This document shows, piece after piece, positions 1-57,985 of a stretch of DNA of 57,985 bases. The first letter of the stretch is position 1. The number at the start of each line of letters is the position of its first letter. The position numbers were made by a program, and so were the translations under genes. Under the pieces are notes generated by a model. That model was given only the letters and a program-made list of their open reading frames with translations. It did not search any database and was not told where the DNA came from. Source of the stretch: a virus (lineage: Duplodnaviria > Caudoviricetes); IMG/VR virus record IMGVR_UViG_3300010397_000011, positions 1 to 57,985 of that record. One strand, 5' to 3'.

Positions 1-123
1 GGGCCGATCGTGATCGGCACGAGCAGCGGGCGCGGCTGGTAGTGGTCGTTCTGCCCGACATCACCGTCAGCGTGACCACGCTCGACGTCGTTCGCCTTCA
101 CGTCGGGAATGCCCAGGCCAGAC
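1..123. repeat. Terminal direct repeat, copy 1 (circular assembly overlap)
   Basis: 1-123 is identical to 57863-57985; an ORF reads in frame across the join. Confidence 0.97.
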
Positions 124-197
124 ACGTCACCGAGCCGGTACGGCGTGTCGTCACCGAGGAGCAGCCCGCGGATCAGGATCGTGCGGCACTGCGTCAC
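1..197 (-). CDS. Distal tail protein (Dit-like), 5' part; continues across the join to 57634
   Basis: GTG at 197 overlaps the tape-measure stop (GTGA); MTQCRTILIRGLLLGDDTPYRLGDVSGLGIPDVKANDVERGHADGD continues into the 57634 ORF; lies directly after the tape measure gene. Confidence 0.75.
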   Translation of the reverse strand, partial: MTQCRTILIRGLLLGDDTPYRLGDVSGLGIPDVKANDVERGHADGDVGQNDHYQPRPLLVPITIG

Positions 198-2323
198 GCC
201 GCCTCCATCCCGAACCGCCAGGCGAAGTGCTCAGCAATCGTCGACGCGACCTCGAGTGGCGACGCGTCAGGCGGCGACGGCACGATGAGTTGTTCCACGT
301 GGAACGTCGAGCCTGCACCGACGCCGACCGTCGCACCGCCACGCGACAGGTTGGCGAGCCGGTCGTTCGGCGTGATCGACGCACCCGCAGGCAGGCGGAC
401 GATCTCAGGCCCGCGCTCACCGACGAGCAGCGAGCCGCCGCTCAGCACCGTGCCACCCGTCGCACCGCCGAACAGATGCTTGGCTCCGCTGATGACACCG
501 CCGACGACACCCGCGCCCTTCTTGAAGAAGTCCACGACGTCGCCCGGTGTCGGGATGAACGAGAGGATCGCCTTCGTGATCTGCTCGCCCGACGACGTGA
601 TGCCCCGCACGACGCCACCGACCATTGCCGAGCCCGCGTCCACGAGGTCGGTCGCCGCGCCAGCCGCCGCGCTCGACACGGTGGTAGCGAAGGCGTTGAC
701 CAGGTGCTCGCCCGCGTGCGCGATCGCGCCGGGTGTCGCGAGGATCGCGTCGATGCCCGCGCCCACACCGTTGACGATCGCGAGGAACGAGCCCGTCACG
801 CGTGTGACCACACCGCCGACCCCGGCTTGTACCAGCCCAGCCCCTAGGTCGAGTGCGTTCAGGACACCATTGCCGAGACCGTCGCGGATGTGCTGGAACA
901 GGTCGCCGGGGTTGTCACCGAGGAAGCGGTCGATCGCGCCGAACGCGTCACCGATGATCTGCCCTGCCTTCGGCACGACGGCCGCGGTTGCGTTGCCGAC
1001 ATCGAGGATCGCGTTGCCGAGTGCTTCGCCGCCATGCGACGAGAGGAACGACGCGACCTCTTGCGACCCGGTGATGAAGTTCGTCTTGATGACGTCGAAC
1101 CCAGCCTTGAAGTTCTGATCGATCTGCGAGGGATGCACCTCGATGCCGAGGTTGAAGACATCGCTGATCGTGTTCGCGACTTTCGCTGTGACCTTGTCGA
1201 GGTTCGACGCGTTCTCGTCAGCAATAGCGAGGATCGTCTTATCGTGCTGCACGTCAGCGAGCGTCACGCCGAGCAGGCCGCCTTGCTGCGGTGCCGCGGG
1301 ACCCGCGACGCGTTGCTCGGGGATGCCGAAGTTCTTCGCGACCTGCGCGGCTGTCGCTGCGTTCTTCGTGCTGCGGCCGAGGAGGAACGCGTCGAACTCG
1401 TTCTGCACGACTTCGAGCCCGCGCTGGAAGTTCGACTTGCCGAGAGCGCCCTTGTTCGGATCGAAAATCTCAGCGAACAGCCCACGAGCCCCCTGCGCGA
1501 TCGGCTCGAAGATCGCGCCCGCCCCGCGCAGCACACTGGCCGCCGCGTCGAGTGCGACAGGGATGCCTTGCATCAGGCCGGTCTCGATCGTGTCGATCAC
1601 CGGGAGGAGCCGCGCACCCAGGTCCTCTTGCAACTCGTGGATGAACTCGTGGAACTTCGCGCCCGCTGTCGCCTGCGCCTGCGCGCTGCCCGCGAACTCG
1701 CGGTTCAACTCAGCGAGGATCAGCTTCTGCGCGCCGACAAGATCGCCGCTCGCTTGCAGCGCCTTGATCTGTTCCTTCTGCTGAGCAGTGAACGAGACAC
1801 CAACACGCGTCAGCGCGAGCAGGCCCTTCGTCGGGTCGTTCAACGCCTTGCCCAACTGGATCGCCGCGCCCGGCGCGTCCTTGCCGAGCGCCACGCTCAT
1901 GTCGAGCAGCGTCGTCGTCGTCTGATCGAAGATGTCGTTGCCCTCACCCGCTCGGTTGCGGATGTTCGTGAACGTGAGGAGCAGGTTCTCGGCCTTCGCG
2001 ATCGTGTCGTCCTCAACGCCGCTCATGTGCGACAGCGACCGCGCCAGTTTCTCGACCTCTTCGGCGCCGACGTTCGCCACGCCCTGCGTGCTCTTGATGA
2101 CAGCACCGGTCTGCGCCGCGATCTTGCGAGCCTCGTCAGCCGCCTTCACCGACTCCTTGCCGAAGTCGAAAATCTTCTCCGCCGCGAACGTCGCGGCGAA
2201 CGCGCCAGCCGCGACCTTCGCGACGTCCTTCATCTGACCCTTGATGCCGCTCTCGGCCTCGCGCGAGAAGTTCTTCGACTCGGGCTTGATCTCGACGAAC
2301 GCGTCACCGATGATCGTCGGCAC
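194..2323 (-). CDS. Tape measure protein
   Basis: 709 aa, Ala/Gly-rich and helical; N-terminus IGDAFVEIKP, AAIQLGKALNDP core, C-terminal LVGERGPE motif; follows the chaperone pair. Confidence 0.92.
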   Translation of the reverse strand: MPTIIGDAFVEIKPESKNFSREAESGIKGQMKDVAKVAAGAFAATFAAEKIFDFGKESVKAADEARKIAAQTGAVIKSTQGVANVGAEEVEKLARSLSHMSGVEDDTIAKAENLLLTFTNIRNRAGEGNDIFDQTTTTLLDMSVALGKDAPGAAIQLGKALNDPTKGLLALTRVGVSFTAQQKEQIKALQASGDLVGAQKLILAELNREFAGSAQAQATAGAKFHEFIHELQEDLGARLLPVIDTIETGLMQGIPVALDAAASVLRGAGAIFEPIAQGARGLFAEIFDPNKGALGKSNFQRGLEVVQNEFDAFLLGRSTKNAATAAQVAKNFGIPEQRVAGPAAPQQGGLLGVTLADVQHDKTILAIADENASNLDKVTAKVANTISDVFNLGIEVHPSQIDQNFKAGFDVIKTNFITGSQEVASFLSSHGGEALGNAILDVGNATAAVVPKAGQIIGDAFGAIDRFLGDNPGDLFQHIRDGLGNGVLNALDLGAGLVQAGVGGVVTRVTGSFLAIVNGVGAGIDAILATPGAIAHAGEHLVNAFATTVSSAAAGAATDLVDAGSAMVGGVVRGITSSGEQITKAILSFIPTPGDVVDFFKKGAGVVGGVISGAKHLFGGATGGTVLSGGSLLVGERGPEIVRLPAGASITPNDRLANLSRGGATVGVGAGSTFHVEQLIVPSPPDASPLEVASTIAEHFAWRFGMEAA

Positions 2324-2679
2324 TACTCAGGTCTCCGTTCGGGCCGCTTCATGTTCGGGTCACGAGGTGGTGCGGGTGGCAGCGCCGTCATTCTGGCATC
2401 CCACTCGGCCTCGGTGATGCCCCACCGCTTGCGGCTCGCGATCAGCGGCTTGGCGAAGTGCTCGCTGTAAGCCTTCAGCGCCTCGTCGAGGTCGGCCAAC
2501 GGATGCCCGTCGACGCGAATCGCGAGCGTGACGTTGAGGAGTTCGCGCAGGGTGAGGTCGTCGAGCCGGTAGCCCGCGAGGAGGAGCCGCCCTTCCACGT
2601 ACTGCGTGTGGGCCAGAGCCCACGTCGCTAGGTGGAGAGCGGCGTCGAAGGGTGGCCTGACTGCAACGGCGCGAGCCAC
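2323..2679 (-). CDS. Tail assembly chaperone, downstream (gpT-like) frame, probably reached by -1 frameshift
   Basis: Overlaps the 3' end of the 2628-3017 ORF in the -1 frame and sits immediately before the tape measure gene. Confidence 0.7.
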   Translation of the reverse strand: MARAVAVRPPFDAALHLATWALAHTQYVEGRLLLAGYRLDDLTLRELLNVTLAIRVDGHPLADLDEALKAYSEHFAKPLIASRKRWGITEAEWDARMTALPPAPPRDPNMKRPERRPE

Positions 2680-3017
2680 TGCACGACGTCACCGAGCAGC
2701 GACGCGCTCACCGCCTTGGTCCGGTCGCGTGCGAACCGCGCAAACCGTTCCTGGTCCTCGTCGACCACGACCGCTTGTAGGTATCCCATAAGGGCATCGG
2801 CGGGCCACACCTGATTGCCCTGCGCGTCGGTGAAGAACGTCGCCACGAAGTCAGCGGCGATGCCCGCAGGCACCGACGGGATCGCGGTGAACTCCTCGAT
2901 CCAGTCCACCTCTTTCGTCTCGCCGTTCTCGTCGACGACGCGCTGCTTGCCCTCGAGTACGAACACGAGCGGGTCGTCGTTCGGGACCAGCGGTTGCACG
3001 AACACTTTGCGGGGCAT
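2628..3017 (-). CDS. Tail assembly chaperone (gpG-like)
   Basis: 129 aa acidic protein, two genes upstream of the tape measure gene. Confidence 0.75.
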   Translation of the reverse strand: MPRKVFVQPLVPNDDPLVFVLEGKQRVVDENGETKEVDWIEEFTAIPSVPAGIAADFVATFFTDAQGNQVWPADALMGYLQAVVVDEDQERFARFARDRTKAVSASLLGDVVQWLAPLQSGHPSTPLST

Positions 3018-3487
3018 CAGTACCGACCTCTCAGGACTGCCAACGCTCGGATGAGGAAGCGGTTCGGCTTCGTGCCGGGATGCTGCACCGACTTGATGCG
3101 GATCAGCCGGTCGTACCGCTTCGAGAAGAACACGAGCATCGGCGCGCGGCGCGCGGTGATCGTGTGAGGGACGGTGCCCTCATGCACCCACAGGGAGACG
3201 GGATCGTCGGAGCCCACGAGCGCGGACGGCCCGCTCGGGCTGGTGACGATGCGCTTCACGATCGAGTTGCGCAGTTGCCCAGGCGGCCGTTGCCGATGCG
3301 ATGCCGTGTACGCGTCGGGCGGCACGAACACCGGGCACTCTTCCTTCGCCTTGATCTTCACGAGCTCCGCGTCCTCGATCAGTCGGCGCACGACGGGACC
3401 GCCCGGCCCGCGCAGCAGTTCGGCCAACTTCGTCGGGTTCATCACGACGCGCACACCGAACGTCCCGGCGCTCGACGTACTAGCCAC
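3017..3487 (-). CDS. HK97 gp10-like tail completion/neck protein
   Basis: GQLRNSI, VHEGTVPH and HPGTKPNRFL motifs; basic protein. Confidence 0.8.
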   Translation of the reverse strand: MASTSSAGTFGVRVVMNPTKLAELLRGPGGPVVRRLIEDAELVKIKAKEECPVFVPPDAYTASHRQRPPGQLRNSIVKRIVTSPSGPSALVGSDDPVSLWVHEGTVPHTITARRAPMLVFFSKRYDRLIRIKSVQHPGTKPNRFLIRALAVLRGRY

Positions 3488-3992
3488 TGACGAGGCCCAC
3501 CTTGACGCGCGTGTCGGAGCCCACGTGCCCGCCGCTCGGACCGACCACCGCCGCGGACTGGAACACGTACGAGTGGCAGGCGACCATGCCCGCCTGCACC
3601 GCGGCGACGAGCGCGTTGTGCACGCGGATCATGTCAGCGAACACCAACTCCGCGTCGCTCTGCTCCTCGCCCACTGACGGCACGAGCACCCGCTTGTTGC
3701 GCACCTTCGGCACTGCGTCCTGGCATCGCATCAGCCGGATGACGTACGTGCCCGACTGGCCGGCGAACGCGGCCGACGCGCTGTTCGAGTCGAACACGTC
3801 GATCGTCGGGTCGAGCGCGGACGGCGCTGTCGATTCGAGCCAGATCGCGAGCATCGGGCAGTCGTCGACGGCCTGGCCTGCCGACACGAACTGCCGCTCG
3901 GGGAGGTCGACGCCAGCGGTGTCGTACGCGTCGACGATCGCGTCGAGCATCGCTTCGGCAATGTCGAACGGTCGCTCAGGCGGGAGCGCCAC
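3480..3992 (-). CDS. Putative tail terminator
   Basis: Position; acidic 170 aa ending VGPSGGHVG as in actinophage tail terminators. Confidence 0.6.
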   Translation of the reverse strand: MALPPERPFDIAEAMLDAIVDAYDTAGVDLPERQFVSAGQAVDDCPMLAIWLESTAPSALDPTIDVFDSNSASAAFAGQSGTYVIRLMRCQDAVPKVRNKRVLVPSVGEEQSDAELVFADMIRVHNALVAAVQAGMVACHSYVFQSAAVVGPSGGHVGSDTRVKVGLVSG

Positions 3993-4179
3993 GGTCGTCC
4001 TTCAGGAGCAGCGCGGCGCGGGGCTTCGGTCGTTGCGCCTCGATCGCCGCGACCCGTGCCGCGCGCTTCGGCCACGGGCCGATCCACTGCCCGATCGTCT
4101 CGACGCTGTTGGTCATCACGAACGACGTGAGCCAGGCGTCGTTCGTCTCGGACGCGATGCGGGTCCGCACGTCAGCCAT
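3976..4179 (-). CDS. Small hypothetical protein
   Basis: ATG overlaps the upstream stop (ATGGCTGA); 67 aa. Confidence 0.5.
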   Translation of the reverse strand: MADVRTRIASETNDAWLTSFVMTNSVETIGQWIGPWPKRAARVAAIEAQRPKPRAALLLKDDRGAPA

Positions 4180-5134
4180 CGAGGAGGTCGAGGATCTGTC
4201 GTGCTGCACGTCCAGCGGCGTGGTCGTCGTGGTACTCGTAGCACCGGGTCACGGCAGCCGAGCGTAGTGCGCAGTGCGCAGCGGGGTCCTCGATCGCTTC
4301 GAGCACCGCGTCGAGGAGGTCGTCGGGCTCGTCGACCTGGCGGCCCGGCACGTGCGACCAGAACCGCAGCCCGTGCTCGACGTCGCGTCGGTACCACGGC
4401 GCGTTGAGCACCACGACAGGGATGCCGAGCGCGGCCGCTTCGTACATCAGCGACGTGTTGTCCGCGACGAGGACGTCAGCCTTCGCCAGGACCTCGGCCC
4501 CGTCACGCCAGTACGGGGCGCCCACAGCCGCCCACACGCCCTCATACCTCCGTGCCCCACGGGGATGGGCATGCCCGACCAGGGAGCCCCCAGCGGCGCC
4601 CAGGGCCTGCCCTAGCGGACGCAGGGCCCGCAGGTGGTGGGGCATCGCGGACATGGTCTCGGGGATCGTCGGGCAGTCCCAGTGGAACGTCACCGCCACG
4701 ACCCCCGTGCGTTCACGCTGCACCTCGCGAAGTCGGTCGAGTTTCGGGCATCCGACCACCGCGACACGCGCCGACGGGTAGCGGCGCAGCCAGTTCTCAC
4801 CGACGACGCGGTTCGGGCAGAGGAACAGCACGACGTGATCGAGGTCGTCGCCGCCCGAGTACGACGGTGACGACGCGAGCCGCTTGTCGCCGTAGTACGT
4901 CTGCCCCGCGCCGTGCTCGACCATCACGAGCGGCAGCTTCGGCCAGCGGTACGCGTCGACAGCGCCAGCGATGATGACGGCCTCGGGCTTGTGCGTGCCG
5001 ACCCGCTCACCCCACGTCGTGCCGCGCGGTGCGAGGAACTTCCCGCGCCGCTCGGCGGGCAGCGCGTCCCACACCGGCCTGATGTGCTCGGCGTAATGCG
5101 GGAACGACGCGTACGCGTCGATGCGCTCGATCAC
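4172..5134 (-). CDS. GT-B fold transferase, CDP-glycerol:poly(glycerophosphate) transferase (TagF)-like
   Basis: EHG, VVGCPKLD, HPR and ADVLVADNTSLMYEAAALGIPVV motifs; start re-called at the GTG overlapping the upstream stop. Confidence 0.72.
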   Translation of the reverse strand: MIERIDAYASFPHYAEHIRPVWDALPAERRGKFLAPRGTTWGERVGTHKPEAVIIAGAVDAYRWPKLPLVMVEHGAGQTYYGDKRLASSPSYSGGDDLDHVVLFLCPNRVVGENWLRRYPSARVAVVGCPKLDRLREVQRERTGVVAVTFHWDCPTIPETMSAMPHHLRALRPLGQALGAAGGSLVGHAHPRGARRYEGVWAAVGAPYWRDGAEVLAKADVLVADNTSLMYEAAALGIPVVVLNAPWYRRDVEHGLRFWSHVPGRQVDEPDDLLDAVLEAIEDPAAHCALRSAAVTRCYEYHDDHAAGRAARQILDLLDG

Positions 5135-6147
5135 ACGGCCTCCAACGCGGCACGCCATGTCGGGAGCAGCGCGTCCCACGAGTGGTCCTCGGCCCACGCC
5201 GCGACCTTGCGACGGTGCAGTTCGAGTTGCCCACGATCGCGAGCGAGGAGGTCCATCGCCGCGGCGATACTCGAGGGAAGCGGCGTCGCGATCCGCAACG
5301 GCCCGGCCTGCGTGAACAGTCGCCCGTTGAGCGCGGACTGCGTGAGCAGCGCGGGGTACCAGTCGTTCGGTGGCACCTTCGGCATGATCGGCACGAGGCC
5401 CGCGCCGATCGCCTCCTGCACCGGCAGGCACAGCCCGCCGTAGCGGCGCGGCATGACGAGCACGTCCTGGTCCTCGTACATCTCCCAGTAGTTCTCGGCC
5501 GCGGGTCGGATCGTGAGCGACGCGTTCGGCCCGACCCGCGCTGTCTGCCACGGGCGGCAGTCCTGGTCGATGACCGTGATGTCGATGGCCTCGTGCAGGA
5601 TCGAGCAGGCCCGCAGGAACGGCACCGTGCCGTTCCGATCAGCGGCGGCCTGGTGGCCGGCGACGTGGAGGACGCGCAGTGGGCCGTCACGGTTGAGCGA
5701 CGGCCACCGCCAACGGTCGAGCGGGATCGGGATCGGGATCACCCGATGCGGGCCTGCGTGCTCGGCGCGCCACGGTGTCGGCAGCCACACCTCGGTCGGC
5801 CGTGGCGTCTCGGGGCCCAGGAACTCGGGCATCGCGTGCAGCACCGTCTTGACGCCAGCGAGGTTGGCCCATCCCACGATGCGCGGGTCGTAGAACGTCT
5901 CGGCCGTGTAGATCACGTCGAGGCCGTCGATCCACTCGCGCACCGCGAGTTCGGGCAGGCGCCCGTCGCGGAACAGCCCGATCGTCGTGCGGTCCAGGTC
6001 GAACCGATCGTGGTGCATCGGGAACCCGCGGCCGAGCACGCCCATGTCGACGAGCAGCACCCTGTCAGGGACCAGGTGCCGGGCGACTTCCCACGTGAGG
6101 ATGCCCAGCCCGCGGTTCTCCGCGCGGGCTATCAGCCCGACCTTCAT
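5131..6147 (-). CDS. Glycosyltransferase (GT4-like)
   Basis: DVLVMPRRYGGLCLPVQEAIGAGLV matches the GT4 donor-binding region. Confidence 0.82.
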   Translation of the reverse strand: MKVGLIARAENRGLGILTWEVARHLVPDRVLLVDMGVLGRGFPMHHDRFDLDRTTIGLFRDGRLPELAVREWIDGLDVIYTAETFYDPRIVGWANLAGVKTVLHAMPEFLGPETPRPTEVWLPTPWRAEHAGPHRVIPIPIPLDRWRWPSLNRDGPLRVLHVAGHQAAADRNGTVPFLRACSILHEAIDITVIDQDCRPWQTARVGPNASLTIRPAAENYWEMYEDQDVLVMPRRYGGLCLPVQEAIGAGLVPIMPKVPPNDWYPALLTQSALNGRLFTQAGPLRIATPLPSSIAAAMDLLARDRGQLELHRRKVAAWAEDHSWDALLPTWRAALEAV

Positions 6148-6170
6148 CGGCACGGGTGCAGACTGCCGGT

Positions 6171-6431
6171 ATGCGCAGAGCACTGATCGTTCTCGCCGTC
6201 GCAGTGGCAGCCGCGATTCCGGCTGTCGCCGCGCAGGCAGGCACTACTCCACCCGAGCCGAAGACCTCGACCATCGCGGTCGCGATCGACTCGCACCTCG
6301 GTGACACGACGGCTGTCATCGACTGCGGTCCGTTCGGCGTGCAGACCGCACCGGCCGGTGACGGCACGCTGATCCTGGCGAACGTGTACGCGCCGTCGAA
6401 GGTGCGGTGCACGATCACGCTGAAGGGCTGA
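6171..6431 (+). CDS. Small secreted protein (antisense insert)
   Basis: Signal peptide MRRALIVLAVAVAAAIPAVAAQA, two Cys; fills the gap between minus-strand genes. Confidence 0.65.
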   Translation: MRRALIVLAVAVAAAIPAVAAQAGTTPPEPKTSTIAVAIDSHLGDTTAVIDCGPFGVQTAPAGDGTLILANVYAPSKVRCTITLKG

Positions 6432-6433
6432 CA

Positions 6434-6958
6434 TCACCGAACGCCGATGACGACGAACGACTCGGACGCGCGGGCGCCAGCCCAGGTCGAGGTTTCCAGA
6501 ATCTCCGAGGCGAGCAGGCCGCGACGGTGCAGCCGCTCGACGACTGACTCGCCCGACCACATCGAGCGTCGACTCCCGTGCCACGTCGCCCACCGCAGGA
6601 TCTTCCCCTCGTCAGTGGGCTCGACGTCATCGCTCACGAGGTCCTGCATCTCGGGCGCGAAGTACGAGCCGATGCGCCACGAGAAGATGACGTCGATGAT
6701 GTCTGCGTCGACAACGATCAGCGTGCCGCGCGGCTCAAGACACTTCGCGCACTCGTCGAGCACCTGGTCGGCGTCGTCGTAGGTGAACAGATGCAGCACG
6801 TGATTGAGCAGCACCGTCTCCGCGGAGCGGTGCCACCGTCGCAGGTCCCGCGCGCTGCCCTCGCTGACGTTCGGGCCGAAGTAGCGAGGGTCGGTGTCGA
6901 TGTTCACCCAGCCGTCGCGCACGTCCTCGCCGCATCCCACGTTCAGCCTCACGCCCAT
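6434..6958 (-). CDS. Class I SAM-dependent methyltransferase
   Basis: RLNVGCG...GWVNID, HVLH and LEPRGTL motifs. Confidence 0.82.
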   Translation of the reverse strand: MGVRLNVGCGEDVRDGWVNIDTDPRYFGPNVSEGSARDLRRWHRSAETVLLNHVLHLFTYDDADQVLDECAKCLEPRGTLIVVDADIIDVIFSWRIGSYFAPEMQDLVSDDVEPTDEGKILRWATWHGSRRSMWSGESVVERLHRRGLLASEILETSTWAGARASESFVVIGVR

Positions 6959-7623
6959 TCCCAGTACCTCTCGGGTGTCATCACACAGTTGTGGCCGAGG
7001 CCGTTGCCCTCGTTGCCGATGACAGGCCACTGCGATCGGTACTGCTCGCACGCCTGAAGCTTCAGACCAGCCTCGCCCGTGCCGACGAACGTGCGCTGCA
7101 GCATCGCGTTGTGCCGCTTCGACTCAGCGGCGATCGACGCGTGACGGTACAAGATCGACTCGGGATCAGTCACCGAGCCGGGCAGGTCCGCGTAGAACCG
7201 GAGCCGGTCGGCGCTCACCGTCCGAATCGCGAGCGACGTCACGCGGTAGTGGTCGGGGTGCAGCACACCGAGCGGTGCGAGCACGTAGTCAGGGTTCACC
7301 GCCGCGACGATCGACGAGACCATGCTCGACGCGGCTTCCCAGTCGAACGCCTGCCCGTACTGCACGTCGCAGAACGGGAGGTGCATTGCCGCAGCGTTGA
7401 GGACCGAGAGCGCGGTGATGTCCTCCTCGCGCCGCGTCTTGATCGCATCAGCCGCGTGACGGAACCCGCAGTGCTCGTCGTACGGGGTCGTCACTCGGAA
7501 CGGGGCAGGCGGGTACCCGGCGAAGACGGTCGCCACCACGACGTCGGGTCGGCCCGCCATGAACTGCCCGCACGACAGCACCGCGTCGTCGAGGTGCGGA
7601 GAGAGGATCAGTACCGGGTCCAC
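6949..7623 (-). CDS. PIG-L/LmbE-family N-deacetylase
   Basis: SPHLDDAVLSCG, RREED and HPDH motifs. Confidence 0.9.
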   Translation of the reverse strand: MDPVLILSPHLDDAVLSCGQFMAGRPDVVVATVFAGYPPAPFRVTTPYDEHCGFRHAADAIKTRREEDITALSVLNAAAMHLPFCDVQYGQAFDWEAASSMVSSIVAAVNPDYVLAPLGVLHPDHYRVTSLAIRTVSADRLRFYADLPGSVTDPESILYRHASIAAESKRHNAMLQRTFVGTGEAGLKLQACEQYRSQWPVIGNEGNGLGHNCVMTPERYWEWA

Positions 7624-7838
7624 CGGCCCCGCATCTGCCGTTCCCTCACCCGACGCTGACGCTGGACGTACAGCGCGATCGACGAGCCCACGACCGTGGC
7701 GAACGCGACCGCGAGGACGAACGCGTTGTACGGCCCGAGCCCGTGCGTGCCGATGTCGCCCCCGACCATGACGAACGACAGCGCCCCCATCCCGAGGGCG
7801 CTGCCGAACATCACATCAGGGACGAGGTCGCCCCTCAC
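7608..7838 (-). CDS. Small membrane protein
   Basis: Two hydrophobic segments and a basic tail. Confidence 0.55.
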   Translation of the reverse strand: MRGDLVPDVMFGSALGMGALSFVMVGGDIGTHGLGPYNAFVLAVAFATVVGSSIALYVQRQRRVRERQMRGRWTRY

Positions 7839-8596
7839 GCCGCCCGCATACGGCGGACCAGGAACGCGCCCACGCCGATGAGGCCGAGGCCCGCAGCGGT
7901 GAGCGGCACCGTGTCACTGCCGGTGTGCGGGAGTTCCGTCGGGGTCGCGACTGGCGCGGCCGGGGTGACGACCGGCGCGGCAGTCGTGGGCGGCGCGACC
8001 GTGGTCGTGCTCGCCGGGACTGTCGTGGCCACCACGGTCGTCGTGGCAGCGGTGGTCGCTGTCGTCTCGGGGATCGAGGTGCAGTTGTGCAACACGTCGC
8101 ACGGGACGGTCGTCGTGGTCTGCGGCACCGTCGTCGTGGCGGCCGTAGTGGTCGCACCTGTCGTGGTGGTCGCGATGGTCGTCGTGGCCGCGGTCGTCGT
8201 CGTGGCCAACGTGGTGGTCGCACCCGTTGTCGTCGGCGCGGTCGTCGTCGTGGTCGCGTAGCCGTAGCAGAGGATCGCGTGGCTCAGCGTCTTCCCCGAC
8301 GAGTGCGAGTACGACTCCCCGACCTCGGGGTTCGTGAACGTCTCGTTCTCGTGCTCGACCGACTGGTCACTGCCCGCCTTCAGCACGAGCAACGTCCACG
8401 TCTTCCCATCGGGAGGTGCAGGCACGGTGAACGACGTCGAGTTGAGGTTGTCGTACTTGACCCCCATGTCGGAGCCGCCGCACCAGTAGGCGACCTCGTT
8501 CGTGTTCGGGGGTGGACTGCCTGTCGCGCCCGCGGTGACCGCGAGCCCGAGCGTGAGTGCCACCGCACTCATCGCTATCAGTAGGAACCTTCGCAT
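7835..8596 (-). CDS. Secreted Thr-rich protein with LPXTG sortase anchor
   Basis: Signal peptide, Cys-containing domain, long poly-Thr linker, then LPHTG + hydrophobic helix + RRMR; strong RBS GAAGGAGAGAGACC. Confidence 0.85.
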   Translation of the reverse strand: MRRFLLIAMSAVALTLGLAVTAGATGSPPPNTNEVAYWCGGSDMGVKYDNLNSTSFTVPAPPDGKTWTLLVLKAGSDQSVEHENETFTNPEVGESYSHSSGKTLSHAILCYGYATTTTTAPTTTGATTTLATTTTAATTTIATTTTGATTTAATTTVPQTTTTVPCDVLHNCTSIPETTATTAATTTVVATTVPASTTTVAPPTTAAPVVTPAAPVATPTELPHTGSDTVPLTAAGLGLIGVGAFLVRRMRAA

Positions 8597-8663
8597 GGTC
8601 TCTCTCCTTCGTGTTTGGGTGTTGGTGTCAATAGGGTGCCGCACTAGGGGGGTAAAGCGCACG

Positions 8664-9326
8664 TTAGTACCGCGACCAGTAGAGCAGCCCGCCACGCGCG
8701 GGATGGCCGAACGTCTCGACGCGACCAGCGTCAGCGAGCAGCATGAACAGCCGCGCCAACTCGTCGCCTTCGAGCCATGACAAATGCGGCGACGCGGGCC
8801 CGTGCCACTCCATCGCGATGTGCTCCACACGTCGCAACGCGTCGACGGGCACCGTTGCGAACGCTGAGAACTCGCCGCCCTCGATGTCCACCTTCAGCAT
8901 CTCGACCGGGCCGTACCTATCGAGGAGCTCGACGAGCGAGACGGTCTTCACGTCGCCCGCGCCAGCGACCTGCGCGCCACCGCCATCACCCACGATGCCG
9001 ACCGACGCGCCGCCCCTGCCCGTGACCGCGACGTCGAGCACGGTCACCTGGTCGGCCACGCCGTTCAACGCGACGTGATGCAGCAGCCGCTCACGGTTCG
9101 CCTCGGCTGGCTCGATCGCGATCACACGCTCAGCCCCGGCCTTCGCTGCCAGCACCGTGAACGCGCCGACGTTCGCGCCGACGTCGATCACCGTGCCCGA
9201 GAACCCGGTCACCCGGTAGTCGTTGCGGTCCCACACCTCGACGACGACCACGAAGTCGTCGCCTGCCATGTCGATGTCGCGTGGCTCGAACACGGCCGAC
9301 CAGTCACCGAGTTGCGCGTACGTCAC
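8664..9326 (-). CDS. FkbM-family methyltransferase
   Basis: VIDVGANVG, AIEP and LKVDIEGGE motifs. Confidence 0.9.
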   Translation of the reverse strand: MTYAQLGDWSAVFEPRDIDMAGDDFVVVVEVWDRNDYRVTGFSGTVIDVGANVGAFTVLAAKAGAERVIAIEPAEANRERLLHHVALNGVADQVTVLDVAVTGRGGASVGIVGDGGGAQVAGAGDVKTVSLVELLDRYGPVEMLKVDIEGGEFSAFATVPVDALRRVEHIAMEWHGPASPHLSWLEGDELARLFMLLADAGRVETFGHPARGGLLYWSRY

Positions 9327-10243
9327 GCTGCGACGGCCAGGTGCTCGAGGACGGACTGCATCCGATGGCGGTAGGTGTCACGGCCCAGCACGGTCGCCTG
9401 TCCCATCGCCGCGATGTAGCGGCGCTCCACGGGATGATCGAGCGCCCACCGCGCGACGTTCACCGCGCCTTCGGTCATGCCCGCCGTGTAGGTCATCAGG
9501 TGCTCGCCGTGCGCGTACCACTCGGGCATCCCGTCGACCTCGGGGTGGATCAGGAACGCGCCGCGCCCCAGCGTCTCGGGGATGCGATCGGACCAGTACC
9601 TCGACGGCGCGCCGATCAGGCACGAGTCACCGAGCACGACCGGCACCGTCGAGTACAGCGCCTGCAACGCTGGCCCGCGCAGCGGACGGTTCGGCGCGGG
9701 CAGCACAGCGAACCGCTTGCCGAACGCGCGCTTGAACGCGTCGATCAGCCGGGTGCGCACCGGCTCCCACTCCTTGTGCGGGTACGGGTGCGACCCGACG
9801 AACACCACATCCCACGGCCAGCGTCCCGGTCGTGCTGGCTTGCGGTCGCACTCGGCGTGATACACGCCAGGCGGCATCCACACGTGAGTGACCCCGTACT
9901 TCTCCCACGGCCCGTCGTCAGGGGAGAAGAGGACGTCGGTGCGGAAGAACGCCTCGGTGCCGATCAGGTACTCGCGGTCGAGGCCGTGGAAGCGGTCGAG
10001 GTGGAACGACGCTGACGGAACGCCGGCCGCGCGGAAGCGCGCGAGGCACGCGAGCGCCGCGTCGTTGTCGACCTCCCACGTGCGCGTCCACAGCAGCAGG
10101 TCGTAGCGGGGCTGCACCCGTCCGAAGTCGAGGCCGTTCTCTTGCAGCGGGATGACCTCGTGGCCGAGCGACGTGAGCGAGCCCGCGACGTGGACCTCGG
10201 TGCACCACGGTCGACTGAAGTTCCCGATGTAGCCGATCCGCAT
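9323..10243 (-). CDS. Glycosyltransferase (CgeB/Glyco_trans_1_2-like)
   Basis: DVVFVGS, YWSDRIPETLGRG and DTYRHR motifs. Confidence 0.82.
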   Translation of the reverse strand: MRIGYIGNFSRPWCTEVHVAGSLTSLGHEVIPLQENGLDFGRVQPRYDLLLWTRTWEVDNDAALACLARFRAAGVPSASFHLDRFHGLDREYLIGTEAFFRTDVLFSPDDGPWEKYGVTHVWMPPGVYHAECDRKPARPGRWPWDVVFVGSHPYPHKEWEPVRTRLIDAFKRAFGKRFAVLPAPNRPLRGPALQALYSTVPVVLGDSCLIGAPSRYWSDRIPETLGRGAFLIHPEVDGMPEWYAHGEHLMTYTAGMTEGAVNVARWALDHPVERRYIAAMGQATVLGRDTYRHRMQSVLEHLAVAA

Positions 10244-10998
10244 CAGAGCACGCGCTGCGCCTGCCGAGCGGTGGGACGGGACGCGGTCGCCCGTCGAGCC
10301 TTCGCACCGAAGCGAAGAGATGCCAGCCACGAGTCCGTGATCCCGACACCGGTGAACCCCTCGGTGAGCAGGTCACGCGGGTTCGGCATCGTGATCGTCA
10401 GGCCCTGCCGCACGAGGGTCTGCACCTCGTCGGGGATCGAGCACGACGCGCACGTCCCGCCGTTGCACGCCATCGCGTAGTCGCGGGCGAGCATCACCGT
10501 GGGCAAGACCGAGCCCTCAGGCGGGAGGTTGCCGTACGCGTAGTCGAACCCGTAGGTGCCCTGTTCGGTGAGCGGCAGGTCGAGGTTCTGACAGCACAGC
10601 CACGCGCGGATCGGGTCGGCCGCGGTCGCACGCACGAACCCGACCTCGCGTCCTCTGAACAGGCCGATCTCGTCGTCGGGCACGACCTCGCCGTCGAGGT
10701 GCACGACCAGCGAGTCACGGTCGACGGGGCCGTTGCTGAGGCGCACCGTGCGGAGCGCGCAGCACCCGCAGTCAGCGTGCGAGTGCGGGCCGCACGGCCG
10801 CTCGCCTGTCACGGTGCAGAGGCCCGGCCAGCGGCGGCCCGTCAACTCGAACAGCACCTGCGACGCGAGCGTGATGGAGTACGCGCGGTCGGCCTCGGAG
10901 ATGGCCGTCAGGTCCGTGTCGCACGCAGCGCACCCGTCCGTTAGCTGCGCGTCCGTGATCCAGTCGGAGCAGAGGGACCAGGCGCGGACGGCGGGCAC
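10243..10998 (-). CDS. Head-to-tail adaptor
   Basis: ASQVLFELTGRRW...RPC, Cys-rich, RQGLT and TGVGITDSWL motifs as in actinophage adaptors. Confidence 0.75.
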   Translation of the reverse strand: MPAVRAWSLCSDWITDAQLTDGCAACDTDLTAISEADRAYSITLASQVLFELTGRRWPGLCTVTGERPCGPHSHADCGCCALRTVRLSNGPVDRDSLVVHLDGEVVPDDEIGLFRGREVGFVRATAADPIRAWLCCQNLDLPLTEQGTYGFDYAYGNLPPEGSVLPTVMLARDYAMACNGGTCASCSIPDEVQTLVRQGLTITMPNPRDLLTEGFTGVGITDSWLASLRFGAKARRATASRPTARQAQRVL

Positions 10999-11007
10999 GT
11001 GCGAACG

Positions 11008-11115
11008 CTAGTACGGCCGTCGCCGGTAGTAGTGCTTCGCCAGGTTCCACAACGCGAGGAGCACGACGGCGACCAGCGTCCACACCAGGAGGAACGCCAC
11101 GACCATCGGCCACAT
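11008..11115 (-). CDS. 35-aa single-TM peptide (not in ORF track)
   Basis: MWPMVVAFLLVWTLVAVVLLALWNLAKHYYRRRPY, preceded by a TACGGT -10 box. Confidence 0.5.
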   Translation of the reverse strand: MWPMVVAFLLVWTLVAVVLLALWNLAKHYYRRRPY

Positions 11116-11131
11116 GGTGTGCACCGTAGGG

Positions 11132-11443
11132 CTAGGCGAACACGCTTGCAGCCACGCACCACGTCACTGATTGCGCGCCCGTCGCGCCGCCCGAGACGAT
11201 CCACCGTCCGCGCCACACGCCGTCGTCGTCGGCGGGCACGATCGTCCGGTACAGGCCGGTCCCGTCGTGGAGGATCAGCGGGTCGCCAACAGGGATGACG
11301 ACGTGCGAGGTGTCGGGCTTGTAGTACTCGAACGAGACGGCAGGCGGGTCGGTCAGCGTCTTCACGCCGAGCGGGTACGTGTAGAACCGGCCGATCACCT
11401 CGGCCGCGCCGCCCACCTCGATCGGGTCAAGGACCGTCGTCAC
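11132..11443 (-). CDS. Virion-associated Ig-like beta protein
   Basis: DP...GTGLYR...GVWRGRW pattern; follows the fibre genes. Confidence 0.55.
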   Translation of the reverse strand: MTTVLDPIEVGGAAEVIGRFYTYPLGVKTLTDPPAVSFEYYKPDTSHVVIPVGDPLILHDGTGLYRTIVPADDDGVWRGRWIVSGGATGAQSVTWCVAASVFA

Positions 11444-11456
11444 GGACGCCAGTCTC

Positions 11457-13892
11457 TCATGCCCGCCGCGCGGTGGCCGCGATCGACCACATGTCCCGCA
11501 CCTCGGTCTCGATCGCGACCTGCGCTCGCACCCGCACGGTGATCGGCACCTGCGCGCGCACCTCGGCGTCGATCGTGAACGTCGTCGGCACGACGCCCGG
11601 CACCTTGACCGCGACCAGCGTGGCGGTCGGGTGCAGCACGGCGAGCAGGACCAGGCGCACGTTGTCGCTGACGACGCCACTCGAGGTGACCGTGCCAGTG
11701 AGGAGGAGCGTGTCGACGGTCGCCTGGCCCGAGCCGCCCGACGAGGACACGCTGCCGTCGAGGTTGAACCCGACGAGTTTCGCGATCGTGCCGTGCGGCG
11801 TGATCGCACCCGTCACCGTGCGGGTGACGAGCACGTCGAGGTTGCCTGCCGGTGCGACCGTCCCGCCGACCGTGATCGTGCTGCCCGTCTGCGCGTTCAG
11901 CGAACCCGTCGACGAGACGGAGCTCGTCAGTGTGCGCGTCACGAGACGGGTGACAGAACCGACAGAACTGACAGAACCCGTGAGCGACTTCGGCTGCTGA
12001 TGTGTGAGCGTGCCGGTCGGATGCTCCGTGGCCGTGAGCGTGCGGGTCACGAGGACGTGCAGGCTCCCGCTCGGCGTGATGTTCCCGGCGAGGGTGACCG
12101 TCGAGCCCGACTGTGTGCTCAGCGTCCCGGCCGGGGTCAGCGCGCCGCTCAACGCGTGGGTGACGAGCCGCGTCTCGGTACCCGCAGGAGTGAGGGCGCC
12201 GGCCAGCGCCTTCAGCACCCGTCTCGTGAGCGCGCCCGCCGTCGCGATCGTGCCAGTCAGCGTGCGAGGGAAGGTGCGGGCGACGGTGCCTGTCGGGGTC
12301 TCGCCCGCGGTGAGCGTCCGCGTGACGAGCCTGGTCTCGGCCCCGCTCGGGGTGAGGCCCCCGCCGACAGCCTTGATGACCAGCCGTGAGAGGGAGCCTG
12401 TAGGCGTCAGGGAGCCCGTGAGAGTCCTGGGGTGTGTGGCCCCCGTGGTAAGGGACCCCGTGGCCCCCAGCGAGCCCTGGGCCGCCTTCCCGACCACCTT
12501 GGCCACGGTGCCCGTGGGGGTGATGCCACCCGTGCGGGTGAGGAGCACCAGCCGCGCCAGGGCGCCCGTCGGGGTGATCGCACCGTCGACCGACTTGTTC
12601 GTCGTGTGACTGCCCGCGATGAACGACGTGGAGAGCGACCCCGCAGGTGTGAGCCCGCCCGTCAGCGCCTTCAGCGTGAGCCGTGCGACGGTGCCGGTCG
12701 GGTGCTCGGTGCCCGACAGCGCGACCTGGTCGCCGTACACCAGCGTGCCCGACGGGGTGAGCCCGCCCGTGAGGGTCTTCGTCACGAACTTGCTGAGCGT
12801 GCCCGCAGGAGTGAGCGAGCCGGTCAGCAGCTTCGCGTCGCCCTCGGACTCTGTGCCGGTCGGCGTGATCGAGCCAGCCGGGTTCTTGTTCGTCCGCTTC
12901 GCGATCGTGCCGCCAGGCGTGAGGCTCCCCGTGAACGTCCGCGGGATCGACTTCGTGAGCGTGCCCGCAGGCGTCAGGCCACCGGCCACCGCCTTGATCA
13001 CGAGCCGTGTCAGCGTGCCCGCGGGGGTGATCGCACCCGACGCGGCGACGTTCTTGATCAGCGCCGTCGTCAGCGTCCCGACGATCATGTGTGTCCCGCC
13101 GCCGCCACCGATGAACAGCGTCGAAAGCGCACCCGCAGGAGTCAGACCTCCGGCTGGAGCCTTGGTCGTGAGTCGTGTCTCCGTGCCCGCGGGGGTGATC
13201 GCTCCGGAGACCGACTTCGGGGTGGTCGTGCCCGACGCTTCCTTGAACGTGGCGAACGCCTGAGCGCCGAACGACCCGCCAGCATCCGACCACGAGGTGG
13301 ACGGTGTCGGGGTGCCGGTCTCGTTGATCTTGTAGGCGGAGAAGATGTCGGCACCGGCGATCGCGCCGCCCGCGTCGAAGATGACCGAGTAGCCGGTAGG
13401 CGGCGTGTACGTCCCGCCGTTGCCGTTGTCGTCAGGGCTGACGCCGACGATCGCGATCTGATTACCGCTGATCGCTGCCGCCGCGGTGACGGTGTATGGC
13501 GATGACGCGTCGTTGTTGTTCGCGTGCGTCGTCGCGTCCGCCGCTGCACCCGCGTTCTGCCCGGTGATCTCGCACACGGCGACGGAGCAGCAGCCGAACC
13601 CGGTGCCGCCGGGGGTGATCGTGCCGGTGATGATGTGCCCAGCGCCGCGGGTGCCGCCGTCGTTGTACCAGATGCCAACCCCGCCCGAGGCGGGACCGAG
13701 GTAGCGGGATTCGAGCAGCGTGTACGTGTTGCCCTTGTTGTCGGTGATGTCGCCGTTGGCAGGTGTGTTCGTCGCGTCGTAATGCGTGAGGATGACGACG
13801 AGCAACGAACCGGAGACCGTCGTGATCGACGGAGCCGCCGTCGACGCGGTGCCAGCCTGCGTGCCGGTGACCTGATTGACAGCGAGGCTCAC
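11457..13892 (-). CDS. Long Thr/Gly-rich repeat fibre protein (virion appendage)
   Basis: N-terminal beta domain followed by more than 20 copies of a ~19-aa repeat (K/R)xLxGxLTPxGTL. Confidence 0.72.
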   Translation of the reverse strand: MSLAVNQVTGTQAGTASTAAPSITTVSGSLLVVILTHYDATNTPANGDITDNKGNTYTLLESRYLGPASGGVGIWYNDGGTRGAGHIITGTITPGGTGFGCCSVAVCEITGQNAGAAADATTHANNNDASSPYTVTAAAAISGNQIAIVGVSPDDNGNGGTYTPPTGYSVIFDAGGAIAGADIFSAYKINETGTPTPSTSWSDAGGSFGAQAFATFKEASGTTTPKSVSGAITPAGTETRLTTKAPAGGLTPAGALSTLFIGGGGGTHMIVGTLTTALIKNVAASGAITPAGTLTRLVIKAVAGGLTPAGTLTKSIPRTFTGSLTPGGTIAKRTNKNPAGSITPTGTESEGDAKLLTGSLTPAGTLSKFVTKTLTGGLTPSGTLVYGDQVALSGTEHPTGTVARLTLKALTGGLTPAGSLSTSFIAGSHTTNKSVDGAITPTGALARLVLLTRTGGITPTGTVAKVVGKAAQGSLGATGSLTTGATHPRTLTGSLTPTGSLSRLVIKAVGGGLTPSGAETRLVTRTLTAGETPTGTVARTFPRTLTGTIATAGALTRRVLKALAGALTPAGTETRLVTHALSGALTPAGTLSTQSGSTVTLAGNITPSGSLHVLVTRTLTATEHPTGTLTHQQPKSLTGSVSSVGSVTRLVTRTLTSSVSSTGSLNAQTGSTITVGGTVAPAGNLDVLVTRTVTGAITPHGTIAKLVGFNLDGSVSSSGGSGQATVDTLLLTGTVTSSGVVSDNVRLVLLAVLHPTATLVAVKVPGVVPTTFTIDAEVRAQVPITVRVRAQVAIETEVRDMWSIAATARRA

Positions 13893-14854
13893 GTGAAGAC
13901 CCCCGTCACGGTCTTACCGATCACTCGAGTCTCAGCACCCGTGGGCGTGGAGCCCCCGCCCTTCGGCGCGGTGCGCTGCTTCACGAGCGTCCCGCCAGGA
14001 GTCATCGCCGCGGTGATCGCCTTCAGCGCAGGCTTCGACAGCGTGCCGCTCGGGGTCATCGCACCGGCCGGAGTCTTGTTCGTCTGCTCCGCCTCGACAC
14101 CCGCAGGGGTCAACGCACCCGACGGCGTAGCCAGGTTCAGGGTGCTCGCCTTGCGTGTAGCGACGACCGCCTGCACCGCGCGCAGACCCGATGCGATCGG
14201 CGGGTCCTCGACAAGATCAGGGGTGCCCGTGATCACCCAGTTCACAGCGAGGCCGAGGTCGCGCAGGCCCGCGCCGCCCGCCTCCATCGGCACGAAGAAG
14301 TTCGGGATGCCGCCACGCCACAGCACCGACCAATCGCCCTGACGGAACCGCTCCACCTCGTCCGCAGTCATCGCGAACGGGACGCTGAACGCCTGCGCTA
14401 TGTCGCCGTTCACGGCGCTCGTCGCGGTGCCGGACTTGCCGATCTGACCGGAACTGTTGGTGGTCGCGGCGCCGACACCGTTCGTGTCGGACTGGTGCGT
14501 CTGCGCCGCCATCGCTGACGACTGCGAGCCGGTGTAAATCTTGTTGTTCGCCGCTGTCAGGTTGTCCGTGCACACGCCGACAACACAGATCCACGCGCCC
14601 GTAGCGGGGGCGGTTACCTCGCACACCATGTGCGTCGTCGCGTTCAAGCAGCGCAGACCGAACCGCTGCGCGGTCGACGCTCCCGTCTGAAGACCAGAGT
14701 GCGACGAGTTCGTCGTGCCCGCACCGGCGATGATCCTGCCGGTCGCGTAGGCAATCATCTTGATCCAGCAGCCGATCGAGAACGGCGGGACTGTGGAGCC
14801 GCTGACGGTCGCGATCTTGTCGGTCGCGCTCCCGCCGTCGAAACGCCGGGCCAT
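13889..14854 (-). CDS. LamG/concanavalin-like domain protein with C-terminal fibre repeats
   Basis: FSIGCWIK, WICVVGV and NGDIAQAF LamG-like strands; C-terminal TPAG repeats. Confidence 0.68.
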   Translation of the reverse strand: MARRFDGGSATDKIATVSGSTVPPFSIGCWIKMIAYATGRIIAGAGTTNSSHSGLQTGASTAQRFGLRCLNATTHMVCEVTAPATGAWICVVGVCTDNLTAANNKIYTGSQSSAMAAQTHQSDTNGVGAATTNSSGQIGKSGTATSAVNGDIAQAFSVPFAMTADEVERFRQGDWSVLWRGGIPNFFVPMEAGGAGLRDLGLAVNWVITGTPDLVEDPPIASGLRAVQAVVATRKASTLNLATPSGALTPAGVEAEQTNKTPAGAMTPSGTLSKPALKAITAAMTPGGTLVKQRTAPKGGGSTPTGAETRVIGKTVTGVFT

Positions 14855-14856
14855 CG

Positions 14857-15387
14857 TTACGTCGTCGTGTACTCGAAGGTCGCGGCGATGAGGCACGCGT
14901 CCGACGCGTTGGTGTCCGACGCGTTGTCCGCGTCGCGGCCCACCATGATGATGATCGGCCGGTTCGCCGCAGCGTTCGTCATCGTCAACGCGAGCGTCGT
15001 CTGCGTCGTCACGCCCTGCGTCGCGTTGCCGTTACCCGACCCGGTGACCACCGTGTCGAACACGATCGCGTCCATGTCGGTCGTGCCGACCACGCCGATC
15101 GCAGCCGCGCCCTTCCAGAACACAGCGTTCGTGCTCGTGCCCTTCGTCGCCCACGTGAGCCGCAACGTCCCGCCCGACGAGTAGTCCGACGGGAGCGTGA
15201 AGTCCCACAGCCAATGCTCGTCCGTGGACGGGTCGAACAGCAGCCAGACCGTCGACGCCTTCGCTGAGTTCGTCGTCTGCGTGCCCGACGAGACCATCAT
15301 CTCAGGGGTCGCCGGGTTGTTCCCCGTACCCGACCCGTCAGGTGCGACGCCACCGGGGATCGGCAGCACGACGTGCCCGGTAGTCAT
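14857..15387 (-). CDS. Virion structural beta-sandwich protein
   Basis: LLFD...LPSDY...GRDADNASDTNASDA; within the structural operon. Confidence 0.55.
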   Translation of the reverse strand: MTTGHVVLPIPGGVAPDGSGTGNNPATPEMMVSSGTQTTNSAKASTVWLLFDPSTDEHWLWDFTLPSDYSSGGTLRLTWATKGTSTNAVFWKGAAAIGVVGTTDMDAIVFDTVVTGSGNGNATQGVTTQTTLALTMTNAAANRPIIIMVGRDADNASDTNASDACLIAATFEYTTT

Positions 15388-15396
15388 GCGCCGATC

Positions 15397-15858
15397 CTAA
15401 GCCGCAGGCCGACCACGTTCTCGGACCCGCTCGAGGAGCTGCGTGACACGTGCGGGGTCCACGTGCAGTTCAGCGGCGATGGCGCGCAGCATGACGCCCT
15501 GCGCGGCGCGGCGGATGATGAGTGCGCGGCGCTCGTCGAACTGCGCGGCGTATCGGTCCACCTGGTCGGCGTCGTCGACCGCGTCGAGGTCGGAGCGTGA
15601 CGGCGGCTCGTGCTCCTCGGAGAGCGGCACCTGCCGCACGCCAGCACCGTGCGAGCGCCACGCCGTGAGCCGTCGGAGTTCGTCGATCGCAGCCGACCGT
15701 CCCTGCCGGTACGCGACAGCAGTCGTGAGGCAGGGCCTCGTGACCAGCCGCTCGACGGCGGCCTGCTCCACCTCCTCGCGGTGCCAGCCGAGCGCGTGGA
15801 TCGAACGGGCCCCGGCGATGGTCGCGGCCAGCATCTGGCTGTCGACGTCACTCGGCAT
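15397..15858 (-). CDS. Truncated sigma-70-family (FliA/WhiG-like) regulator
   Basis: Region 2-like AAIDELRR and region 4 HTH LRAIAAELHVDPARVTQL. Confidence 0.65.
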   Translation of the reverse strand: MPSDVDSQMLAATIAGARSIHALGWHREEVEQAAVERLVTRPCLTTAVAYRQGRSAAIDELRRLTAWRSHGAGVRQVPLSEEHEPPSRSDLDAVDDADQVDRYAAQFDERRALIIRRAAQGVMLRAIAAELHVDPARVTQLLERVRERGRPAA

Positions 15859-16432
15859 CGTCGCTCTCGTCGTGGCCGTTCGCTTGCTCGATCTGCGCGC
15901 GCAGCGCCTCGACGGTGTGCCCGCCGTCGAGTTCGTCGAGCCGAGCGAGGACGTTCAGGGCGCCGGCCGCGACGACCTGCGCGAACTGCTGGCCTCCCGC
16001 CACCTGCTTGTCGAGGATGTCAGCGAGCCGGTCCCGTTCGGCCTTCGCTTCGGCAAAGCCTTTCTCGACTGACTGGGCCAGCGCCTCGGTCTTGATCTCG
16101 TGCGCCTTGATCGCAGCACGAGCGAGGACTGCCTGCGCTGCCGCCTCGCGCGCCTCGGCTGCCGCGGCGTGGAGTTGGCCGATGATGTACTCGTGCGACC
16201 GCACGAGGGTGTCGTACGGCGACGGCGGTGTCGGCTCACCCGTCGCGGTGTCCACGTGGCCGTTGGGCTGGGTGTTGTGCACGGCAGCCTCGGCCGCGGC
16301 GCGAATCCGCTTCAGCGACGAGACGAGGAGCAGCACCACCGGGCCGATGATCGCGGCGAACGCGGAGATGAGCGCCACGAGGACCGCCGCATCCCCAGCG
16401 GAGAAGGTGGCGATGACCGATGCCATCGCCAC
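15848..16432 (-). CDS. Membrane-anchored coiled-coil protein
   Basis: N-terminal TM segment, NTQPNGH, Ala-rich coiled coil. Confidence 0.55.
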   Translation of the reverse strand: MAMASVIATFSAGDAAVLVALISAFAAIIGPVVLLLVSSLKRIRAAAEAAVHNTQPNGHVDTATGEPTPPSPYDTLVRSHEYIIGQLHAAAAEAREAAAQAVLARAAIKAHEIKTEALAQSVEKGFAEAKAERDRLADILDKQVAGGQQFAQVVAAGALNVLARLDELDGGHTVEALRAQIEQANGHDESDDAE

Positions 16433-16436
16433 CGGC

Positions 16437-17153
16437 TCAGCCGCCCGACGTGAACGTCAACTGGTACGTGAACTGGATGCCGTCACCCGACGCGAGGTTG
16501 ATCGCGCTGAACACCGAACGGTCGAGCATGGTGCCGCCGCCCGTCGCGGCCTGGCTGAAGATGCCGTGCTCGGTGACCGCGGGCGTGCCGCTGTCGATCG
16601 TGTTCGTGCCGACCGTCTGATACACGTTCGTCGGGCTGGTCTGAACTCCCGTCGCACGGGTGCTGTTCGGGTTGTACTCAGTCGTCAACTCGGTCGTCAA
16701 GGCAGTCTGCGACGCGGCCTCAGCGGTCGTGCCGGTGCCCATGCCGTGGAAGTTCATGTTCTCGGCTTCGACGGTGTTCGTGAACGCGTCAGCGATGAAC
16801 GCGACACCCGCGTCTGTAACGACGCGCAGTGACGCCAGCCCGAGCTCTTCGACGTCGCCGCACGCGTGAATCTTCGCGACGTACAGCGCGCCGAAGTGGG
16901 TCGGGATGCCGTGCATGTCCGCGATCGCGACGCGGTCCAGGCCACGGTGGAAGTTCTTGCTGTTCGCCGCGCGCCACGCGTTGACCGCGTCGGACAGTCC
17001 ACGTCGGGGCTCGGCGTGCTCGCGCACGAGGGCCAGGTCGACGCGGCGCCGGTCGTTGATAACGGGCTCCCACGCGCGGACGATCTCGGGCTGCCTCCGC
17101 ACAACACGGGTGAGGAGGTCGCCGCTCGGCTGTGACGTGTGCATGGTCTGCAT
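16437..17153 (-). CDS. Virion structural protein (fibre base/collar-like)
   Basis: GTGTTAEAASQTAL, TEHGIF and INLASGDGIQFTY motifs; follows the major tail gene. Confidence 0.6.
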   Translation of the reverse strand: MQTMHTSQPSGDLLTRVVRRQPEIVRAWEPVINDRRRVDLALVREHAEPRRGLSDAVNAWRAANSKNFHRGLDRVAIADMHGIPTHFGALYVAKIHACGDVEELGLASLRVVTDAGVAFIADAFTNTVEAENMNFHGMGTGTTAEAASQTALTTELTTEYNPNSTRATGVQTSPTNVYQTVGTNTIDSGTPAVTEHGIFSQAATGGGTMLDRSVFSAINLASGDGIQFTYQLTFTSGG

Positions 17154-17162
17154 GTTGGCTCC

Positions 17163-17813
17163 TTATGAAGCGACGAGCGCCTGCGGACCGCAGACAGCCT
17201 CGGGGATCGTGTTCGTCGGCACCCATTGGAACGCCGACGATGACGTCGACGGCCAGTCGTTGAGCGGGCCGTCGAACCAGTTCGGGTTCTCGAACGCCTG
17301 CCCCACGTACTCGGGGAGCAGCGCGCCCGCGCTGTGCTCGTAGGGGTTCAACTTCAGGTTCTTGACCTTCGGATAGGCCCACCACGCGTACGGCGAGTCT
17401 GAGTCCTTGTCGCCCGCGTTGATGCGCCACTCCCACAACTCGATGCTCACACCGTTGCCGCTGATGACACCGAGCCGAGGAGCAGCGAACCCGACGCGTG
17501 CACCGTCGAACCCCGACAGCACCGACCCCTGCGACAGCATCGCCGCGAGGTACGGGTCGGGCGTCGTGAACCGGAGCGTGACGTCAAACCACTTCAGTGT
17601 CGGGTCGCCCTTCAGCGACACCTGCACCTCGCCGCACCCGTTCTTCTCCTCGATCTCGTCACCGTCGGTGTAGTTCGGGCTCACCGACATGATCACGAGC
17701 GCGTTGCTGACGTACACGTTGTCCGAGCCGGGCAACGGCACGCCGTCAGTGTCGAGGTCGGCCAGCCGCACGCGGCACGCGTGGGCCTGCGCCAGACATG
17801 CGTTCTCAGCCAT
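17163..17813 (-). CDS. Major tail (tube) protein
   Basis: RLADLD..G, GDEIEEKNGCG, SIELW and NPNWFDGP motifs of actinophage major tail proteins. Confidence 0.82.
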   Translation of the reverse strand: MAENACLAQAHACRVRLADLDTDGVPLPGSDNVYVSNALVIMSVSPNYTDGDEIEEKNGCGEVQVSLKGDPTLKWFDVTLRFTTPDPYLAAMLSQGSVLSGFDGARVGFAAPRLGVISGNGVSIELWEWRINAGDKDSDSPYAWWAYPKVKNLKLNPYEHSAGALLPEYVGQAFENPNWFDGPLNDWPSTSSSAFQWVPTNTIPEAVCGPQALVAS

Positions 17814-17831
17814 TGGTCACTCCTTCGTTGG

Positions 17832-18695
17832 TCATGTCGTGAACACGTGCGCGGTCCCGAACGAGGTCGCGTCGTGCAGTGCTTCGGTGATGGTCTGAAT
17901 CTCGGCAACCGTGAGCCCGCGGTCGAACAGCGCGAAGTCCGACATCGAGTGGACCGCGTACCCCCAGAACCCGTCGTCGCTCGCGCCGAGCGTCAGGTTC
18001 GACGGACCGATGAGCCCGCCGTTCTGACAGGCGCCGACGACGACTCCGTCGAGGAACAGCCGTGGCTGGGTCTGCACCAGACCGGAGATTGCAGGGACGC
18101 ACGTGCGGCCGATGATCGCAGCGTCGGCCGCGTACATCGCGTGATTGATCGCGGACTCTTGCCCGACGATGGTGTAGAAGTCGCCGGCCACCGTGTTGCA
18201 GATCACGAGCGGCGAACCGACACCACCCGTCGTCTCGCCCACGAGCACCGACGCCTGCGCTGGCGAACCGGAGCCGTGGAACGTCGTCACGTGCTCCAGC
18301 CAGATGATCGCCCAGTCGTTGCCGCTGTCGAGTTGGAACGGCTTGGGGATGACGAAGTACTTGCCCTCGAACTTGATCGACTTCGACCGCTTCGACGTGA
18401 GGCCCGGCTGGCTGTAGGTGATCGTGCCCGCGCCGCCCGTCGATGTCGCGTGACGCCCGTTCCCCGACGCGTCCTGGATCAGCCCCGACGCGTCGTCCAT
18501 CGGGTAGTAGGACCAGGGGCCGAGCCCATTGATGACCGTCGCCACGACGCTCGCGTTCGCGTCGAACGCGTACGGCTCGTAGTCGTGCGAGCCGCCAGGC
18601 GCTGGGCCGCCCGAGCCCGACCAGTCGTCGCCGGTGAAGTCGGCCTGCACACCCGTCGCGGCCTCGACCTCGTAGTCCACGTTGACGATGCTCAC
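17832..18695 (-). CDS. LamG-like domain virion protein
   Basis: YYPMDDASG..QDASGNGRHAT, LFLDG and MSDFALFDRGLT motifs. Confidence 0.75.
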   Translation of the reverse strand: MSIVNVDYEVEAATGVQADFTGDDWSGSGGPAPGGSHDYEPYAFDANASVVATVINGLGPWSYYPMDDASGLIQDASGNGRHATSTGGAGTITYSQPGLTSKRSKSIKFEGKYFVIPKPFQLDSGNDWAIIWLEHVTTFHGSGSPAQASVLVGETTGGVGSPLVICNTVAGDFYTIVGQESAINHAMYAADAAIIGRTCVPAISGLVQTQPRLFLDGVVVGACQNGGLIGPSNLTLGASDDGFWGYAVHSMSDFALFDRGLTVAEIQTITEALHDATSFGTAHVFTT

Positions 18696-19555
18696 GAGTT
18701 ACCGCCCAGCACGCAGACCGGCACGTCGACCTCGGCCGCGAGGTGGCAGCAGTTGTCCCACTGCACAGCGACGACCTGATACGCGGTGACGAGCAGGTCG
18801 TTCACCGAGCGGTCCATCTGCATCTGCATGTCCTCGTCCGACGCGGGGATCGTGAGGATGTCCGACGAGCGCAGGCCCATCATCGAGGTGCCGTACATCC
18901 ACTGCGTGTCGCCCGCTGGGGTGCCGCCTGGGCCGCTGCCGTCGTACCCCGCGTCAGGGATCACCACGTGACCGTTCGCGGTCACCCACGTGCCGCCGCT
19001 GAGCATCACCGCGTTCGGGAACGCCGACAACTCCGACAGCAGCTGCGGCGTCATGTGGATCAGCCCGACGCATCCCTGGCAGCACTGCCCGAGCGCGCCT
19101 TCGAGACACGCGAGCGCGTGCCGTACTGCCATCGGTCCCGTGCCCACCGTCGTCGAGGTCGGGTCCGTCAGCGGGATGTTCGACAGGCCCGCCGACGTCG
19201 TGAGGACACCGGACCACACTTCCTTCGCGATCTGATACGAGCGCGTCGCGATCAGTTGCCGCTTCGCCCTGCCCTGCCAGTCGCGTGCCTGCCAGCCGAA
19301 CGACGAGCAGCGGTCCTCGCTGAACACGACGAACGGGTCACCCTCGACGACGGACGGGCCCGTCAAGTCGGGCGCGTCGGGCGTCGTGCCCGCGCACTCC
19401 AACTCGAGCGCGCCGCTGATGCCGCACGCTTCGGGCAGGAACTTGAACCCGAACTCCCACCGCCCATCGGTGAGTGCCTGCGCACCGCCGAGCGCGGCGA
19501 AGATGCCGAACTTCGGAGGCTTGGCCGGTACCGCTGCGACAGGCTCGTGGATCAT
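18692..19555 (-). CDS. Major capsid pentamer protein
   Basis: Directly after the hexamer gene; RWEFG, PFVV...C, ALACLE, IHM, TANG..V..DAGY and WMYGT motifs. Confidence 0.7.
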   Translation of the reverse strand: MIHEPVAAVPAKPPKFGIFAALGGAQALTDGRWEFGFKFLPEACGISGALELECAGTTPDAPDLTGPSVVEGDPFVVFSEDRCSSFGWQARDWQGRAKRQLIATRSYQIAKEVWSGVLTTSAGLSNIPLTDPTSTTVGTGPMAVRHALACLEGALGQCCQGCVGLIHMTPQLLSELSAFPNAVMLSGGTWVTANGHVVIPDAGYDGSGPGGTPAGDTQWMYGTSMMGLRSSDILTIPASDEDMQMQMDRSVNDLLVTAYQVVAVQWDNCCHLAAEVDVPVCVLGGNS

Positions 19556-19573
19556 GCGGGTTCTCCTTGTGGG

Positions 19574-19614
19574 GTGAGGGCTGGGCTAGTCCGAGCGACA
19601 CGCCCAGCCCTCAC
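19574..19614 (-). terminator. Perfect 13-bp-stem hairpin between the two capsid genes (attenuator/terminator)
   Basis: GTGAGGGCTGGGC-N15-GCCCAGCCCTCAC; no poly-U tail. Confidence 0.6.
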
Positions 19615-19625
19615 GACCAGTGGGG

Positions 19626-21374
19626 TTAGGAGCCGACGGTGCAGGGCTGGATGTCGATCAGCGCCGACGCCGAGCCGTCAGGGCAGACGTCCGACTCGAT
19701 GCGCATCGTCGTGTCGGGGTCACCGTGGAAGTGGGTGCCCTCGAACGACTCAGCGAACAGTTGGAAGTCGTTCGTCGAGTTGAGCGTCGAGTCGCGCACG
19801 ATGCCGAGGTCGAGCATCCCGCCGTCGAGGAACAGCCACGAGCCCGTCGGGAACAGGTACTGCACCACGTGGTCGGGCCACCCGAGCGCAGGGCCGTCAC
19901 CCTGCGGACCGAAGATCTGGCCGTCCGCGGTCTCGCCGTCGTACAGCCACACCGGCGTGAGACCACGCACCGCGAACCAGCGGCCGATCGACGCGTCAGC
20001 GAGCGCCAGGGTCTCGTCGAGCGTGCCGACAGGCATCTGCCGCGCGATGTCCGTGCGGATCATGTCGAGCAGCCAGTACGGCGCCGCGTAGGTCCAGCCG
20101 ATCGAGTAGTCACGGTGGTAGGACCGGCGCGCCGCGAGGATGCGGTCGAGCGTGGTGAGGATGTCGCGTGACGTGCCGAGGATCTGGCCCGCCGACACCT
20201 GCGTCGAGTCTGTGCCGACACGAGTGATGTGCTTGATCTCGGCCTCACGCGCCCACTGCACAGCAGCGAGACGCATCCACGCTTCCAACTGCTCGGGGAA
20301 GAAGCGCGCACGGAAGTTGCCGGTCTTCAAGCAGCGCACGATCGCGTCGACGAGGTCTTCGTCCTCCTCGGGGCACGTGATCGTGAGGCACGGCTTCGTC
20401 GTCGGTGACGACGGGTTCCGGTCGTTCGCCTCGGTCCACACGCTGATCGCGCCGTCGAGGTCCGTGAGCGTGGGCGGCGGGATCGTCGCGACGCCACCGC
20501 GCTCGGCGCCGAAGCGGGTCAGCGCCCGGTCACGGAACGGGCGGCCGTCGTCGCCCAGGGTCGGGAGGTCGTACGACACATTGATCGGCGCGCAGATGCC
20601 GCCCGACGCCTGCACCGAACGGAACGACTGCGACCGTGCGTTGACGACCTCACGGATCTTCTTCTCGTTCGCCTTCGCGTTATCGGTGAGCGTGCGTGCC
20701 TCGCCGTACATCGCCTGCGGCGTGTTCCACCCGCGGCGGGCGAGTTTCATCTGCATCCCCTGGCCGCTGAACCCGCGCGTCGCCTGCCATGCGGACTCCA
20801 ACAGATCGCACAACTGCTCGGGCCGATTGATGCGCGCACCGGCCTGCACGCCCGGCGCGTTCGCCGCGGCCACGAGGCCCCAGTCCGCGAACGTGTCAGG
20901 GAGCCCGCCAGTGGGACGGGGCTGGGTCGAAGCGGGCCGACGAGCGTTGACCCTGCTCACCCGTGCGGGCGGCGTGGCCGTCGCGGCGATGGGCTCGGCG
21001 GTGTCCTCAGCCTCCGCCTCATCGACGACCTCGGTCTCCTCGTCGGCCTGGTCCTCGTCGGTCGCGTCGTCAGCCTCGTCGGCCTCGGACGTCTCCTCCT
21101 CGGTCGCCTCGTCGGTCGTACCGGCGAGCCGGTCGAGCGCGTCCTGCTGGCGAGCCGTGCGCTCGGCGGCCTCGGTCTCGCGTGCCGTCTGCATCGCGCG
21201 CACCTGGTCGGCCGCGTCGGCGGCCTGCACGATGAGGTCGACGGTCGCGTCGTCGGGGTTGTCGGCAGCCGCGGCCTGCGCCGCGCTCTGCAAGTCGGAC
21301 AGGTAGTCGGCCAACTCGGCGTCGGTCATCGACTCGATGTTGGCGAGTAGTGCGAGCAGCTCCTCGAGCGTCAC
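19626..21374 (-). CDS. Major capsid (hexamer) protein with N-terminal scaffold region
   Basis: Acidic helical N-terminus; ASGGICAP..YD, RGG, KPCL..CP, LDLGIVRDSTLNSTND and FAESFEG motifs. Confidence 0.88.
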   Translation of the reverse strand: MTLEELLALLANIESMTDAELADYLSDLQSAAQAAAADNPDDATVDLIVQAADAADQVRAMQTARETEAAERTARQQDALDRLAGTTDEATEEETSEADEADDATDEDQADEETEVVDEAEAEDTAEPIAATATPPARVSRVNARRPASTQPRPTGGLPDTFADWGLVAAANAPGVQAGARINRPEQLCDLLESAWQATRGFSGQGMQMKLARRGWNTPQAMYGEARTLTDNAKANEKKIREVVNARSQSFRSVQASGGICAPINVSYDLPTLGDDGRPFRDRALTRFGAERGGVATIPPPTLTDLDGAISVWTEANDRNPSSPTTKPCLTITCPEEDEDLVDAIVRCLKTGNFRARFFPEQLEAWMRLAAVQWAREAEIKHITRVGTDSTQVSAGQILGTSRDILTTLDRILAARRSYHRDYSIGWTYAAPYWLLDMIRTDIARQMPVGTLDETLALADASIGRWFAVRGLTPVWLYDGETADGQIFGPQGDGPALGWPDHVVQYLFPTGSWLFLDGGMLDLGIVRDSTLNSTNDFQLFAESFEGTHFHGDPDTTMRIESDVCPDGSASALIDIQPCTVGS

Positions 21375-21537
21375 GTCTTGGCTCCTTCGATCACACGGTG
21401 AGTGGGTGTGAGCGCAGTGGTGCGGAGCCTCGAACTAGGGCGAGGACAACATCGGCGGCTATGACGTCGACGGCCTGACTGGCTTCTGGCCGGGCATCTT
21501 AGACACGAGGTACGCGCGTGGGGCGCGGATGTACCGC

Positions 21538-21609
21538 TCAGATCCGTTTCGCGAGGTAGACGATCGCGAGGATCACGAGGATCAAGAGCAGCACCGCCCA
21601 CACGGTCAC
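21538..21609 (-). CDS. 23-aa hydrophobic peptide (not in ORF track)
   Basis: GTG overlaps the protease stop; MTVWAVLLLILVILAIVYLAKRI. Confidence 0.4.
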   Translation of the reverse strand: MTVWAVLLLILVILAIVYLAKRI

Positions 21610-23213
21610 GACGCGAGATCACCCCGCAGCGAACGCCACGCTTCGAGGTAGTGGTCCTCGTCGATCTGTGCTTGGTCGACCATGCGCGAGAGGGCCGCGG
21701 TCATGGCTTCCTTGCCGAGCGAACGGGTGCGCCGTTCCAGCACGTTGAGGATGCGCAGCACCTCATCGTCGCTCCGAGCGTTGGCAGCAGTGAGCGAGCC
21801 GCCGAGCCGCTGGCGCTGCTCGCACTCGGGGCACGCCGCGTGCACGACGTTGAGCGCCGACGCCCGCAGCACACGGCCCTGCTCGTCGTACTGCACGAAG
21901 GGCTGGGGTGCCGCCACGGTGAGCCCTGAGGCCGCGAGGGCGTGGCGGGCGATGGGGAACCCCGGCCGTGAGACCGTGAGGACAGCGACGAACTGGGCGC
22001 CTTGCTCGCCGGGCACTTCGCGCCAGTCGCCCGACAGGGCCGAGGCGCGCAGCACGCGCAGTTGCTCGGGTGTGATGTCGGGGTTGAGCGCGCCCGCGAC
22101 CCACACGCCGATCGGTGACTGCGTGACGCGGCACTGCCCCCACTGCAAGCCGGTGTGCGCGTACTCGTCCTGCGCGTCAGCCGAGAACATCCACCCGTCG
22201 GGATGGTCAGCCGACAGCACGACGGGCATGACAGGCACGTCGGTCCCGTCGTCGACGCGCAGCACACCCGTCAACGCGCCGTGCGTCTTCACGTCGCCGT
22301 GCTCGTCGAGCACACGAGCTCGTGCCAGGAACTCGTCGCTTGAGAGCGGCGGGCTCACGCAGTCGTCGAGGTAGCCGATGTGGCACTGGCCGAAGTAACA
22401 GGCGTGCCCGTAGAACTGTCCGCTGTCGAGGATCGTGAGCGGCACGGCCCACGACTGCCCGTCGGGCTGTAGCACCCACAGGTCCGACGAGTCGTCGGGC
22501 TCGGGCATGAACAGCCACGAGCGGGGCGGTGCGAGCGGGAACGATGCCGACGCGATGACAGGCTCGGCCGGTGCGGCCTCCGACGCGCCGAGTTCGATGC
22601 GCGCGTCGACGAACGCTGGGACGTCCACGAGCGTGATCGCGCGGAGGCGACTGCGCGTGTAGCGGTAGATCAGCGAGTCCGACGAGTCCTCGAAGAGGAC
22701 GTCGCCGGCGTCGGGTGCAGGGTCGCCGGCCGCGGCGAGGAGGACGCCACCGTTGCGGGTGAGGAGCCTGGCGATGTGCGGCGGTGCGTTCACGACGGTC
22801 GTGCCGCGATGGTCGAGGCGCAGGGTCGCGGACGCCATGACCACGACCGACTCCTCGGCGCCGTCAGGTGACGTGCCCGAGTTGTCGACGATCTCGACCG
22901 TCACGTCGTCGTACACGACCGACACGCCAGACGCGAGGCCCTGCTCCATCCGCTGCACGAGTTCGTCCGCGCGGGGCAGCGAGTCGTCGAACGGGCCCTC
23001 GGCCTCGATGCGGTTATCGACCCGCTCGATGCGGTCCGCGTTGCCGAACGTCAGCGTGCCCTCGTGCGAGGAGTTGTCGTCGGGGTTCCACTGCAACGGC
23101 ACGTCAGCGGGGTTCTCCCACGACCAGGCGCCATCGGTCCACACGCGGCCGTCGCCGGTCTGCACGTTCTCGAAGACGATGCCGCCGTTGTTGACGGTCT
23201 TCCATCGGCGCAT
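21606..23213 (-). CDS. Capsid maturation protease
   Basis: TGDGR, GVSV, TLVDVPAF, GH...CHIG, GVWVAG and LSGDWR motifs; lies between portal and capsid genes. Confidence 0.78.
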   Translation of the reverse strand: MRRWKTVNNGGIVFENVQTGDGRVWTDGAWSWENPADVPLQWNPDDNSSHEGTLTFGNADRIERVDNRIEAEGPFDDSLPRADELVQRMEQGLASGVSVVYDDVTVEIVDNSGTSPDGAEESVVVMASATLRLDHRGTTVVNAPPHIARLLTRNGGVLLAAAGDPAPDAGDVLFEDSSDSLIYRYTRSRLRAITLVDVPAFVDARIELGASEAAPAEPVIASASFPLAPPRSWLFMPEPDDSSDLWVLQPDGQSWAVPLTILDSGQFYGHACYFGQCHIGYLDDCVSPPLSSDEFLARARVLDEHGDVKTHGALTGVLRVDDGTDVPVMPVVLSADHPDGWMFSADAQDEYAHTGLQWGQCRVTQSPIGVWVAGALNPDITPEQLRVLRASALSGDWREVPGEQGAQFVAVLTVSRPGFPIARHALAASGLTVAAPQPFVQYDEQGRVLRASALNVVHAACPECEQRQRLGGSLTAANARSDDEVLRILNVLERRTRSLGKEAMTAALSRMVDQAQIDEDHYLEAWRSLRGDLAS

Positions 23214-23224
23214 GGCCGCGCAGC

Positions 23225-23440
23225 CTACGCCGTGACGATCCCGTCGGCCGTGAACCTCACGTCCACGTCGACGCGACCCTGCTGCTTGCGCGCGTAGTTC
23301 AGGTAGCCCAGCGCCCACGGCGGCAGGTCTTTCCTCGCCTGGGCCGTCTCGACAGCGCCGAGGATCAGCGCCTTCTCGAACGGGCGCAACGGCACGAGAT
23401 TGAACGCACGTGCCGTTTCACGGCTGAGTTCGACGAGCAT
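23225..23440 (-). CDS. Small hypothetical protein (candidate immunity partner of the portal ART domain)
   Basis: 71 aa, starts immediately after the portal-fusion stop; immunity role inferred from position only. Confidence 0.5.
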   Translation of the reverse strand: MLVELSRETARAFNLVPLRPFEKALILGAVETAQARKDLPPWALGYLNYARKQQGRVDVDVRFTADGIVTA

Positions 23441-26400
23441 TCACACCTCCCACGCGGCACGCTCGTAGACGGTCGCGCCGCGGTTGAGAATCACCTTGTA
23501 GGTCGAGGTCGCGTCGATGCCGTCGTAGCCCATCGCCACGGCCAGCCGCCCCTCGTCGTAGATCAGGTTCCGCAGGTACGTCGCACGGTCGATGATCGCC
23601 CGGCTGACTTCCTTGCGCGTCTCCATGTCGAGCGCGCTGTTCAACTGCACGTCGTAGCCCATCCCCTCCCACTTGCTCAGCAGCTTCGTCAGTGACTGCT
23701 GCACGTTGCGCAGGAGGTCGTGTTCGACGAAGCGCGCGTCGGGGCTCATGGCGAGATGCATCACCTGATGCTCCTTCATGCCCGCGTAGCCCAGCGCCTC
23801 GTCGAACACCGTCGAGGAGTAGGTGCCGTTGCCGTACACGCCCTCACCAGCGAAGTACGGCCCCTCACGGAAGTCCGCGATCAGTTGGTCCGACGCCTCG
23901 CCCGCATTGATGCCACGGTGCAGTTCGAGCCACCCGTCCTGCTTCAACGCGTCGATGCCGCCGGGGTCGACGACCTCGGGTAGCGCGTCGAACCCGCGGT
24001 TCTTGTAGAGCATCGACAGCGCGCCGTCGGCTTGCTTGTACCCGTCGACCTCACCCATGCGCTGGATGAAGTACCAGTCCTTCAGGTCCTGCGTGCTGAT
24101 CGTGTCGAGCGAGCGCAGCGCCTCGGCCGTGAGGTGCTGTTCGTACTCGGCCTGCGACGAGAACTGGCGACCGCTCAACTCGAGGTCGGGCAACGCGCCC
24201 GTCGTGGACGGCCCGACCAGCAGGTCCATCTGTGACCGATTGATCGGGATGCCATCGGGCAGCGACAGCACCTCACCGAGCGACCCTGCGTTGGCGATGA
24301 TGTCAGCGGGCGGCAGGTACTCCATGCGCACGAACGGCAGGGCGCCTCTCGGCGTCTCGACCATCTCCCACGACGAGACCCGCCAGTTCGTGCCGCGCGT
24401 GACGACGAAGTCCGTCTCGTTGAGGAACGCGGCGGGCGCGCCTTTCGGCACGACGAACTGCATCACCGCGTTCGGCTTCCCACCGAGCGCGTACTGCGGG
24501 TCGAGCACGGGTTCGAGGTAGCCCTTGTATTGGATCGAGTCACCGATCGTCGGCACCGACGACACGGGCATGTACGCGAACACCGGCTCCTCGGGGCCAC
24601 CGGCACGCGCCATCACCGCGTCGAAGTCGTCCGCGTACTGGCCGACGACCGAGTCGAGTTTCCCGTACTGGTTGAGGGTTCGATTGATGTAGTTCTTGCG
24701 TGACGTGAACTCGTCGACGATCGCCTGGTCCGCGTCGCTCAGCAGCCCGTACTGCGTGGCGAGAGCCTGCTCCGACTCGCCAGCCAGCACGCCCATCGCG
24801 TCGTACACCGCGGTCTGCGACACGGCGGGCGGCGCGAGGATGTCGGCCGCCATCCGAGAGAACGGGTCATCCTCGGCTGCCACGGCTGGCGACTCACCCG
24901 CCGGTGGCCCAGCGAGGAAGTCCTCGACCTCGACCTGGGTCGGCTCCTCGATGACGGCCTGCTCCGTCGCCACGCCCGCGTCGGCCGCGCTGAGGATCAC
25001 CGGCTCGAAGTCGCAGATGCATCCGTTGTGATCGCCGGGAAAGTAGAAGTCCGTCTCAGGGAACGAGTCGCCGTTCGCCAACACGTCGTCGTCGAAGTTC
25101 ACGAACTCGATGCCGTCGAGCTCCACGTGCGGCTCGAAGTTCGTCTTGCGCCGAGCGGGTCCGTACACCCACACGTACCCCTCGATGCCAGCGCCACCGT
25201 CGGACAGCACCTCGTTCACGAGCACGCCCGTGCCGATCCCACCGTCGGGCGCGCCGTCCGTGCCGCGCAGTGCGACGAACGCAGACTGTCCCGTGTTGCC
25301 GATCTGCCCGGTCGGCCCGGTGCTGATGCCCGTGCTGCCGCCCGCGCGTTGGATCGCCTGGCGCACGAGGCCGGTCGGCACCGTCGCGTTCGGGTCGAAC
25401 TCACCGATGCCCGGCTCGGTCGGGTTCGGGTTGAACAGCCGCTCGCCGCCCAGCGCGGACAGCGACCCCTTCATCCAGTCCCACGCCTGGTCGAGGTCAC
25501 CCGCCTGCCGTAGCGACAGCGCCTCGCGCTCGGCCGTGCTGAGCCCGCTCGTCACCTCGGCCGCGACGTCGAGGGCCTGCGCCTGCGCCGCGCCGCCCCA
25601 GTCCTTGAACTGCTTCTCAAGCGAGTCCCATGCCCCCTCGAACAGATCACCGTCGTCGCCGGCCGCGGCCAGGACCGTCGTGCGCCCGAGCACCGACGCC
25701 ACCTCGCGTCGAGGGACGTCACGTGTGATCGCACGGTGCGCGGACGCCTTCGTCCGCAGCACGTTCCCGATCTTCTCCAGCGCCCGCTCCATCGCCGCCG
25801 ACGAGGCGACGGTCAGCCTGACGAGAAGGTCACGGTCGATCGCGGCGAGCCGCTTGCCCGCGTCCGTTCGGTGACGGCCCCGCGTGCGCGGCGGGCTGCC
25901 AGCCCCTAGGGCTCCCTGGGCCGTGATCGACGCTCCCCCTGGCCCCTGGGGGGCGCCCTCCGTAGGGCGGCCTGGGGGGCTCCCTGGCGGTTCCCCTGCC
26001 TGCCCTGGGGGTAGGGCCGCGGGCTCGGTGGCCGCGATCAGGGCGAGCACCCGGCCCAGCGCGTCGAACAGCGTCGAGGCGGGCGGTGCCTGGTCCTGCT
26101 GGTCCTGCTGCGACTGGCCGTCGATCGGGTTGCCCTGCGCGTCGACGGCCTGCTTCGCGGGCAGCGCCTCGATCTGAATGTCCGGTGCCTCTGGCATCAG
26201 GCGCAGGAGTGCGAGCGTCAGGTCGGCCGTGAGGATGCCTCGGCGCAGGCCCGCCGACACCAGCAACTCGAGGGCGTCGGGCGCGTCGTCCTCGGTCCAG
26301 TTCTTCGCGCGCCGCCACGCCTCGCCGGAGATGAGGCCCTTCTCCACGCCGTAGTCCGCGGACTCCTCGGGGTCGGGCTGTGCGATCAGCGCCGACGGGT

Positions 26401-27604
26401 CGTAGCCGATCACGAGCCTGTCGGCCCACGGCTTCGTCGTCGGGTTATCGAGCAGCTGCGGTCGGTAGTACGCGTAGAGCAACGCGTCCATCAGGATGTC
26501 CGCGCGTGGGCCGAGGTAGTCCTCGAACTCGTCCTCGTCGATCTGCGCCGCGTTCGCGAACGTGGTCTGCATGTGGCCCATCGTCTTCTCGACGGGCAGC
26601 GGCAGGCCGCGTGCGATGCGTGCGATGCACCCCTCGATGCGGGTGAAGATCTCGGGGTCGGTCGTGCGGCCGTACGCGAGGAACTTCACCTTCTCGATCA
26701 GTTCGGCCATCATCCGCACGACCATCGGCTGGACCTGCGCGCTCGACGAGTTGTCGGTGATCGGGTCGAGGATCGACGCCTCGAACTCTTCGAGGAAGAC
26801 GTCGCGCTTCTCCTCCTCGCCGCCTTCCGATTCGGTCTCGTTGTCGGGACCGAACGACGCCTCGATCGGGAGGAGCAACATGCCCGCGCCGTGCCGTGAC
26901 AGGGCCTCCGCGTACACCTGCTGCGACAGCGCCGACGCGGTGCGCCCGTCGACGATCAGCGCGCGCATGAGCGAGTCGGCCAGCATCTGATGGCGGGGAT
27001 GTTCGAGCCACACGCGGATGATCGTGTCCTCGGTCGTGACCTCACGGCCCTTGCCGCTCGTGTCGGTCGGGTCGTCGGTCACCCAGTACGTGCCGCTCTT
27101 GTTCTCGACCTCGTCGATCGACCGGACCTGCCAGTCCTCGGGGATGTCCACCGTGGACGTGACGCCCTTGTCGTCGGTCGTCGTGATCGTCGTCGCGTGC
27201 CACCCGACGATGTAGCACTCGCCTACGACTTCGAGGTTCATGTCGAGTTTGCGGAGGATGTCGGCCTGCCCGCCGCGCGCGGACTTCAGCCGGGCCAACT
27301 CCTCCTCGGCCGCGGTCGCAACGTTCGACGGCACACCCGAGTCCGCGTCGAACGCTGACACGACGACGCCCTCGACGATCACACCGGGGAACAGCCGCAA
27401 CTTCGCGAACTGGTTGCCGAGGTACCAGATCGCTTCCTTGACCTCAGGCACCTCGTCGAACACTTCCCACGCGTCGGGCTGCCACGCCTGCGGGCGGGCT
27501 CCCTGCTTCGCCGCGATCTTCCGCTCAGCGAGATTGATGCGCGTGGCCGACGCGATGAACGCCCGCGTCTTCACCGGCCGTGGTGTGTCTTGGCGCCCTG
27601 CCAT
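23441..27604 (-). CDS. Portal protein fused to MuF-like and ADP-ribosyltransferase-like domains
   Basis: Portal N-terminus (WQPDAW..FDEVPE, LEVVGECY, RVWLEHP); MuF end (PGDHNGCICD); VIP2-like scaffold; C-terminal LHRG..GVYGNGTYSS..GYDGI. Confidence 0.82.
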   Translation of the reverse strand: MAGRQDTPRPVKTRAFIASATRINLAERKIAAKQGARPQAWQPDAWEVFDEVPEVKEAIWYLGNQFAKLRLFPGVIVEGVVVSAFDADSGVPSNVATAAEEELARLKSARGGQADILRKLDMNLEVVGECYIVGWHATTITTTDDKGVTSTVDIPEDWQVRSIDEVENKSGTYWVTDDPTDTSGKGREVTTEDTIIRVWLEHPRHQMLADSLMRALIVDGRTASALSQQVYAEALSRHGAGMLLLPIEASFGPDNETESEGGEEEKRDVFLEEFEASILDPITDNSSSAQVQPMVVRMMAELIEKVKFLAYGRTTDPEIFTRIEGCIARIARGLPLPVEKTMGHMQTTFANAAQIDEDEFEDYLGPRADILMDALLYAYYRPQLLDNPTTKPWADRLVIGYDPSALIAQPDPEESADYGVEKGLISGEAWRRAKNWTEDDAPDALELLVSAGLRRGILTADLTLALLRLMPEAPDIQIEALPAKQAVDAQGNPIDGQSQQDQQDQAPPASTLFDALGRVLALIAATEPAALPPGQAGEPPGSPPGRPTEGAPQGPGGASITAQGALGAGSPPRTRGRHRTDAGKRLAAIDRDLLVRLTVASSAAMERALEKIGNVLRTKASAHRAITRDVPRREVASVLGRTTVLAAAGDDGDLFEGAWDSLEKQFKDWGGAAQAQALDVAAEVTSGLSTAEREALSLRQAGDLDQAWDWMKGSLSALGGERLFNPNPTEPGIGEFDPNATVPTGLVRQAIQRAGGSTGISTGPTGQIGNTGQSAFVALRGTDGAPDGGIGTGVLVNEVLSDGGAGIEGYVWVYGPARRKTNFEPHVELDGIEFVNFDDDVLANGDSFPETDFYFPGDHNGCICDFEPVILSAADAGVATEQAVIEEPTQVEVEDFLAGPPAGESPAVAAEDDPFSRMAADILAPPAVSQTAVYDAMGVLAGESEQALATQYGLLSDADQAIVDEFTSRKNYINRTLNQYGKLDSVVGQYADDFDAVMARAGGPEEPVFAYMPVSSVPTIGDSIQYKGYLEPVLDPQYALGGKPNAVMQFVVPKGAPAAFLNETDFVVTRGTNWRVSSWEMVETPRGALPFVRMEYLPPADIIANAGSLGEVLSLPDGIPINRSQMDLLVGPSTTGALPDLELSGRQFSSQAEYEQHLTAEALRSLDTISTQDLKDWYFIQRMGEVDGYKQADGALSMLYKNRGFDALPEVVDPGGIDALKQDGWLELHRGINAGEASDQLIADFREGPYFAGEGVYGNGTYSSTVFDEALGYAGMKEHQVMHLAMSPDARFVEHDLLRNVQQSLTKLLSKWEGMGYDVQLNSALDMETRKEVSRAIIDRATYLRNLIYDEGRLAVAMGYDGIDATSTYKVILNRGATVYERAAWEV

Positions 27605-27642
27605 CCCGCCGCAGCGTAGACGGGATGGCAGACGTCAACGTG

Positions 27643-28098
27643 TTACGGGGTCGGCGTGCCGCCGTCGCCCGTGTCGGCCGGAGGCGTGGCGCTCGGCGTG
27701 TTGTCGACGACGGCCTGCGCGAGCCGCGCAGTGTTCGCGTCGAGCGAGTCGGCCAGGGCCTGCAACGCGGCAGGGTCCGTCGACAGGTCGCGAATCTGCT
27801 GCGACAGCGAGGAGAGCAGCGTGACGGCGCTGTCGACAGCATCGCCGTTCTCGGAGACTTCGTTCGTGAGTGCGGTCAGGTCGGTTGCCACTGTGTCCTC
27901 CAACGTGTTGACGGATTGAGCGAGCGCGAACGTACCGATGCGCAGAGCCGTGATCGAGTCTGTGTTGGCGTCGAGCCCGGCAGTGTTCGCATCGAGTCGT
28001 GCGTTGAACTCGTCGAGGCGCGCCAGCACGTCGCCGTTCGGTGCCTCGTGGAAGTGGAAGTGAATCTCCGGCCAGCGGTGCTGCGGGTGATCGTCCAC
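27643..28098 (-). CDS. Coiled-coil hypothetical protein
   Basis: SAVTLL...TDPAALQALADSLDANT..LAQAVVDNTP, a motif I recall from other phage genomes. Confidence 0.6.
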   Translation of the reverse strand: MDDHPQHRWPEIHFHFHEAPNGDVLARLDEFNARLDANTAGLDANTDSITALRIGTFALAQSVNTLEDTVATDLTALTNEVSENGDAVDSAVTLLSSLSQQIRDLSTDPAALQALADSLDANTARLAQAVVDNTPSATPPADTGDGGTPTP

Positions 28099-28128
28099 GA
28101 GGCGGACACTACCCCGGCTGAAGGTTGC

Positions 28129-28524
28129 CTACTCGTGAACGGCGAGGAGCCCAGCGGCCTCGGACATCGCGAGGACGCGGGCGACGCGGTTCCATGCGTG
28201 AGGTGCGATGCCCCGCATGATGACCACGCCGCCCGCGATCCACACACCAGCACACCACGGGCACGTGATGAGCCGGGCGACCTTCGGCGGATGCTCGTCG
28301 GTGCGCACCACCTCGGCGGGCGGTGGCGCGTCACGTGTCGCTGAGCGCGGGTCGCCCGACGGGTCGTACTCCCAGTCACCCTCGAGTTCGTGCCCTCGCC
28401 CGTCACGGCGGTACGACCAGCGGATCACCGCGTCGCGTGGCCCGACCGTGATGATGTCCTTCGTCACGAGCCGTGCGAGGCGTGCGACTGCGAGCGCGTC
28501 GACGACGAGCTCCGTCTCGTTCAC
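28129..28524 (-). CDS. DUF1360-like membrane protein
   Basis: LAVARLARLVTKDII and LITCPWCAGVW motifs. Confidence 0.72.
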   Translation of the reverse strand: MNETELVVDALAVARLARLVTKDIITVGPRDAVIRWSYRRDGRGHELEGDWEYDPSGDPRSATRDAPPPAEVVRTDEHPPKVARLITCPWCAGVWIAGGVVIMRGIAPHAWNRVARVLAMSEAAGLLAVHE

Positions 28525-28688
28525 CGCTGGCATCCGATGTGGGTGAGGTGGCCGTCGGACCACACGTGCACGACGTGCCCGCGCTCGTGGTCACCGTACT
28601 GGATCGGCGGGAGCAGCCCGCCGCACACGACGCACGTCTCGTCGGTGTCGCGGCCTGCGCGGGTCTGCACGATGCACAGCGTCGTCAT
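28521..28688 (-). CDS. Small Zn-binding protein (not in ORF track)
   Basis: 55 aa, CxxC...HxxC; 4-bp overlaps with both neighbours. Confidence 0.5.
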   Translation of the reverse strand: MTTLCIVQTRAGRDTDETCVVCGGLLPPIQYGDHERGHVVHVWSDGHLTHIGCQR

Positions 28689-28909
28689 GCTCCACCGCCT
28701 AGTAGCGCGGTGACGGTCGCGGACGTGCAGCGGTCAGCCTCGGAATCCCACTGTTTGCCGCACTCAGCGCAGTGCTCGAAGCCGTGCGTGATGAAACTTC
28801 GGTCCTTGCCGCGCGTGTGGCAGGCGAGGGCGGCGGCGATGTGAGCACGGGCAGCGTCACGCTCGGCGATGGCCTCATCGAGCACGGCCTGCATCTTCTC
28901 GTCGCTCAT
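28685..28909 (-). CDS. Hypothetical protein (CxxC)
   Basis: H...CAEC..W...C..T motif; translationally coupled. Confidence 0.55.
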   Translation of the reverse strand: MSDEKMQAVLDEAIAERDAARAHIAAALACHTRGKDRSFITHGFEHCAECGKQWDSEADRCTSATVTALLGGGA

Positions 28910-29220
28910 GCCGTCTCCGTCACGAGGCAGATCACGACCGTGCCCTGCTCGATCACCCGGCAGTCGTTCCCGATCCACGTCACCCCGTGGTACTCGTGCC
29001 GTTCCTCGCTCGCCGCACGAGCCGGTCGCAGCAACGCCACGGCTGCCAGCGCGATCAGCGCGAGCAGAGCGATAGCGACCAACAACGCGACAGTGGGTGA
29101 GGACGCCCTGGGGTTCGCGCCCTCACCCACGATGTCGTCGAACGAGCGGTGCGGTCCGTCGTGGGGCTCCGGTCTGAAGCACCACGACGGGCACTGCTCT
29201 GTGTCCTCGGTAGGTGTCAT
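28906..29220 (-). CDS. Hypothetical membrane protein
   Basis: CxxxC..HDGPH then a TM helix; leaderless -10 TACGGT. Confidence 0.55.
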   Translation of the reverse strand: MTPTEDTEQCPSWCFRPEPHDGPHRSFDDIVGEGANPRASSPTVALLVAIALLALIALAAVALLRPARAASEERHEYHGVTWIGNDCRVIEQGTVVICLVTETA

Positions 29221-29268
29221 GCCGCGCACCGTACTGCTGTAGGGCACTACGTGCGAGCCATCAAGACG

Positions 29269-29616
29269 TCAGTCCTCGACGGTCACGCGCCAGTCGCCAG
29301 GAGTCGACTCGACGACGTACGACGCGCCACCGGGGTCCATGTACATCACGTACTTGCCAGCAGCCCGGGCCTCGTCGATGCGGGCCAGCGCCTCGCCCTC
29401 GGTGTTGTAGCCGTACTGCGTCCCGACGAACTCCTTGGTCGGGCTGACTGCGTCGTCGACCCAGCGGGTGTGCGGGCTGAACTCGCGCGGGTAGGTCGCG
29501 GATGCTGACGCGGCAGCGGCGCGCTCGGCCTCTGCCTTCGCCTCTGCCGCGGCCTCCTCCTGCTGGTGCTTCGTGAACTCGGCGCCGCCCTCGACGGCCT
29601 TCTCCATGTCCGACAT
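29269..29616 (-). CDS. Hypothetical protein
   Basis: 115 aa with RBS AGGAGAGAC. Confidence 0.6.
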   Translation of the reverse strand: MSDMEKAVEGGAEFTKHQQEEAAAEAKAEAERAAAASASATYPREFSPHTRWVDDAVSPTKEFVGTQYGYNTEGEALARIDEARAAGKYVMYMDPGGASYVVESTPGDWRVTVED

Positions 29617-29623
29617 GTCTCTC

Positions 29624-29872
29624 CTATCCAGTGCAGCCGCAGCCGCGGTCGAAGATCAGGTACGTGCCGTGAGCCGTGTCAACGGCCCACCTCTGCTGGC
29701 TGATGTAGCGCACACCAGCAACGTTCTCCTCGAGCACCACGGTCTGTGCGGTGCGACCACGACCCTGCCGTGCGAGGAACGTCTGGCGCTTCGTCGTCAC
29801 GACCAGGTGCTGGTGCACCACGCCTTCAGGGTCGGTGACGTCTGCGTCGACGATGCTCAATGCTCGGGCCAC
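29624..29872 (-). CDS. Hypothetical protein ending GCGC
   Basis: 82 aa, leaderless -10 TAGCCT. Confidence 0.55.
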   Translation of the reverse strand: MARALSIVDADVTDPEGVVHQHLVVTTKRQTFLARQGRGRTAQTVVLEENVAGVRYISQQRWAVDTAHGTYLIFDRGCGCTG

Positions 29873-29881
29873 GACGTGAGG

Positions 29882-30217
29882 CTAGACCGCGCGGCACTTC
29901 ACTGTGAGGGTGACGTCCTCGGTGACGTCGAGCGTCAGCGTCTCGGGCCACCACGTGAGGGGCAGGCGGCGAAGCTGATCGAGCGCGTCCTCGACGATCG
30001 GCCGGTACCCGCCGCCGACCGCGTGCATGATGCGCGCTGCGACAACGACGAGCGCGACGTCCTCGGCTGACCAGCGGCGCGCGCTACCCGACCCGCGTGC
30101 GTCGACGGTGGGCTCGACGAGGTGGGTGCGCACGAGGTAGTCCAGGGTCCGGTAGGAGATCGACGCCTCACGTGCGACTTCGAGGGACGTCATCGTCTTA
30201 ACGGTGGTGCCGTTCAC
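29882..30217 (-). CDS. MerR-family HTH regulator
   Basis: EVAREASISYRTLDYLVR..LVEP...GSGSARRWS..DV; leaderless GTG 7 nt after TAGCGT. Confidence 0.85.
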   Translation of the reverse strand: MNGTTVKTMTSLEVAREASISYRTLDYLVRTHLVEPTVDARGSGSARRWSAEDVALVVVAARIMHAVGGGYRPIVEDALDQLRRLPLTWWPETLTLDVTEDVTLTVKCRAV

Positions 30218-30320
30218 CCCTGTAACGCTATCGCCGCGCACGCTGCCGCCTGCGGTTATGCCGACCGCGCGTCACATGAACTGTGCGTGGCGCGCGGGTG
30301 CCCGTAAGGTTCACGGCCCT

Positions 30321-30872
30321 ATGAACCGATGCGCCCTTGTGGCGTGCGTGTTCGTGGCGACCCTTGCGGGTCCGTCGAGCGGTGCCGCTGCTGAGGCAGT
30401 GGAACCGCCGAACGCGCGCGTCCACATCATCTTCGGTGAGTACGACGCATCACCGCCGAGCGAGGAGGCCCAGCCCGATCCACCACCTGATGTCACACCG
30501 GCGCCTGTACCCATCGCGCCGGTGGTCGATCCGTCAGTCGTGAACTACATCCTGCGCACGACACCGCCCGACGAACTGATCCGCTACTACTTCCGTGACA
30601 CGCCCGTCGTCGACAGGATGCTGGCGATCGCGCGGCGTGAGAGCGGGCTCGGCAAGCGAGGGACCGCGGTGCCGTTCGACCCTGCGTGCAGCGCGGACAA
30701 CCCGCACTCCTCAGCGGCCGGTCTGTTCCAGACGTTGAGCGGCTGGTCGGGCCTCGCCTCGACGCTCGACCCGCCCGTCACCTGGGCCGAGGTCGCAGGC
30801 CCTGACTGCCTGGGCGACGTGCGCCTTGCACGAGCGATCTACGCGAGGTCAGGGCTCGCCCCTTGGCAGTAG
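30321..30872 (+). CDS. Secreted lytic transglycosylase (SLT/Rpf-like fold)
   Basis: Signal peptide, Pro-rich linker, IARRESG, SSAAGLFQ and GLAPW motifs. Confidence 0.8.
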   Translation: MNRCALVACVFVATLAGPSSGAAAEAVEPPNARVHIIFGEYDASPPSEEAQPDPPPDVTPAPVPIAPVVDPSVVNYILRTTPPDELIRYYFRDTPVVDRMLAIARRESGLGKRGTAVPFDPACSADNPHSSAAGLFQTLSGWSGLASTLDPPVTWAEVAGPDCLGDVRLARAIYARSGLAPWQ

Positions 30873-32508
30873 ACGTTGCCTTACGCGGCAGCGCGGCCTT
30901 CGGTGCTGACACCGTGGCCGCGCTGTTGCTGAGGCGCTTCAACGCCTGACTGCACGCGTCGATCCAGTCGTCGTGCGATCCGTTCGGGAACGCCGACGCC
31001 TGGTCGAGGAAGTGGGGCACCCACGCTCGGCGCCCATCGAGGTGGACGTCGCCCGCCTCGATGCGGCCCGAGTACGCGCGCATCCGCACGGGCTTCGAGC
31101 CCTTCGGTGTTTCCTTCAGCAGTCCCGACATGCCGCGGCGCATCTGCTTCTCGACGGCGGCGCGTTCGTCGACTGCCACGCCGACACGCGCGGCCATCTC
31201 GTCGGAGCACGTCCAGCCGGGCTGTGGCCGGCGCAGTTCGGTGTAGACCTCGGGGCCGTAGCCCGCGTTCTCGATGACGTGCTTCTCGACCCACGGGTAG
31301 CGCACCTTCATCAGACACATCGCGACGCGGGTCTCGACCTGATTCCACTGCCCGCTGATCGCGTCGAGGAACCAGAACTGCGAGCCGACACGCGTCCACA
31401 GTTCGCCGACGCACCAGTCGCCGGCCTCCTTCTCTTTCAACTTCATGTCCCACGACGTGAGCGCGTCGTCGAACCGTTCGGGCACGACGTCGTCGACGCG
31501 CCACCACGCGCGCTTCAACTCGGTGCCCTCCTCGGGTGCGGGCTTCTGCTGCTCCATCGCTGACGCGAGGTACGAGCCCATCTCCCGATGCGCGTCGAGG
31601 ACGATGTGTTTCGGGAACCGCTCCTCCTCGATGACGTCACCGAGCGCGCGGCCGAGCGGGTCGTTCGCCTCGGCCAGCGCGGGGATGCGCACGACGTCCC
31701 ACGCCATGCCCGTCTCGTCCTCGGACTGCTTGACGAGGCGGCCGGTGAGGTCGTCCTCGTGCCAGCGGGTGTGCACGACGATGATCCACGCGTCGGGGTC
31801 GTCGAGGCGACGGCGCAGCACCGAGCGGTACTGGTTCCACACGTGGTCACGGCCGTGCGCCGAGTGCGCGTCTTGCCAGCCCTTGAACGGGTCGTCGATG
31901 AGGAGCCCGCCGCCGTGCCCGCAGCCGAACCCGGTGATCGCGGAGTTGATGCCAGCGGCGAGGAGCCCGCCGCCCTGCTGCGTGACGAAGCGGTCCATCT
32001 TCTGCCGGTCCACTCGGAGCTGCGTGCGCAGTTCGTCGCGGTGCTCACGCAGACGGTCACGCACGAAGATCGCGTCCTCGTTCGCGAGGTCGTCGCCGTA
32101 CGACGCGATGATGATGCGGGCCTCGGGTCGACGGTCGAACACCCACACGAGACCCCAGCCGCCGAACAGCAGGCTCTTGCCGAAGCGGGCGGGCATGTTG
32201 ACGATCAGCCGCGCGCCTTTGCCCTCGACGGCCTCTCGCAGTTTCGCTGAGAGGTAGCGGACGTACGGCCAGAGTTTGTACTCGCCCTTCGTGAGGTGAT
32301 GGGCCATGAGCGCGGGGTCGGACCGCCAGCCGACCGAGTACGCGTCGGCCATGACACCCTCGACGGTCTGCGCATCCTGCCGAGCCAACTGCGCGGACCA
32401 GCCTTCGAGGATGTCGACGCGGTCCTTCAGCGCGAGTGCGAGTTGTGCGAGGTCGGCTGGCCCGTCGTCGAGCGCGGGCGGGACGATCAGCCGGGGTCGG
32501 CGCGCCAC
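30778..32508 (-). CDS. terL: Terminase large subunit
   Basis: Walker A MPARFGKS, Walker B LLIDDP, TRWHEDD, nuclease SWD...FPNGSHDDWID; start approximate. Confidence 0.93.
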   Translation of the reverse strand: MARRPRLIVPPALDDGPADLAQLALALKDRVDILEGWSAQLARQDAQTVEGVMADAYSVGWRSDPALMAHHLTKGEYKLWPYVRYLSAKLREAVEGKGARLIVNMPARFGKSLLFGGWGLVWVFDRRPEARIIIASYGDDLANEDAIFVRDRLREHRDELRTQLRVDRQKMDRFVTQQGGGLLAAGINSAITGFGCGHGGGLLIDDPFKGWQDAHSAHGRDHVWNQYRSVLRRRLDDPDAWIIVVHTRWHEDDLTGRLVKQSEDETGMAWDVVRIPALAEANDPLGRALGDVIEEERFPKHIVLDAHREMGSYLASAMEQQKPAPEEGTELKRAWWRVDDVVPERFDDALTSWDMKLKEKEAGDWCVGELWTRVGSQFWFLDAISGQWNQVETRVAMCLMKVRYPWVEKHVIENAGYGPEVYTELRRPQPGWTCSDEMAARVGVAVDERAAVEKQMRRGMSGLLKETPKGSKPVRMRAYSGRIEAGDVHLDGRRAWVPHFLDQASAFPNGSHDDWIDACSQALKRLSNSAATVSAPKAALPRKATSTAKGRALTSRRSLVQGARRPGSQGLRPRPR

Positions 32509-32888
32509 TGCCACACGGTCCGCCGCGTGATGAGGACTTCGTCGCCCGCGTCGAGGAGTTCGACGTCGAGCCGCCACTGGCCGGCGCCCGCGCCACGGGC
32601 GACGCGTCGCACGACGGACAGCGACCCGAGCGCGACGAGGTCTCCGACCTGCGGGCAGGGGCCGTCCCACTCCGTCGACCGCAGGGTCCGGCGCTCGGGC
32701 TGGGCCGGGTCTTCCCACTGGGCTGGCTGGGCAGGGGCCAGGGCGCCGCCTGGGGCTCCGTACGCTCCCGCCCCTCCAACCCCTACCGGGCCGGGGTTCG
32801 GGGGCCCTGGGGCCACCTGGGCGGCTCCCTGGGCGGCCTCGGGCTGAGGCTCCTCGGGTGGCCTGCGGAGCCAGCCGCCGCCCGTCAC
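32487..32888 (-). CDS. Pro/Gly-rich hypothetical protein
   Basis: Coupled ORF between terS and terL; 5' half lies in a phased-repeat island. Confidence 0.5.
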   Translation of the reverse strand: MTGGGWLRRPPEEPQPEAAQGAAQVAPGPPNPGPVGVGGAGAYGAPGGALAPAQPAQWEDPAQPERRTLRSTEWDGPCPQVGDLVALGSLSVVRRVARGAGAGQWRLDVELLDAGDEVLITRRTVWQWRADPG

Positions 32889-33097
32889 CGGAGCCCCCTG
32901 CGGAGCGAGCGGCGACTGGTCACCACAGTCGCGACCGACGGACGCGCGTGCGCGGGCTCGGGCTCCTCGCCCGGCTCGTCGAACGTCGCGTGCCAGTCAG
33001 CGATGATGTGCGAGGCGGCCTGCGCGTAGGACACCTCGTGGTCCGCGGCGAACTGCTTGACGATCACCTCGGCCTCGTCGTCGAGGCGGCACTGCAT
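32885..33097 (-). CDS. Small ribbon-helix-helix-like protein
   Basis: MQCRLDDEAEVIVKQFAADHEVSYAQAASHII. Confidence 0.45.
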   Translation of the reverse strand: MQCRLDDEAEVIVKQFAADHEVSYAQAASHIIADWHATFDEPGEEPEPAHARPSVATVVTSRRSLRRGLR

Positions 33098-33222
33098 CAC
33101 TGCTCGTCGTCCGTCCACGGCACGCGGGTCGGCTTGCCATGCGGGCCGTCGTGTCCCTCGTCGAGCCCGCATCGGTACGCGTGCTTCACCACCGGCAGCC
33201 GGATCACGTGCGCGCACCTCAT
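33097..33222 (-). CDS. 41-aa Zn-binding peptide (not in ORF track)
   Basis: MRCAH...RCGLDEGHDGPH; ATG overlaps the terS stop. Confidence 0.45.
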   Translation of the reverse strand: MRCAHVIRLPVVKHAYRCGLDEGHDGPHGKPTRVPWTDDEQ

Positions 33223-33872
33223 CGGTGGCCGTTGCCGTTCGTCTTCGCCTTCCGGTCCTGCGCGTCCTCCGCGTCAGCGATCCCTTGCATGTACGCGCGC
33301 AGCGAGTCGGCCAGGTCGCGTGCCCGCTCCTCGGCAGACACACCAGCCGAGTCGGACGTCTCCAACTCGTAGCGCCTGCGGTACTTCTCGGGGAAGCGCC
33401 GCTCGAGGAACCACGCAGCTGCCGTCCACTGCGGAGCCAGCGTCTCGGTCCGCTCGATCTCCTCGACGACGACCATGCGCGGCCGGTTCGGGTCCGACGT
33501 GTCGAGCCTGCGCTTGACCAACCGCTTCGTCACGACCGCGCCGCCCTCGCCAGCACGGGTCACGACGAACAGACGCGACGCCTCGACCTCGGCCTCGGCT
33601 GTTTCAAGTGCGTCAAGAAAATCTGCGTACCGCTGTTCGCGTTCGTCGAGGTCGTGGCCGTTGGCTTGCTTGGCGCGTGCGTTGCCGCCTGCTCGTCGCC
33701 AGTTCCAGAGTGTTTGGCGGGTGATGTCTGCGCCGGCGGTGGCGTCGTCGAAGTCGGCGCCGAGTCTGATGCGGTCGAGGATGTGGTCGGCGGCTGTGAC
33801 GGGTGTGCCGTCCTTGCGGGTGCGGATGACGCGGTCGAGGGTGGGGGGTACTCCGCGGCGGCCGTCGGGCAT
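33219..33872 (-). CDS. terS: Terminase small subunit
   Basis: HTH ITRQTLWNWRR, YADFLDALETAEA and WTAAAWFLERRFP motifs; upstream of terL. Confidence 0.78.
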   Translation of the reverse strand: MPDGRRGVPPTLDRVIRTRKDGTPVTAADHILDRIRLGADFDDATAGADITRQTLWNWRRAGGNARAKQANGHDLDEREQRYADFLDALETAEAEVEASRLFVVTRAGEGGAVVTKRLVKRRLDTSDPNRPRMVVVEEIERTETLAPQWTAAAWFLERRFPEKYRRRYELETSDSAGVSAEERARDLADSLRAYMQGIADAEDAQDRKAKTNGNGHR

Positions 33873-34121
33873 GGAGGGGGAGCGTAGTCAGGGGTGCGGG
33901 GTGGGGGTGATACGGGGTGGGGCCTGGGTGCTCTGTGGGGGCCGGTGGCGTCAGGGGTGGCCGGGGGTGGGTCGGGTGGAGTGGGGGCCCCTGGGCGGCT
34001 CCTGGGCCTGTCCTGGGACGCGAGGACGCCCGGCCCCTGGGGGCCCTCGGGGGTGAGGGGCCAGGGGCCGGGCGCGTGGGGCGCTGGCTGGGCTAGGTGA
34101 GAGTGAGCGTGGCGTCTCGGT

Positions 34122-34565
34122 TCAGTCGAGTGGGGTGCGCAGGTACTCGGACACTTTCGCGGGTGACAGGCCGGTCGCCTTGATGATGAGGCGGGGTGTC
34201 TTCCCTTCGGCGTGGAGTGTGTGGACTCGGGCGTGGTCGCGTCGTTGGGAGGCGAGGGTCATCGCGTACTCCGAGGGGCGCATCCCCGCGCCGGGCCTGC
34301 CTTGCGGGATGACGTCCATGTCGATGACGTCGGCGGGTCGGGGTTCGGGTTCGGTGACACCGGCGAGGAGTTGCGCGAGACGGTAGGCCGAGTCGCGGGC
34401 CTCCTCACGGGTGGTGTGCTGGTCGGGCAGGTGGTGCATCGCGCCGTCGACGGTATGCACTCGCACCTGCCAGCCTCCCGCGACCTGCACGGGAAGGAGG
34501 GCGGTGATGTGGCGCGCGGAGACGTAGCCGTTGCGCACCTCCACCCAGTCTTTGAGCGTGGTCAT
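34122..34565 (-). CDS. Hypothetical protein with C-terminal HTH
   Basis: LHAEGKTPRLIIKATGLSPAKVSEYL. Confidence 0.6.
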   Translation of the reverse strand: MTTLKDWVEVRNGYVSARHITALLPVQVAGGWQVRVHTVDGAMHHLPDQHTTREEARDSAYRLAQLLAGVTEPEPRPADVIDMDVIPQGRPGAGMRPSEYAMTLASQRRDHARVHTLHAEGKTPRLIIKATGLSPAKVSEYLRTPLD

Positions 34566-34786
34566 TGTCGTGTCCCTTCGAGTCGGGCCAGAGCCCTGAG
34601 GGCCTGGTCGTGTGTGTTGTCGGTTGCGAGGTGCAGGAGTGACGGCTCCCACACGACCCGGTGCTCGGGGTGCCAGCCGGGCACGGTGGCGATCACTCGC
34701 CACATCCCGTCGTGGTCGCCGCGCACGACGCAGAGCTCCGTCACGAGGTGAGCGGGGATGGGCTCGGTGGTGCGGTAGTCCATCAT
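34562..34786 (-). CDS. Hypothetical early protein
   Basis: ATGA-coupled at both ends. Confidence 0.5.
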   Translation of the reverse strand: MMDYRTTEPIPAHLVTELCVVRGDHDGMWRVIATVPGWHPEHRVVWEPSLLHLATDNTHDQALRALARLEGTRQ

Positions 34787-35040
34787 CGCTCGGCCTCCTC
34801 GTCGTAGCGGGCCTCGGCCGTGATGCCGTGGACCATCTGTCGGGCGAACGTCTGTGCCGTGAGGAGGTCGTCGATCGCGAGGCCGAGGTACGTGTCGACC
34901 GCGGCCCACGACGACGCGTTCATCGGCTGGGCGCGTCGGCGGTTGAGTGTCGTGGTCGCGCGGCGCAGGGAGGCCGAGGCTCCCTGCATCCGCTCGATCG
35001 TCTGGACGTGGGCTCGGTGGGTTGTGAGTTCGTCAGGCAT
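34783..35040 (-). CDS. Hypothetical early protein
   Basis: GAGAGAGACCATGCC start motif. Confidence 0.6.
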   Translation of the reverse strand: MPDELTTHRAHVQTIERMQGASASLRRATTTLNRRRAQPMNASSWAAVDTYLGLAIDDLLTAQTFARQMVHGITAEARYDEEAER

Positions 35041-35377
35041 GGTCTCTCTCTTCCTTCTCGGTGACGATGTCCATGAGGGCATCGAGGATGTCGTGGGGGT
35101 CGACGTCGTGGGGCCAGCCCTGCCGTTCGAGCGGGGTCGGTCCGTGCGTCGACAGTTCGGGGTCTTGCTCCCAGTCGTAGGGGGCTGGGGTCGGGGTGAC
35201 GATGCGGAGGTGGGATCGCGGGAAGGTGGTCGTCGCGTTCCGCTCCATCAACGCGAGCGGCGTGGGCCGGTGGGCCTCGCACGAGTACCACACCTTCGGT
35301 CCCGTGTTCGGCGCGTCGGCCTGCTCGATGTGGACTGCGGGCTCGTCGCAGCCGGGGTAGTCACAGAGGCGAGTCAT
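35033..35377 (-). CDS. Hypothetical protein (CDYPGC...C..H zinc finger)
   Basis: Zn-ligand pattern; translationally coupled. Confidence 0.55.
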   Translation of the reverse strand: MTRLCDYPGCDEPAVHIEQADAPNTGPKVWYSCEAHRPTPLALMERNATTTFPRSHLRIVTPTPAPYDWEQDPELSTHGPTPLERQGWPHDVDPHDILDALMDIVTEKEERDHA

Positions 35378-35526
35378 CGTCCGCCCTCCCACACGAGGGC
35401 GCAGTCAGCGCACGGGCACGTCACGTGGAACGGGTGGACCGGCGGCAGTAGTCGCGGCCGGACCGAGTTGTCGAAGCGGACTTCGACGCCGCGCTCGAGG
35501 GCGGAGAGAAGGTCGGTGAGTGTCAT
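35374..35526 (-). CDS. Small hypothetical protein (not in ORF track)
   Basis: RBS GAAAGGGA; H...CPCADC motif. Confidence 0.45.
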   Translation of the reverse strand: MTLTDLLSALERGVEVRFDNSVRPRLLPPVHPFHVTCPCADCALVWEGGR

Positions 35527-35540
35527 GGTCGTGGTCCCTT

Positions 35541-35849
35541 TCAGATCGGGTTCCCGGCTGAGCCGGTGAGGTCATGGACGAACACGAGGTCGCGGTCGCA
35601 GACCTCGTGGCACTCGGCAACGTGGACGGTCATGCCCGTGGTGTTGCGCACACGGTCGGCCCACTGCTCCGCGGCCCGCCTGCCCATGTGAGCGGCGGCC
35701 CTCGGGTTCGCGGTCCACGCGAAGTCACCGACGGACGGGTAGTGCTTGACGAGGTACCGCTCGGGCCACACGCGCCGTTGCAACGTGTAGGCGGGGTACT
35801 GGACGACTTCGTCGAGGACGACGATGTAGGGGTTCTTCGGCTTGGTCAC
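35541..35849 (-). CDS. Hypothetical early protein
   Basis: GTGA-coupled ORF. Confidence 0.55.
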   Translation of the reverse strand: MTKPKNPYIVVLDEVVQYPAYTLQRRVWPERYLVKHYPSVGDFAWTANPRAAAHMGRRAAEQWADRVRNTTGMTVHVAECHEVCDRDLVFVHDLTGSAGNPI

Positions 35850-36196
35850 GACTGCACCTCCTCGTCTGCGAGCAACGGGTTCGGCACCCACTCGCCGTCG
35901 ATCTTCACCTCGGGTTCCAGCACGACCGGCCTGGCCGCGTGCTGCTCGTCGAACTGCGCGGCGCGGGCGCCGTCACCCTTCGATGTCAGGCGCGTCTTGC
36001 GGGTGCGCACCGGCTTGACGTGCTCGACGGTCATCGTCGCGTCGACGACTTCGTACTCCCCCTCGTCGACGGTGATCGCGTCGAGGTTGTCGATGTCGAT
36101 CGCGTTCTCGATCTGTTCCGCGATCGCGTCGTTGCTCGCGAACTTGCCGGAGGTGAACTGCACCTCGATGTCGATGGTCACTGTGAACCTGGGCAT
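35846..36196 (-). CDS. Hypothetical early protein
   Basis: 116 aa acidic protein with RBS AGGAGA. Confidence 0.6.
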   Translation of the reverse strand: MPRFTVTIDIEVQFTSGKFASNDAIAEQIENAIDIDNLDAITVDEGEYEVVDATMTVEHVKPVRTRKTRLTSKGDGARAAQFDEQHAARPVVLEPEVKIDGEWVPNPLLADEEVQS

Positions 36197-36197
36197 C

Positions 36198-36365
36198 TCA
36201 TTCTCCTGTCTCTGTCGTGATCGTGTTCTCGGTGAGGATGCGGTCGCACGCGTCGAGGAAGACGTCGGCAGCTACGACCAGCGGGTGAGGTGGACGGGTG
36301 GACTTCACCAGCGGCTCGACCCGTTCGGTCGCGCGCGCGGTCGGGGTGATGGTCGGTGATGGCAT
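36198..36365 (-). CDS. 55-aa hypothetical protein (not in ORF track)
   Basis: GAGAGAGACCATGCC start motif directly after RNA-motif copy A. Confidence 0.55.
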   Translation of the reverse strand: MPSPTITPTARATERVEPLVKSTRPPHPLVVAADVFLDACDRILTENTITTETGE

Positions 36366-36382
36366 GGTCTCTCTCTCTTTCC

Positions 36383-36443
36383 AGAGCCTGAGGGCTCCGT
36401 GCGGGGCACCGATCCCGAGGAGGGACCGATGCCCCGAGGCGCA
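36383..36443 (-). ncRNA. Repeated intergenic two-hairpin RNA motif, copy A
   Basis: UGCGCCU-CGGGGCAUCG..CGGUGCCCCG-CAC-GGAGC-N6-GCUCU. Confidence 0.7.
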
Positions 36444-36494
36444 ACCTTCAGGGGCGCCCAGGGGTGCCGCTAGGGCGCCGCTGGGGGGGCCGAA

Positions 36495-37451
36495 CTACAG
36501 CCCACGGACAAGGGCCACTGCCTTCGCCTTCAGGGGCTCAGGGCGCAGCAGGGTCCGACCGAGGTAGGTGTCGGAGTTCCGGTAGCCACGGGCGTGGTCG
36601 AGGTACTCGACGGCCGCGTCCACGAGGCCGAGCCCCGTGCCGCGGTGCCCGTCCGTCGTCAGGCTGTCCATGTAGATGTGGCGGAAGATCGAGCGGGCCT
36701 CCTCGATGTTGTCGCGGACCCGATCCGAGAACGTGCCCTCAGGCGGGGCGGGGATGAAGTCGCTGACGAAGTGGTTGAACTTCACCTCGTCGATCTTCAT
36801 CCCGAACAACTCGGTGGCCAACTCCTGCCACGCCTTGAACTCGTCGCGCACACCGGCCATCGCCGCCTTCGCCTCGTCGATCCGACCGAGGACGTCGCCG
36901 GTGTGGCGGAACACGAACTGGCGGCCCGTGCGGTCGCCCTCCATGCTGGCGGCCTGGTAGGTGTTCCAGCAGACGACGCGCACTGAGGTCGGGAGGACCT
37001 TGCACGCGCCCTCGCCGTTGTGGGAGTTGAGGAACGCGATGAACGGGTAGGTCTCGGTGTCGTCACCGCAGATGACTTCGGGCTCGTCGAGGTAGGCGAC
37101 GGCCCACACCTGCGCTCCACCCTTGCATGAGCCGGCGGTCTCGAACTTCGCGCCGAGGCCGAGGATGACCTCGATCACTTCGCCCATCACTCGGTTGGGC
37201 ACGAGGCCGAACGTGTCGGACACGGGGCCGAGGGGTGCTTGCGTGTCGTCACGCACGACGACCTGATGGTCGGTGAGGGCGACGAAGTCGTCGCCGATCT
37301 TGTGGTACAGGGGCCGGAGTTCCGGCTCCCACGTCAGGCCAGCCTTGACCCTGGCGTCTTCCCAGTCGGTCGGGTAGTCGTCGAGCACGAGCCCTTCGCC
37401 GTGCCACATCGGCTGACGAACGCTGAATCCGGTGTCGAAGTATGCGGGCAT
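36495..37451 (-). CDS. DUF932 (phage/plasmid TIGR03299-like) protein
   Basis: MWHGEG, AGLTW, FETAGS..GG..VW, NSHNG, TSVRVVCWNT and FRHT motifs. Confidence 0.88.
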   Translation of the reverse strand: MPAYFDTGFSVRQPMWHGEGLVLDDYPTDWEDARVKAGLTWEPELRPLYHKIGDDFVALTDHQVVVRDDTQAPLGPVSDTFGLVPNRVMGEVIEVILGLGAKFETAGSCKGGAQVWAVAYLDEPEVICGDDTETYPFIAFLNSHNGEGACKVLPTSVRVVCWNTYQAASMEGDRTGRQFVFRHTGDVLGRIDEAKAAMAGVRDEFKAWQELATELFGMKIDEVKFNHFVSDFIPAPPEGTFSDRVRDNIEEARSIFRHIYMDSLTTDGHRGTGLGLVDAAVEYLDHARGYRNSDTYLGRTLLRPEPLKAKAVALVRGL

Positions 37452-37470
37452 GGTCTCTCTCCTTTTCGGT

Positions 37471-37527
37471 GGAGCCTGATTGCTCCGTGCGTGGCACCGA
37501 CCGATCAGGCCGGTGCCACGAGGCGCA
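37471..37527 (-). ncRNA. Repeated intergenic two-hairpin RNA motif, copy B
   Basis: UGCGCCU-CGUGGCACCG..CGGUGCCACG-CAC-GGAGC-N6-GCUCC. Confidence 0.7.
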
Positions 37528-37531
37528 ACAA

Positions 37532-38116
37532 TCACGCGGTCTTCTTCGCTGCTCCCTTCTTCGGAATCGGGGTGACCTCGCGCTTGCTGGCCGGGGTCTT
37601 CTTCGCCGCGGCCTTCGCCGGGGTCTTCTTCGCCGTCTGCTTCGCGGCGGGCTTGCGGGTGACCTTCTTGACCGGCTCGGCCTCGGTGGTCTCGGCGCTG
37701 GTCGCCTCGTCGGTGGAGGGCTCCTCAACCTTCTGACCCTTCACCGTCGCGATCCCGTGGGCCGCGTTGATCGCGTCCAGGTTCGGGGTGTCGGGCAGGG
37801 GCTCGCCGTTCGCCTTCGCGGTCTTCAGTGCGCGGGCCTCGGCCATCGCGAGGTTGAGCACCTCGACCGGCGCGACCTTCCGTGCCTTCTTGCCACCGCT
37901 GCTCTTGCGGCCCTCGCCGCGGGGTGCGGGCTCGGGCAGATCGATCGGGGTCCACTTCTTCCCGTCGCGGACGAACATCTCCCGCATCGGCTTCTGGACC
38001 TTCTTGCCGGTTGCCTCACGGCACTCGTAGCAGTGGGGGGTCCGACTGGCCGGAGGCTGGTCGGCCTCGACCTCACGGGAGTGTCCGCACGTCATGGTGA
38101 ATCGGTAGGTGGGCAT
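37532..38116 (-). CDS. Zn-ribbon protein with histone-H1-like Lys/Ala tail
   Basis: CGH...CYEC; KKTPAKAAAKKTPA tail. Confidence 0.65.
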   Translation of the reverse strand: MPTYRFTMTCGHSREVEADQPPASRTPHCYECREATGKKVQKPMREMFVRDGKKWTPIDLPEPAPRGEGRKSSGGKKARKVAPVEVLNLAMAEARALKTAKANGEPLPDTPNLDAINAAHGIATVKGQKVEEPSTDEATSAETTEAEPVKKVTRKPAAKQTAKKTPAKAAAKKTPASKREVTPIPKKGAAKKTA

Positions 38117-38152
38117 GGTCTCTCTCTTTCGTAAGCCGTCACTGTGACGGTC

Positions 38153-38208
38153 GGAGCCTGAGTGCTCCGTGCGTGGCGCGGACCCGAGGGCCCGTGCCAC
38201 GAGGCGCA
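38153..38208 (-). ncRNA. Repeated intergenic two-hairpin RNA motif, copy C
   Basis: UGCGCCU-CGUGGCACGG..CCGCGCCACG-CAC-GGAGC-N6-GCUCC. Confidence 0.7.
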
Positions 38209-38212
38209 CCAC

Positions 38213-38728
38213 TCAAGCGAGGGTGTCGGTGGAGGGGTCGTACGTCGTGGAGCCCACGACTTCGAACATCGGGGCTCGGACGATGGGCTCGAATCGGTTC
38301 GGGTACAGCCGCTTCACTTCGGCCTCAGCCTCGGCCCGTGTCGCGTGGGTCGCGATGTGCAACTTCCTCCACACAACCCTGGTCGAGGAGAGCCGACCCG
38401 ACGCGTACCACGCGGCGGTCTCGTCGTCGTCGTCTCGGCCGAGGATCTTCACTGCTCGCACCGTGGTCTCGGTGGCGGCGCGGACTTGCATCGGGTTGCG
38501 CCGCACCTCCTCTTCCCGATGCTTGCTCGCCGTCATCAGGCCGACGAGGAGGACGTGGACTTCACGCTTCGTCAGGACCAGGGGCTCACGGGTTGAGTAG
38601 TCCGCGATCCACACGACCCACCGCTGGGCTCCCGACCTCGTGGTGCGCGGGAACCACTGGTCGATCTGCCCCGCGTCCACCGCTAGGTCCAGTCCGTTGC
38701 TTACAGATTCGTTCGTCAGATTCGGCAT
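38213..38728 (-). CDS. Hypothetical early protein
   Basis: AGGAGAGAGACCATGCC start motif. Confidence 0.65.
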   Translation of the reverse strand: MPNLTNESVSNGLDLAVDAGQIDQWFPRTTRSGAQRWVVWIADYSTREPLVLTKREVHVLLVGLMTASKHREEEVRRNPMQVRAATETTVRAVKILGRDDDDETAAWYASGRLSSTRVVWRKLHIATHATRAEAEAEVKRLYPNRFEPIVRAPMFEVVGSTTYDPSTDTLA

Positions 38729-38738
38729 GGTCTCTCTC

Positions 38739-39215
38739 CTATCGGTTGCGCCGCTGTGCTGCGCGGCGGGCTTTCGCGTCTGCTGCCACTCTGTCCTTGC
38801 GGTTCTGAATCATCGCGGCGGCCTCCTCGGCCACTGCCCTGAACGCGTCATCGACCGAGACCTCCTCGTCTCCGATGAACGCACGGATCGAGGTGATCTC
38901 CCCGCTGTCGATGTCCCGCTCAAGGGAGTCGAGGGCGTCAGCCTTCGCGGCCCGCTCGACGAGGGACCGAAGGATGCGGTGCTCCCTCGCCAGGTTCTGC
39001 CGCTCTGCCGCGAACGCCGCGGCCTCAGCCGCGTGCCGGGCAATGAATGCGGGGTCGGTGGTGATGTTGAACCCGCCCTCGACTTCGGTGAGGGTGCGCT
39101 CGGCAATGCTGATGACCTCTCGGAGCTCCCGCTTCAGGGAGTCCTCGCTCGCCGCTTGCTCGGTCGCCATTGCGTCGAGCCGTTCGGCAATCAGTCGGTC
39201 GGTGTTGGTCGTCAT
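38739..39215 (-). CDS. Helical hypothetical early protein
   Basis: 158 aa with RBS GAAAGGA. Confidence 0.65.
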   Translation of the reverse strand: MTTNTDRLIAERLDAMATEQAASEDSLKRELREVISIAERTLTEVEGGFNITTDPAFIARHAAEAAAFAAERQNLAREHRILRSLVERAAKADALDSLERDIDSGEITSIRAFIGDEEVSVDDAFRAVAEEAAAMIQNRKDRVAADAKARRAAQRRNR

Positions 39216-39228
39216 GGTCGTTGTCCTT

Positions 39229-39306
39229 TCAGAACAGGTTGCCCACCACGATGTGGTGGACGAGGTGGACGGTCAGGGCCAGGCGGTGCAGGGCGCACTG
39301 AAACAT
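39229..39306 (-). CDS. Possible 25-aa leader peptide
   Basis: GGAGAG RBS, MFQCALHRLALTVHLVHHIVVGNLF; stop overlaps the RBS of the next gene. Confidence 0.35.
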   Translation of the reverse strand: MFQCALHRLALTVHLVHHIVVGNLF

Positions 39307-39309
39307 TGG

Positions 39310-39763
39310 TGCTCTCCGATCGGGTGGTCGTGGTCGTGGTCGTGGTCTCTGTCGTGGAGTGGAAGCACTCCGTGCGAGGCACCGACTGGGCGCAGCACAC
39401 GGTCACTGGGAATCGGGGCTCTCTTGTTTCAGCCCATCTGCCGGTCGCCCGGTTTCTTCTCCGTCCCTACGTGTGCTGCACCCAGCCGATGCCCCGAGGC
39501 GCAGGGCTTCACTGGTGTTGCAGCGGGAGTGTCGTGACGTTCGGGGTCACACACACTCTCGACTTGCTCGACTCCGCCCCTCACGGGACTTCGGGTAACA
39601 CGTGCACCCCGTCGCTCGGCTGCACTTCCCCGGACCTCCTGCACTTCGGCTCAGCCCTTGCATCACGCTCGGCCTTCGCAGGTCCCAGTCCGCTCTCAGT
39701 AGGTGGACTTCCCTTTGGGGGCTCCATCCCTACCTACCTCTTTAGTTTTCAAGGTTCTTTACC
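39310..39763 (-). ncRNA. Large structured leader/ncRNA containing extended motif copy D (39356-39503)
   Basis: No credible ORF; many nested stems, GNRA loops (CCC-GUGA-GGG, CCGG-GCGA-CCGG) and G-U pairs on the minus strand. Confidence 0.68.
39741..39757 (-). promoter_or_regulatory. boxA-like antitermination element
   Basis: GAACCTTGAAAACTAAA resembles the Gram-positive rrn boxA (GTTCTTTGAAAACT); just downstream of the predicted start site. Confidence 0.55.
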
Positions 39764-39769
39764 CCCCTA

Positions 39770-39798
39770 AAGGTAGGGTCGGGGCTGGGGCGATGCCA
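39770..39798 (-). promoter_or_regulatory. Putative sigmaA-type early promoter
   Basis: TGGCAT-17 nt-TACCTT. Confidence 0.5.
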
Positions 39799-39995
39799 CC
39801 ACAGACGCACATCCCGAGGACTTTGTTTGGCAGCAGCTGCCGAAAGTTCGCGGCGCTCTGAGCAGGGGAAACGACCCAAAACGCCCAGCCCAGGGAGACC
39901 AACTTGACAGTTATCGGCGCCAGCGGAGAGCGGCTACAACTTGGCAGCCGCTGCCGAGAGCGACGAGCCCGGCAGATAGCGGGTGCTGTCTTTAA

Positions 39996-40478
39996 TCAGA
40001 CCGGAGTGAGGACCGCGGCGAGGAGCCCGCGCAGCGCGTCCATGTCGACGGCCCACGCCGCGCACGCGAGCGCGGACGTCGGCCAGTCGTCGTGCTTCCC
40101 GTAACCGATGATCGGCACGTCACGCTCGACCATCACGCTGGCCTCTTGCATCGTGCCGTCCGAGCCGGGGAGCACCACGCCGACCTCGGCCACTGACCCG
40201 ACGAGCGCGTTGCGAAACGGGATCGTCAGGCCCGTGCGGAGTGCGATCGACAGTCCGCTCGACGGCGGCTGATACGGAGACGCGGGGATCAGTCCGATCG
40301 CGAGCCCACCGACCGACGTCGCTCCTCGAGCAGCCGCGTCCATCACGCCGCCGAGCCCGCCGCACACGAGGGCCAGGTCGTCGCGCTCACCGACCACTCG
40401 GCCGACGTCGTACGCGTCGAGCTCTATCTCAGGGGGGCAGTTCTTCCCCTTGCCGATCACGCACACGACGCGCCTCAT
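39996..40478 (-). CDS. LOG/SLOG-family (TIGR00725-like) nucleotide phosphoribohydrolase
   Basis: CVIG, LVCGGLGGVMDAAARGA...GG..IGLIP, RNA and PGSDGTMQE motifs. Confidence 0.85.
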   Translation of the reverse strand: MRRVVCVIGKGKNCPPEIELDAYDVGRVVGERDDLALVCGGLGGVMDAAARGATSVGGLAIGLIPASPYQPPSSGLSIALRTGLTIPFRNALVGSVAEVGVVLPGSDGTMQEASVMVERDVPIIGYGKHDDWPTSALACAAWAVDMDALRGLLAAVLTPV

Positions 40479-40744
40479 GCGAGACACCCTGCGTGGCTGA
40501 GGAGCGCGTAGCAGAACGCGAACGTGAGTACCTCTTTGCGGATGCGAGGATCGTCGAGCGGGACTCCCTCCGCGCTCATGGCGGTGATCTTGTCAGAGCA
40601 CTTCGTCTGGATGATGGCGAGCACGGCCGCCTCGACGCCAGCGTCAGCAATCGCGGACCAGGCTTGCACCGGGCCGTGGATGTGCAGCGTGCATCCCTGC
40701 ACGCTCTGCCTCAGCCGATCGGCAAGGGCCTCGGCGTCAGGCAC
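40475..40744 (-). CDS. Small hypothetical protein in the modification operon
   Basis: Overlaps the folE stop and the LOG start. Confidence 0.55.
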   Translation of the reverse strand: MPDAEALADRLRQSVQGCTLHIHGPVQAWSAIADAGVEAAVLAIIQTKCSDKITAMSAEGVPLDDPRIRKEVLTFAFCYALLSHAGCLA

Positions 40745-41372
40745 CGAACACGTGAGGCTTCGAGGTGGCGAGGGACTGGAACTCCCGCCGCCACGGGTCA
40801 TCGCGCAGGATGCCCCGATACCCGGTGACGACGACGACCTCCTGGCTCGGCGCGTTGGACTTGCAGATCAGACACATGTGGATCGACGCGAGGGAGAGCG
40901 CGACGCCCTTCGGTTCGAGCACCGCTTCGAGCGCGTCGAGGGTGTCGACGAGCAGACGCTCGTTCAACTGCGGCTGGCGTGCGAGGTAGTTCAGTCCCTT
41001 CTTCACCTTCGAGTACCCCGTGATCTTCTGGTCGGGCACGTACGCGAAGTGGGCCACGCCGAGAGCGGGCATCAGGTGGTGCTCGCACATCGACACGTAG
41101 TGGCAGTCCGTCACGGTGATGAGGACGTCGTCCTTCGCTGGGTTCGGGAACGTCTTCCACGGGATCTCGATGTCGCACCACGCCGCGTTGATGATGTCGC
41201 CGTACATCTCCGCGATGCGCCGTGGAGTGTTCGCCATCACCTCGGCCTTGTCGGACTGGCCGAGCCCTTGAAGCAGCAGGGTCACGCCACGCTCAAGCGT
41301 GTCGAGGTCGACCGGCTTCGGCGGGAGCGGCGCGCCGACGGGGGCGTGGTCGTTGTTCGTGACGGTGGTCAT
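40737..41372 (-). CDS. folE: GTP cyclohydrolase I (divergent)
   Basis: TPRR, SMCEHHLMP and HMC Zn ligands; SK and ERL present. Confidence 0.92.
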   Translation of the reverse strand: MTTVTNNDHAPVGAPLPPKPVDLDTLERGVTLLLQGLGQSDKAEVMANTPRRIAEMYGDIINAAWCDIEIPWKTFPNPAKDDVLITVTDCHYVSMCEHHLMPALGVAHFAYVPDQKITGYSKVKKGLNYLARQPQLNERLLVDTLDALEAVLEPKGVALSLASIHMCLICKSNAPSQEVVVVTGYRGILRDDPWRREFQSLATSKPHVFGA

Positions 41373-42143
41373 TCAGGTTCCTTTCACCATTGCGTCGAGG
41401 GTGTCGGTCCAGAGTTGACGTCGAGCCATGACGGCCGCGACCGCGGCGCGCCGGGCTGACGTCCAGTCCTCCTCGGTTTCGCACACGGCCTCGACCAGCC
41501 CGCGGGCCAGCGGCCCGTGGCTCTCACCGTCGAGTTCGATGTGCCTGTCGAGGTAGTGGCGCAGGGTCGCGCCACCGTTGCTGAGCCCAGCGAGGAGGGG
41601 CTCGAACATGGCGGGGATCAGTTGCTCGCGTCCGAGCGTGAACGCCGCGGCGATGGCGGGCAGGTTGCCCGTGCCGATGATCCCGAACGTGGTCGTGAGG
41701 AACCGCTCGGCGCCCGGCGGTGCGCCGAACTTCCGTGCGATGCGGGGCACCTCGGGGAGATGCCACTGCTGGCCTGGCGCGTGGAGGTGGCGAAGGGTCG
41801 CGTCGATGGCGGTGAGGTTCGCACCGGCCTCGACCATCGCCAGCCGGTACATCGACACGTGGTCGATGAACCCCTCGCCGTAGGTGTCGCACTCCTCGCC
41901 GGTCTTGATCTCGTTCACGAAGCGGGCCGCGGCCGGCGACCGTGACGGGAGCCACGGGACGGACGTGCACGTCGTGCGCAGCTGCAACGCAGTGAGCAGA
42001 GACATGAAGTCCCACACGGCCCACACGTGGTGCTCCATGAACAGGCGCAGGCGGGGCAGGGAGTCGAGCGCGTAGTAGAGCGGGTGCCCGACCACCTCGG
42101 CGCGTGTCGGTGCGACCGCTTCGGCCAGGTCGTCGAACGTCAC
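41373..42143 (-). CDS. DUF3050 heme-oxygenase-like diiron protein
   Basis: HPLY, FMEHHVWAVWDFMSLL, NEIKTGEECD, AAAFTLGRE and YLDRHIELDGESHG motifs. Confidence 0.88.
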   Translation of the reverse strand: MTFDDLAEAVAPTRAEVVGHPLYYALDSLPRLRLFMEHHVWAVWDFMSLLTALQLRTTCTSVPWLPSRSPAAARFVNEIKTGEECDTYGEGFIDHVSMYRLAMVEAGANLTAIDATLRHLHAPGQQWHLPEVPRIARKFGAPPGAERFLTTTFGIIGTGNLPAIAAAFTLGREQLIPAMFEPLLAGLSNGGATLRHYLDRHIELDGESHGPLARGLVEAVCETEEDWTSARRAAVAAVMARRQLWTDTLDAMVKGT

Positions 42144-43030
42144 GCCGCTGCCCTCCGTTCGGCCAGGACCTGCACCGCGTTCTGTGGGAGGTCGAACCCG
42201 CCGCCGCTCACCGCGTACATCCGCAGGCCGGGTTCGTCGTCGGGCCTGTCGGCGCGCACGACGGGGCCGTGCCGTTCACGTGCCCACGCCTCGACCTCGC
42301 TGTAGGTCGCGAGGCCCAGCGCGTCACGCACGGGCAACGGTGGCCCGCCGCGTCGGCCGCCGTACAACTCGCGTGGCTCGAACCCGAGGCGGCGCAGGAG
42401 ACGGCCGTGCTTCGCCATGCTCACGTTGTCACCGATGCGGACCTGCTCGCTCCGTCCCGTCGTGGAGTCGAACAGCGGGTAGTAGCCCCAGCGTCGACCG
42501 GCCAGCCACGACGAGGAGTCCACGCTGTAGAGCGGGAGCCCGCCGAGCACCGCGTCACCCGTCGCGCCGAGCCCGTGCCACACGATCTCGCTGCCCTTCA
42601 CCCGCATCATCGAGTCGACCATCCACCGCATACACACCGACGGCGGGACACCCGTGCCAGCCATCCCACCGAGACAGCCGTACGGGTACTCGGCCGCGAT
42701 CTTGCGCAGCACCTTCGGGTCCTCGTCGCGCATGTGGTAGACGGGCAGCACCGCGCAGCCCAGCCGTTCGAGCGTGCGCTGGTTCGCCATCGTCCCTTTC
42801 GAGTTGCCGATGACGTCGAGGTTGCACGCCGCGCTGAACAGGTGCTCCCACTTGTGGAGCCAGGCCGCGTACTCGTCGCACGTGATGACCGCGCCCTTCG
42901 TCATCGCTGAGTAGGCGCCCGAGTCCGCCCACATGTCGGGAGGCTCCCCGTCGATCGAGCAGCGGCGCGCGAACTCGTCGAGGTCGTGGTCGCGGTAGTA
43001 CCAGTACGAGAGCAGCAGCCGAACCCTCAC
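42140..43030 (-). CDS. dpdA: DpdA-like DNA guanine transglycosylase (TGT fold)
   Basis: LLSYWY, DSGAYS, LDVIG, PVYH, LGG, HGLG and SVDSSSW motifs. Confidence 0.82.
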   Translation of the reverse strand: MRVRLLLSYWYYRDHDLDEFARRCSIDGEPPDMWADSGAYSAMTKGAVITCDEYAAWLHKWEHLFSAACNLDVIGNSKGTMANQRTLERLGCAVLPVYHMRDEDPKVLRKIAAEYPYGCLGGMAGTGVPPSVCMRWMVDSMMRVKGSEIVWHGLGATGDAVLGGLPLYSVDSSSWLAGRRWGYYPLFDSTTGRSEQVRIGDNVSMAKHGRLLRRLGFEPRELYGGRRGGPPLPVRDALGLATYSEVEAWARERHGPVVRADRPDDEPGLRMYAVSGGGFDLPQNAVQVLAERRAAA

Positions 43031-43656
43031 GACGTCAGCGCCTCAGCCTTTGCTACGTCGTCGGCGCCCTCGAGTGAGGACCACCACGCGTTCATCCGGT
43101 CGAGGAGGTGGGGCGGGAGACGCAGGCGGAACGCGGGCCACGCGTCGGCGGGGTCGTGCTTGCCGACCTTGTCCGCGAGGTCGTCGAGGATCGGCGGTGC
43201 GATCGACAGGCGCAGGTCGTCGAGGTCCATCGCCGTGAACCCGATCGCCTCGCCGTACTTCTCCACGAGGTCGTCGAGCGCGTCGGCCAACGTGCCCCGC
43301 TCCCACACTCCCTCACCGACACGGTTCAACGCGATGCCCGCGGCCTCGGCGTGCGCGTCGTCGACAGACGCCCAGCCGACAACGACGGGTGTGCACCACC
43401 GCCCGTCGATGATGCGCAGCGAGTCGTCGGCCAGGAACGGTGACGGGTCCGCGTCGTGGAGCTCTGCGTCGAGGAGATGGTCACGTCGGCCGTGGCCGCT
43501 GACGATCATGCCCGTGCGGTCGTCGAGCACGACGGGCTCGATCCACCCGAACGCGTCGACGGACTTCTCCATCGCTTCGGCGTCGTGGCCCTTCGCGTTG
43601 CGTGGCGCGGACACGAGGTCAGCGACGGGTAGGTAGACGATCCGCCGTTCGGCCAT
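43027..43656 (-). CDS. ParB-like N-terminal domain protein (DNA-modification associated)
   Basis: PRNAKGHD..M.KSV..FGWIEPVV...IVSGHGR; ALNR..E..WE. Confidence 0.82.
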   Translation of the reverse strand: MAERRIVYLPVADLVSAPRNAKGHDAEAMEKSVDAFGWIEPVVLDDRTGMIVSGHGRRDHLLDAELHDADPSPFLADDSLRIIDGRWCTPVVVGWASVDDAHAEAAGIALNRVGEGVWERGTLADALDDLVEKYGEAIGFTAMDLDDLRLSIAPPILDDLADKVGKHDPADAWPAFRLRLPPHLLDRMNAWWSSLEGADDVAKAEALTS

Positions 43657-43668
43657 TGGGCGGGAACC

Positions 43669-45306
43669 CTAGCCCCGACGCTTGCGCTGGGCGATGTGCC
43701 TGTCGAGCGCGTCGGACAACTCGCCGGCCGTCCAGTTCGGGTCGATGCGCAGGCGCCACTTCAACGCGGCCGCGATCTGCCGGTCGCTCGGTTCGCGGTG
43801 TCGCCACGGCGCGTCGAGGCTGACGAGCGCGCCGACGTTCTGCTTGCGGATGAAGTCCTCGGCCACGCCCTGCGCGGTTTCGAGTGCGACGTCCGCGATC
43901 AGGGTCTTCGGTCGTCCCTCGTGCGGGGCCACCTCCGCGATCCAGCCCCTGATGTCGTGGCGCACCACGACGCGGGGTCGGTTCTTCCCGCCGAGCGACC
44001 GTTCGTAGGAGACGACGTTGCCGGTGCGCCGATCGGTGATCCGCACCCACGCGATGCCCGTCCCTCGCAACTGCCTGAACATGTCGGCCTCGACCGCGGT
44101 GAGCCTGCCCAGCGCGACCAGTCTGTCGTCGCGTTCCTGAAGCACAACGCTCAGCGGTGTCGTCTCGGCCCGCTTGCGGTCCTCCTCCTCCTCGATCCCG
44201 AACAGCGACGGCACCGTGACGAGGGAGTGGGCGAGCGTGGCACCGACGACATCGAGGACCAGCAGGTCGTCCTTCTCGGGATGACGGCGCGTGCCACGGC
44301 CGACCATCTGCGCGTACAACGCGCGGCTCTTCGTCGGGCGGGCCACGACGATGCAGTCCGTGCGCGGGTCGTCGTACCCCTCGGTGAGCACCGCGCAGTT
44401 CGCGAGCACCTGCACCTCGCCGTTCGCGTACTGGCGAAGCAGAGCCCGCCGCTGGTCGAGCGGGGTCTCGCCCGACACCCACTCGGCTCGCACGCCGCAC
44501 CGCACGAAGTAGTTCGCGACCATCGCCGCGGTCGCGACGGTCGGGGTGAACACGAGGGTCTGCCTGTCCGACGCGTGCTGACGCCACGCGCGGTAGACGA
44601 ACTGGTCGACGTTGCCGTCCTCGAGTGCGGCGCCGACCTGGCCCTGGTCGTAGTCACCGTGCCGTGTGCGCACCGACCCGAGGTCGAGGCTGTCCATGTG
44701 GACGCGCAGCCCGCGCACGTCAGCGAGGTACCCGGCGCGGATGCCCCACAGCATGTCGGCCGTGAACGTGATCTCGTCGAACAGGTCGTCGAGGCCCTTG
44801 CCGTCGCCACGGTCGGGTGTCGCGGTCACGCCGAGGAGGAGCGGGCCGTTCACCTTCCCTGCGCCGAACGCGTCGAGCACACGGCGGTACGTCGCGGCCG
44901 CGGTGTGGTGGGCCTCGTCGACGACGACGAGGTTGAACAGCGGGGTCGCCGCCAGCCGTGCAAGCCGTGGCTGACGAGCGAGGGTCTGCACGGAGGCGAC
45001 GACCACCTGACTGTGAACGTAGTCGAGGTCTGCCTTGACGATCCCGACATCCACGCCGGGCCACACCTCGCGCACCTTCGCCGCGGCCTGCGCGACCAAC
45101 TCGTCGCGGTGGGCGAGGATCAGCGTGCGACCTCCTCGCCGCTCGGCCAGCGCCGCGAAGATGATGGTCTTGCCGAGCCCGGTCGCGGCGACGACCAACT
45201 GCTTGCGGCACCCGCGTTCCTCGGCAGCCGCGATGCGGTCGAGCGCGTCGACCTGGTAGTCGCGCAACTCGAAGCGCACGTGCGGTCCGAACGTCAGCGT
45301 GCTCAC
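43669..45306 (-). CDS. SF2 DEAD/DEAH helicase
   Basis: LRDYQ, ATGLGKT, DEAHH, TATP, LTEGYD and QMVGRG motifs. Confidence 0.93.
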   Translation of the reverse strand: MSTLTFGPHVRFELRDYQVDALDRIAAAEERGCRKQLVVAATGLGKTIIFAALAERRGGRTLILAHRDELVAQAAAKVREVWPGVDVGIVKADLDYVHSQVVVASVQTLARQPRLARLAATPLFNLVVVDEAHHTAAATYRRVLDAFGAGKVNGPLLLGVTATPDRGDGKGLDDLFDEITFTADMLWGIRAGYLADVRGLRVHMDSLDLGSVRTRHGDYDQGQVGAALEDGNVDQFVYRAWRQHASDRQTLVFTPTVATAAMVANYFVRCGVRAEWVSGETPLDQRRALLRQYANGEVQVLANCAVLTEGYDDPRTDCIVVARPTKSRALYAQMVGRGTRRHPEKDDLLVLDVVGATLAHSLVTVPSLFGIEEEEDRKRAETTPLSVVLQERDDRLVALGRLTAVEADMFRQLRGTGIAWVRITDRRTGNVVSYERSLGGKNRPRVVVRHDIRGWIAEVAPHEGRPKTLIADVALETAQGVAEDFIRKQNVGALVSLDAPWRHREPSDRQIAAALKWRLRIDPNWTAGELSDALDRHIAQRKRRG

Positions 45307-45662
45307 GGTTCCTCCCGTGCGTGTAGTTGTCGGGTCTCGAAGATGCCGTCGAGGTCGGGCTCGTGCAGCATGATGAGCCGCGCGTAGTACGACGTGTAGT
45401 TGTTGTTCAACTTGAAGTCGTCGCCTCCGGTGCGCAGCGCGACGTTCCACCGCAGCACCTCGAACAGCATCTTCATGCCGATGCGTCGCACGCCGCGCGC
45501 GTGGGCCTGGCGGGCGAGCGCGACCAGTTCCCGGTACACGTGCGGGTTGTCTTGGTGGAACGCGAGGAACGCCTGCTCGATCGTCAGTCCGTCAGGCGGG
45601 CCGACGTGCCCGGTCGGGTAGTCCACGACGGGGTACGAGGCGAAGTCCAGTTGCTCGTTCAC
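45303..45662 (-). CDS. Conserved phage hypothetical protein
   Basis: FHQDNPHVY...FEVLRW...FKLNNNYTSYYAR. Confidence 0.65.
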   Translation of the reverse strand: MNEQLDFASYPVVDYPTGHVGPPDGLTIEQAFLAFHQDNPHVYRELVALARQAHARGVRRIGMKMLFEVLRWNVALRTGGDDFKLNNNYTSYYARLIMLHEPDLDGIFETRQLHAREEP

Positions 45663-45883
45663 GTGCGCTCGACGTTCAACGTCCACTGCTGCCCGACGAG
45701 GGCCCCGGTCTCGGGGTCGTACACGTACAGGATCGTCATGCCGTGGATCGGGTTGTTGGCGAGGATGTTCACGTCGCCAGCCGGAAGGCGCTGGCCCTTG
45801 CGGTCGTGGACCGATTGCACGAAGTGCCCTTCGGTCTCGATCTCACGCATCGGGTGGAACTCGGTACGGCGCTCGACGGTCAT
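45659..45883 (-). CDS. Hypothetical protein
   Basis: Coupled 74-aa ORF. Confidence 0.55.
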   Translation of the reverse strand: MTVERRTEFHPMREIETEGHFVQSVHDRKGQRLPAGDVNILANNPIHGMTILYVYDPETGALVGQQWTLNVERT

Positions 45884-46107
45884 GCGGTGGACTCCTTCAG
45901 CGGGGTGTCACGGTCGGGGCGCAGCGCCAGTGAGACCGCGCCCTCCGACACACCGGCAGCCTGCGCGATCAGCCGGAGCGGGATGCCCTTCGCTCGGGCC
46001 TGCGCGTACAGCTTCCGTCGTACGTTGAACTCGGCGCGTTGCGTGCGCTCGATCTGCGCGAGCCGCAGGCGCGACTCTCGGATCTTGGTGAGCACGGGGT
46101 CTTTCAC
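45880..46107 (-). CDS. Small HTH DNA-binding protein
   Basis: ARAKGIPLRLIAQAAGVSEGAV. Confidence 0.68.
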   Translation of the reverse strand: MKDPVLTKIRESRLRLAQIERTQRAEFNVRRKLYAQARAKGIPLRLIAQAAGVSEGAVSLALRPDRDTPLKESTA

Positions 46108-46490
46108 AGTTCCTCCTCGATCGTGTTGATGTAGGCGGGGATGTCCCGCCAGCCGTAGGCCGCCTGGCCGAGCAGCGCGGGCAGTCGGTCAGTGATGTCG
46201 TCCGGTCGGATGACGTGCGCCTCGATGCCCGACGCGGCCAGGTCGCGCAGCACAGCGCGTTGCGCGTTGCTCGGCTTGTCGGGTGGCACCTTCAGTTCCA
46301 ACGCGAGGATGCGGCCCGGCTGGCGTGGCGACCAGCACGGCGCGAGGTCGGGCCAGCCGAGCACGTTCGTCGCGGTCAGATGTTGGTAGTGGCCGTGGAC
46401 CTTGCCGAGGGTCGTGCGCACGTGGAGGTGTTGCCAGCCGAAGATGCCGAGCAACGCGACCACCTGCTCCTGCAACTCGGCGTGCGTCAC
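46104..46490 (-). CDS. VRR-NUC PD-(D/E)xK nuclease
   Basis: LQ..V, GWPDL, ELK and Q..VL..L motifs. Confidence 0.78.
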   Translation of the reverse strand: MTHAELQEQVVALLGIFGWQHLHVRTTLGKVHGHYQHLTATNVLGWPDLAPCWSPRQPGRILALELKVPPDKPSNAQRAVLRDLAASGIEAHVIRPDDITDRLPALLGQAAYGWRDIPAYINTIEEEL

Positions 46491-46681
46491 CAGCGATACA
46501 CCGTCTCGATGTCGAGGTTCGGGTTGACCACCTTGTCGGCCTCGGCCGCGCAGTCGATCTTGCGCGCGTACCCCTCGCCTGCACCCGCGACCTTCTTGCC
46601 GTTCGGCGCGACGAGCCGCCACGAGAACTGCTGCGAGGGCTTCTTCGAGCGGGTCCGGTAGAACTGCAACTCGTACGTCAC
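46487..46681 (-). CDS. DUF1508/YegP-like protein
   Basis: FSWRLVAPNGKKVA..GEGY...DC. Confidence 0.78.
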   Translation of the reverse strand: MTYELQFYRTRSKKPSQQFSWRLVAPNGKKVAGAGEGYARKIDCAAEADKVVNPNLDIETVYRW

Positions 46682-47100
46682 TGCTCGACTGCCTTCAGCG
46701 CGCGCTTCGACGTCTTCTTCGCCGGTGCCTTCGTCGGCTTCTTCGGCAACTTCGGTCGCGTGCCTTCGAGGGTGAGGATGCCCGCTGCGTCTTCCTTCGC
46801 CTGCTTGATCCGCTCGGCCTGCTCGTCGAGCATCGCCGCCACGAGGTCACGCTCCACCACGATCGCGGTGCCCGCCTTCAGTTTGTGAATGCGCGTCGCC
46901 GCGTCGGGCATGTCGCCATCCCCGAACGTCACATCAGTCACCACACAGTCGAGGACCAGGACCAGCCGCTCGTGCCGCTTATACGCGACCGGCTCGATCT
47001 TCATCGCCTGCGACAGACCGTCGCCCGCGTTCGTCACCTTCACCGTCGAGGTCGTGACCTTCGACCCCTCGAACTCACCGAGGTTCGCCATCTTCACCAT
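46678..47100 (-). CDS. Hypothetical protein with Lys-rich tail
   Basis: FEG..V...VTNAGDGLS.AM.IEP. Confidence 0.62.
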   Translation of the reverse strand: MVKMANLGEFEGSKVTTSTVKVTNAGDGLSQAMKIEPVAYKRHERLVLVLDCVVTDVTFGDGDMPDAATRIHKLKAGTAIVVERDLVAAMLDEQAERIKQAKEDAAGILTLEGTRPKLPKKPTKAPAKKTSKRALKAVEQ

Positions 47101-47419
47101 GTCGCTCCTTCTTCAGCAGACCGACCACGTCGGCCAGCAGCGGGTTCCCGTGCGCCCACTCGTGATGTGCACGGCACACCATGCGGACGTTCTCGGGATC
47201 GAGGTGCCCGCCCGGCCGTCGACCGCGGGGCACGATCTCATGGGGGTCCAGAGGACCGAAGCAGTGGAGCATCGGGAGCACCTCGTGGCCGTAGCACACG
47301 GCACCGTCACGCTCGATCACCTGCGCTACGACTTTACGCCGCTGCGCGACCTGGCTGCGTGCCTTCACCGACTGCTGTCGCAGCGGGGTCTTCCGCTTGA
47401 GCGGACCGCCCCGCTTCAC
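47075..47419 (-). CDS. HNH endonuclease
   Basis: ERDG..C, DPHE..PR.R, N...VCRAHH..H. Confidence 0.78.
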   Translation of the reverse strand: MKRGGPLKRKTPLRQQSVKARSQVAQRRKVVAQVIERDGAVCYGHEVLPMLHCFGPLDPHEIVPRGRRPGGHLDPENVRMVCRAHHEWAHGNPLLADVVGLLKKERHGEDGEPR

Positions 47420-47739
47420 TCGGTGTCCTTGTAGGGCATCGAAGTCGTGACGGGCACGGCACGCTTCCGCCGGCGCACGAAGGACGGGAACCTCGTCGAG
47501 CACTCGGCGCACTCGGCCTCGTCGTGGTCCCGCTCGTAGTGCCCGCCAGCCCACCGGCCGAACCGTCTGCTGTTGTGGAACTTGCACGGGTACACGCTGT
47601 TGCGGAGCCCAGCCGCGCGCACCTCGTCGTCGGGGTTCTTCACGTGAGCACGGACGTACCCCTCGAGTACGAAGATCCAGCCGGTGCCTCCGCACCTGCA
47701 CTCGGATGGCTTCGGCGGGTCGTCGAGTTCGTCGGTCAT
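47416..47739 (-). CDS. Zn-binding hypothetical protein
   Basis: CRCGGTGW, YPC..H and CAEC motifs. Confidence 0.55.
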   Translation of the reverse strand: MTDELDDPPKPSECRCGGTGWIFVLEGYVRAHVKNPDDEVRAAGLRNSVYPCKFHNSRRFGRWAGGHYERDHDEAECAECSTRFPSFVRRRKRAVPVTTSMPYKDTE

Positions 47740-48023
47740 CGGCCCTCGATCCACATCGCCCACGTCTCTTTCCATCGGTTCGGGTTCTTCACCTCGTGCT
47801 GCTTGCGCTCCGGCTCGATCACCCTCGTCATCTGCACGAGCGACACGAGGTCTTGCAGTTCGAAGTTCGGCGCACGTCGAGCTCTGTTCGTGATCGTGTT
47901 GCGGTTGTGGTCCTTGTCGCAGTCCCACGCCCACGCGATGAGGGCTCGTTGCTCGGCGTCGTCGCGGTCCTCGGTGATGCAGGCGAGTTGGATCACCAGC
48001 GCGAGTTCTTCGTTGCGGGTCAT
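47736..48023 (-). CDS. Hypothetical protein
   Basis: ATGA-coupled ORF. Confidence 0.5.
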   Translation of the reverse strand: MTRNEELALVIQLACITEDRDDAEQRALIAWAWDCDKDHNRNTITNRARRAPNFELQDLVSLVQMTRVIEPERKQHEVKNPNRWKETWAMWIEGR

Positions 48024-48682
48024 GGCTGCTTCCTCCTCCTGTCGGGTCCGTTCAACCTGATGCCCACAGCGTCCGAGCCCACGATCCGACTGAACATCCG
48101 TGCGCCCACCTCTGCGGCGAGGTCCTTCGATTCGAGGTTCGTCGTCACTACTGTCGGCCGTTCGTCGAGCCACCTCCGGTTGACCACGAGGTACAGCCGC
48201 TCGGCGGTCCAGTCGGTCGGCCGTTCCACACCGAGGTCGTCGATGATGAGCCGGTCGCACTCGCACAGATCGTCGAGCGCGTCCTCCGGTCCGCCTGGTC
48301 GGAGCCGGTCGAACATCTCCACCGCTGGCACGAACTCGACGGTGAGCCCACGCTCTGCCGCGGGTCGGCAGGCCGCGACCGCCAGGTGGGTCTTGCCGAC
48401 ACCGACCGCGCCGAACAGGACGAGGTTGCGGCCGCCCGCGTGGTCGGCCCACTCGGTCGCCATCGCGTGCACCCGCTCGTCGGTCGCGAAGTCGTCGAGC
48501 GAGGCCCGCACGAACCGTTGCGGGACCATCGCCGCCCACCGCGCCCGTGCCAGCCCGGCGAGGTCGCGGACCTGCATCGCGTCGGCCTCCTCGGGAAACA
48601 GGTCATCCGTGTCGTCGACGGTGCCGTACTTCTCGCGGATCCGTTCGAGGTGCTTCGAGAGTTTCGAGGGCTCGTCACTCAT
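48020..48682 (-). CDS. DnaC/IstB-like helicase-loader ATPase
   Basis: GAVGVGKTHLA, LIIDDLG, TTN and SRI motifs. Confidence 0.9.
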   Translation of the reverse strand: MSDEPSKLSKHLERIREKYGTVDDTDDLFPEEADAMQVRDLAGLARARWAAMVPQRFVRASLDDFATDERVHAMATEWADHAGGRNLVLFGAVGVGKTHLAVAACRPAAERGLTVEFVPAVEMFDRLRPGGPEDALDDLCECDRLIIDDLGVERPTDWTAERLYLVVNRRWLDERPTVVTTNLESKDLAAEVGARMFSRIVGSDAVGIRLNGPDRRRKQP

Positions 48683-48860
48683 CGTCGACGTCTACCCGTA
48701 GGACGATCCTGCGGTGCTGGACAACACCGCACTTCGGGCACGGCTCGAAGGCCGCCCACTCGCTGCGGTGCAGCCCCGGCTCAAAGGGTCCGGTGTCCTT
48801 CAGGACGGGTGAGTCGTCGAGGAAGACTGAGACCGTCGTCGTTCGATCAAACCCGTGCAT
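48675..48860 (-). CDS. Small hypothetical protein
   Basis: CPKC motif; translationally coupled. Confidence 0.45.
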   Translation of the reverse strand: MHGFDRTTTVSVFLDDSPVLKDTGPFEPGLHRSEWAAFEPCPKCGVVQHRRIVLRVDVDDE

Positions 48861-49072
48861 CACTTCTCCTTCCGATGGTCGGCCGCGTTCGGGCACGTAG
48901 CAAAGTGGGACGTGTAGCGGTCCAGGTTCTTCGCGTCGATCACGCTGACTGCCACACCGCGTTCAAGGACGAACCGCCCCTCGGGGTCGGGCTCAGCGTT
49001 CAGTGGCATCCGCGCTCCGGTCGTCGTGCGGCACCACAGCACCTCGGCCCCGCACGACCTGCACCGGCTCAC
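48860..49072 (-). CDS. Small Zn-finger protein
   Basis: CRSCGA...W..T..G.RMP...SHFATCP. Confidence 0.68.
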   Translation of the reverse strand: MSRCRSCGAEVLWCRTTTGARMPLNAEPDPEGRFVLERGVAVSVIDAKNLDRYTSHFATCPNAADHRKEK

Positions 49073-49785
49073 AGTTCAACCTTGCCCGCAGGCAGCGCGC
49101 GCTGCGCACTGTCATCGACCACCGGCTTGCCACGCTTGCCTGGCCCGCCGTTGAGCATGAAGTCGAACGCGTTCTGAGAGAAGACCTTCATCGTCGGGAG
49201 CACACGTCGCAGCTCCTCCTCGGTGTGCCCGGCATCGAGGCACTCGATGATCCGCGCGCGCATCGCCATGAACCCAGCGACTGGCTTCACCTTGCGGCGC
49301 TCCCACTCGTCGCGCGCGATCGAGTCTGCGAGCGCAGTGATGGGATCGGGTGCTGGCCCGTCAGCGGCGGCAGCCGCAAGGGGGATACCGGGTAGGGATG
49401 GGATAGATCGGGTTTTCCTCTTACTAAGAGGGGTGCCACTGTGGCGCCCCTGCCGTGCCGTGGTGGTGGGGGCTGGGGTGTCACCGTGGCACCCCTGCCC
49501 TGCCATCGCGTCGAGGCCCGGCAGGACGATCGCGTACGAAGACACCGTGCGCCCGGTCCCTCGTTCGGTCACGACGAGTTCGCCGAGGGCGACAAGGTCC
49601 GCGATCGCCCGTGTCACCTGCCGCTCGCTCACCAACGTCTTCGCCATCAGATGTGCGCGGCTCCGCTTGTAGTGGTCGACGAGCCCTTCGCTCGATGCCT
49701 CGTCGGCCAACGCGAGGAGCACGAGCCGGGCAGCCCCCGTTGCCCGGCTGTGCTTCCACACCGCTGTCGTCGCGTAGACGCTCAC
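49069..49785 (-). CDS. Replication initiator (N-terminal winged HTH)
   Basis: ARLVLLALADEA...SERQVTRAIADL..LG; upstream of the DnaC-like gene. Confidence 0.78.
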   Translation of the reverse strand: MSVYATTAVWKHSRATGAARLVLLALADEASSEGLVDHYKRSRAHLMAKTLVSERQVTRAIADLVALGELVVTERGTGRTVSSYAIVLPGLDAMAGQGCHGDTPAPTTTARQGRHSGTPLSKRKTRSIPSLPGIPLAAAAADGPAPDPITALADSIARDEWERRKVKPVAGFMAMRARIIECLDAGHTEEELRRVLPTMKVFSQNAFDFMLNGGPGKRGKPVVDDSAQRALPAGKVEL

Positions 49786-51152
49786 TCGCCCAGCACGTGA
49801 TTCGCGAGGCGGGTGATCCGCACGTCCACCGACCCGCCCACCGGCAGCCCGGCCTCTTTCAGCGCGGCCGTCAGGTCGACGGGAGGCAGGGCACGCAGGG
49901 TCTCGACGTACGCGGCGCGCACGTCCGCTGCGGTGTGCTCGGGCGTGGGCTCCCCCTCCTCGGATGGCCTCGGGGCAGGCTCCTCTTCGGGCGGGGCCTG
50001 GGGCTCGCTGGGGGGGCCGGGGTCCGGTTCGGGGCCAGGGGTAGGGCCTGCCTCGGTCGGCGGTTCCTGGGGCTCCTGGGCGGCCTCCCTGGGGGCACCT
50101 TGCGGGGCCGCCGCATCGTGCCACCGCGCGGCCTCCGTCAGCCCGCACACAGCGCAGGTGGTCGGCGCGTCCTCCTCGACGGGAGGCTCCGGCTTGAACG
50201 GGTGAGGATCGACACCCACCGTGCCGCTCAGCCACGACCACGCCGCGGCCAGACGATCCTCCACGAGGAACGACGGATGCCCGAACTCGTTGAGCCACGC
50301 CTGTTTCGCCGCGGCCCTCGCCTCACCCGGCACCGTGTTCAGCGCGTCGCGGATCAGGTCGGCGTCAGCCTGGCGGACCAGCACCTCGCCCGCTTCGAGC
50401 CACTGCTTGTAGATCGCCGCGAACTCGCCCTGATGGTCCGCCTTGAACGCCATGCCCGCGAGGGCCTGGCACCGCGTCTTGCCGATCGACATCACGTGGT
50501 CCTGGTCCATCATCACGACGACCTGGAACTCGTACTCCAGGTCGGCGCGTTGGATCGGGGCCATGCCCAACTTCACGACCTCTTGCTTCGTGCGGCCGTC
50601 CTTCACGACCTCGTTCACTTCGTAGGCTTGCTTCGCCCGCGTGCAGAAGATCATGTGCATCGGTGAGCGGAGGATCGCGTCGATCAAGTCCTGCTGCACC
50701 GGGCTCGCGACCTTCCACCCGCTGAACCGCTGATCCGCGATGTCGAGCGTCCCGCCGTCGCCCTGCCAGAAGTGGGAGCCGCTGTCGACGACGCACACCT
50801 CGTAGCCAGGCTCGCCGGGCCAGAACCCGTCGGCCGGGCACGGCAACGTCGCCAACTCCTTGATCGTCAACGTCAGGTCACGCGGGTCGTACGGCGCGGC
50901 CCACTCGATCACGTCGAAGCGGAACGCATCCGAGTAGTAGCTAGACGCGGTCTGTCCCGCGTCGCCGGGCTCCGTGTCGATGAACACGACCCGCTGGCCC
51001 AACTGCTCAGCCACACTCAGAGCCGTCCAGGTCTTCCCCGAACCGGACGGCCCTGAGAGGGCCAACCGCGCGGAGCCCTGCTTGCGGACTGCGCGGCGGG
51101 GTTGACGGGCACGGCTCGTCGCGGTGCCCGTCGTGGTGTCTTGATTCGGCAT
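49782..51152 (-). CDS. Sak4-like AAA ATPase/recombinase
   Basis: GPSGSGKTWTAL, IDTE, VVDSGSHFW, EYEF and KTR motifs; C-terminal SAP-like helix pair. Confidence 0.85.
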   Translation of the reverse strand: MPNQDTTTGTATSRARQPRRAVRKQGSARLALSGPSGSGKTWTALSVAEQLGQRVVFIDTEPGDAGQTASSYYSDAFRFDVIEWAAPYDPRDLTLTIKELATLPCPADGFWPGEPGYEVCVVDSGSHFWQGDGGTLDIADQRFSGWKVASPVQQDLIDAILRSPMHMIFCTRAKQAYEVNEVVKDGRTKQEVVKLGMAPIQRADLEYEFQVVVMMDQDHVMSIGKTRCQALAGMAFKADHQGEFAAIYKQWLEAGEVLVRQADADLIRDALNTVPGEARAAAKQAWLNEFGHPSFLVEDRLAAAWSWLSGTVGVDPHPFKPEPPVEEDAPTTCAVCGLTEAARWHDAAAPQGAPREAAQEPQEPPTEAGPTPGPEPDPGPPSEPQAPPEEEPAPRPSEEGEPTPEHTAADVRAAYVETLRALPPVDLTAALKEAGLPVGGSVDVRITRLANHVLGE

Positions 51153-51179
51153 GGTCTCTCCTATCGGTTGAGGTCGGTA

Positions 51180-51587
51180 CTACAGGGGGGTAACGGTAGG
51201 GCACACCGCGGGTGCAGTGTGCGTTCGCTGAAGTCGCTCGGGCAGGTGCAGCACCTGCCGTTCGGAGATAGGCGGGAGCATCACGTGCACACCGATCTTC
51301 CAGCCCTCGACGTCCACAAGGTTGAACTGGTCGAGCCGCTTCAGTGTGCGTTGCACGACGGCCTGCTTGCCCGTCCCGCCGTGCAAGCCCACCATCCGGC
51401 CGACCTCCTCGATGTCGACGGTGAGCCCATCGGGCTCGGCTGCCAGCCACTGCACGAACCGTCGGTACAGCCACACACACGACGGCCCGACGGTCGGCAG
51501 CCAGTAGGTCTCCACGTACGGGGAGAACGGCGCGATCACGTCGATCGCTCGGACGGGTAGCGCCTCGACCCAGCGGTCCTCACTCAT
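51180..51587 (-). CDS. RepA/DnaB-like winged-helix protein
   Basis: YVETYWLPTVGPS..WLYR...RTLKRL.QF. Confidence 0.5.
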   Translation of the reverse strand: MSEDRWVEALPVRAIDVIAPFSPYVETYWLPTVGPSCVWLYRRFVQWLAAEPDGLTVDIEEVGRMVGLHGGTGKQAVVQRTLKRLDQFNLVDVEGWKIGVHVMLPPISERQVLHLPERLQRTHTAPAVCPTVTPL

Positions 51588-51945
51588 CGGACGCCTCCGT
51601 CAAGAACGCACCGACGCGCAGTTCCGCGACGGGCACGTCACGGCCGGGAGGCACCAGCACGATCAGCCGCTCCGTGAGCGCGTTCAACGTGAGCATCCCG
51701 AGGAGCATCACCTGCTCGCCCGCTTGCATCACCGCCTCGTCGCCGGGCTGCGTGAGGCCCTCGTCAACGAGCGCCGCTTCGATCGCGCCGCCCAGGTCGG
51801 CCGCCGCGTTGCACACACTCAGACACGCGGACAACGCACCGATGACCCGGTCGGGATGCTCGCTCAGCACCTCGACGATGACGCCGGCGATGGCCTGCGC
51901 CGCTCGCTCGATGTTGTTCGTCGGCTCCATGAGGAAGTCGCTCAT
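51580..51945 (-). CDS. Hypothetical helical protein
   Basis: ATGA-coupled ORF. Confidence 0.5.
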   Translation of the reverse strand: MSDFLMEPTNNIERAAQAIAGVIVEVLSEHPDRVIGALSACLSVCNAAADLGGAIEAALVDEGLTQPGDEAVMQAGEQVMLLGMLTLNALTERLIVLVPPGRDVPVAELRVGAFLTEASDE

Positions 51946-52673
51946 CGGGTCACCACCGTCGCCTCGGTGTGCGGCGGGACAACCTCGACGCCAGGCACGA
52001 CGACGTGGCTCTTGCCGAGGTACGCGGTCCACTGCTCGTGCGCGATGACCTCCTGCTCCATCACCGCGCCCTCGACGCCACACATCCGGCAGAACCGGAC
52101 GTCGGGCTCCGTCGTGTCGAACGTGTCACCGCAGTCCATGTGGACCGTGTAGATCGCGGGGTCACGCTCGACGCGCACCGCGTCCTTCAGCGTGGAGACC
52201 AGCACGTCTTCCTTCTTGCGGATCAAGTCCTCACGCTTCATAAAGTGCAGGTGCTGGATCAGGGCCGGCTCGTCGGTGATCTTGATCGTCGGCTTGTGGC
52301 CGGTCGTCTTCACGTCACCGGACGGCAGGCGCAGGGTCTTCGCGTCGTCGTCGATGGCGCGCCTCGCCAACGCGTAGGTGCGGAGCTGCCCGTCGAAGTA
52401 GTTCGACGCGCGGGACAGGGGCTTCTCCTCGTGTTCGAGCCAGTCGACGATCTGCTGCATCCACGCGGCGGCCTGCGTGCGCACGCCCTCGCGCTTCAAC
52501 TCGATGCTGACCAGCATCCGCATCGCCCACTCGGCACCACGGTCATCGCTGATCTGCCACCGGCTCGGGAGGTCGGTGCCCACCTCGACGACCTCGTCAC
52601 GCATGATGTCGCCGAGGGATGGCGCGTCCATAGGCGCCGTGAAATGGGCAGGTAGGGGAAGGATCTCAGGCAT
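51942..52673 (-). CDS. Gam-like host-nuclease inhibitor (DNA end-binding)
   Basis: AEWAMR.L, coiled coil, KTLRLPSG.V and VVPGVEV motifs. Confidence 0.75.
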   Translation of the reverse strand: MPEILPLPAHFTAPMDAPSLGDIMRDEVVEVGTDLPSRWQISDDRGAEWAMRMLVSIELKREGVRTQAAAWMQQIVDWLEHEEKPLSRASNYFDGQLRTYALARRAIDDDAKTLRLPSGDVKTTGHKPTIKITDEPALIQHLHFMKREDLIRKKEDVLVSTLKDAVRVERDPAIYTVHMDCGDTFDTTEPDVRFCRMCGVEGAVMEQEVIAHEQWTAYLGKSHVVVPGVEVVPPHTEATVVTR

Positions 52674-52888
52674 GGTCTCTCCGTTCTTGCACCGCACCGC
52701 GCGGTGCTGCCGTAACCCTACCGCAGGGGTGTGACATACCCCGCTAAAGCAGACGCGAGGCGGCCCCGCTACCACGCACCCGAGAGACCATGCCTAGTCA
52801 ACCGAAGGTGCGTAGGAACGGGGCCACCCGTGAGGTGCCGCCCCGGCCAAGGGGAAGGCACGCCCACGGTACCGCACTGCGCGTGCTG

Positions 52889-53236
52889 CTACGGGCCAGG
52901 CGGACCGACGAGCGGTGGCTGCTTGTTCGAGTCGGTGTTGTCGATCGACTTCGTGAGTTTGTAGAACGTGCTCCCGAGCGACGCGATCGACAGGCCGACG
53001 ATGATCTTCGTCGCGGTGTCGGCGTGGTCGAGCGTCGTCTTGCCGATCGTGATCGTGTCGCCCAACTGCGACTCGCCGTAGAGGAACACGGCCACGAGCC
53101 CGGCGACCCACGCGACCAACTGCGTGATGGCCGAGTTGTAGTCGTGGTCGGGCGGCGTGAGGTTCTTCAGGAAGTCGACGAACGTGAGTGTCAGAGCGGC
53201 GAGGCCGACGACGCCCATGATTCCGGTGAGGTCCAT
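52889..53236 (-). CDS. Putative holin
   Basis: Three hydrophobic segments; follows the endolysin. Confidence 0.65.
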   Translation of the reverse strand: MDLTGIMGVVGLAALTLTFVDFLKNLTPPDHDYNSAITQLVAWVAGLVAVFLYGESQLGDTITIGKTTLDHADTATKIIVGLSIASLGSTFYKLTKSIDNTDSNKQPPLVGPPGP

Positions 53237-53261
53237 GACGGACGATTCCTTTCGCTGGGTG

Positions 53262-53951
53262 TTAGGTGATCGTGATCCCGAGGTGCGCGATGACCGCGTC
53301 CATCTTCTCCTCGAGTGAGAGGACGCGTCCGGCCACGAGGTCGGCGTGGTCGTCGCCGTAGAGCCCGATGTAGTTCGCGTCGATCTTCGCTCTGATGTCG
53401 AGCGCCTTGCCCGTCGTCTTGTCGATCCCGAAGTAGCCGTCGAGGGTCGCCTGAAGATGGTCGATCTTCGCTTCCTGAGCAGGGGTCATGTCGTCTCCTG
53501 TCCCGCCCGCGAGGACGGCACTGATGTGGGAGGTGGTCAGCGTGAGCGCAGACGCTCGGGTCAACTCGACGTGCATGTGATTCTGGTGAAGCTTCGCGAG
53601 TGACACCGACACCGTTCGCCAGCCCGTGTCGCACCGCCACTCGTCGGACTTGTAAAGGATGCGCTGCACGCCCAAGTCGACGTGGTGCCAGATCAGGTCT
53701 TCGCGCCACCGCTTGATCGCGACGTCTGCCGGTGAGCCGACAGGGATCGCGTTCGACGAGACGGGCATCGCGGTGATGTCGAGCGCGCGCCCTTCGGCGT
53801 GCGTCGAGTAGCCCGACACCTGGAGCCGCGGCGGACGGCAGTTGTAGATGCCGAGCCCGGCGAGCGCGTGGTCACGGAGGATGTAGTCGTACAGCGCCCT
53901 CGCGCCCGGCTGCTCGTGCGAGCATCCCGTCGCCTTCTCGTAGCAACTCAC
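53262..53951 (-). CDS. Endolysin, M15-like Zn peptidase
   Basis: GIYNCR, STHAEGRALD and HQNHMHVE motifs. Confidence 0.78.
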   Translation of the reverse strand: MSCYEKATGCSHEQPGARALYDYILRDHALAGLGIYNCRPPRLQVSGYSTHAEGRALDITAMPVSSNAIPVGSPADVAIKRWREDLIWHHVDLGVQRILYKSDEWRCDTGWRTVSVSLAKLHQNHMHVELTRASALTLTTSHISAVLAGGTGDDMTPAQEAKIDHLQATLDGYFGIDKTTGKALDIRAKIDANYIGLYGDDHADLVAGRVLSLEEKMDAVIAHLGITIT

Positions 53952-54715
53952 GCGAGCCTCCTCAACACGGCACAGAAGTCTGTCACGTGGTCCTCGGGCT
54001 GGGCCGTATGACCCGGCGACAGGTCGGCCAGCGTCACGGCGCTCACCGCCTCGCGTGCCTCGTCGAACGTGTGCGTGGCGCGGCGCGGCTGGTCGGGACC
54101 GCCCACGTCGACGAGCACGTACGGCACGCCCGACCAGCGGGCCTCCCACGACGACGCCCAGCCCGCGCTCGTCACCACGAGGTCCGCGCCGACCATGCGG
54201 CGAGCGACGAACGGGCCGTGCAGGCTCACCACCACGGCGTGCGACGGCGCCCACCGCGCGACCGCGTTCTCGATCACGTTCACACGGGTCGCGTTCGACA
54301 TGATCGCCACGACCGGCACGTCCTCGGGCACGTCGAACAGGGCACGCACATCGACCCGTCGAGGGAGCGCCTGCCACGTCCACGGGTGAAGCGGCATCGA
54401 GTCGAGGTCCCACTCGCCGGCACCGTGCATCCCGAGCGTGATGTACGGCCGCCCGTCCGCAGCTGCCAGCGGCGCCCAGCACGCGTCAGCGACGAGCACG
54501 TCGGCCTCGGTCCGCGCGAGGTGGTGCTCCATCGAGTCGTCACCGCAGCACCCGACATGCACGAACGGCACCCGCTCCGCGATCAGCACTTCGTTGTCCA
54601 CCTCGGATCGCTGGCCCAGCACCACGCCCTCGACGTCCGTCCCTGGTCCCAGCACCGCCAGCGCCCGCATCGCCGGGCCCCACGTCGGCGCCTCGCACAG
54701 CCACGCGACGCGCAT
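53948..54715 (-). CDS. GT-B glycosyltransferase-like protein (GT28/GT1-like)
   Basis: WGPAMRALA, DVLVAD, ADLVVTSAGWASSWEA..GVP and DQ..RA motifs. Confidence 0.65.
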   Translation of the reverse strand: MRVAWLCEAPTWGPAMRALAVLGPGTDVEGVVLGQRSEVDNEVLIAERVPFVHVGCCGDDSMEHHLARTEADVLVADACWAPLAAADGRPYITLGMHGAGEWDLDSMPLHPWTWQALPRRVDVRALFDVPEDVPVVAIMSNATRVNVIENAVARWAPSHAVVVSLHGPFVARRMVGADLVVTSAGWASSWEARWSGVPYVLVDVGGPDQPRRATHTFDEAREAVSAVTLADLSPGHTAQPEDHVTDFCAVLRRLA

Positions 54716-55257
54716 CACACACCCGTCCCGCCGATGGGCGGCGAGCAGCCCAGCGAACCCGACCGTGTGTAGAACACGTGCGCGAGGAGCGCGCCGCTCA
54801 GCCAGGTCAGCGTGCCGCCCGCGTGATTCGCCACCTCGAGTGTGACTGCCATGTCGGAGCCCATCGAGAAGTCGACAGCGACCATCGGCGCGACGCTCAC
54901 CCGGTCGCCAACCGCCGCGGCCTGGCTCCGCTCCGTGATGCGCGGGTCGTAGAACGTCCCGCCGACACTGATCCGCCCGCCGAAGAACAGATCGGTGTCG
55001 GCCGCGAGCATCGCCGCTGCCGTGCCCCACACGAGCACCCGGCCTCGCATCGCCCGCTTGATGTTGAACGTCAACGTGCCCGTCGCGCCGGGGGTCAGCG
55101 TCGAGGACCCCGACTTGAAGGCGCAGTACGTCATGCAGCACCCGTCCTGCACCGCTGCGTCGTCGTCGAGCCGCGACTTCCGCTCGAGTTCGTACAGCCG
55201 CTCGTTCTGCTTCGCCTGCTCCTTCACGTCAGACGGCATCCCGCGGTGGTCACTCAT
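54715..55257 (-). CDS. Minor tail protein
   Basis: ERLYELER N-terminal coil followed by a beta domain; after the tail hub gene. Confidence 0.6.
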   Translation of the reverse strand: MSDHRGMPSDVKEQAKQNERLYELERKSRLDDDAAVQDGCCMTYCAFKSGSSTLTPGATGTLTFNIKRAMRGRVLVWGTAAAMLAADTDLFFGGRISVGGTFYDPRITERSQAAAVGDRVSVAPMVAVDFSMGSDMAVTLEVANHAGGTLTWLSGALLAHVFYTRSGSLGCSPPIGGTGV

Positions 55258-56998
55258 CGCTCTCGGCCTCCTCGATCGCGGTGATGGGGATGACGTCGAT
55301 CGCCGCGACGCAGGTGTTCGGCGTGGCTTCGACGGCAACGATGAGGCAGACCTCGTGCACGTGGATCGGGCCGAAGTCGATGTTCACCATGACCTGTCGG
55401 CACGGGAGCAGATCACCGATCCACAGCGACTCGATCGGGTCGAACACGAACGCGCCATCCCACGCACGATGCGCGAAGAGACGGAGCACCCGTGCCCGCT
55501 TGATGACGGCCAGCACACCGTCGGCCGCGTCCTGCGTGGCGATGCTCGCCTCGATCGTGGCGAAGATCACCTTCTCCCAGCCGACGTCGGTGTCGGGGTC
55601 GTTCGCGAACGCCTCGTTCACGAGGTCGCCCGAGCCACGCCCGAGGTAAGCGACGATGTCCGCGCGGCGCGGCGTGTCCCACACCCACTGGAACTGGTTG
55701 ACGTTGTGCCCGTACGTCAGCGTCTTCATGTTGCCGGTGTCGAACCCGCGACGCGGGTACGTCGTGAGCACCGCCTGGCCGAGGGCGGGCTCTTCGAGAT
55801 GCCAGTCAACCGACCTGTTCAACTGGCTGATCTCCTGGATCGCGGTGAGGATGTTCGCCCGCTCCGCGTACTTGTACCCACGCGCCAGCGCGACCTCGCC
55901 CGAGGAGTTCGTCGAGTCGACGGTGATGCCCACGTTGGTCTTGCCGATGCTCTCGTCCTGTGCGTGGCGCACGAGCGCGCCGATGATCTCCTCGGGTCCG
56001 CCCGTCGCGTACAGCCGCTCCTCGCGCCTGATGTAGACGTCGTCGTACAGCACCGACTCGGTGACGGGTGAGTGCAGTTGCACGTTCAGCACCGAGGTCT
56101 GCCCGCCAGGGATGTAGACCTTCAGCACGACGCGCTGCCACACGCCGCTGCGCTTCCAGTCGAGTTGCGTGCCGTCGATGAAGACGTTGACGCCGCTCAC
56201 GCTCGCGACGACCTTGATGGCGAGCTCCTCGCCGGGCATGTGCCCGTCAGCAACAGCGGCCGGCAGACGCGCCCACACCTCGATCCACACGAACGTGTCG
56301 AACGGCTGGCTCGGCACGGTGATGTTCTGCTGCATGTAGTTGTCGCCCGTCGACGACGCGACGAGGCTCGCTGCGCCAGGCTTCGCGTGGCCCTCGGTCG
56401 GTGCCCACGTCAGGCCCGCCGACCCGACGACGGTCCACCCGTCGACGTCGGTGTCGAACGCGCCGTTGGTCGCGAGGTTCGGCTGCGCGTTGTTCCGCCC
56501 GACGAACTTGCGGGACAGGTCGTACGCGCGGCCAGCGCCGTCGATGTCGAGCGTGTGCGCGTCAGCGTGCGGTGACGGCACGAAGGTCTTGATGAAGTTC
56601 GTTCCCCGGTAGACAGCGACGAGCCGGTTGTCGATCCAGTTCCCCTGCGCGTCGAAGAACGCGTGCAGCAACGGTGACGTGATCGGCCCCGCGATCGTGC
56701 CGCCACCGAGGCCGTTGCGTTCCCATCGCAGCGACGTGCAGGTGAAGTCGGGAGTCAGCGTCTCGTGTGTCGCGCCCAGCCTGTCGACGACGGTGATGAC
56801 GTACTCGTCGATCTGGAACATCGGCTGAGGGAGGATGCCCTGCACGATGGGACCAGGACCGTCGAACGACGGAGCCGTGTTCGCGCGGAAGTCGAACCCG
56901 AGGTCGACGGGTTGGATGCGCACCGACTGCGGCGTCATCTTCCCGCGCAGTGCGGGCTCGTCGAACCCGATGTCGATGGGCGAGAGGCGAAGGTCCAC
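55250..56998 (-). CDS. Tail hub/Tal-like minor tail protein with inserted carbohydrate-binding module
   Basis: WERNGLGG, NLATNGAFDTDVDGW...YDDV (CBM4/9-like) and LTYGHNV motifs. Confidence 0.72.
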   Translation of the reverse strand: MDLRLSPIDIGFDEPALRGKMTPQSVRIQPVDLGFDFRANTAPSFDGPGPIVQGILPQPMFQIDEYVITVVDRLGATHETLTPDFTCTSLRWERNGLGGGTIAGPITSPLLHAFFDAQGNWIDNRLVAVYRGTNFIKTFVPSPHADAHTLDIDGAGRAYDLSRKFVGRNNAQPNLATNGAFDTDVDGWTVVGSAGLTWAPTEGHAKPGAASLVASSTGDNYMQQNITVPSQPFDTFVWIEVWARLPAAVADGHMPGEELAIKVVASVSGVNVFIDGTQLDWKRSGVWQRVVLKVYIPGGQTSVLNVQLHSPVTESVLYDDVYIRREERLYATGGPEEIIGALVRHAQDESIGKTNVGITVDSTNSSGEVALARGYKYAERANILTAIQEISQLNRSVDWHLEEPALGQAVLTTYPRRGFDTGNMKTLTYGHNVNQFQWVWDTPRRADIVAYLGRGSGDLVNEAFANDPDTDVGWEKVIFATIEASIATQDAADGVLAVIKRARVLRLFAHRAWDGAFVFDPIESLWIGDLLPCRQVMVNIDFGPIHVHEVCLIVAVEATPNTCVAAIDVIPITAIEEAESDE

Positions 56999-57424
56999 CT
57001 ACGTGATGCGCCACCAGCCGTCGGGCGCGGTGACCACGAGGTCTTCGCCCGTCAGCGTGAGGAGCGACCCGAGGTCGTGCCACGTCAGGATGCGGTCGCC
57101 GGCCACGGTGTCATCCCACATGAGCGCGTAGCGCACCGTGTCAGTGAGGCCCGTGATCGTCGGCATCGACGCGGCGAAGACGATGCGGTTCGAGACGATC
57201 GTCAACGTCTTGCTCGTCAACGTCGGCCCGCCCGCGGCGTACGACCCACCTGCGAGTTCGCCCGCGTTCCACGGTGCGACGTTGAACGCGGTGTCGGTGC
57301 TCTTCGTCGGAGTCACGGTGTCGTCGAACCACGCGACCTTGATCGTGTCGGCCAGCGGCGCGACCGCGAGTTGCGTGGCGTCGAGGATGTCGAGCCACGT
57401 CGTCAGTGCCGGGTCGCTGCTCAA
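56999..57424 (-). CDS. Tail-associated structural protein
   Basis: DTIKVA...E..GGSYAAGG.TLT motif. Confidence 0.6.
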   Translation of the reverse strand: MSSDPALTTWLDILDATQLAVAPLADTIKVAWFDDTVTPTKSTDTAFNVAPWNAGELAGGSYAAGGPTLTSKTLTIVSNRIVFAASMPTITGLTDTVRYALMWDDTVAGDRILTWHDLGSLLTLTGEDLVVTAPDGWWRIT

Positions 57425-57624
57425 CGCTCTCCCTTGATGTCGACGGGTGCGAGCGTGACGTGCACCTCGGACTTGCCATCGGGATGCACGTGCCGCTCGG
57501 TCACCGCGTGCTCGCTCTCCGACAGCTTCGTCACGCGTGTCTTACCGCCAGCGATGACGCCGACGGACAACAGGTCCTCGCGGTTCTTCGCCTTGCCGTG
57601 CTCGTCGAACAGAGGCTCGCGCAC
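57421..57624 (-). CDS. Small hypothetical protein
   Basis: 67 aa; leaderless TAGCCT. Confidence 0.5.
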   Translation of the reverse strand: MREPLFDEHGKAKNREDLLSVGVIAGGKTRVTKLSESEHAVTERHVHPDGKSEVHVTLAPVDIKGER

Positions 57625-57633
57625 GGGCGCAGG

Positions 57634-57862
57634 CTAGTAGCGGGTCGGGTCGAGGCAGCGGAACGACGCCTGGATGCGCAGGAGCGCCTTGCCCTCCGCC
57701 GCTTGCGAGTCGTCGACGATCGCCCCACGAGGACGGCCCAGGAAGGTCCACACGCGGCCTGGCAGGGTGATGACGATCGGGATGTCGATCGACGACTTCG
57801 CCCACGCGACCTCGAAGTCATCCCACCTGTCCCACGCCTCCTCGACGGTCGGTGTCGTCGGC
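57634..57862 (-). CDS. Distal tail protein (Dit-like), 3' part
   Basis: Ends ...FLGRPR...ASFRCLDPTRY, resembling actinophage Dit C-termini. Confidence 0.75.
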
Positions 57863-57985
57863 GGGCCGATCGTGATCGGCACGAGCAGCGGGCGCGGCTG
57901 GTAGTGGTCGTTCTGCCCGACATCACCGTCAGCGTGACCACGCTCGACGTCGTTCGCCTTCACGTCGGGAATGCCCAGGCCAGAC
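57863..57985. repeat. Terminal direct repeat, copy 2 (circular assembly overlap)
   Basis: Identical to 1-123. Confidence 0.97.

What the first reader, a model, noticed from the sequence alone, without database searches (positions are those of the whole stretch)
36383..39503. Four copies of a covarying two-hairpin RNA motif between early genes
Copies lie at 36383-36443, 37471-37527, 38153-38208 and 39356-39503. Minus-strand consensus: UGCGCCU-[CGKGGCAYSG..variable..CSGYGCCNCG]-CAC-[GGAGY-N6-RCUCY]. Compensatory changes are visible (U-A vs G-C in stem 1; GGAGC/GCUCC vs GGAGU/ACUCC in stem 2), most non-Watson-Crick pairs are G-U on the transcribed strand, and the apical part of stem 1 varies from about 10 to about 100 nt while the flanks are fixed. 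Three copies sit between a stop codon and the next RBS. I do not recognise it as a described family. Candidate roles: put-like or nut-like antiterminator reloaded along the operon, processing/stabilising site, protein-binding site, or recombination joint for swapping early-gene cassettes.
Basis: seen in the sequence. Interest (0 to 1): 0.82.

Follow-up and report, generated by a model that had tools for sequence, protein, structure and literature searches.

The report
Switchable RNA hairpins between phage genes
An uncultivated soil phage places the same folded RNA signal between several neighbouring genes; it most likely folds as one long hairpin that begins at the upstream stop codon and can re-fold into two short hairpins, much like the cutting sites that split phage T7's long messages, but its function is untested.

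Summary
The four copies are real and lie at the stated places, all on the coding (minus) strand. Nine more copies occur in two closely related IMG/VR phage contigs and one soil metagenome contig. None was found in 14 more distant relatives, in bacterial genomes or in Rfam.

Stem 1 is confirmed, with wholesale compensatory replacement between copies. The two-hairpin picture is incomplete. When the 5' flank is included, 12 of 13 copies fold best as one long irregular hairpin. This helix has 8 of 12 pairs changed on both sides; hairpin 2 has 1 of 5. The invariant letters form a small asymmetric internal loop between the lower helix and stem 1. If the 5' strand is blocked, all 13 copies re-fold into the two-hairpin form.

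Best reading (confidence about 0.4): a bistable mRNA junction element that works like a T7-type RNase III processing site and leaves protective hairpins on both products. Rivals are a termination-sensing switch, antitermination, and a hairpin-plus-promoter cassette. No expression data exist. It is a new variant of a known kind.

The parts
36383..36452 (-). Element A. UGA at 36448-36450 is not a gene's stop. Stem 1 spans 36402-36436; alternative hairpin 2 spans 36383-36398. Followed by the RBS/start block 36363-36373 of a 55-aa gene.
   Evidence: R2 75.3 bits.
37471..37536 (-). Element B. UGA at 37532-37534 is the stop of the 194-aa Zn-ribbon/Lys-rich protein gene. Stem 1 spans 37490-37520; alternative hairpin 2 spans 37471-37486. 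Followed by the start of the DUF932 gene at 37451.
   Evidence: R2 83.8 bits. Lower helix is a perfect 8-bp UGAUUGUU/AGCAAUCA.
38153..38217 (-). Element C. UGA at 38213-38215 is the stop of the 171-aa gene. Stem 1 spans 38172-38201; alternative hairpin 2 spans 38153-38168. A third small hairpin (38131-38148) precedes the RBS of the 194-aa gene (start 38116).
   Evidence: R2 80.9 bits.
39356..39513 (-). Element D, in the long non-coding leader. The lower helix uses different letters (GUGAAGC with GCUUC-C-AC). Stem 1 is extended to about 27 bp by an insert.
   Evidence: The covariance models find it only in part because of the insert.
39387..39484 (-). 98-nt structured insert in the apex of D's stem 1, with 16-nt terminal inverted repeats. 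Absent from variants in other soil metagenomes and from both related contigs.
   Evidence: joint 39386 to 39485 in X2 and X4; 39389 to 39485 in X5..
36363..36373 (-). Start-associated block GAGAGACC-AUG, one of 8 exact copies on the minus strand. The others are at 37449-37459, 38114-38124, 38726-38736, 35038-35048, 51150-51160, 52671-52681 and 8594-8604. Three of them follow elements A, B and C.
   Evidence: 9 matches against 1.24 expected; 0 of 100 shuffles reach 9.
39216..39995 (-). 780-nt gap without a credible long ORF that holds element D. Presumed promoter and leader of the block (inferred, not shown).
   Evidence: Partly conserved in the two related contigs.

Best explanation
WHAT IT IS. 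A cis-acting element of the sense mRNA that fills the spacer between cistrons.

GROUND STATE (shown by prediction and covariation). One long irregular hairpin of about 25-27 bp. Its parts, from the base up:
- A lower helix of 10 + 2 bp. Its 5' strand starts at or just before a UGA fixed 7 nt upstream of UGCGC, which is usually the upstream gene's stop codon.
- An invariant G.G mismatch and a 3-nt/2-nt internal loop (CCU/CA). These hold most of the conserved letters.
- The freely variable, GC-rich stem 1.

PROPOSED MECHANISM (inferred, not shown).
1. A double-strand-specific endoribonuclease, most likely the host's RNase III, recognises this shape and nicks the 3' strand near the internal loop, as at the phage T7 early sites.
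2. The upstream message then ends in stem 1, which guards its 3' end.
3. The freed 3' strand re-folds into hairpin 2 (GGAGC...GCUCC) at the new 5' end of the downstream message, just ahead of the conserved GAGAGACC-AUG start block.
4. The result is separately stable single-gene messages from one transcript.
For: - REPEATED AND CONSERVED. 13 copies occur in 4 sequence records. The surrounding DNA of these records is only 70-88% identical over long aligned stretches, yet the flanks are invariant.
- LONG HAIRPIN IS THE PREDICTED FOLD. It is the minimum-energy fold in 12 of 13 copies (the 13th, A, adopts it in a longer context).
- LOWER HELIX COVARIES. On a MAFFT alignment not fitted to any structure: 12 pairs, 88.9% of cells paired, 8 pairs changed on both sides. 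For the whole structure, 90.5% of cells pair against 76.2% in shuffles (0 of 500 reach it) and 31-43% when slid.
- COMPENSATED TRIPLETS. The three variable letters after the UGA are matched by UUG/CAA, GUG/CAC and GCG/CGC. The D-type copies use a wholly different but complementary helix.
- FLANK DOUBLE CHANGE EXPLAINED. The one double change seen in the otherwise invariant flanks (G to A and C to U in L009 copy D) falls on one predicted pair, 18-59 (GC in 11 copies, AU in 1).
- SENSE-STRAND BIAS. G.U 28 against A.C 9. All copies are in gene orientation.
- RE-FOLDING. All 13 copies re-fold to stem 1 + hairpin 2 when the 5' flank is blocked, at a cost of 3.3-11.7 kcal/mol.
- SIZE AND SHAPE. They match the T7 R1.1 signal, described as a 60-nt structured RNA with an asymmetric 4/5-nt internal loop lying between genes 1.0 and 1.1 (PMC6121014, passages).
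- HOST-TYPE CONTEXT. In Actinobacteria, stem-loops at transcript 3' ends are reported to be long and often lack U-rich tails (PMC13613805, passages).
- NOT A TERMINATOR OR SIGMA-70 PROMOTER. No U-run terminator lies at any copy, and no sigma-70-like promoter was found in 32-41 kb.
Against: - No RNA data of any kind. Transcription, co-transcription and cleavage are all inferred.
- The phage encodes no RNase III domain, and the host is unknown.
- A processing site does not explain why UGA/UCA and GGAG/CUCC are invariant rather than covarying.
- The element is dispensable at a given junction: copy A is absent from L009.
- The 13 copies are paralogues and close orthologues, so independent events are few. 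The shuffle control does not correct for relatedness.
- Copy A's lower helix is weak.
Confidence: 0.4

Rival explanations
1. Termination-sensing switch (translational coupling). The upstream stop codon sits at a fixed register inside the lower helix. A terminating ribosome therefore covers the 5' strand up to the base of stem 1, frees the 3' strand and lets hairpin 2 form. This state change promotes translation of the next cistron (or blocks its cleavage or decay).
For: - TGA lies exactly 7 nt before TGCGC in 10 of 10 non-D copies, with variable letters on both sides of it. It is the real stop in 7 of them and is kept in the 3 where it is not.
- Hairpin 2 is built from an SD-like GGAG and an anti-SD-like CUCC. 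Both are invariant, and the element is followed by a conserved SD/start block.
- Blocking the 5' flank flips all 13 copies.
Against: - Predicted accessibility of the SD does not change consistently between the two states in the 10 copies tested (changes from -0.11 to +0.24).
- Copies A and A' lie 51 nt from the real stop, and D-type copies lie in a leader with no upstream gene.
- TGA is the usual stop codon in high-GC DNA (general knowledge).
- Stop-to-start distances of 83-99 nt are long for reinitiation.
Confidence: 0.15
2. Processive antitermination signal (put- or nut-like). The two-hairpin state, or a protein bound to it, modifies RNA polymerase so that it reads through downstream stops into the long virion operon. 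The signal is reloaded at each junction.
For: - The alternative state is a double hairpin of about 60 nt, like the ~65-nt double-hairpin put RNA (PMC8632103, passages).
- Copy D lies in the leader of the block that runs into the terminase and virion genes.
- Conserved single-stranded letters next to a hairpin recall boxA/boxB (recalled, not from a call).
Against: - Five copies within 3 kb are not expected for a signal that acts persistently once loaded.
- The double-hairpin state is not the predicted ground state, and hairpin 2 has little covariation.
- No canonical U-tailed terminators are predicted on the minus strand in this block that would need to be read through.
- No antiterminator-like protein was found among 9 neighbouring proteins.
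- No similarity to any Rfam family.
Confidence: 0.1
3. Hairpin-plus-promoter junction cassette (PeSL-like), which could also serve as a recombination joint. The hairpin ends or attenuates upstream transcription. The invariant 20-nt box just after it is a promoter read by a modified polymerase. Repeated cassettes favour gain, loss and exchange of single genes.
For: - In more distant relatives (L010, L011, Terij) the same junctions around the DUF932 gene hold a strong hairpin followed by a sigma-70-like promoter.
- PeSLs run from the upstream stop codon through a stem-loop to the SD and start codon (PMC2839356, section 14).
- Presence or absence: copy A is missing in L009, and L008 has an extra copy E' with two extra ORFs.
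- Neighbouring copies share stems within a genome (B' and C' in L008; B and C here), as if homogenised.
Against: - No sigma-70-like promoter in 32-41 kb.
- The box has no TANNNT, and only 18-36 nt separate it from the AUG (read).
- No sigma region-2 domain in the phage. The T7-type polymerase search also found nothing, but its control could not ring.
- The box letters are explained as one strand of a covarying helix.
- The other differences between relatives are deletions inside genes, not exchanges at the elements.
Confidence: 0.12
4. DNA-level or selfish element: a small palindromic repeat (REP/MITE-like), or a site for a DNA-binding, replication or recombination protein, with no role in RNA.
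For: - The long near-palindrome resembles bacterial intergenic palindromic repeats.
- There is precise presence/absence of whole units.
- D carries a nested 98-nt insert that has its own terminal inverted repeats.
Against: - The arms vary freely within one genome, so no sequence-specific dimer site exists.
- G.U pairs (28) outnumber A.C (9), including a U.G kept in 8 of 12 copies.
- No copies in 48 candidate loci from bacterial genomes, and only 1 true copy among 62 metagenome loci.
- Invariant letters persist in records whose surrounding DNA is 70-88% identical over long aligned stretches.
- No transposase or integrase was noticed, but the genome was not fully annotated.
Confidence: 0.08

Closest known systems
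RNase III processing signals of the phage T7 early region (R0.3, R0.5, R1, R1.1, R1.3). R1.1 as described in PMC6121014 (passages); the other site names and single-strand cleavage are recalled.
   Same: - Repeated element in the spacers between cistrons of one strand.
- Irregular hairpin of about two helical turns and 60-70 nt, with a small asymmetric internal loop that carries the conserved letters.
- Would leave a 3' hairpin on the upstream message.
   Different: - No sequence similarity.
- Host is presumably a high-GC actinobacterium.
- The upstream stop codon is built into the lower helix at a fixed register.
- The upper stem is freely replaceable.
- An explicit alternative hairpin (GGAG/CUCC) is available to the 3' product.
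- Cleavage is untested.
PeSL (promoter-early stem-loop) cassettes of T4-type phages (Arbiol et al. 2010, PMC2839356; abstract and section 14 read).
   Same: - Repeated stop-codon-to-start-codon junction modules with a GC-rich stem-loop between small genes of unknown function.
- Some gain or loss of units between close relatives.
   Different: PeSLs are defined by a strong sigma-70 promoter, and none is present here. Here the conserved letters form a covarying RNA helix. Mini-circle formation is not testable.
SAS/ESAS of cluster K mycobacteriophages (Pope et al. 2011, PMC3203893, passages; PMC12699233, passages).
   Same: - An actinophage with a conserved start-associated block at several genes: 8 here, the most repeated 12-mer of the genome.
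- A subset of those genes carries an upstream inverted repeat with a variable spacer.
- The unit can be present or absent at a given gene.
- Function is still unknown for SAS/ESAS too.
   Different: - Different sequences (GAGAGACC against the 13-bp cluster K consensus).
- ESAS arms are 17-bp sequence-conserved half-sites, for which the authors saw little support for an RNA hairpin. Here the arms are replaced wholesale with compensation.
- Supplementary figures of both papers were not available to me.
HK022 put antiterminator RNA (PMC8632103, passages).
   Same: About 60-65 nt, a double hairpin in one of the two states, and one copy (D) in an operon leader.
   Different: Multiple copies at gene junctions. 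The double hairpin is not the predicted ground state. No sequence or Rfam relation. Activity is untested.
Intergenic stem-loops for selective RNA processing and stabilisation in bacterial operons (for example the cip-cel operon, PMC10311766; only the search listing and start of the abstract seen).
   Same: The general logic: stem-loops between cistrons set processing and segment stability.
   Different: Those are individual, non-repeated stem-loops. Here a single conserved bistable module is reused.

Membership tests
T7-type RNase III processing signal | Lies between cistrons of a polycistronic transcript | tested here: inconclusive
   Position between stop and start is shown for A, B and C. 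Co-transcription is inferred only: all genes are on one strand, and no promoter or U-tailed terminator was found on the minus strand of the block.
T7-type RNase III processing signal | Irregular hairpin of about two helical turns with an asymmetric internal loop | tested here: met
   Lower helix of 12 bp plus stem 1 of 9-15 bp (about 27 bp in D), with a G.G mismatch and a 3/2-nt loop. It is the minimum-energy fold in 12 of 13 copies, and 15 of 25 pairs change on both sides.
T7-type RNase III processing signal | Cut by RNase III in vivo or in vitro | not testable with these tools
   No RNA run holds the sequence. The phage has no RNase III domain. The host is unknown.
PeSL cassette | Strong sigma-70-like promoter within the repeat | tested here: not met
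   0 promoter-like sites in 32000-41000. No TANNNT in the conserved box (read).
PeSL cassette | Stem-loop between the stop codon and the SD/start; indels between relatives at the repeats | tested here: inconclusive
   The stem-loop is met. Two of the differences among the three genomes involve whole units (A absent in L009; E' plus 2 ORFs extra in L008). The others are deletions inside genes.
SAS/ESAS (cluster K mycobacteriophages) | 13-bp SAS consensus (at most 2 mismatches) just upstream of start codons | tested here: not met
   The start block here reads GAGAGACC-AUG (8 exact copies). It is a different sequence from the consensus quoted in PMC3203893.
SAS/ESAS (cluster K mycobacteriophages) | ESAS: 17-bp sequence-conserved imperfect inverted repeats without compensatory change | tested here: not met
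   At least 6 unrelated stem-1 sequences with full compensation.
HK022 put RNA | About 65-nt double hairpin downstream of an early promoter, one per operon, acting in cis on RNA polymerase | tested here: inconclusive
   A double hairpin is possible but is not the ground state. There are 4-5 copies at junctions. Activity is not testable.
Intrinsic (U-tailed) terminator | GC-rich hairpin followed by a U-run | tested here: not met
   The scan reports no site at any copy. The letters after stem 1 read CACGGAG (CAUGGAG in one copy) in all 13 copies.
Any Rfam 15 family (including small ribozymes and known antiterminator RNAs) | Covariance-model match at or near the gathering score | tested here: not met
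   0 matches at gathering score over the window. The best in 36000-40100 are E 0.66 and 0.77, at 22 and 18 bits against cut-offs of 90 and 43.

The most novel reading that the evidence does not exclude
The element is a ribosome-operated RNA switch. The upstream stop codon is built into the lower helix at a fixed register, so every terminating ribosome flips the junction from the long hairpin to the two-hairpin state. This would make cutting, decay, read-through or translation of the next cistron depend on whether the previous cistron has just been translated. Earlier notes of this scan describe the same layout in unrelated uncultivated phages: a long hairpin that starts at the stop codon and a small alternative hairpin next to the RBS. 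If those notes hold, it could be a general and so far undescribed class of phage junction control.
Probability: 0.15. Interest if true: 0.75.

Novelty: new variant of a known kind. Interest (0 to 1): 0.5.

Why it matters
Little has been worked out about how actinobacteriophages shape their long one-strand transcripts. The function of the best-known repeats of this kind (SAS/ESAS) still awaits experimental verification 14 years after their description (PMC12699233).

This element gives a compact, testable case. It is about 70 nt long and has two mutually exclusive folds. The ground-state fold is backed by compensatory changes; the alternative hairpin has one such pair. It also has a conserved bubble and a stop codon at a fixed place.

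If it is a processing site, it would extend the T7 'cut the message into stable single-gene pieces' strategy to high-GC phages. It could also serve as an insulating junction part for synthetic operons in actinobacteria. If the stop codon matters, it would link translation termination to RNA fate.

Its reach is narrow at present: four sequence records, all uncultivated.

Tried and rejected
RFAM. Nothing at gathering score over the whole window. Only two chance-level hits at E up to 5 in 36000-40100.

CULTURED PHAGES. No near match. Only short stretches at 65-76% identity in 7 Microbacterium phage records and one unclassified phage record. The nearest DUF932 proteins are 34-38% identical. The Terij region has other repeats that look like sigma-70 promoters and no copy of this element.

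COLLECTION SCANS.
- Viral contigs, strict pattern: 3 loci from 2 contigs.
- Viral contigs, looser pattern: 29 loci, of which only the loci of those same two contigs (L005, L006, L007) are true. The other 26 lack a hairpin and read as coding sequence.
- Metagenome scan: 62 loci. Genome scan: 48 loci.
- I ranked all their matches by the folding energy of the spacer and read the best 40 rows. Only L072 has the hairpin and RBS context, and no bacterial genome does.

COVARIANCE MODELS.
- R1 (two hairpins) and R2 (long hairpin) find the 12 short copies strongly. They find window copy D only in part (E 0.0028 and 0.25).
- R1 found nothing at E up to 0.01 in the whole records of three more distant relatives.
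- R2, searched over loci of 14 other records, gave nothing better than E 0.12 (L154).
- A weak second hit in L072 (E 0.005) has a strong hairpin but lacks the flanks. I left it out.

EXPRESSION. No RNA holder listed.

LAID CONTIGS. Contigs of four DNA runs gave the D-insert polymorphism but little else. Logan contigs break at the repeats.

SD MASKING. SD masking by the free CUCC in the long-hairpin state is not supported. Predicted SD accessibility differs by -0.11 to +0.24 between the two states, with no consistent sign (10 copies).

A CLOSING HELIX FROM THE FLANKS ALONE. RNAalifold proposed UGCGC pairing with GCAC. It has no covariation, and the L009 copy D changes break it. The long-range helix explains those changes better.

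IDEAS CONSIDERED BY EYE AND DROPPED (no call).
- Kink-turn: no G.A pairs next to the bulge.
- tRNA-like or T-arm mimic: no consistent CCA-like end.
- SECIS or read-through signal: the frame closes 9 codons after the UGA in B.
- CRISPR-repeat-like: the stems are not conserved.
- N4-type DNA hairpin promoter: no giant polymerase gene.

NEIGHBOURING PROTEINS. Pfam and PHROGs gave only DUF932 (phrog_1221) and SLOG. Nothing suggests an RNA-binding protein, a nuclease or an antiterminator.

THE 582-AA ORF WITHOUT PFAM HITS. It looks like a minor tail protein, not a polymerase.

POLYMERASE AND SIGMA SEARCHES. No sigma region-2 domain. The T7-type RNA polymerase search was also negative, but its control could not ring.

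LITERATURE. Searches for a described equivalent found none for Microbacterium-like or other actinophages beyond SAS/ESAS. Subscription journals are not covered. The supplementary files of Pope 2011 and Arbiol 2010 were closed, so details of the ESAS and PeSL alignments may be missing.

Full report
WHAT THE WINDOW IS. The window is a complete IMG/VR virus record of 57,985 bp whose two ends repeat 123 bp. It is 68% G+C, and essentially all high-GC3 ORFs lie on the minus strand.
- A helicase, a DnaC-like loader, an AAA_24 ATPase, a Gam-like protein, a ParB-like protein and a 7-deazaguanine-type set (a transglycosylase-like protein, DUF3050, FolE) lie at about 52.7-40.7 kb, followed by a SLOG-domain protein at 39996-40487.
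- The small and large terminase genes lie at 33.9-30.8 kb.
- The finding therefore sits between the replication module and the packaging module, just after a 780-nt gap without a credible ORF (39216-39995). Calling these genes 'early' is not justified by anything I saw.
- The nearest cultured phages are Microbacterium phages of the genus Mementomorivirus (Terij's genus), and only distantly: DUF932 protein 34-38% identical. An actinobacterial host is an inference.

Both conserved flanks occur exactly, on the minus strand, at the four stated places and nowhere else in the window. The mismatch-tolerant totals of those searches are not above chance, so the evidence is the four exact, co-located matches and repeat family D12.

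COPIES ELSEWHERE. Two IMG/VR contigs whose DNA is 70-88% identical to the window over long aligned stretches carry the same element at the same junctions: five copies in one and three in the other. A 1.4-kb soil metagenome contig carries one more. That makes 13 copies in 4 records. None turned up in the 48 candidate loci from bacterial genomes, in 14 more distant relatives that carry the same DUF932 gene or in Rfam.

STEM 1 IS A GENUINE COVARYING HAIRPIN. At least six unrelated stem sequences occupy the same place between invariant flanks. Each copy folds with 15-20 Watson-Crick pairs, 44 in D. On a MAFFT alignment, 83.5% of cells pair against 74.7% in shuffles (0 of 500 reach it) and 33-46% when the partner is slid. 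On the model-fitted alignment, which leans towards the structure, the figure is 92.1% against 81.2%. Copy D's long apex is a 98-nt insert that contigs from other soil runs lack. Both related contigs have the short form.

THE TWO-HAIRPIN PICTURE IS INCOMPLETE. I folded each junction from a few bases before the element to beyond the AUG in order to look at RBS accessibility. The predicted structure was not hairpin 2. It was one long hairpin.
- I then aligned 12 copies with 12 more 5' bases using MAFFT, without reference to any structure, and counted both models.
- The lower helix (12 pairs) is 88.9% paired, and 8 of its pairs change on both sides. Hairpin 2 (5 pairs) is 86.7% paired, and 1 pair changes on both sides.
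- The three variable letters after the UGA are matched by their partners as UUG/CAA, GUG/CAC and GCG/CGC. The D-type copies use an entirely different but complementary helix.
- The single double change seen in the otherwise invariant flanks (G to A and C to U in the L009 D copy) falls on one predicted pair, 18-59.
- The long hairpin is the minimum-energy fold in 12 of 13 copies on the trimmed segment. The exception, A, adopts it in a longer context.
- With the 5' flank blocked, all 13 copies re-fold into stem 1 + hairpin 2, at a cost of 3.3-11.7 kcal/mol. The two forms are therefore alternatives, and hairpin 2 is the fallback.

ANATOMY OF THE GROUND STATE. From the base up: a lower helix of 10 bp, an invariant G.G mismatch, 2 invariant pairs, a 3-nt/2-nt internal loop (CCU/CA), then stem 1 of 9-15 bp (about 27 bp in D).
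- G.U pairs (28 cells) outnumber A.C mismatches (9). They include a U.G kept in 8 of 12 copies. This favours folding of the sense strand, that is, of the mRNA.
- A TGA lies exactly 7 nt before TGCGC in all 10 non-D copies. In 7 it is the stop of the upstream gene; in 3 (A, A', C') it is not.
- Downstream, three of the four window copies are followed by the block GAGAGACC-AUG. This block occurs 8 times exactly on the minus strand, 7 of them followed by CC, and it contains the most repeated 12-mer of the genome.

WHAT IT MOST LIKELY DOES. The size (about 66-70 nt), the two-turn irregular helix with a small asymmetric conserved bubble, the position between cistrons and the reuse at successive junctions all match the T7 early RNase III signals. 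R1.1 is described as a 60-nt structured RNA with a 4/5-nt asymmetric internal loop between genes 1.0 and 1.1 (PMC6121014).
- A cut on the 3' strand near the bubble would leave stem 1 on the upstream message. It would also free GGAGC...GCUCC to form a hairpin at the very 5' end of the downstream message.
- Stem-loops without U-tails are reported to be the usual companions of transcript 3' ends in Actinobacteria (PMC13613805).
- Cleavage, the enzyme and even transcription are inferred. No RNA run holds this sequence, and the phage has no RNase III domain of its own.
- I put this reading at about 0.4.

RIVALS.
(a) A termination-sensing switch. The fixed, invariant UGA inside the lower helix and the SD-like/anti-SD-like make-up of hairpin 2 invite it. 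However, predicted SD accessibility does not change consistently between the states, and copies A, A' and D are not next to a real stop.
(b) Put- or nut-like antitermination. The double-hairpin state resembles put in size (PMC8632103), and D sits in a leader. However, five copies in 3 kb, the weak support for hairpin 2 and the absence of predicted U-tailed terminators on that strand argue against it.
(c) A PeSL-like hairpin-plus-promoter cassette. More distant relatives have a hairpin plus a sigma-70-like promoter at the same junctions, and whole units are gained or lost. However, no promoter is detectable here, no sigma domain was found, and the 'box' is accounted for as one strand of a covarying helix.
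(d) A DNA-level or selfish palindromic repeat. The strand-biased wobble pairs and the conserved bubble argue against it.

COMPARISON WITH KNOWN SYSTEMS. It works most like the T7 RNase III sites. Membership cannot be claimed without cleavage data. It is not a PeSL (no promoter), not SAS/ESAS (different sequences; ESAS arms are sequence-conserved without compensation, PMC3203893), not an intrinsic terminator and not any Rfam family.

EARLIER NOTES OF THIS SCAN. They describe look-alike layouts in unrelated uncultivated phages: a long hairpin starting at the stop codon, with a small alternative hairpin by the RBS. I did not check those genomes. A sequence look-up found no copy of this element in other windows.

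VERDICT. This is a new, narrowly distributed variant of a known kind of phage junction signal, with a well-supported bistable structure and an untested function.

Noticed in passing
window 39216-39995 (minus strand); L009 4010-4540: A 780-nt gap without a credible ORF. It is purine-rich and predicted to be highly structured, and parts of it align with both related contigs at 72-77% identity. It probably holds the promoter and leader of the block that runs into the terminase genes.
   Followed up: partly
window 39229-39306 (minus strand); L009 4625-4702: A conserved 25-codon ORF just after element D. It has synonymous and conservative changes between the two genomes. L008 has two other small ORFs plus an extra element copy in its place.
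   Followed up: partly
window 39387-39484: A 98-nt insert in the apex of element D. It has 16-nt terminal inverted repeats and its own predicted multi-branch fold. It is polymorphic among soil metagenomes. It could be a tiny mobile hairpin element.
   Followed up: partly
window 8594-8604, 35038-35048, 36363-36373, 37449-37459, 38114-38124, 38726-38736, 51150-51160, 52671-52681 (minus strand): The start-associated block GAGAGACC-AUG occurs in 8 exact copies, 7 of them followed by CC (proline as the second codon). It contains the most repeated 12-mer of the genome.
   Followed up: yes
window 39759-39772 (+), 51180-51193 (-), 8642-8655 (-): A TTACCCCCCT-type box lies upstream of two of the genes with the start-associated block and, inverted, in the big gap. 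The count is not above chance by shuffles (11 of 100 reach it).
   Followed up: partly
L010 5840-6010 and 6970-7110; L011 4940-5070 and 7065-7205; L149 (Terij) 3870-3985 and 7070-7325: More distant relatives carry a strong hairpin followed by a sigma-70-like promoter at junctions around the DUF932 gene. Terij repeats a promoter-like block of about 100 nt upstream of two genes.
   Followed up: no
L012 5925-6000: Upstream of its DUF932 gene, this 45%-identical relative has TGCGCC-hairpin-CACGCACG followed directly by a GTCAC..GTGAC-type hairpin like the third hairpin of window copy C. It looks as if the 16 nt of hairpin 2 were missing. The models do not score it.
   Followed up: partly
window 39996-43030: A set of DNA-modification-type genes: a queuine tRNA-ribosyltransferase-like protein, DUF3050, GTP cyclohydrolase I and a SLOG (LDcluster4) protein.
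   Followed up: no
window 11700-14150: A long gene with 13 or more copies of a repeat spaced at multiples of 54 nt, presumably a fibre or tail protein (family D1).
   Followed up: no
window 37532-38116 (minus strand): A 194-aa protein with an N-terminal Zn-ribbon-like CxxH..CxxC region (Pfam Zn_ribbon_8 only at E 0.39) and a Lys/Ala/Pro-rich histone-like tail. It is flanked on both sides by elements C and B.
   Followed up: no

What the first reader, a model, noticed from the sequence alone, without database searches (positions are those of the whole stretch)
39310..39798. ~450-nt highly structured leader RNA starting with an rrn-type boxA
After a TGGCAT-17-TACCTT promoter the minus strand reads GAACCTTGAAAACTAAA (boxA-like) and then a run of stems: GUAGGU/ACCUAC, GGACCU/AGGUCC, GUGCA/UGCAC, CCC-GUGA-GGG, GAGUGU..GUGAC/GUCAC..ACACUC. 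It ends with a ~26-bp helix (motif copy D) capped by a multiway junction containing CCGG-GCGA-CCGG and GGGCU/AGCCC. No credible ORF covers it and the loops are purine-rich. Inference: a large ncRNA, or a processive-antitermination leader that recruits host NusB/NusE for the ~5 kb early operon without an N-like protein.
Basis: partly seen in the sequence, partly recalled or inferred. Interest (0 to 1): 0.78.

Follow-up and report, generated by a model that had tools for sequence, protein, structure and literature searches.

The report
Folded phage leader RNA with ribosomal boxA
A soil phage of high-GC Gram-positive bacteria starts one of its long gene blocks with about 460 untranslated, conserved, folded bases that begin with the short signal these bacteria place ahead of their ribosomal RNA genes, which suggests that the phage borrows the host's anti-termination machinery.

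Summary
Window 39307-39995 (minus strand) is a 689-nt gap without a gene. It contains a TAnnnT -10 box, the 10-mer CCTTGAAAAC (39754-39745) and a chain of hairpins. It ends in a fourth copy of an intergenic two-hairpin motif.

Only two relatives were found (IMG/VR contigs, loci L013 and L014). They keep the leader. Substitutions show no codon periodicity and indels break every frame, so it is non-coding. Helices P1-P5 keep pairing through double changes: 7 of 32 pairs on the MAFFT alignment, 0 of 500 shuffles as high.

CCTTGAAAAC is the only word of 8 bases or more that all three phages share between the -10 box and P2. The same box sits 130-360 nt before the 16S gene in sampled Actinomycetota: 9 of 30 and 7 of 22 leaders carry the exact 10-mer, and 3 of 22 share 14 bases.

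The "26-bp helix with junction" is a 98-nt strain-specific insertion. It is absent from both relatives and from contigs in three soil runs.

Best reading (0.45): a cis-acting leader whose rrn-type boxA loads Nus factors. What the folded core does is unknown. No RNA data exist, no host is known, and no Rfam family matches.

The scan earlier noted boxA with large leader RNAs in phiEco32-like coliphages, and phage T7 has a boxA. I therefore rate this a new variant of a known kind.

The parts
39770..39798 (-). Promoter-like element: TGGCAT (39798-39793), 17-nt spacer, TACCTT (39775-39770). The inferred start lies in the G-run 39767-39762.
   Evidence: Read. The -10 box is kept as TACCTT in L013 and TATCGT in L014. 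Similar TAnCnT boxes precede other short-leader genes. The generic sigma-70 scan does not call it. The start site is not mapped.
39740..39757 (-). rrn-type boxA-like element GAACCUUGAAAACUAAAG; core CCUUGAAAAC at 39754-39745.
   Evidence: It is the only match in the 58-kb genome at up to 1 mismatch. It is the only word of 8 bases or more shared by the three phages between the -10 box and P2. It is identical to the box 130-360 nt before the 16S gene in sampled Actinomycetota.
39699..39737 (-). P0 hairpin (GUAGGU...ACCUAC around a C-run/G-run hairpin). This is a variable module: the relatives have other hairpins and 115-142 nt more here.
   Evidence: fold; segment lengths 87, 229 and 202 nt.
39631..39692 (-). 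P1-P2 domain: P1 CGGACU/GGUCCG, P2 CCUGC/GCAGG, inner P2a GGC/GCC and P2b AGC/GCU. The purine-rich internal loops (GAAG, CGAAG) and the apical loop are conserved.
   Evidence: The same fold appears in all three sequences. 5 of 6 P1 pairs and 3 of 3 P2a pairs show double changes in the hand table. On the MAFFT alignment, 3 of the 6 P1 pairs and 1 of the 7 P2a/P2b pairs do (helices 1, 2 and 4).
39602..39625 (-). P3 hairpin GUGCAGCC-GAGCGAC-GGGGUGCAC with a conserved loop.
   Evidence: In L013 the G.G mismatch is replaced by A-U.
39576..39589 (-). P4: a 5-bp stem capped by a GNRA tetraloop (GUGA).
   Evidence: All three sequences have a 5-bp stem plus a GNRA loop (GUGA, GCGA, GUGA) with different stem sequences. 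3 of 5 pairs show double changes on the alignment.
39527..39558 (-). P5: a long hairpin with the conserved loop C(C/U)CGAAC.
   Evidence: The inner 4 pairs are all compensatory in the hand table.
39503..39526 (-). Conserved linker (A/C)UGCAACAC-N-AG-N-GAAGCCCU, predicted mostly unpaired.
   Evidence: Invariant block in alignments A1 and A2.
39356..39502 (-). Copy D of the intergenic two-hairpin motif. H1 arms are at 39502-39486 and 39385-39370; H2 (GGAGUG-CUUC-CACUCC) is at 39371-39356.
   Evidence: Repeat family D13. Copies are listed. H1 and H2 are supported by covariation and G.U pairs over 8 copies.
39387..39484 (-). A 98-nt insertion in the loop of H1. It lengthens H1 to about 26 bp and adds the three-way junction. 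It is strain-specific.
   Evidence: Absent in L013 and L014. Contigs of soil runs X2, X5 (skip 98) and X4 (skip 95) lack it, and X2 also holds the form with it. It is unique in the genome. IMG/VR has 0 matches to a 25-mer of it.
39307..39355 (-). C/A-rich tail: GAGACCACG, which is the start-associated box with ACG in place of ATG, then (CCACGA)x4, then GGAGAG (39317-39312) before the first ATG.
   Evidence: Composition is C 43% and G 20%. AGACCACGACCACGACCAC is invariant in the three sequences.
39229..39306 (-). First ORF after the leader: 25 aa, hydrophobic (MFQCALHRLALTVHLVHHIVVGNLF).
   Evidence: 24 of 25 codons end in G or C (counted by eye). It is kept in L014 with 3 amino-acid changes and is absent in L013.
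36383..36445 (-). Motif copy A (H1 + H2), followed by GAGAGAGACC-ATG-CC.
37470..37529 (-). Motif copy B, before the DUF932 gene.
   Evidence: DUF932.
38152..38210 (-). Motif copy C, before the 194-aa gene.

Best explanation
The stretch is the untranslated 5' leader (about 455-460 nt) of a minus-strand transcription unit. That unit starts at a TAnnnT promoter near 39770 and runs through genes of unknown function, including DUF932, towards the terminase genes.

Proposed steps:
1. The first conserved element of the RNA is an rrn-type boxA (CCUUGAAAAC). By analogy with rrn operons, phage T7 and lambdoid nut sites, the host NusB-S10 pair binds it.
2. Binding converts RNA polymerase into a complex resistant to Rho and to termination. 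This would protect the long, ribosome-free leader and the hairpin-punctuated operon behind it.
3. The middle of the leader (P1-P5, about 190 nt) is a conserved folded domain with purine-rich loops and a GNRA tetraloop. It probably acts in cis as a binding or regulatory platform; what it binds is unknown.
4. The leader ends in the same two-hairpin module that precedes three downstream genes. That module resembles the 'extended start-associated sequence' (ESAS) architecture of cluster K mycobacteriophages and probably acts on translation start or mRNA processing.

Shown here: non-coding status, conserved pairing, identity of the box to rrn-leader boxes, and the modular, indel-prone build. Inferred only: the promoter, Nus-factor binding, antitermination and every function of the folded core.
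For: Non-coding status:
- Mismatches against L013 and L014 fall evenly over the three codon phases (16/13/9 and 17/13/15), with 13 and 10 indels, mostly not multiples of 3.
- The neighbouring PF18306 gene gives 14/10/40 and 11/8/42.

Structure:
- The modules fold alike in the three sequences.
- On MAFFT alignment A2, 32 pairs are 91.5% paired, against 27-46% when the partners are slid.
- 7 pairs carry double changes, against 0-4 when slid. 0 of 500 shuffles reach this.
- The hand-aligned table gives 16 of 32 pairs compensatory, 13 invariant and 3 with a non-pair.
- G.U pairs in P1, P4 and H1 fit this strand only.

boxA:
- It has one exact copy in 58 kb.
- It is the only shared word of 8 bases or more in a segment of 87, 229 and 202 nt.
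- In L013 and L014 it follows a small hairpin. The B. subtilis paper describes the same order for rrn leaders (PMC13753749, passages).
- In 30 16S loci of the class of a Microthrixaceae MAG, 15 carry CTCCTTGA(A/C)AAC-type boxes at -190 to -360, and 9 carry the exact 10-mer.
- 5 of those 30 carry a second box in the 16S-23S spacer.
- In a phylum sample, 7 of 22 usable leaders hold the 10-mer and 3 of 22 read GTTCCTTGAAAACTAAAC. That is 14 identical bases with the window, and 13 (14 in L179) with L013/L014.
- The best local match between the phage leaders and the rrn loci is this box, 22-24 nt at 86-87%.

Precedent: T7 carries a boxA behind its early promoters (PMC3709561, introduction passage). 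boxA also serves suhB and CRISPR leaders (PMC13753749, passage).
Against: - No RNA data exist: no RNA run holds the stretch, so neither transcription nor the start site is shown.
- The generic promoter scan finds nothing.
- Only three related sequences exist, and the tested structure was derived from them, so the covariation statistics are weak. The tool itself warns of this bias.
- The relatives' leaders fold only slightly better than shuffles (z = -1.31 and -1.41).
- A 10-mer with up to 1 mismatch is expected 0.44 times per genome by chance.
- The host is unknown. The link to Acidimicrobiia rests on one three-gene block at 57/45/38% identity.
- No canonical intrinsic terminator lies on this strand in 22-41 kb for a complex to overcome.
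- In E. coli suhB, boxA is recalled to act in repression rather than read-through, so the direction of the effect is open.
Confidence: 0.45

Rival explanations
1. A free-standing non-coding RNA. The P1-P5 domain, about 190-250 nt, would be cut out of the primary transcript, for example at the motif D helix, and would act in trans on a host or phage factor. boxA would serve only to get this untranslated RNA made, as in rRNA operons.
For: The conserved multi-helix core has invariant loops and a GNRA tetraloop, which is typical of RNAs with tertiary structure. It matches no known family. Earlier notes of this scan describe boxA followed by 0.8-0.9-kb folded RNAs in phiEco32-like coliphages (unchecked AI notes).
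Against: No terminator or defined 3' end separates the core from the first ORF. The core sits directly in front of the motif that precedes ordinary genes. No RNA ends are known. A later check of the coliphage cases priced the 'RNA in its own right' reading at 9-15 in 100.
Confidence: 0.17
2. A structured regulatory 5' UTR, such as a sensor for a ligand or protein or an mRNA-stability domain, in which the boxA likeness is coincidental or has another role.
For: Structure conservation holds whatever the box does. One 10-mer can match by chance (expectation 0.44 per genome at up to 1 mismatch).
Against: The box is the only conserved word in a segment that otherwise diverged and changed length 2.5-fold. 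Identity with rrn leaders extends to 14 bases. It sits promoter-proximal, and after a hairpin in two of three phages, as in rrn leaders.
Confidence: 0.25
3. A DNA-level element, such as a replication origin, recombination site or packaging site, whose inverted repeats only look like RNA stems.
For: The region is modular and prone to swaps.
Against: Within 39310-39700 the pairs include strand-specific G.U pairs and compensatory changes. Stems are capped by GNRA loops in all three phages. The same hairpin module sits immediately before ribosome-binding sites of four genes, all on the sense strand.
Confidence: 0.06
4. The region encodes one or more small proteins, for example the 48-aa ATG ORF at 39727-39581.
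For: ORFs of 30-71 codons exist on the sense strand. The 48-aa ORF has short peptide-level similarity to an L014 ORF (38 aa at 60%).
Against: GC3 is 0.56-0.77 for all but one, against 0.85-0.95 in genes. The exception (33 aa, GC3 0.91, start 39406) runs through the strain-specific insertion and the CA-rich repeat. Similarity appears in all six frames and switches frame. Substitutions are not concentrated at third positions, and indels are mostly not multiples of 3.
Confidence: 0.03

Closest known systems
rrn operon leader boxA and the Nus-factor antitermination complex (NusB-S10, NusA, NusG, SuhB)
   Same: A short single-stranded box lies close to the promoter, and in two of the three phages it follows a small hairpin. 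Its sequence is identical over 10-14 bases to the box found before the 16S gene in sampled Actinomycetota. It resembles the B. subtilis consensus AUGAUCUUUGAAA (PMC13753749, passage). It heads a long untranslated, folded RNA.
   Different: It heads a phage mRNA rather than rRNA. No second box was found elsewhere in the genome. No similarity to rrn leaders extends beyond about 24 nt. Binding and function are untested.
boxA of coliphage T7 behind the early promoters A0-A3, and lambdoid nut sites
   Same: A phage places the host's boxA behind host-RNAP promoters so that host Nus factors modify transcription (PMC3709561, introduction passage).
   Different: The host phylum is different. Here the box is followed by a conserved folded domain of about 190 nt. 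The lambda type needs boxB plus the N protein, and no such partner was looked for or found here.
boxA plus large folded leader RNA in phiEco32-like coliphages
   Same: The layout is the same: a host-type promoter, then rrn-type boxA, then a conserved structured non-coding RNA without an Rfam match, ahead of phage genes.
   Different: There is one promoter and one box rather than tandem arrays. The RNA is about 0.45 kb rather than 0.8-0.9 kb. No sequence relation was tested. The source is AI notes that I did not verify.
SAS and ESAS (start-associated and extended start-associated sequences) of cluster K mycobacteriophages (PMC3203893, passages)
   Same: Imperfect inverted repeats of about 17 bp, with a variable spacer, sit immediately upstream of a conserved box that includes the ribosome-binding site and start codon. 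They recur before a subset of genes, all in one orientation.
   Different: The sequences are different. A second small hairpin (H2) is present. In copy D the spacer has grown to 98+ nt and the start codon of the box reads ACG. The function is unknown in both systems.
RNase III processing hairpins between phage T7 early genes
   Same: Conserved hairpins sit in intergenic positions of a polycistronic phage transcript.
   Different: H1 is only 13-15 bp in copies A-C, which is shorter than the roughly 20 bp recalled as usual for RNase III. No cleavage data exist.

Membership tests
rrn-type boxA (Nus-factor loading site) | The sequence matches the boxA of the host lineage's rrn leader. | tested here: met
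   The exact CCTTGAAAAC occurs in 9 of 30 (class sample) and 7 of 22 (phylum sample) rrn leaders. 3 of 22 read GTTCCTTGAAAACTAAAC, with 13-14 bases identical to the phage versions. Caveat: the true host is unknown.
rrn-type boxA (Nus-factor loading site) | It lies on the transcript, promoter-proximal, upstream of the region to be protected. | tested here: inconclusive
   The box starts 15 nt after the TACCTT box in the window, and 47 (L013) and 48 (L014) nt after it in the relatives. The promoter is only predicted (one search finds none), and no RNA data exist.
rrn-type boxA (Nus-factor loading site) | It is preceded by a small hairpin (boxB-like), as in rrn leaders. | tested here: inconclusive
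   A hairpin precedes the box in L013 and L014 but is missing in the window.
rrn-type boxA (Nus-factor loading site) | It is conserved among relatives while the flanks drift. | tested here: met
   It is the only common word of 8 bases or more between the -10 box and P2 in the three phages.
rrn-type boxA (Nus-factor loading site) | It binds NusB-S10 and confers read-through of Rho-dependent or intrinsic terminators. | not testable with these tools
   This needs binding and reporter assays.
Lambda-type nut site | A boxB hairpin bound by a phage N protein with an arginine-rich motif. | not tested
   No search for an N-like protein was made. Most downstream proteins match no Pfam or PHROG family.
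Any Rfam family (including GOLLD, ROOL, riboswitches and actinobacterial sRNAs) | A covariance-model score at or above the family's gathering threshold. | tested here: not met
   There are 0 matches in the whole window at gathering thresholds. Within 39150-40050, only 6 chance-level matches appear at E up to 10, with a best score of 20 bits against a 137-bit cut-off.
Cluster K mycobacteriophage SAS/ESAS | Imperfect inverted repeats of about 17 bp with a variable spacer, directly upstream of a conserved start-associated box, repeated before several genes. | tested here: met
   There are four copies in the window and five in the relatives' loci. H1 has 13 consensus pairs with spacers of 4-9 nt. 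The box GAGAGAGACC-ATG-CC follows copies A-C. This is likeness of architecture only. Sequence relation to the cluster K consensus was not tested, so I do not file it as a member.
Protein-coding gene | Third-position excess of substitutions, frame-preserving indels and high GC3. | tested here: not met

The most novel reading that the evidence does not exclude
The P1-P5 core is a new class of structured phage RNA that works as an RNA in its own right, for example as a sensor or decoy that times the switch from replication genes to the packaging and virion genes. On this reading, phages of Actinomycetota, like phiEco32-like coliphages, independently adopted the host's rRNA-type boxA to get such untranslated RNAs made. 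'boxA plus large folded RNA' would then be a recurrent phage strategy across bacterial phyla.
Probability: 0.15. Interest if true: 0.72.

Novelty: new variant of a known kind. Interest (0 to 1): 0.52.

Why it matters
Processive antitermination through boxA is textbook for E. coli rRNA operons, lambda and T7. It has barely been studied in Actinomycetota, and in the searches I ran it was not described for their phages.

If the box works here, it gives a simple, testable handle on Nus-factor antitermination in a phylum where intrinsic terminators are weak and Rho is important. It would also show that phages of distant hosts converge on the same trick to make long untranslated RNAs.

The folded core is a candidate new RNA family. 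With only three members its function cannot be read from sequence.

The 98-nt insertion is present or absent in natural soil populations. It therefore serves as a natural experiment on how much of the terminal hairpin is dispensable.

Tried and rejected
- **Rfam.** The whole window at gathering thresholds and the region at E up to 10 gave nothing credible.
- **GenBank phages.** blastn 'distant' with 39200-40000 found no match. tblastn with the 158-aa protein found no match. The DUF932 protein reaches only 38% identity, to Microbacterium phages.
- **IMG/VR.**
  - The 158-aa protein found no relative.
  - The 17-mer around the box gave 11 loci, all unrelated and mostly low-GC chance matches.
  - The core 24-mer pattern found only the two known relatives.
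  - The hairpin-motif pattern found only the same two contigs.
  - The insertion 25-mer gave 0 matches.
  - The DUF932 protein found 5 loci. Three of them (62%, 55% and 45% identity) have coding sequence where the leader would be.
- **Metagenome contigs.** A 20-mer pattern gave 28 loci, none homologous.
- **Genome contigs.** DUF932 found no relative. FolE found 80 loci, of which only the Microthrixaceae MAG stands out.
- **Protein search.** The PF18306 protein has 5 relatives at E <= 1e-20. They may hold further leader homologues.
- **Expression.** No RNA holder was listed for the stretch.
- **Host search.** DNA searches of the whole phage against G151, G179, G193 and G001 gave only low-complexity or FolE matches. 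No spacer-like or prophage-like match appeared. The G001 region around FolE holds only three of the phage's genes.
- **Sequence capture.** I considered that the phage leader was captured from an rrn leader. No similarity extends beyond about 24 nt, so I rejected this.
- **Mobile element.** I considered that the 98-nt insertion is a multi-copy mobile element. There is no second copy in the genome or in the relatives.
- **Terminators.** No terminator-like site lies on the minus strand in 22-41 kb.
- **Supplements.** Supplementary files of papers were not consulted. Figure S1 of PMC13753749 (rrn leader alignment) and Figure S4 of PMC3203893 could bear on the consensus comparisons.
Full report
**What the window is.** The window is a complete IMG/VR virus record of 57,985 bp with a 123-bp terminal repeat and about 68% G+C. 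Its nearest cultured relatives are Microbacterium phages, at only 38% identity for the DUF932 protein. Genes around the finding lie on the minus strand.
- Upstream are a helicase-like ORF, DUF3050, a GTP cyclohydrolase I-like gene (FolE) and a PF18306/TIGR00725-family gene (39996-40487).
- Downstream are a 25-codon ORF, genes of 158, 171 and 194 aa without family matches, DUF932, several small ORFs, then the small terminase subunit (33219-33872) and the large terminase ORF.
- Between 39995 and 39307 lies a 689-nt gap with no coding signal. GC3 there is 0.5-0.8, against 0.85-0.92 in the flanking genes.

**The observation.** RNAfold reproduces the stems.
- Against dinucleotide shuffles the window's leader is more stable: z = -2.78 (0 of 100 shuffles as good).
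- For the 5' 268 nt alone, z = -2.48 (1 of 200).
- The two relatives' leaders are only marginally more stable: z = -1.31 and -1.41.
Thermodynamics alone would therefore not carry the claim.

**Relatives.** Only two related contigs could be found in all the collections I could scan (loci L013/L018 and L014/L019). Their flanking genes are 84-86% identical to the window at the DNA level. The leader is 72-77% identical in its core and diverges strongly at its 5' end. Three more distant DUF932-bearing contigs have coding sequence at the corresponding place.

**Non-coding status.** Sense-strand ORFs of 30-71 codons exist, but all but one have GC3 of 0.56-0.77. The exception (33 codons, GC3 0.91) runs through the strain-specific insertion and the CA-rich repeat.
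- Similarity between the three leaders appears in all six frames and hops between frames.
- Mismatches fall evenly over the three codon phases (16/13/9 against L013; 17/13/15 against L014).
- There are 13 and 10 indels, mostly not multiples of three.
- The neighbouring PF18306 gene shows the coding pattern: 14/10/40 and 11/8/42, with a single 3-nt gap.

**Conserved structure.** Five modules fold alike in the three sequences when folded separately:
- P1 encloses P2, P2a and P2b (39692-39631).
- P3 is at 39625-39602.
- P4 is at 39589-39576, a 5-bp stem with a GNRA loop in all three sequences.
- P5 is at 39558-39527, with the conserved loop C(C/U)CGAAC.
- A conserved unpaired linker follows at 39526-39503.

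In a hand-aligned table, 16 of 32 pairs show changes on both sides that keep pairing, 13 never vary and 3 include a non-pair. In P1, five of the six pairs are compensatory.

On the unedited MAFFT alignment A2 the result is similar:
- 32 pairs are 91.5% paired, against 27-46% when the 3' partners are slid by 1-3 columns.
- 7 pairs carry double changes, against 0-4 when slid.
- None of 500 column shuffles reaches the observed values for four of the five measures.

The caveat is that there are three sequences and the structure was derived from them. Several pairs are G.U (P1 pair 6 in all three sequences, also P4 and H1), which fits an RNA of this strand and not its complement.

**The box.** CCTTGAAAAC (39754-39745) begins 15 nt after the TACCTT box. 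It is the only match in the genome at up to one mismatch. Chance expectation at that stringency is 0.44, so presence alone proves little. Three other points matter more.
1. Between the -10 box and P2 the three phages differ in length (87, 229 and 202 nt). Within that segment they share no word of 8 bases or more except this 10-mer.
2. In L013 and L014 the box follows a small hairpin. This is the order described for B. subtilis rrn leaders, whose consensus is AUGAUCUUUGAAA, against E. coli UGCUCUUUAACA (PMC13753749, passages read).
3. It is the box of actinobacterial rrn leaders, as the next two paragraphs show.

The route to those leaders was the FolE gene. Its best match among 185,579 species genomes is a Microthrixaceae MAG (57% identity, against 38% or less for the other 79 loci kept). 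In that MAG, FolE, the PF18306 gene and DUF3050 are adjacent, at 57, 45 and 38% identity. No other phage gene lies within 40 kb.

- **Class sample.** In 30 16S loci drawn from that MAG's class, 15 carry CTCCTTGA(A/C)AAC-type boxes 190-360 nt before the 16S gene, and 9 carry the exact 10-mer. 14 of the 15 loci with G+C of at least 0.55 have a box. 5 of the 30 carry a second, similar box in the 16S-23S spacer, which is where boxA is known to recur.
- **Phylum sample.** In 22 usable leaders of 28 loci, 7 hold the exact 10-mer. 3 (L167, L169, L179) read GTTCCTTGAAAACTAAACAGCGT. That shares CCTTGAAAACTAAA with the window and GTTCCTTGAAAAC with L013/L014 (AGTTCCTTGAAAAC in L179).

A local alignment of the phage leaders against the 30 class-sample rrn loci puts this box on top (22-24 nt at 86-87%) and finds nothing longer. 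The leader therefore copies the signal, not the rrn leader as a whole.

**The terminal helix.** Motif copy D belongs to a family of four copies in the window and five in the relatives' loci. Each copy has:
- a 13-15-bp imperfect hairpin H1 with a variable loop;
- a 5-6-bp hairpin H2;
- in copies A-C, the box GAGAGAGACC-ATG-CC.

Over eight copies, both hairpins are supported by double changes at four pairs and by G.U pairs. The architecture matches the 'extended start-associated sequences' of cluster K mycobacteriophages, whose function is still unknown (PMC3203893, passages read).

In the relatives, copy D is an ordinary short hairpin. The window carries 98 extra bases (39387-39484) in its loop, which create the 26-bp helix and the three-way junction.
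- Contigs from three other soil runs skip exactly this piece: X2 and X5 skip 98 nt, X4 skips 95 nt.
- X2 holds both forms.
- The piece has no second copy in the genome.
- It has no match in IMG/VR.

It is therefore a dispensable, strain-level insertion and not a core part of the RNA. Another X2 contig replaces 39662-39920 by 347 other letters. That fits the variable 5' module seen in L013 and L014.

**After copy D.** The start-associated box reads ACG where the other copies have ATG. Four CCACGA repeats follow, making a C-rich, G-poor tail (C 43%, G 20%) that is invariant in the three phages. Then come GGAGAG and the ATG of a 25-codon hydrophobic ORF with near-maximal GC3. L014 keeps this ORF and L013 does not.

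**Mechanism proposed.** A host-RNAP promoter fires and the nascent RNA presents boxA. NusB-S10 and the other Nus factors make the elongation complex resistant to Rho and to pausing or termination. This lets it cross about 460 nt of ribosome-free RNA, including a C-rich, rut-like tail, and then the hairpin-punctuated operon.

The folded core P1-P5 is kept by selection for a purpose that cannot be read from three sequences. I favour a cis-acting platform for a protein or a switch. The hairpin module at the end acts on translation start or processing, as at the three genes downstream.

The steps shown here are sequence-level only. Binding, start site, read-through and any role of the core are inferred. 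T7's boxA behind its early promoters (PMC3709561, introduction passage) and boxA at suhB and CRISPR leaders (PMC13753749, passage) show that the principle is known outside rRNA.

**Comparison and novelty.** No Rfam family matches. Three searches found no paper on boxA in phages of Actinomycetota:
- boxA, antitermination, rrn, Mycobacterium; 20 papers, 15 listed;
- boxA, antitermination, mycobacteriophage, any two terms; 99 papers, 15 listed, none listed with both boxA and mycobacteriophage;
- boxA, NusB, actinobacteri-, phage; 2 papers, neither on the topic by title.

Earlier notes of this scan describe the same layout (promoter, rrn-type boxA, large folded RNA) in phiEco32-like coliphages. 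I did not verify those notes beyond reading the T7 passage. I therefore rate this as a new variant of a known kind: a known signal in a new host phylum, attached to an undescribed folded RNA with a very small known family.

**Limits.** There are three sequences, no host and no RNA data, and the promoter is only predicted. The unpublished genomes G166, G138 and G122 were in the sample but contribute only to its tally.

Noticed in passing
window 39229-39306 (-): A 25-codon hydrophobic ORF (MFQCALHRLALTVHLVHHIVVGNLF) is the first ORF after the leader. 24 of its 25 codons end in G or C. L014 keeps it with 3 amino-acid changes; L013 lacks it. It could be a small membrane peptide or a leader peptide.
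   Followed up: partly
window 40737-42143 (-) and 39996-40487 (-); G001:C2:1468117-1470335: The phage's DUF3050, FolE-like and PF18306 (TIGR00725-family) genes are also adjacent, in a different order, in a Microthrixaceae MAG, at 38, 57 and 45% identity. No other phage gene lies within 40 kb. This hints at the donor or host lineage (Acidimicrobiia).
   Followed up: partly
L019 808-880: The relative contig carries three to four tandem copies of a unit of about 22 nt (GGCTCCTCGGGGGAGACA..GTG) in a non-coding stretch far upstream of its leader. It may be an iteron-like or operator array.
   Followed up: no
window 39323-39355 (-): In copy D the start-associated box reads GAGACC-ACG instead of GAGACC-ATG. 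Four CCACGA repeats follow. The tail is C 43% and G 20%, looks unstructured and is invariant in the three phages. It could be a Rho-loading (rut-like) tract or a translation enhancer.
   Followed up: partly
window 39662-39920: In soil run X2 one contig replaces this part (promoter, box and 5' hairpins) by 347 other letters, while another X2 contig matches the window exactly. The 5' module of the leader is swapped between co-occurring strains.
   Followed up: partly
window 39827-39843 and 39941-39957: Two near-identical palindromes (GGCAGC-N-GCTGCC core) lie 114 bp apart in the upstream half of the gap. The 23-nt block CGCCGATAACTGTCAAGTTGGTC between them is identical in L013 and absent in L014. 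They are probably protein-binding DNA sites.
   Followed up: no
window 37532-38116 (-): The 194-aa protein behind motif copy C has a Lys/Ala/Pro-rich C-terminal repeat (AAKKTPAK type). Its DNA hits low-complexity stretches in four actinobacterial genomes. It resembles the tails of actinobacterial histone-like proteins (recalled).
   Followed up: no
L129, L130, L134, L150, L153 (16S-23S spacers): In 5 of the 30 genomes of the MAG's class, a second boxA-like word (C(C/T/A)(C/T)CTTGAGAACT(G/A)CA(T/G/C)AGCGAGCA(C/T)) lies 240-340 nt after the 16S 3' end. This supports reading the leader word as boxA in this class.
   Followed up: partly
window 8642-8657, 30212-30227, 51180-51195, 52734-52749 (-): Other intergenic sites share a C(T/G)TTA-(C/G-run) box with the leader's promoter region (39757-39772). 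Three are followed within 35-80 nt by the GAGAGACC-ATG start box, so those promoters have short leaders. That makes the 460-nt leader the exception.
   Followed up: partly

What the first reader, a model, noticed from the sequence alone, without database searches (positions are those of the whole stretch)
39996..43656. Candidate new DNA-base-replacement pathway: ParB-DpdA-DUF3050-FolE-orf-LOG with no QueD/QueE/QueC
Seen: six abutting or overlapping genes under one leaderless promoter, and no queD, queE, queC or queF anywhere in this complete genome. Established: phage DpdA swaps guanine in DNA for a free base, normally preQ0-derived and made by FolE-QueD-QueE-QueC; LOG-family enzymes release bases from nucleoside monophosphates; DUF3050 proteins are heme-oxygenase-like diiron enzymes. 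From memory, to be verified: DUF3050 homologues (MgoB/HamA type) occur in N-N-bond (diazeniumdiolate) clusters, Streptomyces 8-azaguanine biosynthesis uses a GCH-I homologue plus a nucleosidase and NO, and TGT enzymes accept 8-azaguanine. Inference: FolE opens and deformylates the guanine imidazole ring, the diiron protein re-closes or oxidises it (possibly to a triazole), LOG frees the base, and DpdA installs it in DNA. The product would be a guanine analogue such as 8-aza-dG, which I do not know as a reported phage DNA base.
Basis: partly seen in the sequence, partly recalled or inferred. Interest (0 to 1): 0.93.

Follow-up and report, generated by a model that had tools for sequence, protein, structure and literature searches.

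The report
Phage guanine-swap cassette without queuosine genes
An uncultivated high-GC phage joins a DNA guanine-swapping enzyme pair to an unusual set of GTP-remodelling enzymes instead of the usual 7-deazaguanine genes, so it probably puts an undescribed guanine substitute into its DNA.

Summary
The six tightly packed minus-strand genes are real: ParB-like, DpdA-like transglycosylase, DUF3050, GTP cyclohydrolase I-like (FolE*), a small conserved protein (orf5) and a LOG-type SLOG protein. The genome is complete, and I found no QueC, QueD, radical-SAM, QueF or NO-synthase gene in it. The 'leaderless promoter' is not supported.

The set recurs in 10 viral records and one metagenome contig, in five gene orders, without QueC/QueD. 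New here:
- orf5 is a real family, always directly after FolE*. It occurs fused to DUF3050 or to NUDIX hydrolases.
- FolE*-orf5-SLOG is a portable triad. In 7 of 7 bacterial loci it sits with a bicupin, a TPP enzyme and two hydrolases, which resembles the azacitidine route from GTP.
- FolE* is 69% identical to the bacterial triad FolE but 26% to FolE of a preQ0-type mycobacteriophage cassette.
- DUF3050 is the family of HamA, an iron N-oxygenase from an N-N-bond pathway.

Best reading: a new base-supply route for DpdA that starts from ring-opened GTP. The product is unknown. 8-azaguanine is the leading candidate (about 0.3). I could not test homology of orf5 to PtnB. This scan noted the same cassette earlier on other DNA (e1-5920088, e1-6210364). 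I found no paper describing it.

The parts
43027..43656 (-). ParB-N-like protein (209 aa), candidate DpdB-like partner of DpdA
   Evidence: PHROG 620 ParB-like, 5e-22; no Pfam hit. A ParB-like ORF is detected beside DpdA in 8 of 11 cassette-bearing contigs; it is not detected in L003 and L007, whose contigs start inside DpdA. Bacterial DpdB is a ParB-like ATPase required for DpdA activity (PMC10164549 passages).
42140..43030 (-). DpdA-like DNA-guanine transglycosylase (296 aa), highly divergent
   Evidence: PHROG 887 at 4.1e-35 and PHROG 7068 at 2.1e-27. Closest isolates are mycobacteriophage DpdAs at about 36% identity. D36 and D171, equivalent to Asp95 and Asp256 of Salmonella DpdA, are invariant in 8 of 8 cassette DpdAs. 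The model is weak (pLDDT 63), but its top Foldseek hits are TGTs.
41373..42143 (-). DUF3050 / HamA-type heme-oxygenase-like iron oxygenase (256 aa)
   Evidence: PF11251 at 1.2e-68. PDB 9VWB (HamA) matches at 4.6e-36. HamA residues H40, E84, H96, R167, H199 and R240 are all matched in the printed alignment.
40737..41372 (-). FolE*: divergent GTP cyclohydrolase I paralogue (211 aa)
   Evidence: PF01227 at 1.2e-37. It scores 116 bits against the TIGR00063 cut-off of 181.6. Zn and catalytic residues are kept. Subfamily-invariant motifs GYSKVKK, QPQLNERL and HxCLxCKS occur in 13 of 13 sequences. Identity is 69% to the Bacteriovorax triad FolE and 26% to phage Bipper FolE.
40475..40744 (-). orf5: small conserved protein (about 89 aa from GTG 40744), obligate neighbour of FolE*
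   Evidence: GC3 is 0.80-0.87. The alignment of 6 phage copies has invariant G17, C18, H21 and G24. A profile search found 38 representative clusters at E<=1e-3. It occurs fused to DUF3050 or NUDIX. It lies directly after FolE* in all 23 records that hold it.
39996..40487 (-). SLOG cluster-4 / TIGR00725-type LOG-like phosphoribohydrolase (160-163 aa)
   Evidence: PF18306 at 3.6e-25. TIGR00725 scores 69 bits, below the 106.9 cut-off. R92 and the E115 of PGSDGTMQE are present. It belongs to the FolE*-orf5-SLOG triad in phages and bacteria.
43669..45450 (-). Upstream superfamily-2 helicase; probably the same transcription unit, context only
   Evidence: ResIII, Helicase_C and DEAD. Its stop lies 12 nt before the ParB start. 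It is conserved upstream in L001 and L002.

Best explanation
The six genes form a phage DNA guanine-replacement cassette whose base comes from a route other than the 7-deazaguanine (preQ0) pathway.

Proposed flow:
1. (Inferred) FolE*, a divergent GTP cyclohydrolase I that always travels with the small protein orf5, opens the imidazole ring of GTP and removes C8, but does not commit the intermediate to the pterin (Amadori) branch.
2. (Inferred) The HamA-type iron oxygenase DUF3050, which in other contigs is fused to orf5, oxidises or N-N-couples the freed 5-amino nitrogen, giving a re-closed or N-modified guanine analogue at the nucleotide level.
3. (Inferred) A NUDIX enzyme, phage-encoded in one lineage and otherwise presumably the host's, trims the triphosphate.
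4. (Inferred from family) The LOG-type SLOG enzyme cuts the base from ribose 5-phosphate.
5. (Inferred from family and conserved catalytic aspartates) DpdA, with its ParB-like DpdB-type partner, exchanges genomic guanine for that base after replication.

The product is unknown. 8-azaguanine is the leading single candidate, at about 0.3. Shown here: the genes, their families, their recurrence in five gene orders, the fusions, the absence of Que genes, and the paralogue status of FolE*. Every chemical step is inferred.
For: Recurrence:
- The full set DpdA + DUF3050 + FolE* + orf5 + SLOG is found in 10 viral records (G000-G009) and one metagenome contig (L025), in five gene orders. A ParB-like ORF is detected in 8 of these 11; two of the three without it (L003, L007) are cut at the contig start inside DpdA.
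- All 9 high-GC viral DUF3050 loci with enough flank carry the set. 5 further loci are cut upstream and cannot be judged.

No preQ0 route:
- QueC 0 of 10 and QueD 0 of 10 records. Radical_SAM 0 of 9. QueF 0 of 5.
- These include the 100%-complete window and a 93%-complete record.

FolE* is not the deazaguanine-cassette FolE:
- 26% identity to Bipper FolE, although the Bipper DpdA is among the closest relatives at 36%.
- 69% identity to the Bacteriovorax triad FolE.
- Below the NCBIfam FolE cut-offs.
- Invariant subfamily motifs in 13 of 13 sequences.

Functional linkage:
- orf5 is fused to DUF3050 in 6 full-length representative proteins plus one truncated 180-aa protein (P0147), and in the contigs L018 and L025. 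It is fused to NUDIX in 2 proteins.
- A free-standing NUDIX gene follows DUF3050 in L019.

The triad FolE*-orf5-SLOG is a module:
- In 7 of 7 bacterial loci it sits with a bicupin, a TPP enzyme, an amidohydrolase and an isochorismatase-like hydrolase.
- This parallels the azacitidine route, in which a GCH-I yields triaminopyrimidine, a cupin remodels the ring and a TPP enzyme decarboxylates.
- A LOG-type N-glycosidase, and a NUDIX enzyme, make sense only if the ribosyl-phosphate bond survives the FolE* step.

DUF3050:
- It matches HamA (9VWB) at 4.6e-36 with the HamA iron and 2OG residues conserved.
- The fusion model has pLDDT 92.5 and TMt 0.90 to 9VWB.

DpdA: the catalytic Asp equivalents are invariant in 8 of 8.

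The ptn operon order (GCH-I-like, small iron protein, LOG-like 8-azaGMP nucleosidase) matches FolE*-orf5-SLOG.
Against: - No chemistry is shown.
- No nitrogen donor enzyme is encoded: NO synthase 0 of 5 records, and none appeared among the Pfam hits of the 70 window ORFs scanned.
- HamA's reported activity is N-oxygenation of a carrier-bound amino acid, with weak biochemical support for N-N coupling.
- Mammalian TGT exchange of 8-azaguanine is reversible, which would work against stable replacement.
- PtnC did not cleave the ring-opened monophosphate, so the order of the SLOG and DUF3050 steps is open.
- In lineage 2, DUF3050 lies about 1.4-1.5 kb (L006, L007) to 2.0 kb (L003) downstream of SLOG. 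In L007, the one contig read through, HNH and small-terminase genes lie between them.
- 66 of 80 viral DUF3050 loci lack the cassette entirely, so DUF3050 is not specific to it.
- The DpdA model is of low confidence, and Pfam and PDB sequence searches with the single protein found nothing.
- Most related records are fragments.
Confidence: 0.6

Rival explanations
1. The cassette works as described, but the inserted base is not 8-azaguanine. It could be another derivative of ring-opened GTP: an N7-oxygenated guanine, a 5-nitroso- or 5-nitro-diaminopyrimidinone acting as a purine mimic, or a ring-rearranged product.
For: HamA is reported as an N-oxygenase. Related HDOs such as RohS and HrmI are N-oxygenases and are among the structural neighbours. 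No N donor or NO synthase is encoded. The same triad feeds a cupin/TPP ring-rearranging set in bacteria.
Against: A DpdA-type exchange needs a stable base with an N9-H-like nucleophile and an intact guanine Watson-Crick face. Open-ring or triazine products fit this poorly (inference). There is no direct evidence for any of these products.
Confidence: 0.3
2. This is ordinary 7-deazaguanine modification. DpdA inserts preQ0 made by host QueD/E/C, FolE only boosts precursor supply, and DUF3050, orf5 and SLOG do something unrelated or tailor the base afterwards.
For: Many phages carry DpdA with few or no preQ0 genes, and reliance on the host has been proposed for them (PMC6884629 passages). The closest DpdA relatives sit in preQ0-type cassettes.
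Against: FolE* is a different paralogue from the preQ0-cassette FolE (26% against 69%; below FolE cut-offs). It is tied to orf5 and SLOG also in bacterial operons that show no Que genes among the neighbours read. The whole set co-moves with DpdA through five rearrangements. Mycobacterium smegmatis lacks the preQ0 pathway, and the DpdA-only phage Orion has no deazaguanine. The host of this phage is unknown, but its nearest helicase relatives are phages of Actinomycetota.
Confidence: 0.08
3. FolE*-orf5-SLOG-DUF3050 makes a free antimetabolite or small molecule for host takeover or counter-defence. DpdA/ParB is merely adjacent and uses another substrate, or none.
For: The bacterial triad operons have no DpdA. 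8-azaguanine and azacitidine are free antimetabolites. DUF3050 occurs in 66 viral loci without DpdA.
Against: In every assessable high-GC viral locus the triad plus DUF3050 is linked to DpdA despite gene-order shuffling: 9 of 9. No export or self-resistance gene was seen in the cassette.
Confidence: 0.08
4. The DpdA-like enzyme modifies tRNA (TGT-like) rather than DNA.
For: It belongs to the TGT superfamily, and the structural neighbours of the weak model are tRNA TGTs.
Against: PHROG families 887 and 7068 are the phage DpdA-type families. The only PDB sequence match of the profile, though weak (E 0.33), is the DNA-guanine transglycosylase 7UI4. A ParB-like, DpdB-type partner is adjacent in 8 of 11 cassettes.
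Confidence: 0.04

Closest known systems
Phage 7-deazaguanine DNA modification systems (DpdA1-4 with FolE-QueD-QueE-QueC; PMC6884629, PMC10516641)
   Same: A TGT-family DpdA sits beside a GTP cyclohydrolase I gene in a phage early or DNA-metabolism module. The presumed mechanism is post-replicative exchange of guanine for a free base. The closest DpdA relatives (about 36%) lie in such cassettes.
   Different: QueD, QueE, QueC and QueF are all absent. The FolE is another paralogue. DUF3050, orf5 and SLOG are added, and none of them is named in the passages I read of those papers. Their supplementary gene tables were not seen.
Bacterial Dpd system DpdA/DpdB (PMC10164549; PDB 7UI4)
   Same: The transglycosylase is paired with a ParB-like protein. 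The catalytic Asp95 and Asp256 equivalents are conserved.
   Different: The sequence is very distant (profile E 0.33 to 7UI4). It is much shorter and lacks the large Ins8 insertion described for DpdA. There is no DpdC and no restriction module. The base supply is different.
8-azaguanine cluster ptnABCDEF / 8-azgA-K of Streptomyces (PMC7109123, PMC7674941)
   Same: The order is GCH-I-like enzyme, then small protein, then LOG-like NMP nucleosidase. C8 is excised from GTP. A pyrophosphatase takes part (the PtnD N-domain there, NUDIX here).
   Different: There is no NO synthase, no efflux pump and no radical-SAM gene. A HamA-type oxygenase and DpdA/ParB are present instead. Sequence homology to PtnA/B/C was not tested here because no ptn sequence was reachable.
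Azacitidine cluster azaA-I of Streptomyces mobaraensis (PMC13749301)
   Same: A specialised GCH-I diverts ring-opened GTP away from pterin, and an O2-using enzyme then remodels the ring. The bacterial relatives of the triad carry a cupin plus a TPP enzyme, like AzaA and AzaB/C.
   Different: The phage has none of the cupin, TPP or hydrolase genes: 0 hits in the window and 9 cassette loci. Base release is by a separate SLOG enzyme. No sequence comparison with Aza proteins was made.
HamA / MgoB (DUF3050) of diazeniumdiolate pathways (fragin, leudiazen; PMC12522199, PMC3298696)
   Same: Same Pfam family and fold, and the same iron- and 2OG-binding residues.
   Different: No NRPS carrier protein and no HamC/MgoC N-oxygenase is nearby. 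The partner here is orf5, and the likely substrate is a nucleotide or pyrimidine.

Membership tests
DpdA / TGT superfamily | Significant profile similarity to TGT/DpdA families | tested here: met
   PHROG 887 at 4.1e-35 and PHROG 7068 at 2.1e-27. tblastn finds annotated phage DpdA genes in 229 records. Against this: there is no Pfam hit at E<=0.01, no PDB hit with the single sequence, and the profile reaches only E 0.33 to 7UI4.
DpdA / TGT superfamily | General acid/base Asp and nucleophile Asp (Asp95 and Asp256 of Salmonella DpdA) | tested here: met
   D36 (in DSGAY) and D171 (in SVDSS) are invariant in 8 of 8 cassette DpdAs. They align to DCGAF and SIDST of 7UI4.
DpdA / TGT superfamily | TIM-barrel TGT fold | tested here: inconclusive
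   The model has pLDDT 63.3 and pTM 0.61. The top Foldseek hits are all TGTs, but TM-scores are only 0.36-0.39.
DpdA / TGT superfamily | Exchanges guanine in DNA for a free base | not testable with these tools
   Needs biochemistry or nucleoside mass spectrometry.
DpdB-type ParB-like partner | ParB-N-type NTPase domain encoded beside DpdA | tested here: met
   PHROG 620 at 5e-22. A ParB-like ORF is detected beside DpdA in 8 of 11 cassettes; it is not detected in L003 and L007, whose contigs start inside DpdA. The sequence reads IVSGHGRR at the position of the ParB GxxR motif; the motif is recalled and read. ATPase activity was not tested.
Canonical FolE (GTP cyclohydrolase I, TIGR00063 equivalog) | Pfam GTP_cyclohydroI domain with Zn ligands and catalytic His/Glu | tested here: met
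   PF01227 at 129.5 bits against a cut-off of 27. C96, H98, H99, E138, H165 and C167 are invariant in 13 of 13 and align to the CEHH and HxC motifs of solved GCH-I.
Canonical FolE (GTP cyclohydrolase I, TIGR00063 equivalog) | Score above the NCBIfam equivalog or subfamily cut-off | tested here: not met
   TIGR00063: 116.4 against 181.6. NF006826: 131.6 against 162. NF006825: 119.8 against 174. NF006824: 102.6 against 202.
Canonical FolE (GTP cyclohydrolase I, TIGR00063 equivalog) | Product is 7,8-dihydroneopterin triphosphate | not testable with these tools
   Needs an enzyme assay.
preQ0 / 7-deazaguanine pathway | QueD, QueE and QueC (and QueF for preQ1) encoded with DpdA | tested here: not met
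   QueC 0 of 10, QueD 0 of 10, Radical_SAM 0 of 9 and QueF 0 of 5 records. The control genomes gave hits.
DUF3050 / HamA heme-oxygenase-like oxygenases | PF11251 domain above cut-off | tested here: met
   231.7 bits against a cut-off of 22.2.
DUF3050 / HamA heme-oxygenase-like oxygenases | HamA iron ligands and 2OG-binding residues (H40, E84, H96, R167, H199, R240) | tested here: met
   All six are matched in the printed alignment to 9VWB, using the residue list from PMC12522199. They are conserved across the cassette copies. The paper's Glu184 could not be placed unambiguously.
DUF3050 / HamA heme-oxygenase-like oxygenases | Seven-helix HDO fold | tested here: met
   The model is of a natural orf5-DUF3050 fusion homologue (P0190), not of the window protein. 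It has pLDDT 92.5. Foldseek gives 9VWB at E 6.9e-14 and TMt 0.90, followed by CADD, HrmI and UndA.
LOG / SLOG phosphoribohydrolases | SLOG/LOG domain with the PGGxGTxxE-type motif and the conserved Arg | tested here: met
   PF18306 at 88.8 bits against 26.3. PGSDGTMQE and R92 are present; the motif itself is recalled. TIGR00725 scores 69 bits, below the 106.9 cut-off.
8-azaguanine (ptn) pathway | Sequence homology of FolE*, orf5 and SLOG to PtnA, PtnB and PtnC | not tested
   No ptn sequence could be fetched. Only the gene order and enzyme classes match. Earlier scan notes assert homology; I have not checked this.
8-azaguanine (ptn) pathway | Dedicated NO source (NO synthase) | tested here: not met
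   PF02898: 0 of 5 records.

The most novel reading that the evidence does not exclude
The phage replaces part of its genomic guanine with 8-aza-2'-deoxyguanosine, a triazole base. The base would be built enzymatically, without NO synthase, by a HamA-type iron enzyme working with the small protein orf5 on the ring-opened GTP made by a dedicated GCH-I paralogue. This would be the first non-7-deaza base installed by a DpdA enzyme, and the first assigned function for orf5 and for a nucleotide-acting DUF3050.
Probability: 0.3. Interest if true: 0.95.

Novelty: new variant of a known kind. Interest (0 to 1): 0.82.

Why it matters
All DpdA-type DNA modifications described so far are 7-deazaguanines made through QueD/E/C (passages read). 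A DpdA fed by a different GTP-remodelling route would add a new chemical class of natural DNA base. That has consequences for restriction and CRISPR evasion, for sequencing artefacts, and for enzymatic DNA labelling.

It would also give first functions to three unexplained families:
- the small orf5 protein;
- DUF3050 members outside NRPS clusters;
- the TIGR00725 SLOG proteins.

It would further tie phage DNA modification to the recently solved azanucleoside pathways (8-azaguanine, azacitidine). The cassette is compact, at six genes and about 3.7 kb, so it can be tested directly by heterologous expression and nucleoside mass spectrometry.

Tried and rejected
- Megablast of the cassette against isolate phages found no match.
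- DUF3050 occurs in isolate phages only in the Ralstonia jumbo phages RP12 and RP31, and there it has no FolE, DpdA or orf5 nearby.
- Complex prediction on FolE* + orf5 returned 'no answer' (score 0.00). This is no evidence either way.
- The ESM Atlas search with orf5 gave only scores below 0.9, to ARM-like helical repeats. I discarded these.
- To look for PtnB among orf5 relatives I ran two cluster look-ups and a profile-word search with four high-GC members. None returned a Streptomyces-labelled protein, so homology of orf5 to PtnB remains untested.
- NCBIfam has no model for orf5, DUF3050, DpdA or the ParB-like protein.
- The promoter scan found nothing.
- The single-sequence PDB search with DpdA found nothing.
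- I considered and rejected a new route to 7-deazaguanine through DUF3050. The presence of a LOG-type N-glycosidase and of NUDIX argues that the ribosyl bond is kept, whereas the pterin/CPH4 branch destroys it (inference).
- Supplementary files were not opened. The ptn supplementary alignments (PMC7109123) and the gene tables of PMC6884629 and PMC10516641 could bear on PtnB homology, and on whether such phages were already listed as 'DpdA only'.

What I saw of each paper:
- Passages only: PMC3298696, PMC10516641, PMC4520260, PMC7109123, PMC7674941, PMC6884629, PMC13725569, PMC13108848, PMC13755311, PMC8136771, PMC10164549.
- Abstract plus the whole Results section: PMC13749301.
- Parts 1-2 of 4 of the text: PMC12522199.
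- 'Not in print' rests on searches of the held library only.

Full report
**Observation**

The window is a complete IMG/VR virus record: 57,985 bp, direct terminal repeats, estimated 100% complete. GC content is about 68%, and nearly all genes lie on the minus strand. At 39996-43656 there are six minus-strand ORFs:

| Coordinates | Size | Family call |
|---|---|---|
| 43027-43656 | 209 aa | ParB-like: PHROG 620, 5e-22; no Pfam hit |
| 42140-43030 | 296 aa | TGT/DpdA-like: PHROG 887, 4.1e-35; PHROG 7068, 2.1e-27; no Pfam hit |
| 41373-42143 | 256 aa | DUF3050: PF11251, 1.2e-68 |
| 40737-41372 | 211 aa | GTP cyclohydrolase I-like: PF01227, 1.2e-37 |
| 40475-40801 | 108 aa as listed | No family |
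| 39996-40487 | 163 aa | SLOG cluster 4: PF18306, 3.6e-25 |

The genes overlap by 4-13 nt or abut. The small ORF has coding-type GC3 of 0.80-0.87. In the window, L001 and L002 it most likely starts at a GTG at 40744, inside the last codons of FolE.

The 'one leaderless promoter' is not supported. The scan found no promoter-like site, and a helicase gene ends 12 nt upstream. QueC, QueD/PTPS, Radical_SAM and QueF each gave 0 matches in the genome, while the control genomes gave hits.

**Recurrence**

Viral-contig scans were run with the DUF3050 protein, the orf5 alignment and a DUF3050 alignment. A metagenome scan was also run. I then scored six-frame ORFs of all loci with my own HMMs.

DpdA + DUF3050 + FolE* + orf5 + SLOG together are found in 10 viral records (G000-G009) and one metagenome contig (L025). 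A ParB-like ORF is detected in 8 of these 11. It is not detected in L003 and L007, whose contigs start inside DpdA. The gene orders are:

| Order | Records | Arrangement |
|---|---|---|
| (i) | window, L001, L002 | ParB-DpdA-DUF3050-FolE-orf5-SLOG |
| (ii) | L003, L006, L007 | (ParB)-DpdA-FolE-orf5-SLOG, then DUF3050 about 1.4-2.0 kb downstream; in L007, the one read through, HNH, a small ORF and TerS lie between |
| (iii) | L019, L020 | DpdA-ParB-SLOG-FolE-orf5-DUF3050-NUDIX |
| (iv) | L018 | SLOG-FolE-[orf5 fused to DUF3050]-DpdA-ParB |
| (v) | L037 | ParB-DpdA-FolE-orf5-DUF3050-SLOG |

L025 has DpdA-ParB-SLOG-FolE-[orf5 fused to DUF3050].

Identity between lineages is about 30% for DpdA, about 42% for DUF3050 and about 43% for SLOG, but 62-74% for FolE.

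Of the 14 high-GC viral DUF3050 loci, 9 have enough flank, and all 9 carry the set. The other 5 are cut just upstream of DUF3050.

Against specificity: 66 of the 80 viral DUF3050 loci kept (of 102 found) are low-GC and have none of the other genes within 9 kb. The same holds for the Ralstonia jumbo phages RP12 and RP31.

Que genes in the cassette-bearing records:
- QueC: 0 of 10.
- QueD: 0 of 10.
- Radical_SAM: 0 of 9 (G005 was not run).
- QueF: 0 of 5.

One related record is 93% complete. The others are fragments.

**The small ORF is a real family and links the enzymes**

Six phage copies align with invariant G17, C18, H21 and G24. These four stay invariant across 39 sequences. A profile search of 1.84 billion representatives found 38 clusters at E<=1e-3, 25 of them at E<=1e-10.

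Pfam scans of 10 of the longer hits showed:
- An N-terminal orf5 domain fused to DUF3050 in 6 full-length proteins, plus one truncated 180-aa protein (P0147) that holds orf5 and the start of DUF3050.
- orf5 fused to a NUDIX hydrolase in 2 proteins.
- One long protein of 1516 aa with unrelated weak hits.

More fusions appeared, and the ORFs in L018 and L025 are such fusions. A model of one fusion has pLDDT 92.5. Its oxygenase part matches HamA (9VWB) with TMt 0.90.

In all 23 records that hold orf5, FolE* lies directly upstream. It was detected by HMM in 22 of them. In the cut contig L028 it was detected only by tblastn, as a 30-residue tail.

**FolE\* is a distinct paralogue, and the triad is portable**

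A genome-contig scan with the orf5 alignment found 7 bacterial MAG loci, from Elusimicrobiota, Bdellovibrionota, Myxococcota and one unnamed MAG. In 7 of 7, FolE* at 67-71% identity to the phage protein is followed at once by orf5. SLOG was detected in 6 of 7; it is missing from L011, whose contig starts inside FolE.

In the same 7 loci the triad sits with four further genes:
- an amidohydrolase;
- a gentisate-dioxygenase-like bicupin;
- an isochorismatase-like hydrolase;
- a TPP enzyme.

L011 is cut at the contig start. None of those four genes occurs in the window or in the 9 viral cassette loci examined.

This operon resembles the published azacitidine route. There the GCH-I AzaE yields mainly 4-hydroxy-2,5,6-triaminopyrimidine, the cupin AzaA remodels it to a triazine, and the TPP enzyme AzaB/C decarboxylates it.

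The phage FolE* keeps the Zn and catalytic residues. It also carries subfamily-invariant changes in 13 of 13 sequences: GYSKVKK, QPQLNERL and HxCLxCKSNAP, where solved GCH-I enzymes read GLSKxxR, RPQxQER and HMCMxxRG. It falls below every NCBIfam FolE cut-off.

It is 69% identical to the Bacteriovorax protein but only 26% identical to the FolE of mycobacteriophage Bipper. The Bipper cassette is DpdA-QueD-QueE-FolE, and its DpdA is among the closest relatives of the window's DpdA at 36%. So the cassette did not simply lose Que genes. It joins a DpdA/ParB pair to a different GTP module.

**DUF3050**

The only solved member, 9VWB, matches at 4.6e-36. It is HamA of fragin biosynthesis, described as a mono-iron, 2-oxoglutarate-binding, heme-oxygenase-like enzyme. 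It adds oxygen to carrier-bound N-hydroxy-valine on the way to a diazeniumdiolate.

HamA residues H40, E84, H96, R167, H199 and R240 are all matched in the window protein, and they are conserved across the cassette copies. MgoB of the mgo operon is also DUF3050, and mgo makes the diazeniumdiolate leudiazen. The distal nitrogen of fragin is reported to come from nitrite, and the N-N-forming enzyme is still unsettled.

**DpdA and ParB**

Eight cassette DpdAs share invariant D36 and D171. In the weak profile match to 7UI4, these align to the general acid/base Asp95 and the nucleophile Asp256 of Salmonella DpdA. The model is poor (pLDDT 63), though its best structural matches are TGTs. Bacterial DpdA needs the ParB-like ATPase DpdB, which fits the adjacent ParB-like gene.

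**Mechanism (inferred)**

- GTP is opened and stripped of C8 by FolE*. orf5 is an obligate accessory. Because it occurs fused to DUF3050 and to NUDIX, it may hand the labile intermediate on or dock downstream enzymes. My one complex prediction gave no answer (see Tried and rejected).
- The HamA-type oxygenase acts on the exposed 5-amino nitrogen.
- NUDIX or host enzymes remove pyrophosphate.
- SLOG frees the base.
- DpdA/ParB installs it in DNA.

A LOG-type N-glycosidase is pointless after the Amadori step of a normal GCH-I. That is the main logical argument that the pterin/preQ0 branch is not used.

8-azaguanine is the leading candidate product, for these reasons:
- The ptn operon uses the same three enzyme classes in the same order.
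- Its LOG-like PtnC is specific for 8-azaGMP.
- Triaminopyrimidine or its ribotide closes to the triazole spontaneously with nitrosating species.
- The added enzyme here comes from N-N-bond pathways.

Points against 8-azaguanine:
- No NO synthase (0 of 5 records) or other N donor is encoded.
- HamA is shown only as an oxygenase.
- TGT exchange of 8-azaguanine is reversible.
- I could not obtain PtnA/B/C sequences, so homology is untested here.

I therefore give about 0.6 to the general model and about 0.3 to 8-azaguanine itself.

**Comparison and novelty**

This is a new variant of DpdA-type guanine replacement. The installing pair is of a known kind, while the supply pathway, and probably the base, are not. 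No paper in the held library contains both '8-azaguanine' and 'DpdA'. None joins DpdA with heme-oxygenase-like enzymes. The 7 papers that mention DUF3050 do not concern phage DNA.

Earlier notes of this scan describe the same cassette in other genomes (e1-5920088, e1-6210364) and the bacterial operon (e1-1243300). I reached both independently from sequence. Their claim of homology to PtnA/B/C remains unchecked by me.

Noticed in passing
L039-L104 (66 viral loci, GC 0.33-0.49): DUF3050 is common in low-GC viral contigs, some longer than 200 kb, with no DpdA, FolE*, orf5 or SLOG within 9 kb. This is a second, unexplained viral use of the family. Ralstonia jumbo phages RP12 and RP31 are similar.
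   Followed up: partly
L011-L017 (bacterial MAG loci), e.g. L015 9354-15856: A conserved seven-gene operon: FolE*-orf5-amidohydrolase-SLOG-bicupin-isochorismatase-like-TPP enzyme. It occurs in Elusimicrobiota, Bdellovibrionota and Myxococcota and parallels the azacitidine route from GTP. Its product is unknown.
   Followed up: partly
proteins P0200, P0212: DUF3050 is fused to a truncated-globin domain (PF01152), which hints at O2 or NO chemistry for some family members.
   Followed up: no
proteins P0135, P0140; L019 9035-9484: orf5 is fused to NUDIX hydrolases in bacteria, and a free-standing NUDIX gene directly follows DUF3050 in one phage lineage.
   Followed up: partly
window 39216-39995: About 780 nt downstream of the SLOG gene have no high-GC3 ORF, and the GC content of the region is lower (0.648 for 38001-40000). 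Function unknown.
   Followed up: no
window, outside the cassette (members not located): The Pfam tally of 51 other ORFs includes a glycosyltransferase-like domain, FkbM-type and other methyltransferases, and a PIG-L deacetylase. Together these suggest a glycan- or virion-modifying gene set.
   Followed up: no
window 36495-37535: A DUF932 protein is 96-97% identical in the related contigs L001 and L002, much more conserved than its neighbours.
   Followed up: no
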